This document shows, in pieces, positions 1 to 43,803 of a stretch of DNA of 43,803 nt. A program made the position numbers and the translations under genes. The stretch is from positions 1-43,803 of the forward strand of contig CAYVJW010000002.1 of assembly GCA_964451885.1 (NCBI GenBank), read 5' to 3'. Positions within the stretch are counted from its first letter, which is position 1. The number at the start of each line of letters is the position of its first letter. The DNA comes from an uncultured Candidatus Peribacteria bacterium (GTDB taxonomy: Bacteria; Patescibacteriota; Gracilibacteria; UBA4473). Under the pieces are notes generated by a model. It was not told the origin of the DNA, did not search any database, and was given only the letters and a program-made list of their open reading frames with translations.

Positions 1-17
1 AGTCCGGTTCTTAGAAG

Positions 18-43
18 GCTGGAGCTCAGCAATGGGCTCTGGC
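18..43. repeat. GC-rich hairpin (8-bp stem including two G-T pairs, 10-nt loop) at the window edge
   Basis: gctggagc / tcagcaatgg / gctctggc. Same stem plus 10-nt-loop geometry, and a similar TC.G....GG loop, as the hairpins at 17447-17474 and 17551-17574. Confidence 0.3.
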
Positions 44-54
44 TATTCGGCCTC

Positions 55-97
55 AATTTCTAAATTTTCAAACATATCTTTTTGAAAATTAGAAATT
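55..97 (-). terminator. AT-rich 17-bp (one bulge) hairpin just downstream of the stop of ORF 103-387
   Basis: aatttctaaattttcaaa pairs with tttgaaaattagaaatt, loop catatctt. No clear U-run follows on the minus strand. Confidence 0.25.
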
Positions 98-102
98 ATT
101 TC

Positions 103-387
103 TTATCTCGGCCAATCATTCAGTACATCCATGACCAATTGCAAAGACAAACCAAGCTCCTCAGCAACTTTTGTCGCAAGACTTTCCGAAGATATTGTAT
201 TTTCCTGAAGTTGTTTTCGTCGAGCTTCTACAGCAGCTTGAATTGATTCTACTGTTTCAAGAATCAAATGCGGATATTTTTCTTGCAGGGACGGAGAAAT
301 GGAATAAGGAGGTTGTACATTTCCTTCCGGAACTGGCTGAGGATTTAAACCCTCTGGCCTTTTGCTGACATCAATAAAATCTATCAT
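103..387 (-). CDS. hypothetical small protein (94 aa)
   Basis: Only sizeable ORF in this interval. ATG start. No motif I recognise. Confidence 0.4.
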   Translation of the reverse strand: MIDFIDVSKRPEGLNPQPVPEGNVQPPYSISPSLQEKYPHLILETVESIQAAVEARRKQLQENTISSESLATKVAEELGLSLQLVMDVLNDWPR

Positions 388-442
388 TATTAAAAAATGA
401 TTAATAAATACGCAAGCGAATGTAGATAGCTTGTAAGTATTG

Positions 443-3400
443 TCAAACTTTTTTTGTAATTTTTAGAATTACCTCCTCCTTGTCAACTTCTATTTTATCC
501 CCTGAAACATGCTCGTCACGCTTTATTTCCAAAGCCAAAACCTCCTCTGAAATCATTTTTTCAAAATGCTCGAAAGCTGATTTTATAACTTCTGAATCTG
601 TAGAGTAGGCAACTTTAATCCGGTCAGAAACATCAAAGCCTTTTTCTTTTCGTGTTTCTTGAATTGTTCTGATGAGTTCGCGTGCGTAGCCTTCCATGCG
701 TAATTCTGCCGAAATTTCCGTATCGAGAAGCACGACTGTGTGTCGCGTCGCTTCGGCTTCAATACCTTCTCTACAACAAAAACCAAACTCGTATTCGTTA
801 GGGGCCAACGTTTCTCCGGAGATTTCAATTTGTCCGTTTTTAAGTTCCTGGAAATTCCCCCCCTTACCTTCGCGAATTAATTCCTGCACCTTCTTTCCCA
901 ATCGAGGTCCCACCTTTTTGGCATCTACTTTTACAGTCTTTTGGGCAATTCCTTTCAGATTTTTCAGGATTTCGACTTCTTTTACGTTCGCCTCTTCTTG
1001 GATAACTTCCATCTGAAGGCGAGACGGCGCCGTCTCGCCTTCAGGAGTTGATATGGCAAATCGTAGTTTTTGCAATGGCTGTCTCAATTTAATTTTCTTT
1101 CTCGCCCTTACTGCTGCCGCCAACCGTACAATTTCCCGCACAACAGCTACCTGTTGCTCAGCTTTTTCATCAATCCATTTTTCAACCGCAAAAGGAAACA
1201 CAGTTAAATGTACTGATTCGTCATTCGTAGACCCTGAGCTTGCCGAATGGGTCGAAAGATCTCGGAAGAGTTTTTCCGAAAAAAACGGACAAACGGGAGC
1301 CAGTATTTTTGACAGGGCAAGAAGAGCACAATGCAGAGTTTCATAAGCTGCATGTTTATCTTCCGAAAACTCACCTGGTTTTCCTTCCCAAAACCGCCTT
1401 CTCGATCGTCGCAAATACCAGTTATTCAAATTATCTACGAATTTTGGAATCCTCCGAAGGGCTGTCTCGATTTCGTACTCGTCAAAATGTTTTCGAAAAG
1501 TCTTTATCGTGGTTTGTAGCTCAGATAAAATCCATTTATCAAGGTCATTTTTTGGCTTTGGTGCCGCAAATACGACTTTATGGTCGCCGGTCTTCACTTT
1601 TGGGGAGCGAAGATAGTCTTCTGCTTTGGCTTCGTTCGGGTTTAATTCTAAAGCCTGAATCGGTCCTCCGTGAGAAATCGCCACAATGGTTTTTCCCCTA
1701 TGTTTTTCTTTCATATCAGTTAAAAAATCCTGCATCCGACCTTGCGTGCTTTCCAGACTTTCGGTAGTAAGGTTGGCCAGCCGCTCTGGCTTCGGAAGGA
1801 CCTCCTTTCCTTCCAAGTCGCCAAAGCCTATTTCCCTGATTCGCTCGTCAATTATTATTTCCCCTTTGAAATTCGTTTCTTTTTTGAGTATTGCAGACGT
1901 TTCTTTGGCTCGAATGAAAGGAGAAGTAATGAGTACGTCAAAATCAGGGAGGGTTTGGGCGGCTTCTTTTGCTTCTTCTTTCCCTTTTTTCGTCAAATGA
2001 TGGTCATTTGCCACTCTTCCAGAATAAATCCGAGCAACGTTATGATCGGCTTCTCCGTGGCGGACGAAAATAAACTTAGTCGGCTGCCACTGGTCAATGT
2101 TGGCATAAGTGGAAAAGAAATTATAGGCATTTTGGATGGGCAGTATTACGGACTTGAGAACGTCCTCAACTCCTTGTTCGGCAAAATTAAAGTTTTCCCC
2201 CTTCATTATTGAAGACCCCATCAAATAAAACCGCATCGCATCTGCTCCATATTTATCAAAAACCAAAGTCGGATCGGGATAATTTTTCTTGGATTTAGAC
2301 ATCTTCGTCCCGTCTTCAGCCATAATCGTTCCGGTACAGATGGCATTTTTAAAAGAAGGCTTGTTCATCAGCGCCGTGGACAAAACATGCAGCGTATAAA
2401 ACCAGCCTCGTGTCTGGGCAATGTATTCGGCGATAAAATCTCCAGGAAAAGTTGCTTCAAATCGTTCTTTGTTTTCAAAGGGGAAATGTTTCTGTGCGTA
2501 CGGCATGGCCCCGCTCTCAACCCAACAATCGAGGACCTCCGGAGTACGGATCATTATTCCTTTACATTTTTTACATGACCATGTCAATTCATCAACAAAA
2601 TGCTTATGCAAATCCTTCACTTTTTTTCCAGATAAATTTTCCAGTTCTGCAATCGATTCGACTACTTGCTGATGTTCGCATTTATCACATTTCCAGATTG
2701 GAATCGGAGATCCCCAAAAACGGTTTCTCGATATGTTCCAATCGGGAGCTGTTTCAATTCCCTTTCCAAAACGACCGTGTTTTAAGTGACGAGGAACCCA
2801 ATTAATTTCTTCATTATTTTTGATCATATCGTCTTTGATCTTGTGAACGGCCAAAAAGTAAGCCAATTGAGGCTTGTAAATTAATGGGGTGTCGCAGCGC
2901 CAACAGTGTGGATAGGAATGAGAATGTTGTTGCCGTTCAAAAAGATTTCCTTGTTCTTCCAAAAAGAGATTGATCTGTTTATTCGTATCCTGATGGATAA
3001 CCGACATTCCCACAAAATCTGCCACCACTTCCTCAAAAACTCCATGGTCATCAACTGTTTCCAGATCTATTATTGGCAGATTGTTTTCTTTGGCATAGTT
3101 AAAATCATCTTCCCCGAAAGGGGCCAGATGAACGATTCCTGTCCCGTCTACATCCGAAACAAAATCAGCTCCTACTACTCGAAAAAGGCCGTCTTTTCGC
3201 TTGTCTTCGAAGTAGGGGAAGAGTGGTTCATATTGAATGTCTACTAAATCTTTCCCCTTAATTTTTTCTATTATGTCTGCCTCTTCACCAAAAAATTTTT
3301 TCACTAAATTTTCCGTAACAATAAATTGAGCGTTTTTATGTTCTACTTTTACATAGTACAATTCCGGATTCACACAGAGCGCAAAATTAGAAGGCAGTGT

Positions 3401-4207
3401 CCATGGGGTTGTGGTCCAAGCAAGAATGTATGTATTTTCTTTATCTCTTATCTTAAATTTTACCGTTGCTGACTGGTCATGCCGAATCTTATACGAGTTA
3501 TCCATCGCGATCTCAAAAGTCGACAAAGGCGTGGCGCATCGTGAGCAATAAAGGGAAATACGCCGTCCCTCATAAATCAAATCTTTTTTATGTAATTCCG
3601 AAAACAGCCACATTACACTTTCCATATAATCCAAATCCATTGTCTTATAATCGTTTTCGAAATCCACCCATCGGCCGAGACGCTCAACCACCTTTTCCCA
3701 CTCCGCCACATACATATCGACCTTGCTTCGGCAGGCTTCGTTAAACTTTGCAATGCCGATTTTTTCTTCAATATCCTTCTTTGATTTCGTCTCAAACGCC
3801 TTTTCAACTATATTTTCAACAGGTAATCCGTGGCAATCCCATCCGAAACGCCGTTCAACCCGGTAGCCTTTCATGGTCCAATACCGGGGGACAACGTCTT
3901 TAATTGTCGAAGCCAGTAAATGCCCGTAGTGAGGGAGTCCCGTAGCAAACGGCGGCCCGTCGTAAAACACATACTCGTGTTTCGGATTCCGTGTTTCTAT
4001 AGAACGCTCAAAGATTTTTTCCTTTTTCCAGAATTTCAGAATTTCTTCTTCGTTTTGGGAGATGGATGCATTGGAATCGATGGGAGGAAAATGTTGCATG
4101 AAATAATTACTTGACTTAAGATGATTTACGAATAATTTGGACGAAAAGTGACCTGAAAGCCTTGAGCTTGAGCTTGAGCTTGAGCTTGAGTTGGCATTGT
4201 TGCTCAA
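443..4207 (-). CDS. ileS: isoleucyl-tRNA synthetase with an embedded histidine-phosphatase domain. The true start is probably the ATG at 4099.
   Basis: HIGH-type motif PHYGHLLAS, KMSKS, editing-domain WTTTPWTLPSN, and the DLDKWILSEL anticodon-domain helix. The N-terminal 36 codons, including poly-Ser from a hexamer repeat, have no IleRS counterpart. Confidence 0.95.
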   Translation of the reverse strand: MSNNANSSSSSSSSSRLSGHFSSKLFVNHLKSSNYFMQHFPPIDSNASISQNEEEILKFWKKEKIFERSIETRNPKHEYVFYDGPPFATGLPHYGHLLASTIKDVVPRYWTMKGYRVERRFGWDCHGLPVENIVEKAFETKSKKDIEEKIGIAKFNEACRSKVDMYVAEWEKVVERLGRWVDFENDYKTMDLDYMESVMWLFSELHKKDLIYEGRRISLYCSRCATPLSTFEIAMDNSYKIRHDQSATVKFKIRDKENTYILAWTTTPWTLPSNFALCVNPELYYVKVEHKNAQFIVTENLVKKFFGEEADIIEKIKGKDLVDIQYEPLFPYFEDKRKDGLFRVVGADFVSDVDGTGIVHLAPFGEDDFNYAKENNLPIIDLETVDDHGVFEEVVADFVGMSVIHQDTNKQINLFLEEQGNLFERQQHSHSYPHCWRCDTPLIYKPQLAYFLAVHKIKDDMIKNNEEINWVPRHLKHGRFGKGIETAPDWNISRNRFWGSPIPIWKCDKCEHQQVVESIAELENLSGKKVKDLHKHFVDELTWSCKKCKGIMIRTPEVLDCWVESGAMPYAQKHFPFENKERFEATFPGDFIAEYIAQTRGWFYTLHVLSTALMNKPSFKNAICTGTIMAEDGTKMSKSKKNYPDPTLVFDKYGADAMRFYLMGSSIMKGENFNFAEQGVEDVLKSVILPIQNAYNFFSTYANIDQWQPTKFIFVRHGEADHNVARIYSGRVANDHHLTKKGKEEAKEAAQTLPDFDVLITSPFIRAKETSAILKKETNFKGEIIIDERIREIGFGDLEGKEVLPKPERLANLTTESLESTQGRMQDFLTDMKEKHRGKTIVAISHGGPIQALELNPNEAKAEDYLRSPKVKTGDHKVVFAAPKPKNDLDKWILSELQTTIKTFRKHFDEYEIETALRRIPKFVDNLNNWYLRRSRRRFWEGKPGEFSEDKHAAYETLHCALLALSKILAPVCPFFSEKLFRDLSTHSASSGSTNDESVHLTVFPFAVEKWIDEKAEQQVAVVREIVRLAAAVRARKKIKLRQPLQKLRFAISTPEGETAPSRLQMEVIQEEANVKEVEILKNLKGIAQKTVKVDAKKVGPRLGKKVQELIREGKGGNFQELKNGQIEISGETLAPNEYEFGFCCREGIEAEATRHTVVLLDTEISAELRMEGYARELIRTIQETRKEKGFDVSDRIKVAYSTDSEVIKSAFEHFEKMISEEVLALEIKRDEHVSGDKIEVDKEEVILKITKKV
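1550..2077 (-). other. histidine phosphatase (PGAM/His_Phos_1-like) domain inserted in-frame within ileS
   Basis: FIFVRHGEADHN (RHG-x4-N; RHG codons at 2054-2062), ITSPFIRAKETS, ERIREIGFGDLEG, AISHGGPI (His codon at 1670-1672). Confidence 0.8.
4161..4190. repeat. perfect hexanucleotide tandem repeat (cttgag)x5
   Basis: Read directly. It encodes the Ser run if the ileS ORF starts at 4207. It lies in the leader if translation starts at 4099. Confidence 0.9.
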
Positions 4208-4301
4208 GACAGGTCATTTTTTGTTGTTTTCAGATTTTGAAAGCTTTTTTTGGCAGATAACTTAATAAGAGAAACGAATTTTCGATGCATCTTACTTAAT
4301 T

Positions 4302-5285
4302 TTAGCTCCCTAAATGATTAGCGCTCAATCCCAATTTCTCCCGCACTTCCATCAACTTTTCATTTGCAATTTCAGAAGCCTTGAGTGCCCCGTTCCACAG
4401 AACCTCCTCTACAAATCTCGAATCTTTTACAAGTTTTTCACGCCTTTCCCTTGCTTCCGAAAAACAACCCCACACTAGCTCAAAAAGCTGCTTTTTGGCA
4501 TCTCCGTATCCGATTTCGCCGTTTTTATATTGATTACTGAGTGTTTCAATATTCGGGTTATTAAAGAGCGAGTGTAATTGAAAAACCAAACAATTATTCG
4601 GATTCAAAGGCTCTCCAAGCTCTTTTGAATCTGTTTTTATAGACATGATTTTTTTCTTCATCACACTCTCTTTGGCAAAAATATCAATAGTATTTCCATA
4701 GCTTTTAGACATCTTTTGTCCGTCTAGACCAGGGATAGTCTGTACTTCTTCAGACATTCTTGGTTCGGGTACTACAAACGTTTCCCCAAATTCATGATTA
4801 AATTTCTGGGAAATGTCGCGCGCCATTTCCACATGCTGTTTCTGGTCTTTTCCCACAGGGATTACTTCCGCCCCGTAGAGCAGAATATCTGCGGCCATTA
4901 GAACCGGATAAGTAAAAAGTCCGGCATTAGCCTCCAGTCCTTTGGCTATTTTATCCTTATAAGAATGAGCTCTTTCCAAAAGTCCCATGGGAGTAAAGCA
5001 AAGCAGATACCACATGAGCTCTGTATGAGCCGGAACATCGGACTGTCGATAAAAAATAGATTTTTCCGGGTCGATACCCAACGCCAGCCAATCCAAAACG
5101 GCATTTCTCTGGTTTTCCGTGAACAATTTCGGATCACGTTTTGAGGTAAACGAATGAAGATCGGCAATAAAATAAAAACATTCGTTAGATCCTTCATTTT
5201 GAAGCGCTATTGAGGGCTTCATCATCCCAAAATAATTCCCGATATGGGGATTCCCGCTTGCCTGCATGCCGGTAAGGATTCTCAT
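4302..5285 (-). CDS. trpS: tryptophanyl-tRNA synthetase
   Basis: N-terminal GMQASGNPHIGNYFG (HIGH-like), KMSKS, and ~327 aa, typical of bacterial TrpRS. Confidence 0.95.
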   Translation of the reverse strand: MRILTGMQASGNPHIGNYFGMMKPSIALQNEGSNECFYFIADLHSFTSKRDPKLFTENQRNAVLDWLALGIDPEKSIFYRQSDVPAHTELMWYLLCFTPMGLLERAHSYKDKIAKGLEANAGLFTYPVLMAADILLYGAEVIPVGKDQKQHVEMARDISQKFNHEFGETFVVPEPRMSEEVQTIPGLDGQKMSKSYGNTIDIFAKESVMKKKIMSIKTDSKELGEPLNPNNCLVFQLHSLFNNPNIETLSNQYKNGEIGYGDAKKQLFELVWGCFSEARERREKLVKDSRFVEEVLWNGALKASEIANEKLMEVREKLGLSANHLGS

Positions 5286-5329
5286 GATTTAAGGAAGAAA
5301 TTAACAACAAGTAGTTAAGCATTTTTCTA

Positions 5330-5358
5330 TTGAAAATCAATAGAAAGTATGATAAAAT
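5330..5358 (+). promoter_or_regulatory. candidate sigma70-type promoter (ttgaaa-17-taaaat) overlapped by the perfect palindrome 5326-5344
   Basis: ttgaaa at 5330-5335, 17-nt spacer, taaaat at 5353-5358. tctattga-aaa-tcaataga spans the -35 element. Confidence 0.35.
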
Positions 5359-5366
5359 GACACGAT

Positions 5367-5717
5367 ATGGAAAAAATATTATTCGAAATCATTGAGTATG
5401 TTGCCCTAGGGATAGGTATTGTCGGGATCATTGTGATATTGATCGGGGCATTACATGGCCTTTGGGTCTATGTCACCAGGTCATCCCATTATTTTTCCCG
5501 GATCAGAATTATTCTGGGAAAACACCTGATTCTCGGCCTTGATTTTCTGGTGGGAAAAGATGTGATTGACACCCTGTTGCTCCATCCGGGAAAAGATTTT
5601 TATCAACATCTGTTGTCTTTAATCACGATAGTGGCAATTCGTATCATTTTGAGTTACGTGGTACTGAAAGAACTCGATGAACTGGAAAAGAGATGCACGA
5701 GAAAAGTGAAGCACTAA
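5367..5717 (+). CDS. small membrane protein, DUF1622-like
   Basis: Two or three hydrophobic helices. The pattern IGALHGLW...ILGKHLILGLDFLVGKDVI...IVAIRIILSY resembles DUF1622 from memory. Confidence 0.65.
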   Translation: MEKILFEIIEYVALGIGIVGIIVILIGALHGLWVYVTRSSHYFSRIRIILGKHLILGLDFLVGKDVIDTLLLHPGKDFYQHLLSLITIVAIRIILSYVVLKELDELEKRCTRKVKH

Positions 5718-5724
5718 ACAGATT

Positions 5725-7356
5725 TTATATTTCCGTCTTTGCCGCTTCCCGATACTTCCTCAATAACGACGTCATTTTTCTTTTTGGGGCTTTGGCTTTT
5801 TTTAAACGATCTTTTATTTCTTCATCAGAAAGTTTCACATTCAAAATCCGATTCGGAACATCAATCTCAATAATATCTCCCTCCTGAAGGGCGGCAATTG
5901 CTCCGCTACTGTAAGCTTCCGGTTGAACATGTCCGATACAAAGTCCTGCTGTTCCTCCGGAAAACCGTCCGTCAGTTATCAACGCTACTCGTTTGAACCC
6001 AGCCCCTTTTATGGCTGCAGTAGGAGTCAGCATTTCCGGCATTCCCGGTGCGCCTGCCGGGCCGAGATAACGAAGTACCACCACATCCTCTTCTTCAATT
6101 TTTCCCGCTTCTATAGCATTCAGCAGATTTTGCTCATCTTCAAATATTTTAGCCGGCCCTGTGTGTGTCAGCATTTCATTCGGAACGGCCGTTTGTTTTA
6201 TTATAGAAGAATTAGCTATATTGCCCTTCAAACAAGCCACTCCTCCCTCTTTATAAAAGGGATTATTAAGCGGCCGAATTACTTTATCGTCCAAGACTTT
6301 AGCTGACTCGGCAATTTCTTTAATAGTACTACTGTTTATAGTTATTTCATCATTCAAAACATCAGCAAATCCATGCATAACTGCTGGTATACCTCCGGCT
6401 TTATCTAAATCCTCCATGACATGAGGGCCTGCCGGACGTATATGGCAAACATTTGGCGTATTCCGGGAAATCCGGTCAAAATCATCTTCCGATGATTCAA
6501 TACCCAGTTCTTTTGCGATAGCGATTAAATGTAGGACAACATTGGTCGACCCCCCAATGGCATTATCAATGAGAATCGCGTTTTCAAAAGCCTTTGGGGT
6601 CATTATTCGAGAAGGGGTAAACTTATCTCCCGCTTTCACCAGCTCGACAATTCTTTTCCCGGATTCATAAGCCTGTTGCTTTTTATTCGGATCAACCGCT
6701 AATGTAGTAGCACATCCTGTTACGCTCATCCCCAAAACCTCTGTCATGCAGGCCATGGAATTCGCCGTAAAAAGCCCCGCACAAGACCCGGCAGTCGGGC
6801 AAGCCGCACACTCTACCTCAAGCCCTTCTTTTTCAGTAATATTGCCGGCCTTAATGCCTCCAACCGCTTCAAAACCCGTGATAAGATCGATCGTTTTTTC
6901 ATGTAAATGACCGGCTTTCATCGGACCTCCCGTAAGAATTATAGCCGGCAAATCAAGCCGCCCGGCAGCCATTAGCATTCCCGGCGTAATCTTATCACAA
7001 TTCGTCACCCCCACCCATCCGTCAAAAGAATGAGAAAGCATCATGATTTCCACATTATCGGCGATATGCTCTCGGCTCGGCAAGCTCAGCCGCATTTCCG
7101 CATACATCGCAATCCCGTCGCATACTCCCGGAACGCCCCAGACAAAAGGCACCCCTCCTGCTTCCCGGATACCGCGCATGACTTCTTTTGCCAGATCGTT
7201 AAGGTGAATGTGTCCGGGGACAACATTGTTGTAAGAATTGGCGACCCCGATAAACGGCTTTTTAAAATCAGCATCTTTTAGTCCAGAAGCTCTGAGAAGG
7301 GAACGATGGGGCAGTGTTTCTGTGCGGTTTTTAAGGATGGAAGATCTTAAAGGCAT
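5725..7356 (-). CDS. ilvD: dihydroxy-acid dehydratase (IlvD/Edd family). Start placed at the internal ATG at 7356.
   Basis: PHRSLLRASGL, FIGVANSYNNVVPGH, CDGIAM, TNCDKITPGMLMAA, TDGRFSGGT motifs. The upstream 37 codons of the track ORF have no homology. Confidence 0.9.
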   Translation of the reverse strand: MPLRSSILKNRTETLPHRSLLRASGLKDADFKKPFIGVANSYNNVVPGHIHLNDLAKEVMRGIREAGGVPFVWGVPGVCDGIAMYAEMRLSLPSREHIADNVEIMMLSHSFDGWVGVTNCDKITPGMLMAAGRLDLPAIILTGGPMKAGHLHEKTIDLITGFEAVGGIKAGNITEKEGLEVECAACPTAGSCAGLFTANSMACMTEVLGMSVTGCATTLAVDPNKKQQAYESGKRIVELVKAGDKFTPSRIMTPKAFENAILIDNAIGGSTNVVLHLIAIAKELGIESSEDDFDRISRNTPNVCHIRPAGPHVMEDLDKAGGIPAVMHGFADVLNDEITINSSTIKEIAESAKVLDDKVIRPLNNPFYKEGGVACLKGNIANSSIIKQTAVPNEMLTHTGPAKIFEDEQNLLNAIEAGKIEEEDVVVLRYLGPAGAPGMPEMLTPTAAIKGAGFKRVALITDGRFSGGTAGLCIGHVQPEAYSSGAIAALQEGDIIEIDVPNRILNVKLSDEEIKDRLKKAKAPKRKMTSLLRKYREAAKTEI

Positions 7357-7410
7357 TTTTAAATAATTAGCATGATTTATAGTGTAAAAATGCTCCCCTG
7401 TAAAATCAAC

Positions 7411-7438
7411 TTGACAGGGAATAAAAAATGTGTATAAA
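7411..7438 (+). promoter_or_regulatory. candidate promoter ttgaca-16-tataaa upstream of ORF 7474
   Basis: ttgaca at 7411-7416, tataaa at 7433-7438. Confidence 0.35.
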
Positions 7439-7473
7439 TGATAACGAGAATATAATTTAATAATCAAGAAGAA

Positions 7474-8085
7474 ATGTTACAACTCGAAGAAAATACAACT
7501 CAAGCAGAAGGCCTTACCGCATTTATTGCCAAAAAAAAGACAACAGGAGTTGGTCTTCCGGATTCTGGAGGATTTGAAGTGATCAGCTTTAACGATTCAG
7601 AAGATCCGGAGCAGGAGGCTGAGGAGTTAGGACAACTTTCCGGACTTGTAGCGGCTATTGCGGCGGCAAAAGAAAGAAATACATGGATATTAACGATCGA
7701 AGAGCAAGAGAGGTTGGAATACCTTGAAGAAATGCTTGAAAAAAGAGAATTGGAGGCTTTGGGAATTTTAAAAAATTTAATAGCCTTACGAGATGAAACC
7801 TCTAATAATCTTTCTTCGGCAAGAAGCGCTGAAATAAGAAATGAATCTACTAGTCTCATACAGAAAATAGAAGTTATGACAACCGTAGCAGAAATAGAAG
7901 CCAATGCGATTCAAGCGGTTATACAAGCTATAAAGGAAAGAGAAAAAGCAAAAGCCCGGGTTGCAGAACAAACTTTCGTCCAGGTTCAAGAATTGATCCA
8001 AAGAATTTCCTCAAGCTTAATAAATGACGAGCGAGAAGTGAGAGAAGAAGTAGATGGACTTGCGTTAGAATTGGCGGCGGCGTAG
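7474..8085 (+). CDS. acidic coiled-coil hypothetical protein (203 aa)
   Basis: Long ORF with an ATG start. Glu/Ala/Leu/Ile-rich heptad-like composition. No catalytic motif. Confidence 0.55.
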   Translation: MLQLEENTTQAEGLTAFIAKKKTTGVGLPDSGGFEVISFNDSEDPEQEAEELGQLSGLVAAIAAAKERNTWILTIEEQERLEYLEEMLEKRELEALGILKNLIALRDETSNNLSSARSAEIRNESTSLIQKIEVMTTVAEIEANAIQAVIQAIKEREKAKARVAEQTFVQVQELIQRISSSLINDEREVREEVDGLALELAAA

Positions 8086-8157
8086 AAAATAATTGATAAT
8101 TGTTAATTGTCATTGTACCCTGAGCTTGCCGAATGGGATAATTGATAATTGATTCTG
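8086..8157 (+). repeat. 72-nt leader module: heptamer words (ataattg x2, ttaattg, tcattgt), a G+C-rich core at 8117-8137, then ataattg x2. It is homologous to 29196-29267.
   Basis: Aligned by eye with the ruvB leader. Shared blocks are ATTGATAATTG, AATTG, ACC, TGAGCTT, CGAA.GG and ATAATTGATT.TGATG. Confidence 0.7.
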
Positions 8158-9282
8158 ATGCGTTCCCTTTTTACTTCTGAATCCGTCACAGAAGGCCACC
8201 CCGACAAGGTAGCCGATCAAATTTCCGACAGCGTTCTGGATGCTATTTTAAAAGAAGATATTCATGGCCGGGTAGCCTGCGAAGTTTTGGTAAAAACAGG
8301 CTTAGTGGTTATTGCCGGGGAAATCACCACCAAGTGCTATGTAGATATTCCAAAAGTAGCCCGGGCAAAAATTTGTGAGATTGGCTATGACTCGGACGAA
8401 CTAGGATTCGACGGAAAAGCCTGTGCAGTTCTTACTACTATCGACGAGCAATCTCCGGATATTGCTCAAGGAGTGGATGAAAACAAAGGACACAAACAAG
8501 GGGCCGGCGACCAAGGAATGATGTTTGGGTATGCGTCCAATGAAACACCTGAACTCATGCCAATTTCTATCACAATGGCTCATAGCCTCGCAAAGCGTTT
8601 AGCGGAGGTAAGAAAAAAAAGCATTATTCCTTATCTCCGACCGGACGGGAAAACACAGGCCACTTTTGAATATGAAAACGGCAAGCCGATGAGAGCTCAT
8701 ACTTTGTTAATTTCGGCCCAACATGCTCCGGAAGCGGCACGGCCTCAAATTCAAAAAGATATTACGGAACATGTATTAAAGCCGGTCTTGGGCAAGTGGA
8801 TGGATAAAAATACCATTATTCACATAAATCCAACAGGAAGATTTGTGATCGGTGGGCCCAAAGGAGATAGCGGACTTACCGGAAGAAAAACTATAGTTGA
8901 TACATACGGAGGTATGGCCAGGAACGGAGGGGGGTGTTTTTCTGGAAAAGATCCGTCAAAAGTCGATCGTTCAGGCGCTTATATTGCCCGGCATATTGCA
9001 AAAAATTTGGTTGCAAACGAATACAGCACTAAATGCGAAGTGCAGATATCCTATGCTATCGGGATAGCCGAGCCGGTTTCGATTTTTGTGGAAACATTTG
9101 GGACAGGTACGAAAAGCACGAAAGAGCTAGAGAAAATTATTCAAAAAAATTTTCCACTTACTCCAAAAGAGATTATTGAATATTTGGAACTCCTTCGCCC
9201 TATTTATAGTCCATTGGCAGCATACGGTCATTTTGGGAGGTCGGAGTTGGGTTTGCCTTGGGAAAGGGTTGTAAAGATTTGA
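8158..9282 (+). CDS. metK: S-adenosylmethionine synthetase
   Basis: [44 protein letters not shown] motifs. Confidence 0.95.
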
Positions 9283-9344
9283 CAAATCCTTTATCAGAAC
9301 TACAATAATCAAGCTCTGTTTTAACTTCTTAAACATAATTAAAA

Positions 9345-9911
9345 ATAAAAGGTCCATTTCGAGGCAGTCGAAGAAGAGGGTATTTTCAACCTTCCAAAAA
9401 GCTTCATCGCACAAATCATCAAATTAGGGCAATTAAAGTAAGGCTGGTTGATGAAAAAGGAGGGTTGATTGGAATTGTCAGCATTGAGGAGGCGCTTAGT
9501 ATTGCGAAAGAGAAGGAAGTGGATTTAGTAGAAATTTCTCCCAAAGCAGATCCTCCCGTATGCAAAGTGATTGACTACGGAAAAATGATTTACGCTCAGA
9601 AGAAAAGGGAACAGAAAGCCAAAAAATTAAACAAAGCAAGTGAAGTAAAAGGGGTGCGACTAACTTTTCGGATCGGACCGGGAGATTTGGAGCGCCAACA
9701 AAAAACAGCAAAGGACTTTCTTGAAAAAGGGCATCCAATCCGAATTCAGTTAATTATGAAAGGGAGGGAAAAGACACATAAAGACCTGGCATATGATAAA
9801 TTAAATAAATTCATTAATTCTCTAAAAGAAGTAGGCACACTTGATCAACCACCAAGAGGGGCTGGCCATCAAATCATTGCCATGATGAGACCGGGGCAGG
9901 GGGAGAAGTAA
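9345..9911 (+). CDS. infC: translation initiation factor IF-3. The start is non-canonical and uncertain: ATA at 9345 is proposed, while the track ORF begins at TTG 9465.
   Basis: The frame is open back to the stop at 9339-9341 and encodes HQIRAIKVRLVDEKGGLIGIVS, the conserved IF3 N-domain. There is no in-frame ATG, GTG or TTG upstream of 9465. Confidence 0.8.
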   Translation: MKGPFRGSRRRGYFQPSKKLHRTNHQIRAIKVRLVDEKGGLIGIVSIEEALSIAKEKEVDLVEISPKADPPVCKVIDYGKMIYAQKKREQKAKKLNKASEVKGVRLTFRIGPGDLERQQKTAKDFLEKGHPIRIQLIMKGREKTHKDLAYDKLNKFINSLKEVGTLDQPPRGAGHQIIAMMRPGQGEK

Positions 9912-9970
9912 CAACATATAGTAGCAAGGAAAAATACATTAATACTAAAATACTTAATACGAATAATTAG

Positions 9971-10162
9971 ATGAAGCAAAAGACTCATTCCGGCGCCAAA
10001 AAACGAACCAAGATTACAGGAACCGGAAAAGTGATGTTTCAGAAGGCTTGTAAAAATCATCTTCTCAGTTCGAAATCGAAGCGGCAGAAAAAATCGTGCC
10101 GATTAGGAGCTCCTGCTCCAGAAGGCTTAAAAAAAACACTCTCAAGACTTCTTAAAATATAG
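9971..10162 (+). CDS. rpmI: 50S ribosomal protein L35
   Basis: [21 protein letters not shown] is a typical L35 N-terminus. It sits in the infC-rpmI-rplT context. Confidence 0.9.
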
Positions 10163-10206
10163 AACTGAGTTTGTAGATGGTAGAACTTAGAAGAATACAG
10201 AATCTT

Positions 10207-10241
10207 TTCTAAGTTCTAAGCTCTAAGTTCTAAGCTCTAAT
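10207..10241 (+). repeat. tandem heptamer array (ttctaag, ttctaag, ctctaag, ttctaag, ctctaat) in the rplT leader
   Basis: Read directly. 10182-10192 (agaacttagaa) is the perfect complement of 10207-10217. Confidence 0.85.
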
Positions 10242-10251
10242 CCCCATTATC

Positions 10252-10611
10252 ATGACACGAGTTACAGGCGGATCTGCGGCCCACATGCGGCATAAAAAAG
10301 TCCGAAAAGCCACCAAAGGTTATCGAGGAAAAAGGCATTCAACTTTTCGGCTTGGAATGCAAGCGATGCTGAAAGCAGGGATTAATGCTTATGTCGGAAG
10401 AAAACAGAAAAAAAGAGATTTCCGTCGGTTGTGGATAGCAAGAATCTCAGCGGCAATTAGGCAACAGGAAGGATTTAGGTATTCCGAAATTAAAAATTTA
10501 TGGCTTCATGCCAAAATGGAAATTGACCGAAAAAGCCTCTCAGAACTAGCCGTGAATTATCCGAAAGTGTTTGAGAAAGTGTTGGAAATAGCGAAGAAGA
10601 CGAAGAAGTAA
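10252..10611 (+). CDS. rplT: 50S ribosomal protein L20
   Basis: MTRVTGGSAAHMRHKKVRKATKGYRGKR is a typical L20 N-terminus. Confidence 0.95.
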   Translation: MTRVTGGSAAHMRHKKVRKATKGYRGKRHSTFRLGMQAMLKAGINAYVGRKQKKRDFRRLWIARISAAIRQQEGFRYSEIKNLWLHAKMEIDRKSLSELAVNYPKVFEKVLEIAKKTKK

Positions 10612-10635
10612 CTTATTACCTCTAGAGAATTTTGT

Positions 10636-10720
10636 GCTGGAGCACCCTTGCAGGGTGGTCATTTTGTTCAGTTGTGCACAATACAAAATATTTCGGACCA
10701 GCCTACAAGGCTGCTCCAGC
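10636..10720. repeat. REPIN-like palindromic element: two inverted 25-nt G+C-rich arms, each with its own 6-bp hairpin. It is flanked by the 10-bp direct repeat tagagaattt.
   Basis: Arms at 10636-10660 and 10696-20 pair at 22 of 25 positions. Arm hairpins are caccct-tgc-agggtg and cagcct-aca-aggctg. Direct repeats lie at 10623-10632 and 10721-10730. The element sits between the convergent genes rplT and rpsI. Confidence 0.6.
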
Positions 10721-10746
10721 TAGAGAATTTCCGTGTCGGAAATTTC

Positions 10747-11151
10747 CTATCTCTTTGCCCACTGAGGAGCCCTCCTCGCTCTCTTGAGCCCTGGTTTTTT
10801 TCGCTCTTTTTCCCTTGAATCACGAGTGAGTAAGCCATGTTCTTTTAGTTGTGTTCTGGAATTCATGTCTTTTTTTACCAAAACCCTGGAAATTCCCAGG
10901 GCAATTGCATCGGCCTGGGCTCTTTTTCCTCCCCCCGAGACTCGAATCATTAAATCAACATTCTTTTTTTCCGCTAATATCTCAAGAGGACGTAAAACAG
11001 TATAAACCATTTCCTCAGTATCCGCCCAAGATAACAAAGGAGTTTCATTTATGGATACATCACCGCTTCCACTGGGGAACAGCCGAATAGTGGCCCGTGA
11101 AGTCTTTCGTTTGCCGTTAGCGTAGAAGTAGGAACGGTTAGAAGTTGTCAT
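10747..11151 (-). CDS. rpsI: 30S ribosomal protein S9
   Basis: GGGKRAQADAIALGISRVL and a basic C-terminal tail ending in KR. Confidence 0.95.
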   Translation of the reverse strand: MTTSNRSYFYANGKRKTSRATIRLFPSGSGDVSINETPLLSWADTEEMVYTVLRPLEILAEKKNVDLMIRVSGGGKRAQADAIALGISRVLVKKDMNSRTQLKEHGLLTRDSREKERKKPGLKRARRAPQWAKR

Positions 11152-11196
11152 TAATTAAAAATTTAGAAATTTAATATCTGAATTTAATAAATTATT

Positions 11197-11631
11197 TTAT
11201 ATCACACTAAGCGATTCCGGCTTCTGCGCCTCATACGGATTCCCACTTCCTTCTACCAAAAACAGTCGCCGCAACTGTGATTTTCTATGCTTATTTTTAG
11301 GAAGCATTCCGGATACGGCTTTCCTCAGAATAAAAGTCGGATTTTTTTCTCGAACATCCTTGAGAGTACTAACTTTCAAGTGGCCAAGATATCCTGAATG
11401 GCGGTAGTATTTTTTTTGTTCTTCTTTCTTTCCTGAAACATGTATTTTTTCTGCATTCAGCACTACCACATAATCTCCTCCGTCTACATGAGGAGTTAAA
11501 TTTGTCTTCACTTTACCCCGGAGCACATTGACAACAGCAACTGCCAATTTCCCCAAAGTCTTATCGGCTGCATCAATCACAAACCACTTTCTATCCGAAC
11601 TTTTTACATTTTGGCGTAGAGTCGTTTTCAT
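11197..11631 (-). CDS. rplM: 50S ribosomal protein L13
   Basis: RKWFVIDAADKTLGKLA and VVLNAEKI motifs. ATGA start/stop overlap with rplQ. Confidence 0.95.
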   Translation of the reverse strand: MKTTLRQNVKSSDRKWFVIDAADKTLGKLAVAVVNVLRGKVKTNLTPHVDGGDYVVVLNAEKIHVSGKKEEQKKYYRHSGYLGHLKVSTLKDVREKNPTFILRKAVSGMLPKNKHRKSQLRRLFLVEGSGNPYEAQKPESLSVI

Positions 11632-11984
11632 TTGACATTAATTAATTCAATCTGAACAAGCGGAGCATTATCCCCTGGCCGCACCCCAACCCGAACCAGT
11701 CGAGTAAACCCGGAATTATTTTTCTGCTGGAGACTATAATCAAGCGCTCTTTTTGAAGCATCTTTTGTGAAAATTACTTTTTGCAGTTCCCGAACAGCAT
11801 TCATATTGTCTTTTGATTTCACCAGAGAGACTAGTTTATCCACAGCAAGAGCCAAAGCCTTCGCCTTAATTTCTGTTGTCTGAAGTTTTCCGTTAAGAAA
11901 AAGAGAAGTTAAAAGGTTTCGAACAAGCGCTTTCCGGTGGCTTGCCGGTCGATTAAGTCGAAATCCGGTTTTACGATGGCGCAT
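11628..11984 (-). CDS. rplQ: 50S ribosomal protein L17
   Basis: MRHRKTGFRLNRPASHRKALVRNL is a typical L17 N-terminus. Confidence 0.95.
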   Translation of the reverse strand: MRHRKTGFRLNRPASHRKALVRNLLTSLFLNGKLQTTEIKAKALALAVDKLVSLVKSKDNMNAVRELQKVIFTKDASKRALDYSLQQKNNSGFTRLVRVGVRPGDNAPLVQIELINVK

Positions 11985-12031
11985 ATCTTTAGAGTTTAGA
12001 ACTAAGGGGAATGTTTTTTATCTTTTACTGC

Positions 12032-13039
12032 CTACAAAACAGAAGGATTAGGTGAATGAGGAGGTAAGTTATATCCTCTTTCAGCAAGGATTTGCTCAAG
12101 CTCGGTTTTTGCTTTTTGGCCGAATCCTCTTAGTTGAGTTAATTGTGACATAGAAGTTTGCAAGAGTTGCTCAACAGAAGTAATTTTTCCGTTCACTAAG
12201 GCATTTAATGTTCTTTGAGAAAGTCCCAGTATATCGATCGGTGTAAATGGCTCATCAACAGCCGCAACGGCTGCCAATTGTTGTTCTTCTTCTTTTTTCT
12301 TCATAAGGTCGAAGCTAATAGTGAAATCACCGTCTGTATAAGCATCTTCCTTATTAAAAAGAGAAAAATAACTTTCAAGGATGTTTGCCGCTAATTTTAA
12401 AGCTTCCTCCGGATCGATTGCTCCATTTGTTTCAATCTGCATTTCCAACTGATCTAAATCAATCTGTTCTCCTACTCGTGCAGGTACAACCTCATACTTT
12501 ACACGCACGACAGGAGAGAAATTAGCATCAATAAGCATATAGCTGGGATCGTCTTCTTTTACCTGATCTTCATTGGAAACAACCCGGAATCCTATATTTT
12601 TTTCTATTCGCAAATATAACTTTTTCTTAGAATTAGCATCACCGCAAGTAGCGATAATTTGAGAAGGGTCAAGAATTTCAATATCTCCGGAAATATTTAA
12701 ATCCTTTGCGGTTATTTTTCCGTTTTTTACTAGTTGAAAAGTTATTTCCTCTACTCCTTTTGAATGTTTTTTAAGGCGCAGTTTTCGAAGATTAAGAATA
12801 ATATCAAGCACTGATTCTTTTATTCCCGGAATAGTAGAGTATTCATGAGTCCCTTCTTCTATTTTTATCCCGACAACAGCTGTTCCCGGCAGACTTGACA
12901 ATAAAACCCGACGTAAAGCATTTCCAATAGTCATTCCATACCCGGAAGGAAGTGGATTGATAACCAACTTTACAGAATTTTTTCCCAGCGATTCTATTTT
13001 CAACCGGGGAACACCGATGGTTTCATGGAGAATGTGCAT
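12032..13039 (-). CDS. rpoA: DNA-directed RNA polymerase alpha subunit
   Basis: GNALRRVLLSSLPG motif. C-terminal helix-hairpin-helix LGLSQRTLNAL. Position between rpsD and rplQ. Confidence 0.95.
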   Translation of the reverse strand: MHILHETIGVPRLKIESLGKNSVKLVINPLPSGYGMTIGNALRRVLLSSLPGTAVVGIKIEEGTHEYSTIPGIKESVLDIILNLRKLRLKKHSKGVEEITFQLVKNGKITAKDLNISGDIEILDPSQIIATCGDANSKKKLYLRIEKNIGFRVVSNEDQVKEDDPSYMLIDANFSPVVRVKYEVVPARVGEQIDLDQLEMQIETNGAIDPEEALKLAANILESYFSLFNKEDAYTDGDFTISFDLMKKKEEEQQLAAVAAVDEPFTPIDILGLSQRTLNALVNGKITSVEQLLQTSMSQLTQLRGFGQKAKTELEQILAERGYNLPPHSPNPSVL

Positions 13040-13070
13040 GGAGGAGAATGATTAATGAATAATAAGTGTA

Positions 13071-13688
13071 TTATCTGGAGTAAAATTCTACAATTAAGCG
13101 GGACTCGACAATGCTTTCAAAATGATCAGGGGAAGGAAGCTCTTGTACTTCAACTTCAAGTTTTTTGACATCTGCTTTTAACCAGGAAGGTGTATCAAAG
13201 TCAGCTCCTAACTCTTCCCTGTTTCTCTTGAAAACGGGTGAAGATTTCTTATTTTCTTTTATTATGATTTTATCTCCCGGCCGGAGTTGTATAGATGGTA
13301 CATTTACAGGCTGGCCGTTCAAACAAAACAAGCCATGTGAAACAAATTGGCGTGCCTGCATTCTCGTAAGAGCCAGGCCGGAGCGATAAATCACATTATC
13401 CAAACGCCTTTCTAAAAATTGAAATAACATATCTCCGGTAACTCCTTTTGCCCTAACAGCTTGATCAAAATATTTTCGAAACTGCTTTTCAGACAAGCAA
13501 AACATGCGTTTAGCCTTTTGCTTTTCCCGAAGCTGTTTGCCATATTCAGTTGCTTTAACAGCTCTTTTGCCGCCATGCATCCCCGGGACATTTTGGCTGC
13601 GCTGTAAAATCTTTTGGTATTTAGGAGAACCAAAGAGATTAACTCCCTCTCTTCTACATAAACGTGCTTTTGGACCTTTATAGCGCAT
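13071..13688 (-). CDS. rpsD: 30S ribosomal protein S4
   Basis: MRYKGPKARLCRREG N-terminus and the S4 RNA-binding domain RLDNVIYRSGLALTRMQARQFVSHG. Confidence 0.95.
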   Translation of the reverse strand: MRYKGPKARLCRREGVNLFGSPKYQKILQRSQNVPGMHGGKRAVKATEYGKQLREKQKAKRMFCLSEKQFRKYFDQAVRAKGVTGDMLFQFLERRLDNVIYRSGLALTRMQARQFVSHGLFCLNGQPVNVPSIQLRPGDKIIIKENKKSSPVFKRNREELGADFDTPSWLKADVKKLEVEVQELPSPDHFESIVESRLIVEFYSR

Positions 13689-13754
13689 AATGGATTTATA
13701 ATTATTTTAATAAATTATGTCTGATTTCCCCTTTTGTTTTAAGTGTTATGTTTA

Positions 13755-14129
13755 TTAGGTTTTTCGTACTTTCTTAGGGCGACAGCCTCCGTGAGGCAGG
13801 CGGGTGCGTTCTGTAATAGAAGAAATTTCAAGGCCACCGTTTAAAAGCCCTCGAATTGTCTGATCTCTTCCCGGCCCCATGCCCTTGACGAAAACATCAA
13901 CCGACTTCATCCCAAAACTCGCGGCTTTCTCGGCAACTGCCTCAGCAGAAATCTGGCCAGCATATGGAGTCGCTTGCCTGGCCCCTTTAAACCGATTAGC
14001 CCCGGGAGAGCTCCATCCCACAACATTTCCTTCCGGATCTGCTAAAGTTACAATTGTATTATTGTACTTAGCACAAACATATACCCGGCCGGTTTCAAAT
14101 GATTTTCTAACACGTTTATTAGTAGCCAT
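13755..14129 (-). CDS. rpsK: 30S ribosomal protein S11
   Basis: NNTIVTLADPEGNVVGWSS and GPGRDQTIRGL motifs. Confidence 0.95.
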   Translation of the reverse strand: MATNKRVRKSFETGRVYVCAKYNNTIVTLADPEGNVVGWSSPGANRFKGARQATPYAGQISAEAVAEKAASFGMKSVDVFVKGMGPGRDQTIRGLLNGGLEISSITERTRLPHGGCRPKKVRKT

Positions 14130-14210
14130 TGAGATTTAGAACTTAGTTATTAGAGCTTATGAAGACACGGTCTGTAGACTGTGCTTTCCGATTTTTTATT
14201 ATTAAATTTA

Positions 14211-14582
14211 TTATTTAGTTACCTTCTTTTTATTTGCAATAACAGTCTTTTTTCCTCGTTTTGTACGGGCATTGGTTTTTGTATGTTGTCCGCGGACAGG
14301 AAGCTTCCTGCGATGGCGATAGCCTCTGTATGACCCTATTTCTTGAAGCTGGCGAACACTTTGGGATACCTTGCGTCGCAAATCCGACTCCAGAACATAT
14401 TTTGTTAATACGGCTCTTAACACTTCTTCCTGCTCAGGAGTTAGATCTTTTATTCGCACGGATTCATCCATTTTAGCCTTTTTACAGACAACTTTAGCGC
14501 GAGCACTTCCCACCCCGTAAATGTATTGAAGGGAAACGACAAGGCGTTTATCAGAAGGAATCGTAATTCCGGAAACCCGCAT
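14211..14582 (-). CDS. rpsM: 30S ribosomal protein S13. Start placed at the internal ATG at 14582.
   Basis: MRVSGITIPSDKRLVVSLQYIYGVG is the canonical S13 N-terminus. The upstream 24 codons of the track ORF translate the heptamer array. Confidence 0.93.
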   Translation of the reverse strand: MRVSGITIPSDKRLVVSLQYIYGVGSARAKVVCKKAKMDESVRIKDLTPEQEEVLRAVLTKYVLESDLRRKVSQSVRQLQEIGSYRGYRHRRKLPVRGQHTKTNARTKRGKKTVIANKKKVTK

Positions 14583-14617
14583 TTGGATGTTGGATGTTAG
14601 ATGATAAATGTTGGATT
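14583..14617. repeat. tandem heptamer array (ttggatg, ttggatg, ttagatg, ataaatg, ttggatt) abutting the rpsM start
   Basis: Read directly. In mRNA sense the leader reads aatccaa catttat catctaa catccaa catccaa ATG and contains no G. Confidence 0.85.
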
Positions 14618-14673
14618 TAAAACTTAATTTTTTTATTGTTTTTCTCCTGTGCATCTTGACTCTTGCCCCTTGA

Positions 14674-14799
14674 CTACCCTTGTCTCTGTTTATGCTTTCC
14701 TCGCGTAGCGGGGTTCGTGCAGATTACGCGCACCACCCCCTTGCGCCTTATTATCCGGCAATCTCTACAGAAAAGTTTCACAGAAGCCCTCACTTTCAT
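14674..14799 (-). CDS. rpmJ: 50S ribosomal protein L36 (41 aa; below the ORF-track length cutoff)
   Basis: Hand translation gives [41 protein letters not shown]. It lies between infA and rpsM, as in the canonical operon. Confidence 0.9.
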
Positions 14800-14830
14800 T
14801 GTTATTTGATTAATATTTTCCTCCACTTGC

Positions 14831-15061
14831 CTACTTGTAACGGTAGGTAATGCGTCCTTCTTCTAAATTGTAAGGAGAAAGCATTAGTCGGACACGATCC
14901 CCCGGGACAATTTTGATAAAATGGACGCGCATCTTCCCTGACACTCGAGCTCTTACCTGATGTTCCTCAAATCCCTCTGTTGTCAGAGTGACCAGAAACT
15001 GAGATCCGGGAAGCAGCTCAATTACTACTCCCTCTATTTCGAAGTTTTCATCATTTGCCAT
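14831..15061 (-). CDS. infA: translation initiation factor IF-1
   Basis: S1-like fold signature [16 protein letters not shown]...[15 protein letters not shown]. Confidence 0.95.
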
Positions 15062-15173
15062 AAATCACTTTAAAAAGCCGATGAATTATAAAAAACAATT
15101 CACGCTTGTCAACTTTTTACAAAAAAAGTAAGATAGAACGAGAATAAATTCTCAACTCATATACATTTTATTC

Positions 15174-16610
15174 ATGACCATGAAAATTGCAACATCTTCT
15201 AATCCCGCAAAAACAGAGGCTCTTTTTGTTTTTCTTCCACAAAAAAACTGGAAAAAACAGTTCATAGCCCTAGATAAAAAATTGGAAAAAGAAATTACAA
15301 AACGTTTTTCAGATAAAGATTTTAAAGGAGAATTAGGGGAAATATTGCAGCTATTCTCCCCTCTTGCAGCTTCAAAAAAAATATTTCTAGTGGGGAGTGG
15401 GAAATTAAAAGAAAAAATAGACATGCGAAAGGTAGCTGGTTTAGCCATTCGGAAAGCTAAAAAACTTAAAATTTCACAAGTTGCTTTTCTTATTCCGGAA
15501 AGTTTTTGTGTGAAGAGAATTATTTCGGGAGCGATATTGGGCGATTATGAATTCAAAATAGGAGACAGAAGTAAACAATTTTCTCCCAAAAAACTGGAAA
15601 TCATTACAAACCAAGAAATATCGAAAGAAGACTTGCAATCAGAAATTGCTTTGGGAGAAAGCACGAATCTTACCCGAGACCTCATAAACCTCCCTCCCAA
15701 CAAAATGACGCCGAAACTTTTGAGAAAAAAGGCAGAAAAGGAACTTGGAAAGGAAGTAGCGATAGAATCCTATAATAAACAGGATGTCCAAAAATTGAAA
15801 ATGGGAGCCTTGTATGGAGTAGGACAGGGATCTGAAGAAGGGGCGGAATTGATTGTTTTAAAATATAAGGGAGGCAGAAAAGAAGAAAAGCCGCTGGCTA
15901 TTGTCGGGAAAGGAGTGTGTTTTGATTCCGGTGGCTATAACCTGAAACCCACCAACCATATCGAGGACATGAAATCTGACATGTCCGGAGCCGCCACGGT
16001 ACTTGGGATTTTTAAATGGATTGCGGCAACGAAGCCCAAAAAAAACATTGTCGGGGTGATAGGGGCTGTTGAGAATTTGGTATCAGGGAACGCTTTCAAG
16101 CCGGGAGATATCTTGACCGCAATGAACGGCCAAACTATTGAAATCACAAATACAGATGCGGAAGGACGATTGGTATTAGCTGACTGCCTTTATTATACCG
16201 CCACAAAATTAAACCCGGTGGAAATTATTGATATAGCGACATTGACCGGGGCATGCATTGCAGCGTTGGGTATGAAAATTTCAGCGGTAATGGGAAATAA
16301 TAAAAAATTGATTGAGAGAGTAAAAAAAGCAGCTCTGGCGGCAGATGAAAATGTATGGGAATTGCCTGTTAACGATTTTTTCCGGGAAAAGACAAAAGGG
16401 GACATTTCCGACCTGGTAAACTGGACAGCGGGAGTTTCAGCCGGCTCTTCTATGGGGGGGGCGTTTCTGGAAAAGTTTGTGGAAAAAGTTCCCTGGATTC
16501 ATCTGGACGTAGCCGGTACGGCATTTCATGCCAAAGCAGAGGATGAACTATCGCCCAAGGGGGCTACGGGGGTGATGGTGAGGACGCTAAAACGACTTAT
16601 TGAAGAGTGA
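15174..16610 (+). CDS. pepA: leucyl aminopeptidase (M17 family)
   Basis: VGKGVCFDSGGYNLKP, NTDAEGRLVLAD and ATLTGAC motifs. Confidence 0.9.
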   Translation: MTMKIATSSNPAKTEALFVFLPQKNWKKQFIALDKKLEKEITKRFSDKDFKGELGEILQLFSPLAASKKIFLVGSGKLKEKIDMRKVAGLAIRKAKKLKISQVAFLIPESFCVKRIISGAILGDYEFKIGDRSKQFSPKKLEIITNQEISKEDLQSEIALGESTNLTRDLINLPPNKMTPKLLRKKAEKELGKEVAIESYNKQDVQKLKMGALYGVGQGSEEGAELIVLKYKGGRKEEKPLAIVGKGVCFDSGGYNLKPTNHIEDMKSDMSGAATVLGIFKWIAATKPKKNIVGVIGAVENLVSGNAFKPGDILTAMNGQTIEITNTDAEGRLVLADCLYYTATKLNPVEIIDIATLTGACIAALGMKISAVMGNNKKLIERVKKAALAADENVWELPVNDFFREKTKGDISDLVNWTAGVSAGSSMGGAFLEKFVEKVPWIHLDVAGTAFHAKAEDELSPKGATGVMVRTLKRLIEE

Positions 16611-16639
16611 GAATATCAAACCCCTTATTTACAGCACAT

Positions 16640-17380
16640 TTATAAGTCCATTGACTTATCTTTCGAAGTATTATCCAGGTCAATCCCCACTCCTCCCTCA
16701 TCATCCAACACCTTCTCCACGTCTATATCCACCCCTTCTTCTACCGGAATAGTAGCTAATACGGGAGGGAGTGGGGTTTTATCTTCCTGAGGATTATCAC
16801 GGTCGGGAATGCCGTGATCTTTTACATGTGTAAGAACCAGTTGTGATAAGAGATTTTTAAGGGCAGATTCCTCGGTGAAATTCTTATTATTAATGGCTTT
16901 TTCTTTGTAATTTTCAATAATTCTTGAGACTCTGTGAGGGCGGTTTATGTTTAGCACTTCTGTAAGGACTCCTCCAATCTGCATAAATATTATTTTTCCG
17001 TAATTTCCTAAAAAAGATTTAAACCCTATTTTTTCGACCCCCACCTGATCCAGATCAAAAAAATTAATACGGTTTCCCCTTTTACAAAAAAACGTTGGCC
17101 AGTCCACAATCACCAGACCTATGTTTGTCATTACGATACCGTTCATATACCAGTAGAAAAACACTGAAAGCATGCGGAATAAGGCAAAAAGCGCTACGCC
17201 TGCCCAAACAAGAATAAGTCTCTGGGGAAAGAAAAACCAAATCGTCCCCGCCAATGCCCCCCACCCCAAAAGGTGAGTCAACATCTTTCCGGAAGTAAAC
17301 ATAAACGGACACCGAAAGACATGGAGTACAATCTCTTCGTCTTCCAGAAAACTTCCGAATCCCCAATTTTTCCAATGCAT
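16640..17380 (-). CDS. membrane protein with a bacterial PH-like (YdbS/bPH_2-like) region and an acidic C-terminal tail. The ATG at 17380 is preferred over the TTG at 17389.
   Basis: Two TM helices are followed by GIVMTNIGLVIVDW...NINRPHRVSRII. The family assignment is from memory only. Confidence 0.55.
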   Translation of the reverse strand: MHWKNWGFGSFLEDEEIVLHVFRCPFMFTSGKMLTHLLGWGALAGTIWFFFPQRLILVWAGVALFALFRMLSVFFYWYMNGIVMTNIGLVIVDWPTFFCKRGNRINFFDLDQVGVEKIGFKSFLGNYGKIIFMQIGGVLTEVLNINRPHRVSRIIENYKEKAINNKNFTEESALKNLLSQLVLTHVKDHGIPDRDNPQEDKTPLPPVLATIPVEEGVDIDVEKVLDDEGGVGIDLDNTSKDKSMDL

Positions 17381-17386
17381 CGGGTC

Positions 17387-17421
17387 CAATTATCAATTAT
17401 CAATTAATAATTATCAATTTT
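17387..17421. repeat. tandem heptamer array (caattat, caattat, caattaa, taattat, caatttt) abutting the start of ORF 16640-17380
   Basis: Read directly. Its reverse complement, ataattg, is the same word used in the metK leader. Confidence 0.85.
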
Positions 17422-17441
17422 TTTTATTATTCACTGTTTTT

Positions 17442-17581
17442 CCCCCGGCAGAGTCTCCGATGAGGGACTCTGCCGCGGCGAAGCCGAATTATCAACCTTC
17501 CAGGATTATCAACAAAAAGCGGACTTGCTGTAATTTCGCTTCGCGAACGTCGAAGTCCCTAGTCGGAGACTTCGCCGGGGG
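17442..17581. repeat. REPIN-like 140-nt G+C-rich nested palindrome with two inverted hairpin units
   Basis: Hairpin A at 17447-17474 has a 9-bp stem and loop tccgatgagg. Hairpin B at 17551-17574 has a 7-bp stem. A closing stem pairs cccccgg with ccggggg (17442-48 / 17575-81). A middle stem pairs gcgaagc with gcttcgc (17478-84 / 17538-44). Confidence 0.65.
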
Positions 17582-17638
17582 GATATTGCTAATAGAGTTC
17601 GAACTTCACAATCTGTGTTTAGATTTTTTTATCCTTTG

Positions 17639-18709
17639 TCATTTGATAACCCCGCCTCCTAAACAAACAGCCCCCTGATAAAAAACCACCGACTGCCCCG
17701 GAGTGACAGCTCTTTGCGGAGTTTTGAATTTAACTTCTACTTCATCACTTGAAATTTGCTTAACCGCACAAGATTGCGAGCCTTGGCGATAACGAATACG
17801 CGCCTCGCAGAAAAATTTTTCTTTCGGAATCCGGCCACATGTCCAGGTGAGATTAGTGGCTAAAAGAAAAGTTGATAACAATAAATTTTCATCCTGGCTC
17901 ACCATCAACTCATTAGTTTTAAACCGTTTTTCAACCACAAACCATGGGGCATCTCGATAGTCTTTTACCCCACCGACACCCAGTTCTTTTCTCTGTCCGA
18001 TGGTATAAAAACTAAGCCCGATGTGTTTACCGATGATTTGCCTCTTTTGCGTAATAATTTCTCCCGGCTTTTTAGCTAAATATTGCTGAAGAAATTCAGA
18101 ATAAGGACGTTTGCCTATAAAACAAATCCCCGTGGAATCTTTTTTTTCCGCGTTTTTAAAGCCATATTCCTTGGCTAGCTTTCGGACTTCCGGCTTGGTA
18201 AATTTTGCAAGAGGGAAAAGTGATTTTTCGAGTTGTTGTTGGGTTAGCGCATGCAAAAAATATGTTTGGTCTTTATTTTTATCCACCGGAATATGAAGTT
18301 CGAATTGTTCTGTATTTTCGTTAAACACCTTTCTAGCGTAATGTCCAGTAGCAATGAAATCAGCACCTAATTTTTTTGTTTGCTCTAAAAACACTCCGAA
18401 CTTAATAAATTTATTACATAAAATGTCCGGATTCGGCGTGCGGCCAGCTTTATTTTCTTCTAAAAAATACTGAAAAACATGCTTCCGGTATTCTTGAGAA
18501 AAATCAAAAACATAAAACGGAATGTTCAGTTTCGCCGCAACATTACGGGCATCCGCTACATCTTCGGCCGCCATGCAATTTTTATCTTTTTCGTCCCAGT
18601 TTTTGAGGAAAACACCAATGGTTTCATAGCCTTGGTCAAGCAAAAGTTTTGCGGAAACAGAGGAGTCTACCCCCCCGGAAAGGCCGACTATTACTCTTCT
18701 CTTTGTCAT
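17639..18709 (-). CDS. mnmA: tRNA-specific 2-thiouridylase MnmA. Start placed at the internal ATG at 18709.
   Basis: VIVGLSGGVDSS PP-loop motif, and CNKFIKFG, ATGHYAR, DQTYFL motifs. Confidence 0.93.
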   Translation of the reverse strand: MTKRRVIVGLSGGVDSSVSAKLLLDQGYETIGVFLKNWDEKDKNCMAAEDVADARNVAAKLNIPFYVFDFSQEYRKHVFQYFLEENKAGRTPNPDILCNKFIKFGVFLEQTKKLGADFIATGHYARKVFNENTEQFELHIPVDKNKDQTYFLHALTQQQLEKSLFPLAKFTKPEVRKLAKEYGFKNAEKKDSTGICFIGKRPYSEFLQQYLAKKPGEIITQKRQIIGKHIGLSFYTIGQRKELGVGGVKDYRDAPWFVVEKRFKTNELMVSQDENLLLSTFLLATNLTWTCGRIPKEKFFCEARIRYRQGSQSCAVKQISSDEVEVKFKTPQRAVTPGQSVVFYQGAVCLGGGVIK

Positions 18710-18716
18710 AAAGAGT

Positions 18717-18806
18717 TTAAACAAGAAACGGAAGTACCGTTGCCGCCACAAAACCCAAAATAGTAATAAAAGCCGCAATTTTAACGCCGATTTTCTTTTT
18801 ACTCAT
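18717..18806 (-). CDS. possible 29-aa hydrophobic peptide (MSKKKIGVKIAAFITILGFVAATVLPFLV)
   Basis: Hand-translated small ORF between grpE and mnmA. It has one predicted TM helix after a Lys-rich N-terminus. No homology evidence. Confidence 0.3.
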   Translation of the reverse strand: MSKKKIGVKIAAFITILGFVAATVLPFLV

Positions 18807-18829
18807 TATTATTAATCATTATTCATTAC

Positions 18830-19297
18830 TCATTCTGCGCTAGCAGATACCTTCGCCGGCGCAATAACAATTTCACCAAATTTCCATCCCGGCTCCAAAG
18901 TCCGAATGACCGCCCCCTTTCTTCCTTCCTCCGTAAGTAAAACCTCATGCAAACCCGAATCAATATTGTCCCCCTTTTTGGGAGCAATTTTCTGAAACCC
19001 TAATTTTTCCAGCTTCCCGAAAAACTTATCAATCACTTTTATGAGTTCTTTATCTGAAGAATGTTCTTTTCCCAATTGTAATTCAAAAAAATTTGGTAGA
19101 AGCTCTTTCAAAAAATAAGCAATTCCACTCGCGGTCCAATTCTTTTTATTCTCTGATTCTCTTCGTCTTAAATTCTCAAGATCGGCCAAGGCTCGAATCG
19201 CCTTATTTTTTTCTGCTGCTACAGATGCTTCCAGCTCTTTGATATGGGATTTTAGCTTGCCGGAGCAACATGTTTTTTCGTTTTTTTTATTACTCAT
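18830..19297 (-). CDS. grpE: nucleotide exchange factor GrpE
   Basis: Coiled-coil N-terminus with RALADLENLRRR. The C-terminal beta domain contains HEVLL...VIRTLEPGWKFGEIVIAPAKV. Confidence 0.85.
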   Translation of the reverse strand: MSNKKNEKTCCSGKLKSHIKELEASVAAEKNKAIRALADLENLRRRESENKKNWTASGIAYFLKELLPNFFELQLGKEHSSDKELIKVIDKFFGKLEKLGFQKIAPKKGDNIDSGLHEVLLTEEGRKGAVIRTLEPGWKFGEIVIAPAKVSASAE

Positions 19298-19462
19298 TAT
19301 TCATTACTAAGGGTGAGAGATAAAATAACATGTTCAAGTTCGCTCAGATTTGCATTATATAGATTTATAAAAAATTGAGGAATATTGTAATATTGTGAAA
19401 GTTTTTAGAAATTTAGATGATGTGAAGCTGTGATGAAATTGTTCAAGTTATTTTGTCTCGCT

Positions 19463-20092
19463 CTAAAGCCCTAAATCTTTCCTCAACGCTGCCGCTTTCT
19501 CAGCAGCACTTGCCTCCTCTGTTGCCTCTTCTTTCTTCGTCTCAACTGTTTCAATTTCTCGTTCTCTCTCTTGTTTTAAACGATGTACATCATCGGCGAA
19601 TTCTGATTCGAGTTCTGAAAATTTTTGCTTTTCTTCCTCAAAAATAGAAATGAGCTCATTGATTTGTTCAATGCGCAGATGGGGAATAGCATCGATTACT
19701 CGTTGCTTTTCCTCCATAGTCAAGGAAATCGACCCTTCCAGCAAGATGAGGAAATATTCCTCGTCAAACGTAGTGTTTGGATGCGGAGGAATTTTAAATA
19801 CATGCTTGCCCCGGGTCTTAAGCTGACCTACCCGGGCATTCGGATCTTTCGGAATAGGCGGCTTGGGAGGGGGCGGAGGAGTCGGGATGCCTTGAGCCCC
19901 TGGTAGCTGTGCTCCGCCAGCCCCGAGAGGCATGCCTGCCCCCGGATGAGGAAAAGGCGGGAGTGGAGATGCCGGAGGAGGCACTTGTTGATTTTGCGGA
20001 GCCCCTTGCGGAGGCTGTTGACCTTGATTACTATTACCTCCTCCGGGATTTGAAGGATTTGGAGTCGGTGGAGTCGGATTTTGGTCAGCCAT
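19463..20092 (-). CDS. Pro/Gly/Gln-rich hypothetical protein with a helical C-terminal domain. Start placed at the ATG at 20092.
   Basis: MADQNPTPPTPNPSNPGGGNSNQGQQPP... low-complexity N-terminal half. The C-terminal half is FLILLEGSISLTMEEKQRVIDAIPHL... followed by a coiled coil. Confidence 0.55.
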   Translation of the reverse strand: MADQNPTPPTPNPSNPGGGNSNQGQQPPQGAPQNQQVPPPASPLPPFPHPGAGMPLGAGGAQLPGAQGIPTPPPPPKPPIPKDPNARVGQLKTRGKHVFKIPPHPNTTFDEEYFLILLEGSISLTMEEKQRVIDAIPHLRIEQINELISIFEEEKQKFSELESEFADDVHRLKQEREREIETVETKKEEATEEASAAEKAAALRKDLGL

Positions 20093-20163
20093 GTTTTTAT
20101 TCCTAAGATTATAAAGAAATCCCACCTTGTAAAATACAGCTTTACCACCCTTTGTCAACCTTT

Positions 20164-20574
20164 TTAGTTTGTTTTCGGGGACTTAGTAGCAGGTTTAGGA
20201 GCAGCTTCTTTAACAGGGTTTTTATTTTTATCTTCTGGAGGGGCTTTATCGGATTTTGTATCGGTGGAAATATTTACAATCTTAATCTTCGTATGATCCT
20301 GTTTGTGTCCTTTTGTTCGGCGATACCGTTTTCGCGGCTTCATTTTAAAAACACGAATTTTTGGATCTCGACCATGTTCCAAAATCTCAGCTTCCGCAAA
20401 AACATTTTCCAGTATCGGAGCGCCGACTTGAAAATTTGCGCCGTTTTCATCGCTGAGAAGAAGTGTCTCGAGTTTGATTTTTGTGCCGGCTTCGCCGGGA
20501 AGTTTATCAACCTCTAAAACCTCTCCCGTTTTTACGATTTCCTGATGTCCGCCGACTTTTACAATGGCAATCAT
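20164..20574 (-). CDS. rplU: 50S ribosomal protein L21 with a Lys/Pro-rich C-terminal extension
   Basis: MIAIVKVGGHQEIVKTGEVLEVDKL is the canonical L21 N-terminus. Confidence 0.9.
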   Translation of the reverse strand: MIAIVKVGGHQEIVKTGEVLEVDKLPGEAGTKIKLETLLLSDENGANFQVGAPILENVFAEAEILEHGRDPKIRVFKMKPRKRYRRTKGHKQDHTKIKIVNISTDTKSDKAPPEDKNKNPVKEAAPKPATKSPKTN

Positions 20575-20709
20575 GAATATTTAGAATTTATAAGTTTGAA
20601 GCTAGAAGTTTGAATCTTCCGTACAAGTCACCCGCCCATGCGTGACTGAATCTGGACGTTCGAACCTTAGGCTTATACCGTGTTTTGTCAATGCTTTTTC
20701 CAAAAAAAT

Positions 20710-20738
20710 TTGACAATAACGAAATGGTTTTCATAATA
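20710..20738 (+). promoter_or_regulatory. candidate promoter ttgaca-17-ataata upstream of tuf
   Basis: ttgaca at 20710-20715, 17-nt spacer, ataata at 20733-20738. Confidence 0.4.
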
Positions 20739-20770
20739 CGCGGGTATTTCTACTTCTTAATTAAGAAAAG

Positions 20771-21967
20771 ATGGCAGATGCTTTTGTCCGCAACAAGACG
20801 CACGTTAATGTAGGAACCATTGGACATGTTGACCATGGAAAAACCACATTGACGGCAGCAATTACAATCGTTTTATCTAACCGTTTGGGGGATTTGCCGG
20901 CGAATAAGGCCGTGGCATTTGAACAAATCGATAATGCTCCTGAAGAAAAAGAAAGAGGGATTACTATTGCTACTTCGCATCAGGAGTATGAGACTACAAA
21001 CAGGCACTATGCCCACGTGGACTGTCCGGGGCATGCCGATTACGTCAAAAACATGATTACTGGAGCGGCCCAGATGGATGGAGCTATTTTGGTGGTAGCC
21101 GCAACCGACGGTCCGATGCCACAGACAAAGGAGCACATTCTTTTGGCACGCCAGGTGGGTGTTGAAAATATCGTGGTCTTCCTGAATAAATGTGACATGG
21201 TAGACGATGAAGAGATGATTGACCTGGTGGAAATGGAAGTTCGAGAAGAACTTTCCAAGCGGGAATATGACGGAGATAACGCCAAAATTATCCGAGGTTC
21301 AGCTCTTAAAGCACTCGAAGACCCGGCAGGAGAATGGGGCGATAAAATTATGGAATTGATGGACTCTGTAGATGAAGTAATCCCTGAGCCAGTGCGGGAA
21401 GTAGATAAAGATTTCTTGATGTCGATAGAAGATGTATTTTCCATCAAAGGGCGTGGAACGGTTGCTACGGGAAGAGTTGAAGCAGGAATTGTAAAAGTAG
21501 GGGAAGAAGTCGAAATAGTAGGAATAAAAGACACCAGAAAAGTAACGGTGACAGGAGTAGAGATGTTTAAAAAGATGCTTGATGAAGGAAGGGCAGGAGA
21601 TAACATCGGAGCGCTCCTGAGAGGGATTGAAAGAGAAGAGATCGAACGTGGCCAAGTATTGGCAAAACCGGGAACGATCACCCCTCACACGGAATTTGAA
21701 GCCGAAGTTTATATTTTAAAAAAAGAAGAAGGCGGACGCCATACTCCGTTTTTCAAAGGATATAAACCACAGTTCTTCATCCGAACCACAGACGTTACTG
21801 GAGAAATTATCCTTCCGGACGGAGTAGAAATGGTAATGCCCGGAGATAACGCAAAATTTACCGTAAATCTCGGCGCAGCAATCGCCCTAAATGAACAAAC
21901 CAGATTTGCTATCAGGGAAGGAGGAAGAACAGTTGGAGCGGGAGTTGTGACGAAGATATTGAAGTAG
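20771..21967 (+). CDS. tuf: elongation factor Tu
   Basis: [18 protein letters not shown] and NKCD GTPase motifs. Full-length at 398 aa. Confidence 0.97.
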
Positions 21968-21999
21968 TTTTTAATATTTTGTTGGAGATTTAGAAAAAG

Positions 22000-22024
22000 C
22001 GAAGGCGATTGTCTTCGTTTTTTT
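22000..22024 (+). terminator. rho-independent terminator of tuf
   Basis: The cgaaggc / gtcttcg stem is 7 bp including one G-T pair, with loop gatt. Seven T residues follow at 22018-22024. Confidence 0.7.
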
Positions 22025-22075
22025 ATAATTGATTTCTACAAGCATTTTAGTATTAATTAGTAAAATAATTCGTCT

Positions 22076-23632
22076 ATGAAAAGAGTCCTTTTTAGTATTT
22101 TATTTCTTTTAACCATTAGCTTTATTTGCCCCACTAAAAGCGAAGCTATTGGCGAATTTAAATCTACCGAAGTATTTCCTACCTGGGGTGAAACCGTAAA
22201 AACATACAGCGACAAATCAGAAAGAAACCTGAGAGGGGTTATCGGAAAAAATGAAAAAACACGAGATGGGCTCAGAAAAGGGGAAAGCAGGTCGCTTCTC
22301 TATTATATTCCTCGTTTGACAGATATTTTTCTAAAATTCATTGCCCCGGTTATTGCCATTATGTTTATATTCGTGGGGATTCGGTTTATATATGCAGGGG
22401 ACACGGACGAGCAACTCGAAGCATCAAAGAAATTTTTCCAGTACGCACTCATGGGAACAATTTTGGTGATGCTGGGGTATTCCATAATGAAATCCACATA
22501 CTTCTTATTAAAAGCCCCAAAGCCCCCAGAATCACCTACTTCAGAATCTTTCTTATCGAAAGAAGCCATAAAAAAATATGCTAAACGGAATAAAGAGGAA
22601 GCAGAAGAGGAAGAGGAAAGGAAGCAAGAAAAGGCCTGCGGCAGTAAAACAGATCCTGAACTAAAGGGAGAATGTAGCGAAAAAGATCAGTGCGAGAAGG
22701 GAGAGACAGAAATACCGGAGGCAGAAGAAACCGAAAAACCATGCTGGCAAAGAGATGCGTTTGGGCAGGAGGCAATATGCTGTGCAAAAGAAATGCCTGA
22801 AGAAGTCGAACCAGAAAAAGAAACTGTTTGCGGCAGTAAAAAAGATAAGACTTTGAAGGGAGTGTGTAGAAACGAAGGAAAATGTGATGCAAAAACAGAG
22901 AAAAAAATATCGATTGATGAAGAAACAGGAACACCGTGCTACAAAAGAAGCGAGTTTGAGGCCAATGCGGCGTGTTGTTTGGAGTTGGAGAAAGAAATAA
23001 AATGTAAAAGTGAGTCATATCCGGATATTGAAGGAATATGCCGATTAGGAGAAGTGTGTAAATCGGGTGAAGTAGTTGGGCCCGATGAAAAAGCAGAACC
23101 GGATGGGGAAGAATGTTGGGAGCTGTTGAAGGATGTTTCGGTGTGTTGTGTGAAAAAGGAAGAAGCCAAAAAAGACCTCTTACCTCCTGAAGAAAAAATG
23201 ATAAGAAAAGCCATAGAAATTATTAAATCATGGAGAGCTGAAGGAGATGAACCCGAGTGGGAAGACGGGGATTTATTTGAAAAAGAGGATGATATAGTTG
23301 AAGTAAATATTGATTATTCATGGAATGATAAAATCCTTTTTTCAGCGGGGGACATGGAAAACTATGGGCTTACAGTGGAGCAAGCTGTGAAGGATTTGAT
23401 GGATAGCAAAGAACGGATTGAAAGAGAAACTAAAAAAATAGAATGTCCAAAAGACGAAAAAGAATTAAAAGCAATAGGAGAAACGCCGCAAGGAAATGAG
23501 ACACTTAAAATCTGTATTCAAAGATGGGAAGGAGAAAAGAGAGAAAGGTGTACAAACCCAAAAACGAACGAGTACTGTGTAAAGCCTTGGAATTTATATA
23601 TTGGCCGGGCTCAAAAAGCAATGAAGCAATAA
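22076..23632 (+). CDS. TrbC/VirB2-like (T4SS-pilin-like) membrane protein fused to a long acidic extension carrying three six-Cys repeats
   Basis: Signal peptide MKRVLFSILFLLTISFICPTKSEA. Two TM helices flank YAGDTDEQLEASKKF, the typical pilin-like hairpin. Repeats follow at 22634-23175. Confidence 0.6.
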   Translation: MKRVLFSILFLLTISFICPTKSEAIGEFKSTEVFPTWGETVKTYSDKSERNLRGVIGKNEKTRDGLRKGESRSLLYYIPRLTDIFLKFIAPVIAIMFIFVGIRFIYAGDTDEQLEASKKFFQYALMGTILVMLGYSIMKSTYFLLKAPKPPESPTSESFLSKEAIKKYAKRNKEEAEEEEERKQEKACGSKTDPELKGECSEKDQCEKGETEIPEAEETEKPCWQRDAFGQEAICCAKEMPEEVEPEKETVCGSKKDKTLKGVCRNEGKCDAKTEKKISIDEETGTPCYKRSEFEANAACCLELEKEIKCKSESYPDIEGICRLGEVCKSGEVVGPDEKAEPDGEECWELLKDVSVCCVKKEEAKKDLLPPEEKMIRKAIEIIKSWRAEGDEPEWEDGDLFEKEDDIVEVNIDYSWNDKILFSAGDMENYGLTVEQAVKDLMDSKERIERETKKIECPKDEKELKAIGETPQGNETLKICIQRWEGEKRERCTNPKTNEYCVKPWNLYIGRAQKAMKQ

Positions 23633-23675
23633 AGAGTGAACGGAAATGGAAAAATTTTCAAAAAATAATTAATAC

Positions 23676-24563
23676 ATGCAAGTCCACGTATTCGACTTCC
23701 GCTGGAAAGACCCTACTCTCTGCGAAATACAAGCCTCCATCAACGGAAAATTCGCCAAAAAAGAAATCACAATAGGCCAGAATCTATCAGCGGAAATAGT
23801 CTCCGATGTTTCTTGCGCCGGTTATATGAAGGAAGAAAAATGGAACCCCTGCCCCCAAAACGCCATAGGGAAAATAAAATGCGAAATCTGCAGGGCGCGC
23901 GAAGGGAGCTTTATTTTCACCGCCTTTGACGGCTTCAACCAGGAAAATATTACCCCTCAGGATTTAGCGCAAATTTCCGGAGAGCACTACGTCTACCTGG
24001 CGCTTTTTGACCGAAACCTGATAAAAATCGGTGTCTCCAAAAGCGAAAGAAAACAGATGCGCCAACTGGAACAAGGATCCCATTTTACCCTCTTTATAGC
24101 CAAAACTCCGGACGGGGTTTCCGCCCGCCAAATAGAATCGCTCTTTCGAAAAAGCGGAATGACAGACAAAATAAAACCCTCCCAAAAAAAGAATTTTCTT
24201 TGTCCTGAGATCTTGCCTGGAGAAGGCGAAAAAATCCTTCGAGAATTATTAAATGCACACTCGCAGGCACTTTCAGAGTATCCTCACCTGCAGAATTTTT
24301 TATGCAAATCTCCTGAATTTTGCGCATGGGAAGCAGTTTATAATTTGAATAACATTGCACAAAACCCCCATTTTATAGAACTGGAAAAAGAAGAGTGGCT
24401 ATCCGGAAAAATACTGGCCATCAAGGGGCAGTTTATGATTCTGGAAACGCCGGGTGAAGTGATATCGATTTGTATGAAGAATTTATTTGGAAGAACCGTT
24501 GAATTCGAAGAAAAACCAAGCGGATTGAAGAAAAATGCGGCTTTTCAGGGTACATTATTTTGA
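23676..24563 (+). CDS. hypothetical protein, possibly DUF2797-like / GIY-YIG-like (T5orf172-type) fold
   Basis: Cys cluster CPQNAIGKIKCEICR followed by HYVYLALFDRNLIKIGVSKSERKQMRQLEQG. The assignment is from memory and is weak. Confidence 0.4.
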   Translation: MQVHVFDFRWKDPTLCEIQASINGKFAKKEITIGQNLSAEIVSDVSCAGYMKEEKWNPCPQNAIGKIKCEICRAREGSFIFTAFDGFNQENITPQDLAQISGEHYVYLALFDRNLIKIGVSKSERKQMRQLEQGSHFTLFIAKTPDGVSARQIESLFRKSGMTDKIKPSQKKNFLCPEILPGEGEKILRELLNAHSQALSEYPHLQNFLCKSPEFCAWEAVYNLNNIAQNPHFIELEKEEWLSGKILAIKGQFMILETPGEVISICMKNLFGRTVEFEEKPSGLKKNAAFQGTLF

Positions 24564-24566
24564 AAA

Positions 24567-25019
24567 ATGAAAAAAATAGATCACAGAGTATTGAAAAATT
24601 TGGAAGTGCAGGAGAATAGAATTTCTTCGGTAAAACCCAATGCTGTTCTTGGTATTGATTATGGCAGTAAGTTCTGCGGTTTAGCTTTTTCCCCGGATGG
24701 AGTTTGCGCTTTGCCGATAGGGGTATTTCCAACGGAAGATATTATCCCCGAAATAGAACGGATTATAGAGGCAAAAAAAAATGAAAAAATCATAATTGGC
24801 CTCCCGATTTCCGCTGACGGAGAAGAAAATGAAACCTGCAAGGCCATTCGTGAATTTGTAGAAAATCTTCGCCTAAAAGTAGCTGAGCCTATTGAATTTA
24901 TAAATGAACGAGCTTCCAGTAAAAACGTTATCCGTCCCCAAAAAAAGAAAAACAGAAAAGACCGTATTGATGATCTGGCAGCAATGCAAATACTTGAATT
25001 TTATTTACAACAGAAATAA
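24567..25019 (+). CDS. ruvX: putative pre-16S rRNA nuclease / Holliday-junction-resolvase-like YqgF
   Basis: VLGIDYGSKFCGLAFS N-terminal motif, IIIGLPISADGEEN, and C-terminal DDLAAMQILEFYL. Confidence 0.8.
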   Translation: MKKIDHRVLKNLEVQENRISSVKPNAVLGIDYGSKFCGLAFSPDGVCALPIGVFPTEDIIPEIERIIEAKKNEKIIIGLPISADGEENETCKAIREFVENLRLKVAEPIEFINERASSKNVIRPQKKKNRKDRIDDLAAMQILEFYLQQK

Positions 25020-25023
25020 CTAA

Positions 25024-26793
25024 TTAAAATTCCACCACCGCCCGAAAATCCGAATCAATCAAATCCTGTGGCCGTCCGATAGTATAGGTTTCAGCTGAAA
25101 AACGCCCCCCTTCTTCCGTGGAAATAGTTTCCATAAAGCTCGTTCGGCTTCTTCCCGGAGTTCCTACAAGCTGCAAGAAATAAGGCCTCCACTCATGGCT
25201 CCCGCGATTAACCTTGGTTTCATATTCAAGATGGATTTTTAGCCGGTCACCCGGAACGGCATACATAGGGATCTCAAAGACTTTAAATTTCAAATTGTCC
25301 GACATGGTTTCATTAATCCTTCCGGAAATATTTTTCTGAGAAATCAGCTTTGCATCTTTTGGGACATAAACTCTCAAGATAGTTCTATTTTGCCCTTCTC
25401 CCAATACCCACAAGAGATTCTCAGAGAGAAGGCTCTTTATGTTTTGGGGAAGTTCTTGTTCATTCAACAAATCAAAAAGTTCCGCCTCCCGGAGAGCATG
25501 CGTACGAACAATTTCCAATGAATTTTTTACCAATCCGTCCTTATAAATTTCGGAGTCATGCCAGATTCTCGTCCACATAAATTTCTCTGATTTATTGGCT
25601 CCGATCGACACAAAATCAAAGTTCAAAAAATTATCCGCTTTACTTTTTTGCTGGAGCCTCCCCGATATTTGCCACTTATCGAACAAATCTTGAAGGGCTC
25701 GGTCTTCTGAGTAGGCTAAAATATTTTTTTTGGAAAAAAACCGGGAAAAATTGAACCCCGCCAAGCGCTCAAAGGATAGTTTTTGAAGATTATCAAACGA
25801 AAAGAGTTTTTGAGCAAAATCCATTACCGGTTTTTTAACGGAAAAACGACCGCTGATCTTTGATTCGACAAGAAAACTCAACCCCACATCAAAATTATAT
25901 TCATCCAGCTCAATCCCCCATTCTTCAAACTTTATAGGGCCGGTAAGTTTAAGTATTTCCCCAATAAGGTTCAGATTTATGGCAATTACCGTATCGGGAG
26001 CTTTTTCTTCTATTGCAGAGAAAAACGATCGGTATTTTTGGGCGGAAATCGGGAAATCTGGCCAAAGGTTGGCATCCCGAAGAGAAATAATATTGGATAG
26101 ATCATGGAAAAAGTCAGGAGCCGGTAGTTCGGCTTCCGGGGGAACAAGCCGGTCAAAAGCATAAATGTCCTTCAAAAACCAGGTGATTTTTTCATGGGAA
26201 AAATCAATAACCGCAACATTCCCCACAAACCCTCCGGTTGAACGCGGTTCATTTTGGTTCTGCAGCAAAAAAAGGATTCGGCTCTCTTTTGCCACAAAAT
26301 TAAGAAATATTTTGTCGAGCTTCTTATGGTCTTCCAGTTTTCCGCGAACGGATTTGATTTTTTGTACTAATTTTATTCGTTGAAGCTTTTGATCCTCCGA
26401 AAGCAATAAATCCGGAAGCCCAATCAGATTTTTCTCAATCTTTAAAAGAGAATGATCTATGGACGCAATGTCAGAAAAAACTTGCAGAATTGTTTTTACA
26501 TCCATGGATTGCCCATCGGTTTCATGAATTTTTTGATTGATATCCTTAATTTTCACCGAAATTTTATTAACCGCCTCAAAAATATTCCGTATGGAAGTAA
26601 AAGGAAAAACAGGAGGAAGTTTTTTTGATCTTTCAAATGCAATCCCCCATTTTTCCGAGTTGATATTTTCGTCTTTCACTTCCTTCACAATACCGCTAAC
26701 TTCGGTTTTCCATTCCGGAAGCTTCCGATTTAAAACAGTAAAACTTCCCAGGAAGATTATGAAGACGGAAGAAAGGAGAAGGGAAAGCCTCAT
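25024..26793 (-). CDS. DUF4012-like membrane-anchored protein
   Basis: N-terminal TM helix and QNQNEPRSTGGFVGNVAVIDF, resembling the DUF4012 NNAE-R-TGGF-G motif recalled from memory. Confidence 0.6.
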   Translation of the reverse strand: MRLSLLLSSVFIIFLGSFTVLNRKLPEWKTEVSGIVKEVKDENINSEKWGIAFERSKKLPPVFPFTSIRNIFEAVNKISVKIKDINQKIHETDGQSMDVKTILQVFSDIASIDHSLLKIEKNLIGLPDLLLSEDQKLQRIKLVQKIKSVRGKLEDHKKLDKIFLNFVAKESRILFLLQNQNEPRSTGGFVGNVAVIDFSHEKITWFLKDIYAFDRLVPPEAELPAPDFFHDLSNIISLRDANLWPDFPISAQKYRSFFSAIEEKAPDTVIAINLNLIGEILKLTGPIKFEEWGIELDEYNFDVGLSFLVESKISGRFSVKKPVMDFAQKLFSFDNLQKLSFERLAGFNFSRFFSKKNILAYSEDRALQDLFDKWQISGRLQQKSKADNFLNFDFVSIGANKSEKFMWTRIWHDSEIYKDGLVKNSLEIVRTHALREAELFDLLNEQELPQNIKSLLSENLLWVLGEGQNRTILRVYVPKDAKLISQKNISGRINETMSDNLKFKVFEIPMYAVPGDRLKIHLEYETKVNRGSHEWRPYFLQLVGTPGRSRTSFMETISTEEGGRFSAETYTIGRPQDLIDSDFRAVVEF

Positions 26794-26799
26794 AGTTGA

Positions 26800-26820
26800 A
26801 AGTTTATAAAGTTTATAAAC
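26800..26820. repeat. nonamer words aaagtttat x2 (+aaa), a 21-nt stretch identical to 32575-32595
   Basis: Read directly. It lies in the DUF4012 gene leader but in the opposite orientation relative to that gene. Confidence 0.8.
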
Positions 26821-26881
26821 TTAATAAAGTTAATCCTTCAACTTTATGAACTTTATTTAATTTTTTTTATCCCTTAAAAAC

Positions 26882-28192
26882 TTAATTGTCTTTTTGATCA
26901 ATTCTAAACGGTACTTCCTCCGGAGCCTTAGGCACAGACTCCTGGCTTCCCTGAGCTGTATTCTTTGCCATAGGAAAAACCTCTTTTTCAACTTCTTCTT
27001 GATTTACTTTTATTTCAAATTTTTCAATCCCCTGGTCTTCAGAAAGGTTTGGAATTCTATTTTTTTGAAGTTCAGCCAAGCGAGGCAGGACATCCATTTC
27101 AGCCTTTGCAAGGGAGGTATTTGGGATTTTATAATCAATCCCGTTTAGGACAATTTCTCCATCAAAAATTTCTTTTAATTGTTGGGTATTTGGGCCGCTT
27201 GAAGAAGACACCCGGATTTTCACCAGTATTTCTTTGGAAGTTTCCAGAAATACAACGATCAGGTCAGAACCCTTAACATGTCTTAATAAGCCGTTGGTTA
27301 AATCCGTTACATCTTCTGGAGCAGCTTTGGCTGCGCAGAAATCATTATGAGAGACATTTGCCCAGGAGATATGGTGAACAGGATCAAATTCAAGATTATT
27401 CAATATCGTTCCCCAAATTTTCAGTGCCGGGAGGGTCTTCATTTTGAACAAATGTTCGATAATATCGGAATGCTTCGCTCCAATTTTTTGTAAAGCCCCT
27501 GCAACTTCCAGGGCATTGGCGGTCGTTGCTGGTTCCAGAAAACTTTCTGTCGTTGAGATGATCCCGGCTAAGAGAATAGTAGCCAGATCTACATCGAAAA
27601 ATTTAGAAAATTCAGCCTCATTTAGAAGCCACTGCGATATGAGTTCACAGGTTGAAGACTTGGCAATATCCACCATATTTATTTTTCCGAAAAACTCATT
27701 TGAAGAACAAGCGGAAATATTAGCAATAGGGGCTGCTGCGAAAAACTCTGTATTATTCCGGAAAATATCCTCCAGGCCTTCCAGGTTTGGAGTATTTAAA
27801 ACAATAACCAGATCAAATTGATTTAGTGTTTTCCGGAAAGAAATATCATCTGTGGAAATATGCCCGTTTTTGGGGGAAACAATGATATCTGTCGAATTTT
27901 CTTCAATAATATATTCGATATTATCAATGTCCTCTTTTCCCTTTGCGATAGAAATGACCAAGTCGCCCTTTTCTTCCAGCTCTCTTTTTATTAAATCGAC
28001 CCCCTTCAAAAAGTTATATTTGGGACAAACAGCCACCGGCTTTATAGCCGCAACCTTTTTTCCCAAACGAGTAAGGAGCATCTGCAGGGCAAGCATCGCA
28101 CAAACCCCATCCCCGGTGAATTTATCCCCCGTTGTCAGTAGAATTTTTTGACTTCTCTGTATCCAGGCGGAAAGTTGTTTTTGAGGTAACAT
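26882..28192 (-). CDS. DHH/DHHA1-like (NrnA-like) protein with substituted catalytic motifs
   Basis: Collinear with NrnA motifs: ILLTTGDKFTGDGVCA vs HRHVRPDPDAYGS, LVIVLNTPN vs LVIVCDTAN, ANISACSSNEFFG vs KIDHHPNEDPYG, and AGIISTTESF vs AGIVGDTGRF. Confidence 0.55.
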   Translation of the reverse strand: MLPQKQLSAWIQRSQKILLTTGDKFTGDGVCAMLALQMLLTRLGKKVAAIKPVAVCPKYNFLKGVDLIKRELEEKGDLVISIAKGKEDIDNIEYIIEENSTDIIVSPKNGHISTDDISFRKTLNQFDLVIVLNTPNLEGLEDIFRNNTEFFAAAPIANISACSSNEFFGKINMVDIAKSSTCELISQWLLNEAEFSKFFDVDLATILLAGIISTTESFLEPATTANALEVAGALQKIGAKHSDIIEHLFKMKTLPALKIWGTILNNLEFDPVHHISWANVSHNDFCAAKAAPEDVTDLTNGLLRHVKGSDLIVVFLETSKEILVKIRVSSSSGPNTQQLKEIFDGEIVLNGIDYKIPNTSLAKAEMDVLPRLAELQKNRIPNLSEDQGIEKFEIKVNQEEVEKEVFPMAKNTAQGSQESVPKAPEEVPFRIDQKDN

Positions 28193-28307
28193 GTTTTTGA
28201 TTATAAATTGACAAAATATTCAATTTAGTGTTTTATTTTAAACTATAATAACCCAATTGTCAACAGGAAAATGTGTGATTTCGCATATTTCTCTTTAAGA
28301 TTCAACA

Positions 28308-29195
28308 ATGAAACAGATTTTTCCCATCGCCGACACTCACTCCCACACTTACTTTCCCGCCCTTGATAAATTTCGGGAAACAGCAATTAAACATGCGGAA
28401 GAAGCGGGCGTCTGTCTGCAAGTTCAAGTGGGGTGCGATGAGGTTTCTTCCTTAGCGGCGCTGGAGCTAGCTAAAAAACATAAAAACCATTATTCCTCCT
28501 TGGGATTGCATCCTACTGATGTTCAAAATTTGGGCAAGCCACAAGCTCATCGGATTTCCGGATTCGAAAATTACAAGCTGCAGGCTCATAATCTCGACGA
28601 ATTGATCGCCTGGTTTGAAAAAATTTTTCAAGAAAATAAGGACAAGATCGTCGCATATGGGGAAACCGGATTTGATTTTTACCATGCTGATTCTCCAGAA
28701 TTAAGAAAGCAGCAAGAGGCTTCTTTTTTACGCCACATAGAACTGGCGGATAAATACAACCGAGCGCTTATTATTCACACGCGTTCGGCCAGGGAAGAAA
28801 CACTGCATTTTCTCGAGAAATACAAGAAGATGTTTTATTACTCGAATAATAAGGAAAAAATGCGTGGCGTAATCCATTGTTTTACGGAAGACACAGATTT
28901 TGCAGAAATTGTTACTCAAAAATACGGATTTTTTATCGGAATAGGAGGAATCGCCACTTATCCGAAAGCCGAAAGCATTCGGGCGGCAATAAAAGCCACG
29001 CCGATAGAATTTCTCGTAACCGAAACAGACGCACCGTTTTTGGTTCCCCGGTTATTTAAAAATCGAGGAAGGAGAACCAATGAGTCGGCATTTTTAACGG
29101 AAGTGGTGGAATTAATTGCTGATTTGAAGGAGATGGTAGTTGAAGATGCGGCGGAGATGATGTTGGAGAATGCAAGAAAATTGTTTAACATGTAA
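28308..29195 (+). CDS. tatD: TatD-family metal-dependent hydrolase/DNase
   Basis: ADTHSHTYF, GETGFDFYH, IIHTRSA, VIHCFT and ETDAPFL motifs. Confidence 0.88.
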   Translation: MKQIFPIADTHSHTYFPALDKFRETAIKHAEEAGVCLQVQVGCDEVSSLAALELAKKHKNHYSSLGLHPTDVQNLGKPQAHRISGFENYKLQAHNLDELIAWFEKIFQENKDKIVAYGETGFDFYHADSPELRKQQEASFLRHIELADKYNRALIIHTRSAREETLHFLEKYKKMFYYSNNKEKMRGVIHCFTEDTDFAEIVTQKYGFFIGIGGIATYPKAESIRAAIKATPIEFLVTETDAPFLVPRLFKNRGRRTNESAFLTEVVELIADLKEMVVEDAAEMMLENARKLFNM

Positions 29196-29267
29196 TTTTT
29201 CCATTGATAATTGGCAATTGACCGAAGGTCTTGAGCTTTGTCGAAAGGTGATTCATAATTGATTTTG
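29196..29267 (+). repeat. 72-nt leader module homologous to 8086-8157
   Basis: See feature 8086-8157. Both intergenic spacers are exactly 72 nt and end in ataattgatt(c/t)tgATG. Confidence 0.7.
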
Positions 29268-30335
29268 ATGATAGTCGAAGAAAAGACCTCCCAAGCTTCC
29301 AAAAAAAACTCTATAATCACCTCATCTTCCTCAGACGAAGCAGAAATATTCGAAAACAAGCTTCGCCCGCGTTCTTTTGACGAATACGTCGGACAAAATG
29401 AAGTCAAAGGAAATCTAATCGTCTTTTGTAAGGCCGCAAAAAAGAGGGAAGAGCCACTGGATCATTCTCTTTTTTACGGTCCGCCGGGACTTGGAAAAAC
29501 AACACTGGCAATGATCCTGGCCTCGGAAATGGGGACAAATTTGCGTATTACTTCCGGTCCAGCGCTTGAAAAACCGGGAGATTTGGCGGCAATTTTGACA
29601 AACCTAAAAGAACATGATCTTTTATTCATCGATGAAATTCATCGCTTACGCAGTCCGGTAGAAGAGATACTGTATTCAGCGATGGAGGATTTCGCCATTG
29701 ATTTGGTCGTAGGGAAAGGTCCCTCTGCTCGGACAATGCGCCTGAATATCCCTAAATTTACGCTTGTGGGAGCTACTACAAAAGCTTCCATGCTCGCCAA
29801 CCCGCTTCGTGATCGGTTTGGACATGTGGAAAAACTAAGATACTACACCCCAGAAGAAATTCAGCAGATTCTGGAAAGGACTGCCGGTATTCTCGAGGTA
29901 AAAATAGAAAAAGATGCCGCTCAAAAACTCTCCCATTGTTCCCGAAAAACGCCTCGTGTAGCCAATCGATTACTCAGGCGAATGCGGGATTTTGCGGAAA
30001 TTTTGCATGATGGAGCAATTACGGAAAAAGTAGTGGCAAAGGGGCTCGGGGATTTGTCGGTAGATCACCGGGGTTTGGATTATTCCGATCAGGAATACAT
30101 AAAAGCTTTGTGTGAAAAATTTTCCGGCGGGCCGGTAGGGCTTTCCACCATTGCCGCAGCCATTGGAGAAGACGAAAATACCGTAGAGGAAATGATTGAA
30201 CCGTTCCTCATTCAGGAAGGATTATTACAAAAAACACCGAGAGGGAGGATGGTGACGGAGGTGGCGTTTGAGCATTTGGGGCTACCGATAAGGGGAAGCA
30301 GTGGCTCATCGCAGAATTTGGAATTGGGTCTGTAG
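29268..30335 (+). CDS. ruvB: Holliday junction branch-migration helicase RuvB. ATG at 29268.
   Basis: [23 protein letters not shown] (Walker A), LFIDEIHRL (Walker B) and the [11 protein letters not shown] arginine region. Confidence 0.95.
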
Positions 30336-30521
30336 GGGTGCCCCTTGTGGGTACCCAATCACAACACAGGGCAACCACAAAAAATACAGGGCAACTACTA
30401 GGGATTGCCCCTACTATTTAAAAATTGCACTGATGCAAGATAGAGACAATGGATCAGCATGGGGAGAGTTAAGAAAACATAGTTTGCGAGCTGCCAGCTT
30501 GGATAGCTGACAGCCTGTGTG

Positions 30522-30701
30522 TTACGAGGCTGTGTTAAGCCTTTTTTTCGGGGATCGGAGCATACAATGGCCAGCGAAAACAGTTCCCGATAACTTCCAG
30601 GAAAATGGATAAGCTCCCAGTGCATCGGTCCAGATGCCGACAAACCCCAATACAATGAGTGCTCCGAGAATCCAAAGTGTTATTCGTCTTTCTATACACA
30701 T
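30522..30701 (-). CDS. possible 59-aa hydrophobic peptide (MCIERRITLWILGALIVLGFVGIWTD...)
   Basis: ORF inside a G+C-rich noncoding island. It has one TM helix. It starts 26 nt after the argS terminator U-run, with no visible promoter or RBS. Confidence 0.2.
   Translation of the reverse strand: MCIERRITLWILGALIVLGFVGIWTDALGAYPFSWKLSGTVFAGHCMLRSPKKRLNTAS
30527..30548 (+). terminator. intrinsic terminator-like hairpin (aggct-gtgtta-agcct + T6) ~200 nt downstream of the ruvB stop
   Basis: 5-bp stem and 6-nt loop, with T-run at 30543-30548. Its 5' arm is shared with the alternative hairpin 30511-30532. Confidence 0.45.
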
Positions 30702-30726
30702 GACATGTACCCCTATTCGATTGTGT

Positions 30727-30761
30727 AAAAAAACAGCAGCCTCGTGTGTAGCAGGGGGCTG
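30727..30761 (-). terminator. argS terminator hairpin followed by U7 on the minus strand
   Basis: The cagcctc / ggggctg stem spans 30737-43 and 30755-61 and includes one G-T pair. The A7 run on the plus strand at 30727-30733 reads as U7 after the hairpin on the minus strand. Confidence 0.5.
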
Positions 30762-30835
30762 TCTTTTCACAACAGTGATTGATAGACCTACAAACTATAG
30801 ATTAGACACTATAACCAAAAAAGCGATTTTGTCAA

Positions 30836-32566
30836 CTACATTTTCTCCGGAACCTCAATCCCCAAAACCCCAAGCCCCGCCTCCAATACTTCAAATACCT
30901 TTTTCGCCAACACCAATCGGGCCAGTTTTAACTCCTCCGTTTCCGCATTCAAAACAGAATGTTCTGCATAATAACTAGACCACACTTGTGCTAATTCCAG
31001 CAAATAAGTCACAACATAAGTCGGATTTTTTGTCTCTGCGGCGCGATTCAACACCTTGTCATACTCTAAAATTTTCACTCCCAGGGGTTTTTCTGGTTCA
31101 CCAAGTTGGTGCTCAAAACCCCCCTCTCCTCGAGCCTGAGCGACCTCGGAGCCGATGGCAATCCCCCCTTGACAGGGGGGAAGCTCGGTTTCTGCTTTTC
31201 GGAAGATTGATTTCAGCCTTACTCCCGCATACTGCAAATACGGCCCTGTCGATCCCTCGAAAGCGATAGATTTTTGCGGCTCAAAGGTTATGGCTTTTCG
31301 CGGGCTGGTGGTGAGCAAATAAAACTTCCAGGCCGCATTCATGATCTGCTCAGCAATGATTTTGGCCTCTTTTACGGGAGTCTCGGGGTTTCGTTTTTTT
31401 ATTGCTACCAAGGCCAAGTCCGAAAGCTCGTCCATTAGTTCGTCGGCATCCACAACCGTCCCCTCCCGGGATTTCATTCGCCCTTCGGGAAGATTTACAA
31501 GGCCATAGCTTAGATGAAACAGGTTCTCCGGTTTAAGTAGTTTTAATTTCTCAAGACAGAGGAAAAGGACTTTAAAATGATAATTTTGTTCATCGGCCAC
31601 AATCCAAATTTGTTGGTCGGGATTGAACTCTTTTTGTTTTATCAAAGTTGTAGCCAGGTCCTGTGTCATATAAACCGCTGTCCCGTTTGACCGAAGAAGT
31701 ACTTTTTCATCCAAGCCATCATCTGTTAAATCAATGATAATCGCTCCATCTTTTTTCTTTAAAATCCCCTTTTTTAGCCCCTCCATTACATATTCTTTTC
31801 CGAATTTATACAGATCAGATTCAAAATACTCCTTATTAAACTTTATTCCCTGACGTGCATATGTTTTATGATATCCGGCAAATGCCCACTCATTCATTAT
31901 TTTCCAAAGGGCTAGAACTTCCGGATTCTCATTTTCCCATTCTACGAGCATTTTTTGGGCTTCTTCTCCCATTTTTGGATCTTTCTTTGATTCGATATCA
32001 AACTTTACATAATAATCACCTACAAAATGATCGCTTTTTTGGCCTTTAGATTCAGGAGTCTCATCATTTCCATATTTCTGATAAGCCAGCATTGATTTAC
32101 ATATATGAACGCCGCGATCATTAAAAATAGCCAGTCGAAAAACTTTTGCACCAACTGCCTCAAGTAAATTACTGAGTGAAATCCCCAAGGCATGGTTTCT
32201 CATATGCCCTAAATGCAAAGGTTTATTGGTATTCGGACTTGAAAATTCAACAATTATTTTTTTGTCTGCTAAAAAATTCGAAACTAAAGGGGCTTCTAGC
32301 ACTTTATTAAAAAAAACTTCATTTGAGAAAAATAGATTCAAATACGGTCCAACTATTTCTGTTTTTTCTATTTCCGGGCATTTTGTTAAAATTTTGGCAA
32401 CTTCTGAGGCAATTTCAGGAGGAGTTTTTTTGAATTCTTTTGTGAGGACAAAAAAGGCCGCAGCTAGGTCTCCCTTTTGCCCTTTCGGTACAGGAGAGAA
32501 TTGGATTTTTGAGACATAGTCTGCTTTCCAATTTTTTGAGAGAAATCTTAAGATTGATTTTTCCAT
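30836..32566 (-). CDS. argS: arginyl-tRNA synthetase. The ATG at 32566 is preferred over the GTG at 32569.
   Basis: SSPNTNKPLHLGHMRN (HIGH region), the MKSREG region, and a C-terminal DALR-type anticodon-binding domain (TYLLELAQVWSSYY). Confidence 0.93.
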   Translation of the reverse strand: MEKSILRFLSKNWKADYVSKIQFSPVPKGQKGDLAAAFFVLTKEFKKTPPEIASEVAKILTKCPEIEKTEIVGPYLNLFFSNEVFFNKVLEAPLVSNFLADKKIIVEFSSPNTNKPLHLGHMRNHALGISLSNLLEAVGAKVFRLAIFNDRGVHICKSMLAYQKYGNDETPESKGQKSDHFVGDYYVKFDIESKKDPKMGEEAQKMLVEWENENPEVLALWKIMNEWAFAGYHKTYARQGIKFNKEYFESDLYKFGKEYVMEGLKKGILKKKDGAIIIDLTDDGLDEKVLLRSNGTAVYMTQDLATTLIKQKEFNPDQQIWIVADEQNYHFKVLFLCLEKLKLLKPENLFHLSYGLVNLPEGRMKSREGTVVDADELMDELSDLALVAIKKRNPETPVKEAKIIAEQIMNAAWKFYLLTTSPRKAITFEPQKSIAFEGSTGPYLQYAGVRLKSIFRKAETELPPCQGGIAIGSEVAQARGEGGFEHQLGEPEKPLGVKILEYDKVLNRAAETKNPTYVVTYLLELAQVWSSYYAEHSVLNAETEELKLARLVLAKKVFEVLEAGLGVLGIEVPEKM

Positions 32567-32574
32567 CACACAGA

Positions 32575-32616
32575 AAAGTTTATAAAGTTTATAAAGTTCG
32601 TAAAGTTTATAAAGTA
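32575..32616 (+). repeat. tandem nonamer array (aaagtttat, aaagtttat, aaagttcgt, aaagtttat, aaagta) abutting the trpG/pabA ATG
   Basis: Read directly. It fills almost the whole 47-50 nt divergent argS-trpG spacer. Confidence 0.85.
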
Positions 32617-33207
32617 ATGAGCCTTAAATTCAAAAAAATCTGTATCATCGATAACTACGACTCTTTTACCTATAATCTGGCGGATTATTTTCGTCGACTA
32701 GATTGCTTCGTCACCATTTATCTAAATGATATAGAGACTAGTAAGATTGATGAATGTGAACCAGAACTGATCGTCATCTCACCAGGTCCCTCGGCCCCAA
32801 AAAAATCCGGAAATTTAATGAAAATCATAGACAAATATCACCGAAAATATCCCATGTTCGGAGTATGTCTGGGGCATCAGGCTTTTATCGAATACTTCGG
32901 AGGAAGCTTGAAATTTGTAAAACCGGTCCATGGAAAATCCACAAAAATACATCATGACGGGAAAACTATTTTTTCAGAACTCAGTCAGGATTTTTTAGGA
33001 GGGCGGTATCATTCTTTAGCTGCTGACAAAGTGCCGGACTGTTTTGAGATTTCCGCTACCAGCGAAGGAATAATAATGGCCGTCCGCCATAAACATTTTC
33101 CCATAGAAGGGGTACAATTTCACCCGGAGTCAATCTTGACTACAAAAGGACAAAACGGGTTTCGGATGATTGAAAATGTAGTGAATAAAAATATTATTAC
33201 AAAATAA
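32617..33207 (+). CDS. class I glutamine amidotransferase, anthranilate/aminodeoxychorismate synthase component II type
   Basis: IIDNYDSFTYNL, ISPGPSAP, FGVCLGHQ (catalytic Cys) and QFHPES motifs. Start at ATG 32617. Confidence 0.85.
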   Translation: MSLKFKKICIIDNYDSFTYNLADYFRRLDCFVTIYLNDIETSKIDECEPELIVISPGPSAPKKSGNLMKIIDKYHRKYPMFGVCLGHQAFIEYFGGSLKFVKPVHGKSTKIHHDGKTIFSELSQDFLGGRYHSLAADKVPDCFEISATSEGIIMAVRHKHFPIEGVQFHPESILTTKGQNGFRMIENVVNKNIITK

Positions 33208-33209
33208 AG

Positions 33210-33238
33210 TTGACAAAGCGTAAACACTGAGATATTGT
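33210..33238 (+). promoter_or_regulatory. candidate promoter ttgaca-17-tattgt
   Basis: ttgaca at 33210-33215, tattgt at 33233-33238, about 70 nt upstream of ORF 33307. Confidence 0.35.
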
Positions 33239-33306
33239 ATCGATAAATAAAAAGAAATAACAAATGAACTGCATTAAGCAGTTCTTTATATTTTTTATTA
33301 ATTCTA

Positions 33307-34680
33307 ATGAAAAAATCGTTCATTCTCGGTATCGGCTTAGTATTTCTTATCGGAATTCTTGTTCCTCTCTCGGAGGCTTCTCGGGATATTTATCATTCTT
33401 ATCTATTATCGGAAGGGAAGAAAAAGGAGCGCCGTTATTCCAGTAGAATTGCCCCATTTAATTACAAAGGGCGTTCAAGAAAAAGCCAAAAAACGTTTTC
33501 TCCCTATCCACATTACAGAGGGCAGGTTCGTTTTCCGGAGAAAGTAGCTGTCAAAAGAAGGCCGGAGTTTAATAACAAAAAAGCTCAAAAGATTCCTTTT
33601 TATTTTTCACTGCCAAAAGGATTCAGGCGAGTTGAAGACACGCTTGACTGGAGTAGTGGGACTCTGGAGTCTCAAAAAGGAACCTCTGTTTTTAAGGTTA
33701 TTGCCACGGATTATCGTTGCGAAGGAGGAAGTAATTATAAAAAATACTGCCTGAAACAAGCCGCAGAAGAACTTTTTAACGTCCTGAAAAAAGAATTTCC
33801 GGGAATGAGTGTTCGGGAAAAGAAAGCAATTTCGCTCCGAACTTTAGATCCGATTCAGCCAAACAAGAGGAAGCTGGGATGGTACATAAAGCTTCAAAAT
33901 AGAGAAGAAACAGTTTCACAGTTGGTTTTGCTTGAACCGACCCATGAATTTTTATGGACGGTAGGGATAAAATCCCAAAACAATCCTGAAGGAATTTTGA
34001 ATGACAAATATTCAACCCAAAAGATTATTAATTCCTTATTTGCAAAGCCGGAGTTTATTATAGCTTCCCGCCGGGTAGCGGCGAGAAAAATAGCAAAGCC
34101 GAGAGAAGTATCTTATCGCCGGTCTTCATCACACAGAATCCCAGTATATCTTACCTCTAGTTACCGTTCAGATGTAAAAATATCAGCCGATCAGATTCCT
34201 TTTGAGATGCAAGCGCCGAGAGGATTTGAAAAAATAATCGATACACTGGAATATGATTCGGGAGAAATAGTTTTAAAAGATAATAAAAATTCAACTATCC
34301 GAATAGTAGCTACCAATCAAAAATGCGAAGGAAACACACAAAGCAGAGATTCATATGAGAGGCGTTCTATACAGGAGTGCATCAATAACCAGGGAAAACT
34401 TTCAACAGAAGATTTAAGAAGTAAAACAGATATTCAAATTCTTCATGACGAAAGTACTATTGCTCGAACAACCATAGAACAAAGAGTATACCAGGAAGCG
34501 GGTCACTTTTTTATGGCCGTTGAAGATAAAAGCAAACGGCACGCCCAATTCACATTCAGAGATCCCCGAGACTATAATATCTGGAGGATTGAAATGGAAA
34601 TGCCGGAGAGAGGAATGGGGTTCTTGAAAGAAACTCCGATGGTGAAGAAGGTGATTTCTTCTTTGTTTTTCAAGAAATAA
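33307..34680 (+). CDS. secreted hypothetical protein with an internal domain duplication
   Basis: Signal-like N-terminus MKKSFILGIGLVFLIGILVPLSEA. Two paralogous segments: IPFYFSLPKGFRRVEDTLDWSSG...VIATDYRCEG and IPFEMQAPRGFEKIIDTLEYDSG...IVATNQKCEG. Confidence 0.6.
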   Translation: MKKSFILGIGLVFLIGILVPLSEASRDIYHSYLLSEGKKKERRYSSRIAPFNYKGRSRKSQKTFSPYPHYRGQVRFPEKVAVKRRPEFNNKKAQKIPFYFSLPKGFRRVEDTLDWSSGTLESQKGTSVFKVIATDYRCEGGSNYKKYCLKQAAEELFNVLKKEFPGMSVREKKAISLRTLDPIQPNKRKLGWYIKLQNREETVSQLVLLEPTHEFLWTVGIKSQNNPEGILNDKYSTQKIINSLFAKPEFIIASRRVAARKIAKPREVSYRRSSSHRIPVYLTSSYRSDVKISADQIPFEMQAPRGFEKIIDTLEYDSGEIVLKDNKNSTIRIVATNQKCEGNTQSRDSYERRSIQECINNQGKLSTEDLRSKTDIQILHDESTIARTTIEQRVYQEAGHFFMAVEDKSKRHAQFTFRDPRDYNIWRIEMEMPERGMGFLKETPMVKKVISSLFFKK

Positions 34681-34704
34681 CTAAGAATCGGACAAGCGGT
34701 TTTT

Positions 34705-35247
34705 TTACTCGCCCGCTCGTGCTCTTATTTTAGGCAAAAACCTCAATAAGTAATCCAAATCCGAAAGCCCCTCAAGCAGTCTTTTTTTCATAAAATTAGA
34801 AATTGAAAAAGAATAAATATTTCCTTCCCGGTCCATAATTTCCTGATTTTCCAAATCAATCGTCAAATCTTCACCGGAAGCCAGGAATTTTTGCACTGTA
34901 CTCTCTGGCAAAACAACAGGCAATATTTCATTTTTTTCCGCGTTGCCTTTAAAAATATCGGCAAATTCAGAAGTAATAATAACATCAATCCCTGCATCTT
35001 TTAATGCCCAGGGGGCATGCTCACGAGAAGATCCGCATCCGAAATTTTTCCCCGAGACAAGAATCCTTTGCTCTTTGAATTTGGGAAAATCAGGATCTGC
35101 CTTTCGAAGATTGGAAAACACATGCTTCCCCAGCCCTTTTTTTTCTGTGGTTTTCAAAAACTCTCCCGGAATAATGAGATCTGTATCGATGTCTTTTTGA
35201 GGAAGACAGACTATAGGGGAGGTAAAGCGTTTGAAAGTGTGTATCAT
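34705..35247 (-). CDS. leuD: 3-isopropylmalate dehydratase small subunit / aconitase swivel-domain protein
   Basis: DTDLIIPGEFLK and GKNFGCGSSREHAPWAL motifs. Confidence 0.85.
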   Translation of the reverse strand: MIHTFKRFTSPIVCLPQKDIDTDLIIPGEFLKTTEKKGLGKHVFSNLRKADPDFPKFKEQRILVSGKNFGCGSSREHAPWALKDAGIDVIITSEFADIFKGNAEKNEILPVVLPESTVQKFLASGEDLTIDLENQEIMDREGNIYSFSISNFMKKRLLEGLSDLDYLLRFLPKIRARAGE

Positions 35248-35281
35248 AAATAAAGAAAATACAGTTTACACAGTTGTTCCC

Positions 35282-35359
35282 AAATGGCTGGATGGTTAAA
35301 TGGCTAAATGGTTATAATGATTTTATCCAACCCTAAGCCATTTAACCATCCAGCCATTT
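35282..35359. repeat. 23-bp perfect inverted repeat built from 8-nt words (aaatggct, ggatggtt, ...), between the recA stop and the leuD start
   Basis: aaatggctggatggttaaatggc (35282-35304) is the exact reverse complement of 35337-35359. The loop is 32 nt. Confidence 0.85.
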
Positions 35360-35418
35360 AGCCATTTGAGAAATTAATTCCAGAAAGCAGCTTCTTATAG
35401 TTTTGCATAAAGGAGAAT

Positions 35419-36417
35419 TTACACTGCTGTCTTCTCTCTCACAATTTCATCAATTTCTTTTACTACTTCAGGATTTTCTTTCAGAAACTTTACCGTATTT
35501 TGTTTTCCTTGTCCCAGCTTTTTCTTGGCATAAGAATAAAATGCGCCGGATTTTTCAATGACATTTGTTCTGACGCCTACTTCTATTAAATCACCTATCT
35601 TTGATATGCCTTCATTAAACAATATGTCTATTTCCGCTGTTCTGAAAGGCGGGGAGACTTTGTTTTTTACAATCTTTATTCTTGCTACATTCCCGTGCGC
35701 TTCTTTTTTATCTCCTGTTCCTTCTTCGATCTTAGCGCCTTTTCGGATCTCCATTCTTACAGAAGAATAAAACTTCAACGCGTTTCCTCCCGTCGTGGTT
35801 TCTGGGTTTCCGAACATCACGCCAATCTTCATTCGAATTTGATTAATAAACATGATACTTGTCCCCATTTTTGAAGCAACAGCGGTCAGCTTTCTTAATG
35901 CCCGACTCATAAGTCTTGCCTGCAGGCCCATATTCTGATCTCCCATCTCTCCTTCAATCTCTGCCCGAGGGGTAAGAGCCGCTACGCTGTCAATGATAAT
36001 CAAATCCACTCCTCCCGATCTCACCAAGGCCTCGACAATATCAAGCGCTTGTTCTCCGGAATCAGGCTGGGAGAGAAGTAATTCGTCTACATTTATCCCG
36101 ACCTTTCGTGCATATTCCGGATCTAGCGCGTGTTCCGCGTCAATAAAAGCGACTGTTCCTCCTTTTTTCTGAAATTCCGCGGCCGCGTGAAGGCAAATCG
36201 TTGTTTTCCCGGAGCTTTCCGGTCCATAAACTTCAATAATTCGTCCTTTCGGATATCCGCCTCCCAGAGCAAGATCAATGGAAATTGATCCAGAAGGAAC
36301 TGTTTCAATATGGGCATGGTCATGTTCTCCCATTTTCATAATGGACCCTTTTCCGAAACTTTTTTCAATCTGCGCCAAAGCGGCATCTAAAGCGGCTTTT
36401 TTGTCATCTTTTACCAT
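35419..36417 (-). CDS. recA: recombinase RecA
   Basis: GPESSGKTT (Walker A), IIIDSVAAL, and the L1/L2 loop context. Confidence 0.97.
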
Positions 36418-36482
36418 GAGAATTAGAATAAAGAATTACATATAAAAGAATTAAGGATTTCTGGATTTTATGCAAGGAAAGT

Positions 36483-36511
36483 TTGACTTATTAATAGTAC
36501 TCTGCTATAGT
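36483..36511 (+). promoter_or_regulatory. candidate strong promoter ttgact-17-tatagt, ~200 nt upstream of rnj
   Basis: ttgact at 36483-36488, 17-nt spacer, tatagt at 36506-36511. Confidence 0.4.
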
Positions 36512-36707
36512 TTACCAGATATTAAAGTCTAATTCTGGACTTTTTAACAATTTTTCCCCGACAAACAGAGGGAATAATAACTCAATAAAACCTTTTTAGG
36601 TTGAGTTAAACGATCTTTTAAAAATTTATTATTAAATACATATTGTATTTGAGCAGGTAAACATATTTTTACTAGCTCGATTTTTTAAACATATAAAACT
36701 AAAATTT

Positions 36708-38633
36708 ATGGAAAAAGACAAACTTTCGCAGTGGCTTGAAAAGAAGGGGTTATATCCGGGAAAAAAAAGTACTAACAATTCTTTAAAACCCAAAATAAAT
36801 CCCCCTACTGCACAAAAAACAAAAAGCCAAAAAACGAAATTCCCCAAAAAAACTAAAAAAACAAGGAGCGGAATAGCAAAACATTCAGGAAGACAGCAAT
36901 TTTCAAAAACTGACCCGTTTTTGCACCGTCCGACGGTAGAAAAACGGGAACGTTTTCATCCGACTAAATTTCTTTCGACAATAAACGTCGGAGATATTCG
37001 TATTGTGCCTTTGGGGGGGGTGGAACAAGTGGGAGAAAATACGATGTTCCTTGAATGGGGGGATGACATCATAATTATTGATACCGGATTTTTATTTCCT
37101 TCTCCTGAACATTTGGGAATAGACGTTTTGGTTCCGGATATTTCCTATTTGAAAAAAAATAAGCATAAAATCCGCGGTATTATTTATACGCACGGCCATC
37201 TTGACCATATAGGAGGCGTGCCGTATACCGTTCCGGAGCTAGGATTTCCCCAAATGTATGCGACCCGGCTCACAAAGGAGCTTATTTTCGCGCAGTGCGA
37301 CGAACACGGAATTAAAGACAAATTAAAAATTGCGGAAATTACTCCAAAGTCAAAAATCCGGCTTGGGAAATTTGAATTCGAATTTTTTCACATTAATCAT
37401 TCCATTCCGGATGGAGTAGGGATTGTGGCCCATACTCCGTATGGATCGATTGTGCATTCTTCCGATTTCAAGTTTGACTATAATCCTTCAGATGACCAGC
37501 CTATTGATCTGAGTAGGATTGCGCAAATAGGAAAAAATGGAATTGCTTTAGCTATGGTAGATTCTACTAGTGCCGGAAAATCCGGCCATACCCTTTCGGA
37601 GTCAGTTATTGAAAACACCATTGCAAGAATCGTTCTTGACGCTAAGGGAAGGCTTATCATAGCGACTTTTGCTTCCAATATAGGCAGAATTTCCAAAATC
37701 ATTGAAACCGCTGAAAAGTGCGGACGGACCGTTTTTATTTCCGGAAGGTCGATGGAAAAGAATATTGCTATTGCCAGGAAATTAAATTATTTGCGGTGTA
37801 AAGACAAAACACTTAATCGAATGGGGCCATTGGCGAGAAAACTTCCCCCCAATAGAGTATTGATTCTTTCTACCGGATCCCAGGGAGAAGAACTCGCAGC
37901 GCTTACCAGAATGGCTGCCGGCACTCATTCTGATGTTAAACTTAATGCTGAAGATACGGTGGTTTTTTCCTCATCTCCCATTCCGGGGAATGAAATAGCG
38001 ATTGTTTCGGTACTGAATAATTTGGCGGAAATAGGAGTAAAGATGGTGGATTACCGGCAAATGGATATTCATGTTTCCGGGCACGGGCATGCGGAAGAAT
38101 GTAAACTTATGACGTCCCTGCTTAACCCAAAATATTTTGCACCCATTCATGGGGAAGTGTACATGCGAAACGAACATCGGAATTTAATCATCGATAATTT
38201 ACAAATAAAAAAGGAAAATACTTTTATGATGAAAAATGGCCAAGGAGTAGTCCTTAATGCCAAAGGGGCACGCCTTATGACAGAAAAAGAGCGCGTTGCC
38301 GGAAGAGAAACTCTTATCGAACTTGGAGAAAAAGTACATGACCAGGTGATGGAAGATAGAAAATTGATTTCTGATGCCGGAGTGATTTTTATTTCCATTC
38401 AGCATGAAAAAGGAACGATAAAAGAGGTTAACATTCGGGCTCGGGGATTTTTATACATGAACATGGAGCACGAGATTTTTAAACTTCTCGAAAAAACAAT
38501 AAAGGAAACTTTTATCAGAAACTTCGATCCGGCAAGGCCTATTCGGGTGCTCGAAAAACCTCTAAAAATTTCCGCGCAGAAAATGATTCTTCAGAAGTTT
38601 AAGAAAGAACCTGTTATAGAAGTGATTTTGTAG
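36708..38633 (+). CDS. rnj: ribonuclease J (metallo-beta-lactamase/beta-CASP) with a ~90-aa Lys-rich N-terminal extension
   Basis: HGHLDHIGG motif, beta-CASP region, and the HVSGHG motif. Confidence 0.9.
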   Translation: MEKDKLSQWLEKKGLYPGKKSTNNSLKPKINPPTAQKTKSQKTKFPKKTKKTRSGIAKHSGRQQFSKTDPFLHRPTVEKRERFHPTKFLSTINVGDIRIVPLGGVEQVGENTMFLEWGDDIIIIDTGFLFPSPEHLGIDVLVPDISYLKKNKHKIRGIIYTHGHLDHIGGVPYTVPELGFPQMYATRLTKELIFAQCDEHGIKDKLKIAEITPKSKIRLGKFEFEFFHINHSIPDGVGIVAHTPYGSIVHSSDFKFDYNPSDDQPIDLSRIAQIGKNGIALAMVDSTSAGKSGHTLSESVIENTIARIVLDAKGRLIIATFASNIGRISKIIETAEKCGRTVFISGRSMEKNIAIARKLNYLRCKDKTLNRMGPLARKLPPNRVLILSTGSQGEELAALTRMAAGTHSDVKLNAEDTVVFSSSPIPGNEIAIVSVLNNLAEIGVKMVDYRQMDIHVSGHGHAEECKLMTSLLNPKYFAPIHGEVYMRNEHRNLIIDNLQIKKENTFMMKNGQGVVLNAKGARLMTEKERVAGRETLIELGEKVHDQVMEDRKLISDAGVIFISIQHEKGTIKEVNIRARGFLYMNMEHEIFKLLEKTIKETFIRNFDPARPIRVLEKPLKISAQKMILQKFKKEPVIEVIL

Positions 38634-38697
38634 TTTATAAGCAAAAGGAAACTTTCAAAATATTGAAAAATATCTTTCTAAAAGTACACTTAAGCGG

Positions 38698-40329
38698 ATG
38701 CAAAAATATTTTACAAAAATCCTCATAGGAAGTAGTATAGCCATTATTCTAGGAACTTTGATTTATGTTTTTTGGCCTTCAATAACTCACGTTTTTACAG
38801 AAATAACGGAATTGTATTTTGAAGAAGATGCAGTTATTTCCGAAAACGAAGTGAAAAAAAAGAAAGGAATAACCAGGAAAATCTCTTACAGAGGGCGGAT
38901 GAGGGAGGCGAAAAAATTAATTGAGCATGAATATTATACCATTGCCACTTTGGAGCTTTTATCGGCCATAAAAGAAAAACCGGATCTTATTGAACCTTAC
39001 TTAATATTGGGAGAAGTTTACTTGAGGATGAACGCCCCTCTAAAACTGAAAAACCTGATTACCGAGCTAAATGAACGTTTTCCTGAAAATATTGATGTTT
39101 TCGTATTGGAGGTGAGAAGGCTTATTCTGGAAGGAGAATTTTCAAAAGTATTGGATTTTATCAGTGGGATGGGGGAATTGTCATCTCCCGACCTAAAATT
39201 TTATTTAGCAATGTTAAAAGCATTACAGAACGATCACGTCTCGGCGCAAAAAATATTAAGGGAATTGGAAGCGTTGGCTGTGAAATCCAAAGAATTTGCA
39301 ATCATAAAAACAGGGGAGGCAAGTGAAGAGAATTCATTCGACCCATTCGACAAACTTAGGGTTTCCAACAAGCTCAGGACAAGTGAAGAAAATGAGGACA
39401 ATAAAAATGAAAAAAGTTCCGTTTCATTGGAATTTACACACAAAGTGTCAGAGCTGGCTATTGTTTATGAAGAATTTGAAGAAATTACAGAAGGAAAAAA
39501 CCCTCATCTTTTTGCGCTCCTTGCAAAGGCTTTGGCGCAGAATGCGGAAGGTAGATTGGCGAGGGAGTTTGCCGATACGGCTATTAAAGAGGATGTTTCT
39601 TATATTGATGCCTGGATTTTGCGCGGGTATGCGAATTTTTTATTAAAAGACACCGAGAATGCTTTAAAAGACTTGCGCCATGCGTACGAATTAGATCCAA
39701 TCCGCCCAAGGGTTCATTATTTCCTGGCGCTTGCGCTTCATGAAGCCGGAAAAAATGAAGAAGCTGTGTTATTTTTTGAAAAAGCCCTTGAACATAAATT
39801 TGAATTTTCAGATGAAATTCGATGGAAATTAGTGGATATTTTCAACAAACAAAAAAAATACGGGCAGGTTTTAGACCTTTATAAGGAGCTATTGGATGAA
39901 ACAGTCCCCCGGAAGAAGTTTACTACTGCAATGCATACTATTATAAACTTAATGAAAAATCCGAAAGCCGCACTGAAACTAACAGAAACTCTGGCTGAAA
40001 AAAAAACAGACAATGTTTTTATATTGAATATGCACTCATGGGCGCTTGTTGCAAATGAAAAATATATTGAGGCAGAAGAAGTTCTAAAAAAAGCCGAGGA
40101 ACTTGAGCCGGAAAACCCACGAACATTTTTAAATTTTGGAGTGCTCTATGAGGCTCAAAATAAATTCGAAGCAGCAAAAAAATTCTATAAAAAAAGTTAT
40201 GAACTCGGGAGTAATACAGAACAAAACACAGTTACCGATTTAGCGGCCCAAAAATACAACGAACTGATTGAACTCGAGAAAGAAATTCCTTTTACGTCTG
40301 ATAAGGGAAGGCCGGCACATGCACCATAA
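38698..40329 (+). CDS. membrane-anchored TPR-repeat protein
   Basis: N-terminal TM helix. Multiple TPR-like 34-residue units (e.g. AWILRGYANFLLKDTENALKDLRHAYELDP). Confidence 0.7.
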   Translation: MQKYFTKILIGSSIAIILGTLIYVFWPSITHVFTEITELYFEEDAVISENEVKKKKGITRKISYRGRMREAKKLIEHEYYTIATLELLSAIKEKPDLIEPYLILGEVYLRMNAPLKLKNLITELNERFPENIDVFVLEVRRLILEGEFSKVLDFISGMGELSSPDLKFYLAMLKALQNDHVSAQKILRELEALAVKSKEFAIIKTGEASEENSFDPFDKLRVSNKLRTSEENEDNKNEKSSVSLEFTHKVSELAIVYEEFEEITEGKNPHLFALLAKALAQNAEGRLAREFADTAIKEDVSYIDAWILRGYANFLLKDTENALKDLRHAYELDPIRPRVHYFLALALHEAGKNEEAVLFFEKALEHKFEFSDEIRWKLVDIFNKQKKYGQVLDLYKELLDETVPRKKFTTAMHTIINLMKNPKAALKLTETLAEKKTDNVFILNMHSWALVANEKYIEAEEVLKKAEELEPENPRTFLNFGVLYEAQNKFEAAKKFYKKSYELGSNTEQNTVTDLAAQKYNELIELEKEIPFTSDKGRPAHAP

Positions 40330-40346
40330 AAGGGGCAAGGCCCTAA

Positions 40347-41846
40347 TTAGCCTTTCTTTACAACCTTTGTTACTCGTACTTTGTTCCCGGGAGGGAAATA
40401 TTTTATTTCATCCTTAAAAGCAAACCGTAGAATAGTAACCAACCCCAAACCATGAAATTCTCTTCTTGCTTTCTCCGTCGCTTCTTTCGGATTAGCGTTC
40501 AAGAGTTTTTGGTAGTCAAAACCAGGCCCATCGTCTTCAATAGTCAACTCGTATCGTATTTCTTGTTCAGTTTCTTTTACTTGAAAATGAGCTCTTACTT
40601 TTTTGCGGCGATTTTCCGGTAAATTACATCGTTTTTCAAGTTCCTCTCCAAAATCAACAGAACGATTTCTCATGAGTTCTGTTTTTTCTTCAGAAGAAAG
40701 TCCAATAATTCCGTATTCAAGTCCGTTCATTAGCAATTCATGAATAGCAGATTCAAAAAACATGGGAGCAGTTCCCGTATTCTTTCCAAAAAAAGAAGCC
40801 AATGCAATCGATAAATCCCTCACCTCCGAAGGTGTGTGACAACTTCCTTTGTATTCCTTAGTAAGTAGTCCCAAGGCATCAAGAACTCTTTCTTTTTCCT
40901 GATTAGAAATATCTTGAAAAATCCCCTCTATTCGAACGCGCTTATTTGCATACACGAAGACTTCCCCCATAGAACGAATAGTAACAATATGACCCTCTTC
41001 ATGTTTTAATTCGTGAGAAATATCATATTTAGCGCTACCTATTTTTTTTTCGCTTACCTCTTGATTAATTTTCGCATTTTTAATAGCCAATTCTAATTCC
41101 TCTTTTACTCTGTTTTGATCTTTCTCAGAAACTAATTTAATAAATTGATCAACTCCATTGAGACAGTCTAAATCTTTTCCCAACAGCTTCCTAAATACTG
41201 GGGAATGCGCTATCTTCCCGCTTTGCATGTCCCATTCCCAACTTCCAATACTAGCTATTTCTTGGGCATGACATAGTTTTTCATGATTCCTTTGAAGAGC
41301 CCTTTCTGTTTTCTTTTGCTCAATTATTCCAGCCAAAACATTAGCTAATCCCCATAGATAAGGCCTTACTTCTTCCTGATTATTTTCCTGTCCGGCTTGA
41401 AGATAAAGATTTAACACGCCCAAGAGTTTTTCTTTTGAAATCATGGGAACACAATAATGGCCATGATTATGTATTCCCTCGTAAGTAATCTCATGTGCTC
41501 CGGGATTATCCGGATCCAAATGAGTTGAATGAATAATATCCTTACGTTCTGCTGCTTGCCCGCATAAGCATCTTCCGACCCTAATCCGCGCACACTTTAC
41601 TAAAAGCTGGGGATCTAGATCTTTTTGAGTTTTGAGAACCAGTTCGTTTTGATCATTCATTAAAAAAATAGATCCCTTTGACTCAATCGCCAACCAAGGA
41701 TCGGACAGGATTATATCGAGACAGTCCACGAGCAACTGATCAAGTGTTAAATCCTCACGGGCTTTTTCATTTAAAGAATTTATCGTTTCAAGCATTTGAG
41801 CTCGACGATCATTTGTCTCCTTGTTTGTATCAAGTGATATGGTCAT
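40347..41846 (-). CDS. GAF-PAS sensor protein with a C-terminal RsbW/SpoIIAB-type HATPase domain and no recognisable HisKA
   Basis: GAF-like RVGRCLCGQAAE...VPMISKEKLLGVLNLY. PAS-like IGSWEWDMQSGK...GIFQDISNQEKE. N-box HELLMNGLEYG, G1 IEDDGPGFD, G2 GLGLVTI. Confidence 0.7.
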   Translation of the reverse strand: MTISLDTNKETNDRRAQMLETINSLNEKAREDLTLDQLLVDCLDIILSDPWLAIESKGSIFLMNDQNELVLKTQKDLDPQLLVKCARIRVGRCLCGQAAERKDIIHSTHLDPDNPGAHEITYEGIHNHGHYCVPMISKEKLLGVLNLYLQAGQENNQEEVRPYLWGLANVLAGIIEQKKTERALQRNHEKLCHAQEIASIGSWEWDMQSGKIAHSPVFRKLLGKDLDCLNGVDQFIKLVSEKDQNRVKEELELAIKNAKINQEVSEKKIGSAKYDISHELKHEEGHIVTIRSMGEVFVYANKRVRIEGIFQDISNQEKERVLDALGLLTKEYKGSCHTPSEVRDLSIALASFFGKNTGTAPMFFESAIHELLMNGLEYGIIGLSSEEKTELMRNRSVDFGEELEKRCNLPENRRKKVRAHFQVKETEQEIRYELTIEDDGPGFDYQKLLNANPKEATEKARREFHGLGLVTILRFAFKDEIKYFPPGNKVRVTKVVKKG

Positions 41847-43537
41847 TGTAAATCTCTAAACAAGGCCATGATATCACTATCTAGCTCATTTGTCAACAGA
41901 AACTCTAAATATCTTTTTTTTTGTTTTTCATAAATCACCCGACTCACCACTAAAGCCACTTCCGCACGGGTAATATTATCTCCCGGTCTGAATTCATCAC
42001 TTACGATTCCTTTTAGAAACCCATTTTCTTTTGCATAAGCCACATGCTTTGCAAACCAAGCATCAGCAGGGGCATCCAAAAATGGGGCAGAAGTTACTTG
42101 TTTTACATCATCAAATGTGGCTAATTCTATTATAACTTTCAAAGCAGCCGCTCTGGTAACATATTCATCCGGATAAAACTTCCCTTCCCGCCCTTCAATA
42201 GCCCCTATTAATTGCGCAAAACGGATGAATGGCGCATACCAGGCATCTTGGGAAACATCTTCAAATAATTTTATTTGTTCATTTTCTGAAATCTCCTTTT
42301 CCGATAAGCTTCCGGCAATTTTTACCAACTCGGCTCGGGTTATAAAATCATCAGGATGAAATTTTTGATCTGATTTTCCTTCAACAATTCCTAATTCATA
42401 AAGATAATCAATGTATTCTCGTGCCCAATGGTAAGTAACATCCTCAAAAATAATTCTCTCTTTCGGATTTTCTTCAAACGAAGAAGCCAAATAATTATCT
42501 TCCTCAGGAGTTTTAATATGGCGGACTACCGGAGAATACTTTATTTCAACATTGGTTATTATGTTGCTTCTTTGCATTGGATTTCTACCCGAATTTGAAT
42601 TTATCTGATTCCATTCTTTTTCTCTCTTTTCCTCAAACCGGGAAGGCCGGTCTTCAAAAATTGCTGCTTGTTCTTCTGGAGAGTTTTCTATTTTTCTTTG
42701 TATTGGGGATCGCTCTGATTTAGGATTTAACGGATTCCATTCTTTAGTAGGGACATGCCGGGAGGGGGGATTATCAATTCGGAATTTTCTGTTTTTAAAA
42801 AGAGCTGTATATGCTTCAGGATCATGTACCAGGTGTTTTTGTATTGGCGTCCTGGTAGTATCCGGATTTACAGGATTCCAGGCTGTTTTATTTGCAGGAA
42901 GTAATTCCTGCTGATAAGAAAAATCAGCAATAACTTCTTTTTCAAATTCTTGAGTTGAACCGACGGAATAAATATCAACCGCTTCCTCCGGTAGTTTTTT
43001 GCTCCCGTAAATTTGCTCACGTACAAGAGTTGTCACTTTTTCAAAGAGCCCTTTTTTAATTTCTGGATTTGTATCCTTTTTATGGCGAGCCTTATGAAGT
43101 TCATAAGCATTAATAAACCACCCGGCAAATTCTGAACGAAGGAGTAGATGATCAGATTTAAATCTCTGCTTCTGAAAAGGAGCCAAACCATTTTTAGCCA
43201 CCCCTAAATTAAATACATAGCTCATTAATCGAGTTGCCTCTCCTTTTGTCGGGAACGTATTTTTATCAAAATCCTCATGAATTAACCGTTCTCTTAAAGC
43301 CATATAAAATAAACGGTTCTTTTCGTCTTTATTCATCTGTATTTTCTCTAGCCTAGGTAATTCAGATTTTTTTAATTCAAGTAAAGAAGCTATTTTTTCA
43401 TACTTCGCCCGAAGTAATGCATTGAGTAATTCGTCCCATGTTAATGGATCGTTTGGATTGAATTTGTGATCCGTTTTATTGGAGAAGGAGGTGTTGGGTA
43501 CTCTCCTACGGCAAATTTTGAGAAATGATATGTCCAC
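41843..43537 (-). CDS. S-layer-homology (3x SLH) surface protein with three W-N-P-x-N-P...R-x-P-(I/M)-Q repeats. The 5' end is uncertain.
   Basis: Three C-terminal SLH units (FEDVTYHWAREYIDYL..., FEDVSQDAWYAPFIRF..., FLDAPADAWFAKHVAYA...). ATGA overlap with the downstream sensor gene. The only candidate start is the GTG at 43537, inside the upstream ORF. Confidence 0.7.
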   Translation of the reverse strand: MDISFLKICRRRVPNTSFSNKTDHKFNPNDPLTWDELLNALLRAKYEKIASLLELKKSELPRLEKIQMNKDEKNRLFYMALRERLIHEDFDKNTFPTKGEATRLMSYVFNLGVAKNGLAPFQKQRFKSDHLLLRSEFAGWFINAYELHKARHKKDTNPEIKKGLFEKVTTLVREQIYGSKKLPEEAVDIYSVGSTQEFEKEVIADFSYQQELLPANKTAWNPVNPDTTRTPIQKHLVHDPEAYTALFKNRKFRIDNPPSRHVPTKEWNPLNPKSERSPIQRKIENSPEEQAAIFEDRPSRFEEKREKEWNQINSNSGRNPMQRSNIITNVEIKYSPVVRHIKTPEEDNYLASSFEENPKERIIFEDVTYHWAREYIDYLYELGIVEGKSDQKFHPDDFITRAELVKIAGSLSEKEISENEQIKLFEDVSQDAWYAPFIRFAQLIGAIEGREGKFYPDEYVTRAAALKVIIELATFDDVKQVTSAPFLDAPADAWFAKHVAYAKENGFLKGIVSDEFRPGDNITRAEVALVVSRVIYEKQKKRYLEFLLTNELDSDIMALFRDLQ

Positions 43538-43764
43538 ACGAGCATATTAACTCCGGTTCGATAATAACACTCTTTTGGAAAAATAATCCCCTCTCCGTCT
43601 GCATTTTGGCATTGATCCGTAATTTCATTCCAGGTGATTCCTCCATCTGTACTATAAAAAGGAGTGCCAGAACTTGAAGGAAACATGATTTTTACGGGTT
43701 TATCAAAAAGTAGTGTAGAGTCCTCCGCCCCCACGGATACGCTTCTCCTTAGGAACTGTAACAA
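43441..43764 (-). CDS. hypothetical ORF (107 aa, TTG start). It may be the 5' part of the SLH gene, separated from it by a frameshift.
   Basis: It overlaps the SLH ORF by 97 nt in another frame and has no signal peptide. The only Shine-Dalgarno-like agggaag seen in the window, plus a tataaa box, lie upstream. Confidence 0.35.
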   Translation of the reverse strand: MLQFLRRSVSVGAEDSTLLFDKPVKIMFPSSSGTPFYSTDGGITWNEITDQCQNADGEGIIFPKECYYRTGVNMLVWTYHFSKFAVGEYPTPPSPIKRITNSIQTIH

Positions 43765-43803
43765 AATAACTTCCCTAAAATAGACAAATATTTATAATGA
43801 GGA

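Follow-up and report, generated by a model that had tools for sequence, protein, structure and literature searches.

In a 43,803-nucleotide stretch of DNA from an uncultured Candidatus Peribacteria bacterium (hereafter the window, meaning that whole stretch), the ileS gene encodes a type-2 isoleucyl-tRNA synthetase (IleRS) with a predicted histidine-phosphatase (His_Phos) domain inserted in frame between the catalytic body and the anticodon-binding domain. Phosphatase domains of this kind recur in the IleRS of related bacteria, and the pattern of repeated insertion suggests a functional link between phosphatase and IleRS that has not been described before.

The isoleucyl-tRNA synthetase gene

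The ileS coding sequence occupies positions 443..4099 of the reverse strand (-) and encodes 1218 amino acids plus a stop codon. The mechanically called open reading frame (443..4207(-)) begins at a TTG at 4207; the ATG at 4099 was taken as the true start because homologues begin with MxFPPIDxKK at the equivalent Met. The whole protein passed the curated equivalog cut-off of the TIGR00392 ileS model (896.5 bits, cut-off 621.4). Its N-terminal body, residues 1-674 (2078..4099(-)), was delimited by the Pfam match to tRNA-synt_1 (residues 20-637) and the AF2 secondary structure, and contains the Rossmann-fold catalytic domain, the CP core, the CP1 editing domain, CP2, a Zn-knuckle CP3, the KMSKS loop and a long helix at residues 641-668. 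The class I landmarks that an initial annotation, made from the DNA letters, had pointed out were all located by translation, with HYGH at 3920-3931(-), the CP1 editing motif WTTTPWTLPSN at 3386-3418(-) and KMSKS at 2291-2305(-). Additionally, CxxC motifs are found in the translation at amino acids 185, 399, 471 and 509. The anticodon-binding helical domain spans residues 854-1011 (1067..1540(-); Anticodon_1, E 1.8e-31), with helices from residue 852 in the AF2 model. The C-terminal region, residues 1031-1216 (452..1009(-)), is DUF5915 (PF19302, E 5.7e-33), the tRNA-binding C-terminal module of type-2 IleRS, which is present instead of the Zn-binding C-terminus of type 1.

Amongst solved structures, the protein matched IleRS2 and eukaryotic IleRS with E-values of 1e-231 to 1e-244, and type 1 enzymes with only 1e-65 to 1e-77. 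The insert-bearing gene can be considered the housekeeping orthologue because insert-less relatives (L014 and L015) and a relative with its insert at a different place (site C, L020) have common synteny. These comparisons of sequence and gene order indicate that the predicted product is the organism's housekeeping type-2 IleRS. The scores against the MupA and MupB resistance IleRS models (770 and 755 bits) were below the cut-off of 1900, and searching the window for Rfam families and tRNAs gave no matches.

The closest known host protein is the type-2, eukaryote-like and mupirocin-tolerant IleRS2 of Priestia megaterium (PDB 8C8U/8C8V; PMC10485003), which has the same domain order as the window protein, namely Rossmann, CP core, CP1 editing, CP2, CP3, KMSKS, anticodon helix bundle and DUF5915. 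The two proteins match with a phmmer E-value of 2e-238, and HYGH and KMSKS are intact in the window protein. They differ in that the solved IleRS2 has a linker of ~25 residues where the window protein has the 176-residue phosphatase.

The inserted phosphatase domain

The insert comprises residues 675-850 (176 aa; 1550..2077(-)) and is a PhoE-like His_Phos_1 domain (PF00300). Its translation runs from KFIFVRHGEADHN...AAPKPK, preceded by the flank NFFSTYANIDQWQPT and followed by NDLDKWILSEL. The initial annotation had read this stretch of about 176 codons as a histidine phosphatase, and the Pfam search bore this out, with a match at residues 677-817 of the full protein (E 5e-28, 98.5 bits; gathering cut-off 21.7) and a similar one for the insert alone (E 7.7e-30, 104.4 bits). 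The order of Pfam domains was the anticipated one, tRNA-synt_1, His_Phos_1 and Anticodon_1, followed by DUF5915.

The annotation had also claimed a complete catalytic set, and every element of it was found. The RHG motif is formed by R680, H681 and G682 (2054..2062(-), from translation), H681 being the predicted phospho-accepting His. Translation and alignment together placed N687, the phosphate-contacting Asn of RHGxxxxN (2039..2041(-)), R730, the second catalytic Arg within SPFIRAKET (1910..1912(-)), E756, the predicted proton donor within IREIGFGDLEG (1832..1834(-)), and H810, the distal catalytic His within ISHGG (1670..1672(-)). RHG is present in 29/29 sequences of alignment A1 and in all embedded copies, and the hexad of R680, H681, N687, R730, E756 and H810 is invariant in A1.

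The insert follows the long helix after KMSKS and precedes the helix that opens the anticodon-binding domain, and linkers of ~6 residues join it to both. Alignment to solved IleRS structures delimited it as a replacement of their ~25-residue linker, which agrees with the earlier view that this junction is normally short: residues 663-850 of the window protein correspond to residues 665-690 of human and 666-687 of yeast IleRS, so that ~185 residues stand in place of the linker. Removal of the insert leaves 1042 amino acids counted from the ATG at 4099, a normal IleRS size as had been estimated. The segment was likewise found to be in frame and free of stop codons, and its junctions (...QWQPT/KFIF... 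and ...KPK/NDLDKW...) carry no intein-type residues.

Structure prediction with AF2 gave the insert alone a pLDDT of 93.8 and a pTM of 0.90, and the model has a predicted alpha/beta PGAM fold. Foldseek searches with this model returned PSP, CobC, PspA and PhoE (TMq 0.68-0.80), with a probability of 1.00 and TMq up to 0.80-0.82 for matches to PhoE, CobC, PSP and dPGM. The full-length IleRS model (pLDDT 86.7, pTM 0.81) matched P. megaterium IleRS2 (8c8v) with a TMt of 0.82. From these models, the insert would be expected to fold independently and to leave the IleRS core undisturbed.

Judged by sequence and predicted structure, the insert most resembles the small phosphatases PhoE, PspA and CobC. 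With PhoE (1H2E/1EBB), PspA (4IJ5), CobC (6E4B/6NRU) and a riboflavin-pathway HFP (9MMH) it has in common the predicted fold (TMq 0.65-0.80), the R-H-N-R-E-H set, a phosphatase-type motif (E-x-x-F/L-G-x-[WL]-E-G) and a length of ~175-210 aa, at 25-31% identity. These enzymes, however, are free-standing and usually dimeric, whereas the insert is nested in frame, has a shorter cap and closes with a beta-hairpin that leads the chain back into the host. According to the alignments, the cap region lacks ~11-15 of the residues found in PhoE, PspA or HFP (141 residues match positions 2-154 of the Pfam profile), which implies a more open active site. The domains are slightly acidic, with a mean net charge of ~-3; with charge used as a proxy for RNA binding, this gives no sign of an RNA-binding surface and is uninformative to mildly negative on that point. 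From the established chemistry of the family, we infer that the phosphatase domain would be catalytically active.

Assignments to particular members of the family were tried and rejected on curated equivalog cut-offs. A dPGM identity was rejected on scores of 93.8 bits for dPGM_arch (cut-off 225) and 44.2 for pgm_1 (81.7), with all gpmA/gpmB models far under their cut-offs; CobC (80.1 against 162.9), PspA (68.9 against 350) and SixA (31.5 against 74.5) fell short as well. Searches of PADLOC-DB with the insert and the whole protein found no family at E <= 0.01.

Two further systems can be compared. Rv2228c of Mycobacterium tuberculosis, an RNase H / CobC-like acid phosphatase (NF005567), also has a His_Phos_1 domain joined to a nucleic-acid enzyme, and the insert matches its phosphatase half with 66 bits, under the NF005567 cut-off of 326. 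Rv2228c differs in being an end-to-end rather than a nested fusion and in having RNase H rather than an aaRS as the partner. In addition, the exception model NF040702 ('ileS_w_GNAT') indicates that curators already recognise IleRS with an in-frame enzyme domain. The window protein has no GNAT and scored 281.6 bits against that model (cut-off 1999); no model or description corresponding to NF040702 was found for a phosphatase-bearing IleRS.

Distribution in Peribacteria and Gracilibacteria

A search of related genomes for the same architecture revealed His_Phos (PF00300) domains in 89 of the 120 nearest IleRS clusters, distributed over Candidatus Peribacteria and Gracilibacteria (CPR). They occupy four distinct insertion sites, confirmed by flanking motifs, with one to four copies per bearing protein. 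Site A is the junction between the core and the anticodon domain, sites B and C are in CP3 and site D lies just after it; the placement of sites B, C and D uses the yeast domain limits (PMC7955072) together with the solved-structure alignment. Many orthologues carry at least two copies in the same chain, some of them in tandem within a single loop, and the maximum of four was seen in P0123. Across related lineages the copy number varies from 0 to 4, in a polymorphism of gain and loss. The RHNREH hexad is intact in 102/105 copies of a first set and 82/88 of a second (~95% overall). Identity is 39-52% for the insert and 51-81% for the core, so that the insert evolves faster than its host.

Relationships amongst embedded and free-standing domains were judged by NJ trees and score comparisons. 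The window insert scored 63-88 bits with free-standing PhoE-like proteins of ~180 aa, 33-96 bits with domains at site B and 43-64 bits with those at site C; its scores with the site-A copies of the clade bearing both B and A were 43-57 bits. Domains at different sites resemble each other no more than they resemble free-standing phosphatases, a pattern that suggests capture on several occasions, with His_Phos domains probably acquired separately at the different IleRS sites. Few of the closest free-standing relatives carry names, and those that do read 'broad specificity phosphatase PhoE'.

Amongst the best 150 relatives of the insert, from 1.84 billion representatives, 71 were longer than 260 aa. 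Pfam scans of 30 of these long relatives identified 23 as IleRS or IleRS fragments and seven as tandem His_Phos only, and no host other than IleRS was seen in these 30. The remaining 41 were judged by IleRS motifs only, which most of them show. By these domain and motif assignments, IleRS appears as the only multidomain host found amongst the nearest relatives of the insert. From the four sites, the presence of up to four copies, the retention of the catalytic residues and this single multidomain host, we infer that selection has probably kept the phosphatase physically attached to IleRS. A free-standing His_Phos gene was not found beside ileS in the window or in the insert-less and insert-bearing relatives examined.

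Other in-frame domains are also held by related IleRS, namely GNAT, P-loop kinase (AAA_33), RAYT-like transposase and DUF559 endonuclease-like domains. In three orthologues of the window protein (P0006, P0022 and P0253), GNAT is found beside His_Phos. NCBIfam typing of the GNAT and kinase inserts gave generic matches only, and the transposase-like insert just missed the cut-off of the REP-associated tyrosine transposase model (78.7 bits, cut-off 80).

Possible functions of the embedded phosphatase

Our best explanation, which we put forward tentatively, is that of a guardian phosphatase that clears IleRS or tRNA of inhibitory or blocking phosphoryl groups. In the expected reaction, H681 would become a phospho-histidine on attacking a phosphomonoester or phosphoramidate, with R680, N687, R730 and H810 serving to hold the phosphoryl group and E756 as acid/base. 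The likeliest target would be IleRS itself near the KMSKS/CP3 region, where the domain could counter a Hip-type kinase; a phosphorylated or pyrophosphorylated tRNA acceptor end would be an alternative. The outcome would be that isoleucine charging goes on under attack. The functions suggested in the initial annotation, which include alarmone hydrolysis and the repair of phosphorylated tRNA ends, are likewise speculative.

Conceptual precedents exist for both targets. Charging is blocked when a class I aaRS carries a phosphoryl group near its KMSKS motif or when the tRNA carries one at its 3' end, and the repair of such blocks has been proposed as a task of phosphatases fused to tRNA enzymes. 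HipA reportedly phosphorylates GluRS (GltX), HipT is said to phosphorylate TrpRS (TrpS) next to a KMSKS-type motif, and toxSAS enzymes such as FaRel2 reportedly pyrophosphorylate the tRNA CCA end. The HD domain of the E. coli CCA-adding enzyme is said to have phosphatase activity, proposed for tRNA end repair; it differs from the insert in having the HD and not the His_Phos fold. We know of no IleRS-directed kinase. The genes beside ileS, both in the window and in five related loci, include no kinase toxin, no toxSAS and no other gene of a conflict system, which offers no link to toxins of the HipA, HipT or toxSAS kind and, together with the lack of a PADLOC match, counts against a guardian phosphatase. 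So does the fact that the nearest characterised relatives in sequence and structure are the small-molecule phosphatases PSP, CobC, PhoE and riboflavin HFP, and not the protein phosphatases SixA, PGAM5 or Sts. Additionally, pyrophosphorylation of tRNA ends is not specific to tRNA-Ile, which leaves the choice of IleRS as host unexplained, and the four different insertion sites speak against a requirement that the domain be placed exactly with respect to the active site. In contrast, an accessory function driven by conflict agrees better than a role in core metabolism with the variation in copy number, the gain and loss, the fast evolution and the presence of GNAT, kinase and nuclease inserts.

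It is also possible, if doubtful, that the domain acts on small molecules, as a phosphatase coupled to the chemistry of IleRS that hydrolyses a phosphorylated metabolite made, bound or sensed there. Candidates would be a nucleotide by-product such as AMP, Ap4A-type compounds, further side products that carry an adenylyl or phosphoryl group, or an antimetabolite or inhibitor directed at IleRS in phosphorylated form. What would count here is closeness or a fixed stoichiometry and not exact geometry, and the four insertion sites and variable copy number would suit a diffusible substrate. The small-molecule phosphomonoesterases that make up all of the closest sequence and structure neighbours speak for such a coupling, as do the acidity of the domain and the GNAT and P-loop kinase inserts of orthologues, which belong to classic small-molecule-modifying enzyme classes. 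However, PPi and AMP come from all aaRS, yet IleRS is the sole host seen, and the shortened cap is unusual for a specific small-molecule pocket. To our knowledge, no product or inhibitor of IleRS is a phosphomonoester that needs removal, nor do we know of any His_Phos enzyme that cleaves adenylates or dinucleoside polyphosphates.

A phosphatase or mutase of general metabolism (of the phosphoglycerate mutase or phosphoserine phosphatase kind, or similar), tethered to IleRS without mechanistic coupling and still carrying out its ordinary task, appears rather unlikely. It would have used surface loops that are unusually permissive in the IleRS2 of this lineage, in an essential gene that offers a safe harbour against the loss of inserted genes. 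Recapture at four sites, tandem arrays of two to four copies and variation between 0 and 4 would be unexpected for a housekeeping step, and no other host protein was seen. General permissiveness is nevertheless indicated by the CP3, post-CP3 and CP1 loops, which also hold GNAT, AAA_33 kinase, RAYT-like transposase and DUF559 domains, with insertion possibly mediated by mobile elements, and Rv2228c sets a precedent in which His_Phos is joined to a nucleic-acid enzyme without clear functional coupling. The best NCBIfam match is indeed the archaeal-type dPGM at the 93.8 bits given above, but every curated equivalog cut-off was missed widely (dPGM_arch, pgm_1, PspA, CobC). Mutases have specific residues after the catalytic Glu (ERHYG); as read directly from the sequence, these are replaced by EIGFG in the insert.

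A wider form of the guardian phosphatase explanation, which we regard as unlikely, is that embedded His_Phos, GNAT and P-loop kinase domains would all be target-embedded antidotes that erase in cis inhibitory modifications of IleRS, its tRNA or an inhibitor. If true, this would be a new way for translation factors to protect themselves, one that arose repeatedly in episymbiotic CPR bacteria, and would point to undiscovered kinase or pyrophosphokinase toxins, or phosphorylated inhibitors, aimed at IleRS or tRNA-Ile.

A structural or regulatory role is improbable. The domain would in that case mediate dimerisation or form an intramolecular pseudo-dimer, or would sense phosphate or a phospho-ligand and modulate IleRS, its own catalytic residues being retained in order to bind the ligand. 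As a rule, His_Phos enzymes form dimers, and the two or more copies of many orthologues, tandem ones included, could pair; the short linkers and the full-length pTM of 0.81 would also suggest a fixed orientation. Pseudo-enzymes, however, normally lose the nucleophile or the acid, whereas here all six catalytic residues, the proton-donating Glu among them, are strictly conserved in ~95% of copies from very divergent lineages, a pattern typical of active enzymes.

Finally, an artefact or ordinary element is extremely improbable, having nothing in its favour except that a metagenomic contig might, as was suspected at first, be chimeric: the identical 1218-aa protein occurs with the same neighbours on two further JGI metagenome contigs from different samples, the junctions are conserved in more than 45 orthologues, an intein is refuted by the lack of any Hint/intein Pfam match and of an N-terminal Cys/Ser and a C-terminal His-Asn followed by Cys/Ser/Thr, and a normal connective peptide is refuted by the short linker of insert-less orthologues and of all solved IleRS structures.

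Novelty and implications

Bacterial aaRS are usually viewed as fixed in architecture, and their nested catalytic domains are normally editing domains. Here, a different class of hydrolase with a predicted intact active site has been inserted repeatedly into one synthetase across an uncultured and probably episymbiotic lineage. The initial annotation had supposed the architecture to be undescribed, which stands insofar as no description of an IleRS-phosphatase was found in the searchable full-text literature, CPR metabolism papers included. It is not a one-off, however, being lineage-wide and already in public protein databases, where it is unremarked. This lineage-wide character had been missed, as had the three other insertion sites, the presence of up to four copies and the GNAT, kinase, RAYT-like and DUF559 inserts.

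The distribution provides a strong comparative-genomic signal linking phosphoryl-group removal to isoleucine charging, a link that is not currently known. Finding the substrate could bring to light a new repair activity, or else a new way in which IleRS or tRNA-Ile is modified for regulation or attacked. Metabolic reconstructions of CPR bacteria may count the embedded domains as phosphoglycerate mutase or PhoE. For protein engineering, it may be of use that IleRS tolerates insertions of 180-700 residues in four loops, of which two lie in CP3, one lies post-CP3 and one is at the junction of the SC-fold and the anticodon domain.

The IleRS Insert and Its Predicted Structure

The six-frame ORF list places a long ileS reading frame on the minus strand at 443..4207. 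Homologues begin at a residue equivalent to ATG 4099 (MxFPPIDxKK), so this is the true start and the product is 1218 aa long. The spurious poly-Ser N-terminus of the ORF starting at TTG 4207 is the translation of a hexanucleotide repeat, (CAAGCT)n, in the trpS-ileS spacer, with ~5 tandem copies at ~4163-4195 (minus strand), directly upstream of the start codon. Each IleRS landmark named in the initial annotation was found by translation of the minus strand, i.e., HYGH (nt 3920-3931), the editing motif WTTTPWTLPSN (3386-3418) and KMSKS (2291-2305), and the protein passed the NCBIfam ileS equivalog model (896.5 bits; cut-off 621.4).

The 176 codons at 1550-2077 (minus strand) read KFIFVRHGEADHN...ISHGG...AAPKPK, preceded by ...NFFSTYANIDQWQPT and followed by NDLDKWILSEL.... 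The initial annotation had described this stretch as a histidine-phosphatase domain inserted in IleRS, an observation that was confirmed in full. Pfam places His_Phos_1 at residues 677-817 (E 5e-28; 7.7e-30 for the insert alone), between tRNA-synt_1 (20-637, E 9e-130) and Anticodon_1 (854-1011, E 1.8e-31), and DUF5915 follows at 1031-1216 (E 5.7e-33). When aligned to solved structures with phmmer, the query stops at residue 663 and restarts at ~850; human and yeast IleRS stop at 665 and 666 and restart at 690 and 687, respectively. Thus, in known IleRS the junction is a linker of ~25 residues, in agreement with the initial annotation.

An AlphaFold2 model of the insert with short flanks, based on an alignment of 29 orthologous inserts, was obtained with pLDDT 93.8 and pTM 0.90, as expected of an independently folding domain. 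In the full-length model (residues 1-1200, 33 aligned sequences; pLDDT 86.7, pTM 0.81, ~90-97 in the insert portion), linkers of ~6 residues join the insert to the long helix 641-668 on one side and to the first helix of the anticodon domain (852-873) on the other. Superposition of this model gave TMt 0.82 with P. megaterium IleRS2 and TMt 0.78 with the yeast IleRS-tRNA complex, and thus the synthetase body is intact and its core undisturbed by the insert.

Foldseek searches of the PDB matched the insert to histidine-phosphatase-fold proteins only. Small phosphomonoesterases ranked first, including Entamoeba phosphoserine phosphatase (6M1X), CobC (6E4B and 6NRU), Hydrogenobacter PspA (4IJ6) and PhoE (1H2E, TMq 0.80). 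The closest solved relatives by sequence are a riboflavin-pathway HFP (9MMH) and PspA, at ~28-31% identity, but in these alignments the insert lacks ~11-15 residues of the active-site cap. None of the curated NCBIfam equivalog models was reached by the insert, the scores being 93.8 bits for dPGM_arch (cut-off 225), 44 for pgm_1 (81.7), 80 for CobC (163), 69 for PspA (350) and 31.5 for SixA (74.5). The motif that follows the catalytic Glu, EIGFGDLEG, is of the phosphatase type and differs from its mutase-type counterpart, ERHYG. Given these scores and this motif, the insert is a His_Phos branch 1 member nearest the broad-specificity phosphatase group, and none of the characterised specificities can be assigned to it.

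Distribution and Evolution of the Insert

The same architecture is found in related genomes, with PF00300 present in 89 of the 120 best-scoring clusters of a 5.8-billion-sequence search. According to source names and GTDB genome titles, the bearers belong to Candidatus Peribacteria, Peregrinibacteria, Gracilibacteria and Altimarinota; Peribacteria MAGs, with 53-64% identity across the junction region, are the genomes nearest the window. After projection of the 120 proteins on P0075, an orthologue of 1029 aa that has no insert, direct reading of the flanking motifs placed the His_Phos copies at four distinct IleRS sites: A, the window's site, between ...YANIDxW and ELDKWILSE; B, between GSIxELxxxxP and DLHKHFVD; C, between HKHFVDxxxxxCxxC and RxPEVLDCWFESG; and D, between MPYAxxHYPF and ADFIAEGxDQTRGWF. 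By the limits of CP3 in yeast IleRS (residues 459-526; PMC7955072) and a phmmer alignment, sites B and C lie inside this Zn-knuckle subdomain and site D is in the loop directly after it. Projection gave 32 proteins with A only, about 25 with C only, about 14 with B only, 12 with B+A, 3 with D+A, one each with D only and C+D, and 31 without an insert, counts in which re-reading of the flanking motifs moves several proteins between B and C and one from C+D to B+D.

When 1.84 billion representatives were searched exhaustively with phmmer, the insert matched 6596 proteins at E <= 1e-3, and 71 of the best 150 were longer than 260 aa. Thirty of these 71 were scanned with Pfam and comprised 23 type-2 IleRS or IleRS fragments and 7 tandem His_Phos-only proteins, with no non-IleRS host among them; IleRS was thus the sole multidomain host in the scanned set. 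Most of the remaining long matches show IleRS-specific motifs. Among the best 150 there are also proteins in which a single loop contains a tandem pair of copies, and the fragment P0123 has four copies. Seven proteins of 363-771 aa (P0136, P0165, P0184, P0186, P0203, P0243 and P0248), made up solely of His_Phos_1 domains, two or three in tandem, rank among the nearest relatives of the insert and could be free-standing multi-domain phosphatases or multi-insert IleRS fragments on short contigs.

The catalytic hexad R-H-N-R-E-H is intact in 102 of 105 copies of a first set, the three exceptions differing at Asn only, and in 82 of 88 copies of a second; within the clade of the window's insert, R, H, G, N, S, R, E, R and H do not vary. 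Sequence change is faster in the insert than in the synthetase body, with 39-52% against 51-81% identity in the same pairs. Such fast divergence with retained catalytic residues is the mark of an active enzyme whose active site is under purifying selection.

Copies of one site class share 37-49% identity on average, those of different classes 26-30%. The window insert scores 113-383 bits against its own clade, 63-88 against the best free-standing proteins of ~180 aa, 33-96 against site B copies, 43-64 against site C copies and 43-57 against the site-A copies of the B+A clade. In a neighbor-joining (NJ) tree of IleRS bodies, the site-A clade that includes the window protein is monophyletic, and insert-less Peregrinibacteria enzymes are intermixed with the B, B+A, C and D forms. 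Our reading of this intermixing, the between-class identities and the bit scores is that each site received its insert separately, in at least four events, and that losses and duplications came later; NJ trees and score comparisons are weak tools for such a reading.

The syntenic slot, consisting of an AAA_17/18 kinase, dCMP deaminase, ileS, a holin-like gene (Phage_holin_4_2) and T2SSE, is the same with and without an insert (loci L014 and L015 are insert-less, L020 has a site-C insert). Therefore, the insert-bearing ileS is the housekeeping orthologue rather than an additional paralogue. In L014 and L015, the gene directly upstream of ileS encodes an inorganic pyrophosphatase.

The phosphatase is by far the commonest passenger in these IleRS. 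As to other in-frame passengers in orthologues, GNAT domains occupy CP1 or site D, an AAA_33 P-loop kinase likewise occupies site D, CP3 contains a DUF559 endonuclease-like domain, and a REP-associated-tyrosine-transposase-like domain lies within the editing domain (78.7 bits; cut-off 80). The orthologues with such non-phosphatase passengers, which have no counterpart in the window, are P0004, P0006 (1703 aa, four inserts), P0020, P0022, P0024, P0036 and P0253, and NCBIfam already has an exception model, 'ileS_w_GNAT'. Clearly, IleRS2 in this lineage tolerates nested domains to an unusual degree.

Possible Function

An intact synthetase, an intact and independently folding phosphatase domain, its lineage-wide retention and its recurrent insertion in IleRS are established. 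By analogy with family chemistry, we infer that the domain is active: phosphoryl transfer would pass through phospho-H681, and E756 would serve as acid/base.

We tentatively favor a guardian role, in which the embedded phosphatase would strip an inhibitory phosphoryl group off IleRS itself or, alternatively, off the tRNA acceptor end. Kinase attack on class I aminoacyl-tRNA synthetases and on the CCA end has known precedents, and this reading is consistent with the specificity for IleRS as host, the grouping of the insertion sites around the Rossmann fold's second half, the openness of the active site and a conflict-like evolution (0-4 copies, gains and losses, fast change and co-occurring modifying enzymes). 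However, the nearest relatives have small-molecule character, the domain surface is acidic and no IleRS kinase is known; additionally, no toxin genes linked to ileS were found in the related loci examined, and a PADLOC search gave no match.

The character of these relatives, together with the tolerance of multiple sites, suits a phosphatase that would act on small molecules at IleRS, either a by-product or an inhibitor, a reading close behind the guardian role, although a plausible substrate is not known. Also close behind is an uncoupled metabolic phosphatase for which IleRS is a permissive safe harbor; the other passenger domains fit this, but it fails to explain why the same enzyme class entered four sites and was then amplified. 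A structural or sensor role is disfavored by the strict conservation of the proton donor. An artefact is excluded, both as assembly chimerism, since the identical 1218-aa protein with matching neighbors (ilvD, DUF1622, trpS, ileS) occurs on two further JGI metagenome contigs, each from a different sample, and GC content is even across both junctions, and as protein splicing, since Pfam found no Hint/intein domain in the window IleRS and the junction residues, as initially noted, are not intein-like.

Full-text literature searches found no description of an IleRS-phosphatase, and the CPR metabolism papers examined, which discuss phosphoglycerate mutase, make no mention of one. Public databases already contain such proteins with precomputed PF00300 matches, under no names other than 'isoleucine--tRNA ligase' or 'class I tRNA ligase family protein'. 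Each component by itself is familiar; the nesting of one in the other, the repetition of this at four sites and the functional link that it implies appear to be undescribed, and it is the recurrence and copy-number variation that would surprise a specialist.

Genomic Surroundings

The window carries ordinary housekeeping genes in the standard code (trpS, ilvD, metK, rpoA, rpsD, pepA, mnmA, grpE, tuf, ruvB, ruvX, argS, recA and RNase J). No tRNA gene, rRNA gene or Rfam family at gathering threshold was found in its 43.8 kb, and the region at 9.3-12.0 kb has only short ORFs (<150 aa). Amino-acid biosynthesis is usually said to be limited in CPR bacteria; this Peribacteria-like contig encodes dihydroxy-acid dehydratase (IlvD; 5725-7467, minus strand), two genes from ileS, and an aconitase/LeuD-type small subunit (34705-35247, minus strand). 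A DUF4012 protein gene at 25024-26793 recurs close to ileS in the related locus L018. Genes for a GAF + HATPase_c_2 protein (anti-sigma/SpoIIE-like kinase module; 40347-41846) and a 564-aa S-layer homology repeat protein (41843-43537), both on the minus strand, overlap by 4 nt.

Follow-up and report, generated by a model that had tools for sequence, protein, structure and literature searches.

Tandem heptamer arrays that end directly before start codons in this uncultured Candidatus Peribacteria bacterium are a new lineage for a kind of feature that has already been described. The initial annotation of the window, by which we mean the whole stretch of 43,803 nucleotides analysed here, had held that no feature class covers such arrays at this position; that statement was wrong, as start-adjacent heptamer repeats have been published (PMC4679880, PMC4692102). 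The array from which the analysis started lies in the leader of rpsM:

14583 to 14617, minus strand: rpsM leader array (TRF; local tandem score S = 12, P ≤ 0.005).

Read on the minus strand from 14617 to 14583, this array consists of the five 7-nt units AATCCAA, CATTTAT, CATCTAA, CATCCAA and CATCCAA, contains no G and places its last base at position −1 of the ATG at 14582. TRF reported a period of 7 and 4.9 copies at 14583–14616, so that the letters and the program both bear out the original claim of five G-free heptamers running up to the ATG. RNAfold predicted the leader to be unstructured (z = −0.33). The longest ORF spanning rpsM begins at 14654, and the array could in that case be read as a coding N-terminal extension. 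This was ruled out because the RpsM start is the aligned MR(I/V).. ATG in 22/22 related genomes, among which the sequence upstream is unrelated, and also because repeats of 7 nt do not keep the codon register. Between rpmJ (14683–14799) and rpsM, the array thus forms a non-coding leader. It was present in the window and in one related locus (L004), and absent from another (L017) and from most other relatives.

How general such arrays are was assessed at the 41 curated start codons of the window. Leaders were taken as positions −50 to −1 and their local tandem score was tested against 200 dinucleotide shuffles, a score of at least 10 being counted as a clear array. Seven of the 41 leaders (17%, about one in six) contained a clear array, each at P ≤ 0.005 against the shuffles. 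The period was 7 in four of them (metK, rplT, rpsM and ORF 16640) and 9 in the other three (the DUF4012 gene, argS and the glutamine amidotransferase (GATase) gene). None of 702 coding windows reached a score of 10 (maximum 9), indicating depletion from coding sequence. Besides rpsM, the arrays of these strong leaders are:

8089 to 8153, plus strand: two ATAATTG arrays upstream of metK, at 8089–8110 and 8137–8153 (TRF, S = 10).
10207 to 10240, plus strand: rplT leader array, (T/C)TCTAAG in 4.9 copies (TRF, S = 18).
17387 to 17419, minus strand: ATAATTG array upstream of ORF 16640–17380 (TRF, S = 14).
26799 to 26858, minus strand: 9-mer array of the DUF4012 gene, AACTTTATA-type in the sense direction, at 26799–26834, with an inverted partner at 26840–26858 (TRF, S = 18, fold).
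32575 to 32615, no strand assigned: 9-mer array AAAGTTTAT in 4.6 copies, in the spacer between argS and the GATase gene (TRF, S = 20 on both sides).

The rplT array ends 11 nt before the ATG at 10252 and the DUF4012 array 5 nt before its ATG. The autocorrelation check that the initial annotation had called for, run in the window, gave a divided answer: the pooled −40 to −1 leaders peaked at lag 7 (z = 5.0) and lag 14 (z = 3.1), but lag 7 gave only z = 1.9 without the seven strong leaders. The proposed period of 7 is upheld by the pooled peak and by four strong leaders, yet periods of 6, 8 and 9 also occur among the arrays of the window. TRF found period-7 arrays of 2.4–5.3 copies at seven intergenic sites, which beyond rpsM are 8090–8110, 8137–8153, 10207–10240, 17387–17419, 18799–18834 and 19289–19308, together with a weaker period-7 row at 36812–36839. 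That arrays precede many ATGs is true of 7/41 leaders, plus rplU, but not as a general rule, and four arrays (18799–18834, 35282–35367, 8089–8110 and 4161–4190) have no adjoining start. The other leaders and arrays considered are:

4161 to 4190, minus strand: hexamer CTCAAG in five copies, about 60 nt upstream of the likely ileS start, the ATG at 4099 (TRF).
11985 to 12009, minus strand: rplQ leader, ttagttc taaactc taaagat (autocorrelation z = 2.2; tandem score P = 0.10).
14130 to 14165, minus strand: rpsK leader with TTCTAA-type words (P = 0.69, z = 1.3).
18799 to 18834, minus strand: (G/A)TAATGA-type period-7 array that begins at the stop codon of grpE; mnmA starts about 90 nt farther downstream (TRF).
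19289 to 19308, minus strand: GTAATGA-type array of 2.9 copies, overlapping the grpE start at 19297 (TRF).
20575 to 20616, minus strand: rplU leader, a degenerate period-7 array (autocorrelation z = 4.0 at lag 7 and 4.2 at lag 14).
35282 to 35367, minus strand: a pair of 8-mer arrays in inverted orientation, one AAATGGCT-type and one AGCCATTT-type, in the spacer between recA and leuD (TRF, RNAfold).
36419 to 36453, minus strand: recA leader (TRF period 15, 2.5 copies; period 7 not significant).

Individually, the leaders singled out by the initial annotation fared unevenly. TRF and the tandem scores confirmed the ataattg arrays at metK and ORF 16640 and, with period 7, the ttctaag array of rplT. 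The rplU array (attcaaa, cttctag, cttcaaa, cttataa, attctaa), which RNAfold predicted to be unstructured (z = +0.90), is supported on its own by z values of about 4 at both lags. The period-7 signal of rplQ was marginal, and that of rpsK was not significant alone. Neither recA nor rpoA had a significant period of 7 (z ≤ 1.5 for each), TRF giving recA a period of 15. The (a/g)taatga arrays stand in part: TRF does find an array overlapping the grpE start, but the period of that leader reached only z ≤ 1.5, and the array placed at about 18806 has a TRF period of 7 but does not lie beside a start. After the grpE stop, the latter carries TAA/TGA stops in all three frames. At the grpE start, the GTAATGA-type heptamers contain a 4-codon mini-ORF (ATGAATAATGAGTAA) overlapping the ATG. 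The CTCAAG hexamers would encode poly-Ser if ileS began at the TTG at 4207.

The proposal that each gene has its own word was not borne out, because ATAATTG, TTCTAA(G/A), (G/A)TAATGA and AAAGTTTAT recur at different genes, and the same words are reused among leaders and genomes. At least six word families occur within the 44 kb of the window. ATAATTG is found at three to four loci, upstream of metK (twice) and of ORF 16640 (hyp249) and as a partial copy before ruvB; TTCTAA(G/A) is shared by at least three leaders (rplT, rpsK and rplQ), with related words in rplU; and the 9-mer occurs at two loci, 26799–26834 and 32575–32615. We also considered a shared consensus word as a new ribosome-binding motif and rejected it: TCTAA and TAATT are about 2.4-fold enriched, yet each is present in only 8–17 of the 41 leaders. 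In the leaders of relatives, [TC]TCTAA had a frequency of 5.6% versus a background of 2.0%.

Initiation independent of the Shine-Dalgarno (SD) sequence is known from Bacteroidetes, and how start codons are chosen without SD pairing is an open question for that group, many CPR bacteria and organelles. The window brings in a lineage whose anti-SD is degenerate and which repeatedly has heptamer arrays beside its starts. As originally claimed, its starts lack SD motifs: GGAGG (−20 to −4) and GAGG were each found at 0/41 starts and GGAG at 1/41, against a background of 6%, all of them below background. The G content at −20 to −1 was 8–9%. Among orthologous ribosomal protein (r-protein) leaders, SD-like 4-mers were found in 2–3% of Peregrini-like sequences versus 76% of those from Cloacimonadota, and the G fraction at −20 to −1 was 0.08 versus 0.27. 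An alternative SD complementary to the published mutant anti-SD (GGAAG, AGGAA and similar) was absent from the window leaders.

The window is a scaffold from a metagenome, and its RpsD is 60–77% identical to that of Candidatus Peribacteria/Gracilibacteria MAGs (CPR/Patescibacteria), followed by Peribacteraceae and then Cloacimonadota. A search for RpsM homologues returned no relative above 71% identity, so arrays were compared above the species level, and a metagenome scan with RplM found only distant L13 genes (45–58% identity). The 3′ end of 16S rRNA was sought in the window and in 83 comparison loci and was found in none of them; loss of the anti-SD in this host is what its lineage would imply. 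The published 16S 3′ ends of Peregrinibacteria read GAACACTTCCTTA, GAACATTCCCTTA or GATTACCTCTTTT instead of ..CACCTCCTTA and have no CCUCC, and Ca. Peribacter riflensis is SD-scarce, with an SD at 7% of its genes and no conserved CCUCC (PMC10783764). The Peregrinibacteria clade is often without bS21, and CPR bacteria keep a bS1 with three to four S1 domains (PMC9297842). Because the anti-SD is degenerate in the lineage, initiation would proceed without SD pairing. SD loss in Peregrinibacteria is thus already published, and anti-SD-degenerate or SD-poor lineages (Peregrinibacteria, SR1 and Flavobacteriia; PMC10783764) resemble the window in having no SD, G-poor and A/U-rich leaders, and less structure near the AUG. 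They differ in that published accounts of their leaders do not include tandem arrays.

Comparisons were made with two Peregrini-like groups of relatives, with Cloacimonadota as the outgroup. Start-adjacent arrays had a period of 7 in 31/56 cases in Peregrini-like loci versus 0/15 in Cloacimonadota. In the Peregrini-like loci, distances from array to ATG peaked at 0–10 nt; an ORF-opening ATG lay within 20 nt for 34/94 arrays, twice the 17.1 ± 4.0 expected for random placement. The sense strand had less G than C in 25 arrays versus 9 otherwise (p = 0.009). Among orthologous r-protein leaders, those with arrays made up 1.6% in one group of relatives, 6% in the other and 0.6% in the outgroup, and arrays are gained and lost among relatives. 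Leader identity at −25 to −1 was 0.37, versus 0.33 expected from composition and 0.44 at third codon positions, with 0.47 for Cloacimonadota leaders; this near absence of conservation points to a compositional rather than a sequence-specific constraint.

Across the Peregrini-like loci, heptamer arrays stand directly before ATGs, and GC-rich loci have them too, with words of quite another kind. In one such locus, L028, rpsM is preceded by four copies of GCTTACT with four of ACGCAGA ahead of them, and rplF by four copies of CTGCTTA; AATCCCT or AATCCC(C/T) arrays lie directly before starts in both L028 and L030. Others precede the ATGs of rpsM and rpsK in L037 and of rpsD in L063. An apparent high density of arrays in convergent regions, obtained with crude ORF-based classes, was discarded on account of antisense mis-calls in GC-rich genomes. 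Arrays of 9-mers (TCCTCGGAN) also lie directly before rplM in Peribacteraceae (L026, 12245–12282; L037, 12208–12296), with the complementary CCGAAGAAA upstream in L037. They may overlap the 3′ end of rplQ and, because their period is a multiple of 3, may be coding repeats.

These arrays can be compared with known heptamer systems. In marine Beggiatoaceae, TAACTGA heptamer repeats end about 1 nt before starts, mostly without an SD and inside r-protein operons; they are also found in some Cyanobacteria and Bacteroidetes, and S1, Csp or CsrA have been discussed as their binders, with S1 or Csp proposed (MacGregor 2015, PMC4679880). The arrays described here likewise consist of two to six tandem, forward-facing 7-nt units that end a few nucleotides from the start, usually with no SD and with few G, inside r-protein operons, and the 0–10 nt distance peak and lack of SD motifs agree with the position of that system. 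The Beggiatoaceae use one word genome-wide (169 sets) and keep a canonical anti-SD in their 16S rRNA, whereas the 44 kb of the window contain six or more word families, with periods of 6–9 nt, in a lineage with degenerate anti-SD. No tandem TAACTGA was found in the window or the related loci, and the window holds four single copies. The omega leader of tobacco mosaic virus is G-poor, contains direct repeats and enhances translation without an SD, reportedly via S1 in E. coli. Our arrays resemble it as SD-less, G-poor leaders of direct repeats, with no homology between the two; omega differs in being a single viral leader with 8-nt repeats and a (CAA)n tract.

Heptameric repeats of the STRR type in heterocystous cyanobacteria were reportedly described by Mazel in 1990. 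In Nostoc and Xanthomonas, heptamer repeats lie within 50 bp of starts (Rehm 2015, PMC4692102). The GGGAATC and GGGGA(T/C)T repeats of Xanthomonas and Nostoc are on the non-coding strand (PMC4692102), so the mRNA carries AATCCCC. Several heptamer families are scattered over intergenic regions there as they are here, the upstream ones mostly 0–50 bp from an ORF; further likenesses are the AATCCC(C/T) words of L028 and L030 directly before starts, the inverted pairs that form stem-loops, and the fast turnover of length and sequence between relatives. The differences are that the SD is still used in Nostoc and Xanthomonas and that their words are G4-forming on the opposite strand, while the words of the window are mostly AT-rich and its host is a small-genome CPR bacterium. 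We found four marks of STRR-type repeats, namely at least three head-to-tail 7-nt copies, non-coding location, an excess of period 7 and dispersed word families.

On balance, and with some hesitation, we favour the explanation that the arrays are slippage-born, heptamer-biased simple-sequence repeats tolerated in composition-constrained, SD-independent leaders. Slipped-strand duplication inside intergenic leaders would generate STRR-type tandem repeats, mostly heptamers. According to a passage in PMC4692102 that cites Mrazek 2007, heptamers are over-represented among bacterial simple-sequence repeats and polymerase slippage is blamed. SD-free leaders would be bound by composition (very low in G, rich in A/U/C and weakly structured near the AUG), and duplication of a short G-poor word would lengthen the leader while keeping within this constraint; for this reason arrays might be tolerated and persist beside starts. 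Their effect may be mostly passive, as a spacer and single-stranded landing sequence for the 30S subunit and S1, and they would not be a dedicated, obligatory signal. The initial suggestion of a slippage origin fits higher-order repeat units, which point to duplication events; an example is the 14-nt super-unit of rplT, whose copies are 100% identical by TRF. Some observations speak against slippage as the whole explanation. Local slippage alone is insufficient, since single words turn up again at unlinked places and in more than one genome: the window has AAAGTTTAT twice and shares ATAATTG with L004, L028 and L030 share AATCCCT, and L028 has GCTTACT twice. No copy-number polymorphism was seen in six to seven contigs of the same population from other metagenome samples, consensus assemblies that were 99.9–100% identical with no array indel. 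Against a passive role, the rpsM leaders of L037 and L063 share 84% identity, versus 44% at third codon positions, the array being kept far above synonymous sites.

We considered whether the arrays are instead dedicated cis-elements for a periodic single-strand RNA binder (S1 OB-fold domains or cold-shock proteins, with a 6–7 nt footprint), in which the word would set the docking register and the copy number tune translation, as a modular replacement for the SD. The strong preference for period 7, the ending of arrays 0–10 nt from the ATG, the pyrimidine-rich and G-poor sense strand, and the location inside r-protein operons would all suit such a binder, as would the reuse of word families within and between genomes and the conserved rpsM array of L037 and L063. 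The same idea was put forward for the TAACTGA repeats, citing heptamer binding by CspB (PMC4679880), and CPR bacteria retain a suitable bS1 (PMC9297842). A dedicated element, however, would not be expected in only 2–17% of leaders, even among highly expressed r-protein genes, nor with many unrelated words and several periods (6–9); leader sequences overall are hardly conserved, base pairing in hairpins involves a quarter of the arrays, and arrays are found away from starts too. We therefore hold this explanation to be unlikely. A more specific version seems very doubtful to us: in Peregrinibacteria, where the anti-SD is lost and bS21 is often absent, G-poor heptamer arrays would serve as a modular SD substitute with one 7-nt word per OB-fold (S1 or cold-shock) register, copy number setting strength and word families marking co-regulated sets. 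If true, this logic might also explain the heptamer repeats of Beggiatoaceae, Nostoc and Xanthomonas.

Judging from their hexamers, the ATAATTG arrays resemble promoters of apparently leaderless genes. For leaderless mRNAs, the −10 box precedes the ATG by about 7 nt. At metK, a 26-nt spacer separates the two arrays, and a GATAAT hexamer precedes the ATG (8158) by 8 nt; the ORF 16640 array itself reads TTGATA-17-GATAAT (10/12 matches), again ending 8 nt before the ATG. The same geometry is seen upstream of ruvB, which has partial ATAATTG words at about 29203–29220:

29254 to 29267, plus strand: sequence upstream of ruvB, CATAATTGATTTTG (geometry as at metK and ORF 16640).

Thus [G/C]ATAAT lies exactly 8 nt before the ATG at metK (8137–8157), ORF 16640 (17381–17419) and ruvB (29254–29267), and the ATAATTG word is also found at smpB of L004 (about 9100–9120), where GATAAT precedes the ATG by 7 nt. 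A −10-like hexamer 6–9 nt before the ATG is found at these three window genes and about five others, but not at rpsM, rplT or rplU. Across the window and the loci L004 to L025, such hexamers peak 8–9 nt before ATGs, with 47 at 6–9 nt versus about 15 expected; Cloacimonadota have no such peak (6 at 6–9 nt). Because −10-like hexamers sit just before ATGs in this way, a subset of the genes is probably leaderless, which suggests a sizeable class of leaderless genes in the lineage. The likeness to leaderless mRNAs is limited to ATAATTG-type arrays and does not extend to operon-internal ones such as rpsM.

Extended to all arrays, this would make them promoter or operator elements acting at the DNA level, in which AT-rich heptads supply −35 and −10 hexamers at the right spacing and drive leaderless or short-leader transcripts. 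The divergent argS (start 32566, minus strand) and GATase gene (start 32617, plus strand) are consistent with it: the 50 nt between their starts (32567–32616) are mostly array, and since the spacer is so short, each promoter must sit either within the array or in the adjacent gene. A precedent is the ctxAB promoter of Vibrio cholerae, which has heptad TTTTGAT repeats. Most period-7 arrays, however, lie between cistrons of r-protein operons (rpsM, rplT, rpsK and rplQ); the words of GC-rich relatives (GCTTACT, TACTCAC and AATCCCT) cannot be sigma-70 hexamers; and promoter-like sites in 8000–21000 showed no excess over shuffles (28 versus 23.9 ± 6.5). The sense-strand bias also argues for a constraint at the RNA level. 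As an explanation for the arrays in general, we regard promoter function as quite unlikely.

Several arrays fold. For the inverted 8-mer pair between recA and leuD, RNAfold predicted a hairpin about 26 bp long (−50.4 kcal/mol, z = −7.9), and 9/35 start-proximal arrays, about a quarter, lie in strong hairpins (z < −2) through pairing with an upstream inverted array. Examples among relatives are L035 at 7676 (z = −6.8), L028 rplF (z = −4.1) and L037 rplM (z = −4.2), and upstream of the rplT array lies an inverted arm, AGAACTTAGAA (10182–10192), that can pair with it (z = −2.35). A purely single-stranded landing role fits these arrays poorly. The initial idea of unstructured, SD-independent leaders is accordingly upheld by the absence of SD motifs and the unstructured rpsM and rplU leaders, but not by the arrays in hairpins or by their sporadic occurrence. 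Such pairs could be hairpins for RNA processing, stability or termination, for example RNase III sites that leave a short 5′ end by the AUG, with direct arrays as their decayed halves. The recA–leuD fold, the nine start-proximal arrays and the inverted arm at rplT agree with this proposal, but most arrays, those of rpsM, rplU and L028 rpsE among them, lack a partner and come out as unpaired in the predictions, and we consider the proposal highly improbable. No T-run follows the array hairpins at 35282–35367 and 26799–26858, as an intrinsic terminator would have, and a terminator scan of 8000–21000 placed no array hairpin of that stretch among its predictions. Rfam at gathering thresholds gave no match in the window, including the r-protein autoregulatory leaders (Alpha_RBS, L20 leader and others), and at E ≤ 1 only spurious sub-threshold miRNA- and snRNA-like matches, including miRNA-like ones to the recA–leuD hairpin. 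A tRNA scan was empty.

Under the slippage explanation that we favour, the set of arrays is heterogeneous, with G-poor single-stranded arrays in r-protein operons (rpsM, rplT and rplU), AT-rich ATAATTG arrays with −35/−10-like hexamers (metK, ORF 16640 and ruvB) and inverted pairs forming long hairpins (recA–leuD and the DUF4012 leader). If the arrays are passive, they are a useful marker of a purely compositional leader constraint combined with heptamer-biased slippage. If they are functional, convergence across four phyla would point to a general RNA–protein recognition in a 7-nt register. Arrays together with the lack of an SD mislead gene callers, as in the rpsM ORF extended to 14654 and the in-array TTG starts at metK, ruvB and ORF 16640.

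Other observations in the window concern individual genes and spacers. The infC frame (9283–9464) runs upstream past the first ATG/GTG/TTG (..KKLHRTNHQIRAIKVRLVDEKGG..), and the start of IF3 is probably a non-canonical codon, as it is in other bacteria. The word ‘aaaggaggg’ occurs only once in the region, inside the infC coding sequence. At 30336–30835, 500 nt contain no ORF of at least 60 aa on the gene strand and have GC-rich hairpins and repeated ‘cagggcaac’ words; this stretch had no Rfam match, even at E ≤ 1. The 220-nt spacer at 17420–17638 contains two long GC-rich inverted repeats (ggcagagtc.../...gactctgcc and cgaagtccc.../...ggagacttcg); it matched nothing in Rfam and may represent a pair of terminators or a structured RNA that is not annotated. 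The isoleucyl-tRNA synthetase (443–4207) carries an inserted histidine-phosphatase (His_Phos_1) domain, residues 713–853, between its catalytic and anticodon-binding domains.

Follow-up and report, generated by a model that had tools for sequence, protein, structure and literature searches.

A REPIN-like double hairpin between mnmA and the following gene in a Gracilibacteria-type CPR genome, probably one copy of a dispersed repeat family

The window (the whole 43.8-kb stretch of DNA that was analyzed) encodes housekeeping functions such as ribosomal proteins, rpoA, tuf, recA, ruvB, aminoacyl-tRNA synthetases, RNase J and a DUF4012 protein, and it uses the standard genetic code, since TGA serves as a stop codon. 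The subject of this report is a G+C-rich element with nested hairpins that lies in the spacer separating the mnmA stop codon from the start of a 246-aa ORF, both genes being encoded on the minus strand. The ORF has no Pfam match, and its named homologues belong to Candidatus Gracilibacteria. Two further sequences, a contig of JGI metagenome 3300009128 (L001) and an ENA scaffold (L150), carry the window sequence and are 100% identical to it over the spacer. An initial annotation, made from the letters of this DNA alone, had placed the element in an AT-rich spacer between mnmA and ORF 16640-17380, and our coordinates and gene calls agree with that location; likewise, every string that it quoted for the hairpins and stems was found in the DNA where it had placed it. 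The plus strand is taken as the canonical orientation, i.e., the short-loop hairpin comes first and a T-run lies 5', matching the Gracilibacteria copies described below, and in this orientation the window's element is antisense to both flanking genes. The features of the locus are as follows (L149 is a syntenic relative and JTS-AC281 a Gracilibacteria MAG).

16640-17380, minus strand: 246-aa ORF without Pfam match; its start lies 62 nt past one end of the element
17442-17581, plus strand: whole double-hairpin element, 140 nt; right boundary supported by the empty site of L149
17442-17448: 5' half of the closing stem, CCCCCGG, pairing with 17575-17581; the JTS-AC281 counterpart is CACCCG with CGGGTG
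17447-17474, plus strand: hairpin A (unit 1), GGCAGAGTC-TCCGATGAGG-GACTCTGCC; covariance model R1, 48.7 bits, E = 1.3e-10
17478-17491: 5' half of the inner stem, GCGAAGCCGAATTA, pairing with 17531-17544, 86% complementary
17492-17530: central loop or spacer, 44% GC, absent from copies in other genomes
17531-17544: 3' half of the inner stem, TAATTTCGCTTCGC, pairing with 17478-17491
17549-17576, minus strand: hairpin B (unit 2), an inverted copy of unit A; model R1, 46.6 bits on the minus strand
17575-17581: 3' half of the closing stem, CCGGGGG, pairing with 17442-17448
17583-17593: host flank ATATTGCTAAT to the right of the element, putative insertion-site flank; TTAGCAATAT (gene strand) in the element-free 55-nt spacer of L149
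17639-18709, minus strand: mnmA; its stop codon lies 57 nt from the element

Hairpin A has a perfect 9-bp stem (GGCAGAGTC with GACTCTGCC), and its inner part is predicted to consist of GTC, a bulged T and CC, followed by a GATGA pentaloop and GG-GAC. Hairpin B, when read as its reverse complement (GGCGAAGTC-TCCGACTAGG-GACTTCGAC), fits the same unit model; its stem (GTCGAAGTC with GACTTCGCC) is interrupted by a single T.C mismatch, in the second base pair of the foot. The two hairpins are separated by ~70 nt of partly self-paired spacer, in which the inner stem GCGAAGC/GCTTCGC extends to 14 nt. The arms of the element as a whole (17442-17469 and 17554-17581) are 28 nt long and 86% complementary, and a repeat search extended the inverted repeat to ~50 nt and recovered both local hairpins besides the arms. 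G+C content is 57% over the element and 59-66% in its arms vs. 20% and 30% in the flanking spacer. RNA folding gave -75.3 kcal/mol for the plus strand (z -7.3) and -77.1 kcal/mol for the minus strand, i.e., the gene strand (z -7.9), with 0 of 200 dinucleotide shuffles folding as well in either case. The earlier description of a G+C-rich nested palindrome in AT-rich surroundings is thus borne out by both base composition and folding (z about -7 to -8). When folded as DNA, the whole element had a z of -4.8 and hairpin A alone had z values of -4.5 and -6.0 on the two strands, while hairpin B alone was weaker (-1.5 and -3.5). For the single-stranded whole element, one long hairpin (-75 kcal/mol) was more stable than a four-way form containing both local hairpins (-65 kcal/mol).

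The two units differ in the stem at adjacent positions, with AG/CT in hairpin A and GA/TC in hairpin B. As the initial annotation had pointed out, this difference is compensated inside each hairpin, where both local pairs are kept, and costs pairing between the arms, where each of the two pairings has one mismatch and one wobble. A chance palindrome, or one of purely local origin without relatives, such as the product of a hairpin-templated duplication, was also considered. The element is indeed the only copy in the window, since searches of the 43.8 kb, with model R1 among others, detected no further copy of the unit. However, none of the 200 shuffles folded as well, and homologous doublets of the same plan occur in other genomes (see below), so that this origin has next to no likelihood.

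Several features of the surrounding DNA are also of note. Tandem heptamers (CAATTAT, TAATTGT, GATAATT, TTCTAAG, TTACTCA and others) occur in many intergenic spacers just upstream of gene starts, the array sites in the window being 17387-17419, 8090-8110, 8137-8153, 10207-10240, 18799-18834 and 19289-19308. In L149 (9945-10000) and L151 (9960-10000), the homologue of the 246-aa ORF is likewise preceded, at the corresponding position, by heptads of ATTGCTC, ATTGTTC and ATTGATA. Between the element and the downstream start codon, the heptamer repeats contain a sigma-70-like TTGATA-17-GATAAT (17417-17389, minus strand); sites of this type arise from the heptamer arrays themselves. Heptamer arrays have been reported in cyanobacteria and Beggiatoaceae, and those of the window resemble them (PMC4679880). 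The word TTGATAAT occurs at 12 sites in the window vs. 3.8 expected, a number reached by 0 of 100 shuffles, and several of these sites, on the sense strand, shortly precede gene starts. Two lie on the minus strand within the element, one in the central loop (17505-17512) and one straddling the boundary between inner stem and loop (17488-17495). Since both are within the spacer of the palindrome, its interior contains host-promoter-like words, which are missing from the copies in the Gracilibacteria MAGs. Elsewhere in the window, a perfect 24-nt inverted repeat with a 30-nt loop (35282-35305 / 35336-35359), made of AAATGGCT/AAATGGTT 8-mer tandem repeats, lies between an ORF with an aconitase C domain (leuD-like) and recA, and a 9-mer tandem array, AAAGTTTAT, is found in two separate intergenic spacers (26799-26831, 3.7 copies; 32575-32615, 4.6 copies). 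In addition, an isoleucyl-tRNA-synthetase-like ORF of 1254 aa (443-4207, minus strand) has a His_Phos_1 domain inserted at residues 713-853, which is an unusual fusion.

Comparison with relatives indicated that the element was inserted at this site. The gene order grpE-mnmA-ORF-pepA is kept in L149, L151/L152 and L153/L154, where the spacer between mnmA and the ORF is 55, 89 and 92 nt, respectively, and has no match to R1. With the element, as in the window, L001 and L150 (one sequence), the spacer is 258 nt, and an insertion is therefore indicated. On the gene strand, L149 reads ...GATTAGCAATAT-TTTTT-ATTGCTC and further heptads up to the ATG, and the window reads ...ATTAGCAATAT, the element, AAAAACAGTGAATAATAAAAAAA, and then ATTGATA and further heptads up to the ATG. 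Since the relatives are distant (49-54% identity in a neighboring protein, 54% for the closest), the ends of the insertion are approximate. No target-site duplication or flanking direct repeat was detected at the window copy or at the five full copies of JTS-AC281, and comparison of the flanks of all JTS-AC281 copies likewise gave none. The only common feature of the left flanks is a T-run (TTCC, TTTCC or TTGGC), with no fixed word.

Copies of the unit were sought in other genomes. A metagenome scan with a 16-base core pattern was permissive, and the matches listed were mostly due to chance; among them, the core was found within longer G+C-rich hairpins with different stems on contigs L102, L104 and L110, in AT-rich intergenic DNA with heptamer repeats, like that of the window. 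L104 carries a doublet, its second, inverted hairpin being 34 nt downstream, and the hairpins of L102/L144 and L110 are singlets. L144, a 2.3-kb contig with the same sequence as L102 and one copy, is binned as Gammaproteobacteria, although this binning is doubtful. In a tighter scan of 185,579 species genomes, the exact core was present in only three, with seven, one and one copies, and the remaining matches were single sites in coding DNA or ordinary terminators. The seven core loci of Candidatus Gracilibacteria MAG JTS-AC281 comprise five full doublets and two half copies (left half only). Over 100 nt, the five full copies are 91-97% identical, while their flanks are 16-40% identical. Their consensus, TTCCACCCGTCGGAGTCTCCGACCAGGGACTCCGACG-spacer-GGCGGAGTCC...GTCGGAGAGACTCCGCCGGGTGCGA, follows the plan of the window element, i.e., closing stem, hairpin 1, spacer and inverted hairpin 2. 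Another Candidatus Gracilibacteria MAG, JTS-AC289 with accession JBGSOV01, contains one doublet. Uniqueness of the unit to this locus, which the initial annotation had named as evidence against its reading, is therefore contradicted by the seven copies in one MAG and by those in JTS-AC289 and the metagenome contigs. Outside the 18-22 nt that served as bait, features common to the copies are the closing stem (CCCCCGG / CACCCG), the GGC/GTC feet of the hairpin, the 5' T-run and a second hairpin ending in ...GTCGGAGA-GAC, and the size of the element in this family is 95-140 nt.

Six of the seven JTS-AC281 copies are on one contig, and five copies lie within 3.7 kb, so local duplication or gene conversion could contribute to their number. 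The six copies on this contig (JBGSON010000032) share one orientation, and the adjacent genes point both ways. They extend from ~7195 of locus L129 to ~3711 of locus L130 (JBGSON010000032.1), apparently a region of ~4.5 kb if these two 8-kb loci adjoin. Among the copies lie a RelB-YafQ toxin-antitoxin fusion, an ORF resembling lipoproteins, a protein of AlbA_2/Schlafen type and a long ORF that was taken as RelA/SpoT-like by its sequence alone. The cluster looks like a variable or defense-type island, and some of its ORFs read into the element under code 25. An array of integron attC sites is characterized by RYYYAAC ... GTTRRRY core sites, one per co-oriented cassette. This candidate was rejected: the ends of the elements read CCACCCG...CGGGTG or CCCCCGG...CCGGGGG, without GTTRRRY R'/R'' boxes, and the genes between the JTS-AC281 copies occur in both orientations.

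Beyond the sites bearing the pattern, R1 detected no diverged copies in the window and ~1.1 Mb of fetched loci, and it had no matches in ~130 kb from relatives. In viral contigs, the core pattern gave only chance matches in coding sequences, and blastn of the element against phage and plasmid collections gave no match. The 18-nt hairpin core of the family, AGTCTCCGAnnAGGGACT, was also found within A-tract/T-tract terminators of unrelated Firmicutes (L136 7772-7813, Oscillibacter sp. CAG:241; L142 3490-3531, Neobacillus sp. DY30) and, among the matches listed, in such terminators at about 25 gut-metagenome loci. These are single loci and look like convergence on a stable hairpin, not homology.

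To assess conservation of the hairpins, ten units from five sources were aligned with the hairpin structure imposed. Results showed that 92.5% of cells were paired vs. 79.4% in column shuffles (0 of 500 as good), and that the proportion fell to 29-44% when the 3' partner was slid by 1-3 columns. Both sides had changed in six of the 12 pairs, and the stems differ between lineages yet are self-complementary. Substitutions that break the hairpins, a second observation named beforehand as unfavorable, are thus not what the copies display. The bulged T and the GANNA pentaloop are conserved in the predicted fold, although conservation of the 18-nt core is partly by construction, since it served as the search bait. 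In all four independent doublets (window, JTS-AC281, JTS-AC289 and L104), mismatches in the local stems were fewer than those across the arms. The argument that covariation favors the local hairpins, proposed for the window from its two units, therefore holds there and extends to the family. Compensated stems can, however, also result from templated (quasipalindrome) mutation without selection.

These data bear on a regulatory reading, in which a dimeric DNA-binding protein would bind the two units as paired operators, each a palindrome of 9-bp half-sites 10 bp apart, and would regulate the downstream ORF by DNA looping. The geometry is suitable, in that the units are 9-N10-9 palindromes ~102 bp, or about ten helical turns, apart from center to center, and the sigma-70-like sequence at 17417-17389 (minus strand) is just downstream. 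Nevertheless, in other genomes the units are located beside unrelated genes, the orthologous promoters of the relatives do without them, the non-palindromic loop is conserved and is inverted along with the stem, and the stem bases vary freely provided that they pair. We consider operators highly improbable.

A role at the transcript level was weighed as well, e.g., as a hairpin that stabilizes mRNA or serves its processing, as a terminator of unconventional type or as a small RNA, the element being kept by the host and merely duplicated. Such a role would be in keeping with the very stable fold of the gene strand (-77.1 kcal/mol, z -7.9), with a location between co-oriented genes, 57 nt after the mnmA stop codon, that resembles that of REP/BIME-type 3' stabilizers, and with one G.T wobble variant on the canonical strand (the L130 copy at 2748); covariation of the stems is expected equally of an RNA. 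However, three syntenic relatives do without the element, and the window copy, in its canonical orientation, is antisense to its neighbors. Mirror-copy hairpins, moreover, are needed by an element acting at the DNA level but not by an RNA. The JTS-AC281 copies hold one orientation beside genes of both orientations, and since this orientation is kept regardless of gene direction, a strand-specific DNA process fits better than a role in the transcript. Rfam 15 gave no family at the gathering threshold over the whole window, and the same result was obtained for the locus at E up to 10 and for the JTS-AC281 cluster; the best match, to a microRNA model with 25 bits vs. a threshold of 70, is due to chance. 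An intrinsic terminator was rejected because neither strand has a U-tract after the hairpin (minus strand, ...CCGGGGGAAAAAC; plus strand, ...CCGGGGGGATATTGC), and the sole terminator-like match lies inside mnmA. A hammerhead-like reading of CCGATGAGG was likewise rejected, as the loop is GATTA, GACCA, GAACA or GACTA in other copies. An origin as a functional RNA is therefore unlikely, though a role in the transcript is compatible with mobility and the two are not exclusive.

In the reading that we favor, and hold to be probable, the element belongs to a dispersed, non-autonomous, REPIN-like repeat family of Gracilibacteria-type CPR, one copy of which was inserted here between mnmA and the next gene. 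As judged by comparison of the copies, members of the family are built from a short stem that closes the element, a first hairpin whose core is GTC-T-CC/GANNA/GG-GAC, a spacer that varies and a second hairpin that repeats the first in inverted orientation. The same observations were considered in light of a classical MITE, whose arms of ~30-50 nt would be terminal inverted repeats bound in double-stranded form by a DDE transposase encoded elsewhere, with the internal palindromy incidental. The arms are inverted repeats as such an element would have (28 nt at 86% complementarity, ~50 nt when extended), and its size of 95-140 nt, its intergenic site, the near-identical JTS-AC281 copies and the syntenic presence and absence fit a MITE equally well. 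However, a target-site duplication is absent at the five full JTS-AC281 copies and at the window, and the differences between the arms are compensated within the arms, which recognition of double-stranded terminal repeats does not predict. Furthermore, hairpins stand alone in L110, in L102/L144 and in the two half copies of JTS-AC281, and neither the window nor the ORFs checked beside the copies yielded a DDE transposase with matching ends. A MITE of this type thus appears improbable.

If the family is mobile in the way that we favor, its recognition unit would be the individual hairpin, folded in single-stranded DNA, e.g., at a replication fork. Cutting and rejoining would then be carried out by an HUH/Y1 enzyme supplied in trans, by 'peel-and-paste' as with RAYTs and the TnpA of IS200/IS605, and such a mechanism would leave no target-site duplication. 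This single-strand reading fits better than a DDE MITE because there is no target-site duplication, because the units are self-complementary and also occur as singlets, because an extrahelical T and a pentaloop are present, and because a 5' T-run is common and the six JTS-AC281 copies have one orientation. As for the enzyme, the initial annotation had seen no transposase in the window, and a Pfam search of ~35 window ORFs bears this out. The ORFs beside the copies were searched with Pfam, and other long ORFs in the JTS-AC281 and JTS-AC289 loci were inspected by eye only; among the window ORFs and those checked beside copies, which sample a small part of the genomes, there was no RAYT, Y1_Tnp (PF01797) or IS200-type gene, and neither tnpA nor tnpB was seen. 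The sole transposase encountered is of the ISL3 family (L110, 311-1480); it interrupts a cyclodipeptide synthase gene ~240 nt from the singlet hairpin, to which it is probably unrelated.

REPINs consist of two inverted REPs with a spacer and are non-autonomous elements that use RAYTs; REPINs and RAYTs have been described in Pseudomonas and Enterobacteria (Bertels and Rainey, 2011, PMC3116915; PMC3337134). The present element resembles them in having two inverted, REP-like imperfect palindromes and a spacer, with units at 17447-17474 (plus strand) and 17549-17576 (minus strand) in the window and the same arrangement in JTS-AC281, JTS-AC289 and L104. Like REPINs, it is extragenic and can fold either into a single long hairpin or into two local hairpins, its doublets occur beside decaying singlets, the near-identical copies of JTS-AC281 have unrelated flanks without target-site duplication, and the hairpin structure is maintained across copies by compensated stems. 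The differences are also considerable. The host is a Gracilibacteria-type CPR bacterium, not a proteobacterium, and the family has 1-7 exact-core copies per genome, while REPIN populations number tens to hundreds. In place of a GTAG-type 5' tetranucleotide there is a T-run that leads into CC, or TGGC; a bulged T and a GANNA pentaloop are conserved in the unit, and the window's spacer is long (~70 nt) and partly self-paired. RAYTs are encoded by a single-copy Y1_Tnp (PF01797) gene that is typically flanked by REPs, but the search of the window and of the ORFs checked next to copies gave no such gene.

IS200/IS605 elements and their miniature derivatives, the PATEs, rely on a Y1 TnpA and single-strand 'peel and paste'; their imperfect hairpins are subterminal, carry an extrahelical base and are recognized in single-stranded DNA. 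The two hairpins of IS200/IS605, left and right, occupy one strand and are not inverted relative to each other, and insertion occurs 3' of a fixed target of 4-5 nt. The present family shares with IS200/IS605 hairpins with an extrahelical base, the lack of a target-site duplication and an orientation bias (6/6 on one JTS-AC281 contig). In layout and target it differs, since its hairpins are mirror images and its copies share only a loose 5' T-run. Of the match to REPINs or BIMEs with RAYTs, or to IS200/IS605, suggested by the initial annotation, the doublet architecture and the compensated hairpins are upheld, while the proteobacterial host is not, and neither RAYT nor IS200 genes were present in the ORFs checked. 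'REPIN-like' is thus a fair description of form and behavior, without implying membership of the REPIN/RAYT or IS200/IS605 systems. With DDE-type MITEs the element has terminal inverted repeats in common but no target-site duplication. Other palindromic, MITE-like repeats are ERIC/IRU of enterobacteria, Correia of Neisseria and RUP/BOX of pneumococci. Similarities to these include a length of 100-150 nt, an intergenic location, long hairpins when transcribed, presence or absence between relatives and, sometimes, promoter-like sequences; in contrast to the present element, their terminal inverted repeats are simple, without a further palindrome inside the arms, and are usually accompanied by TA or other duplications. 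Sequence similarity to known palindromic repeats was not detected by blastn against the phage and plasmid collections or in Rfam.

At the mnmA locus, the element is probably a neutral passenger. If transcription of mnmA reads through it, the RNA would have a hairpin of very high stability (~-77 kcal/mol) between the two genes, and this hairpin might affect mRNA stability or coupling. A bolder version of the REPIN-like reading, which we regard as possible but doubtful, is a CPR-specific REPIN-type system in which the mobilizer or keeper is not a RAYT but an unrecognized HUH or other single-strand-specific enzyme, or in which the repeats have been domesticated by a host protein. In the case of domestication, the host protein would read the conserved hairpin with its bulged T and GANNA loop, and the repeats would be cis-acting modules.

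CPR bacteria (Patescibacteria) have very small, streamlined genomes, in which mobile DNA is generally considered scarce. In the literature searched, we found no description of REP, REPIN or MITE families in CPR, Gracilibacteria or Peregrinibacteria, and the group is an unusual host for REP- or REPIN-like hairpin repeats. The hairpin-pair repeat is present in at least two Gracilibacteria MAGs, in the lineage of the window, which is placed in the Gracilibacteria type only by homologues of one neighboring protein, and in metagenome contigs, with stems that are lineage-specific but always compensated. For annotators, it is a caution that G+C-rich islands in AT-rich spacers may be neither terminators nor RNA genes. 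The repeat also provides a marker of strain-level rearrangements in uncultivated organisms and a handle for finding the enzyme that recognizes it. If the CPR-specific system were to prove true, it would be the first persistent partnership between a hairpin repeat and its host to be described in the reduced genomes of Patescibacteria.
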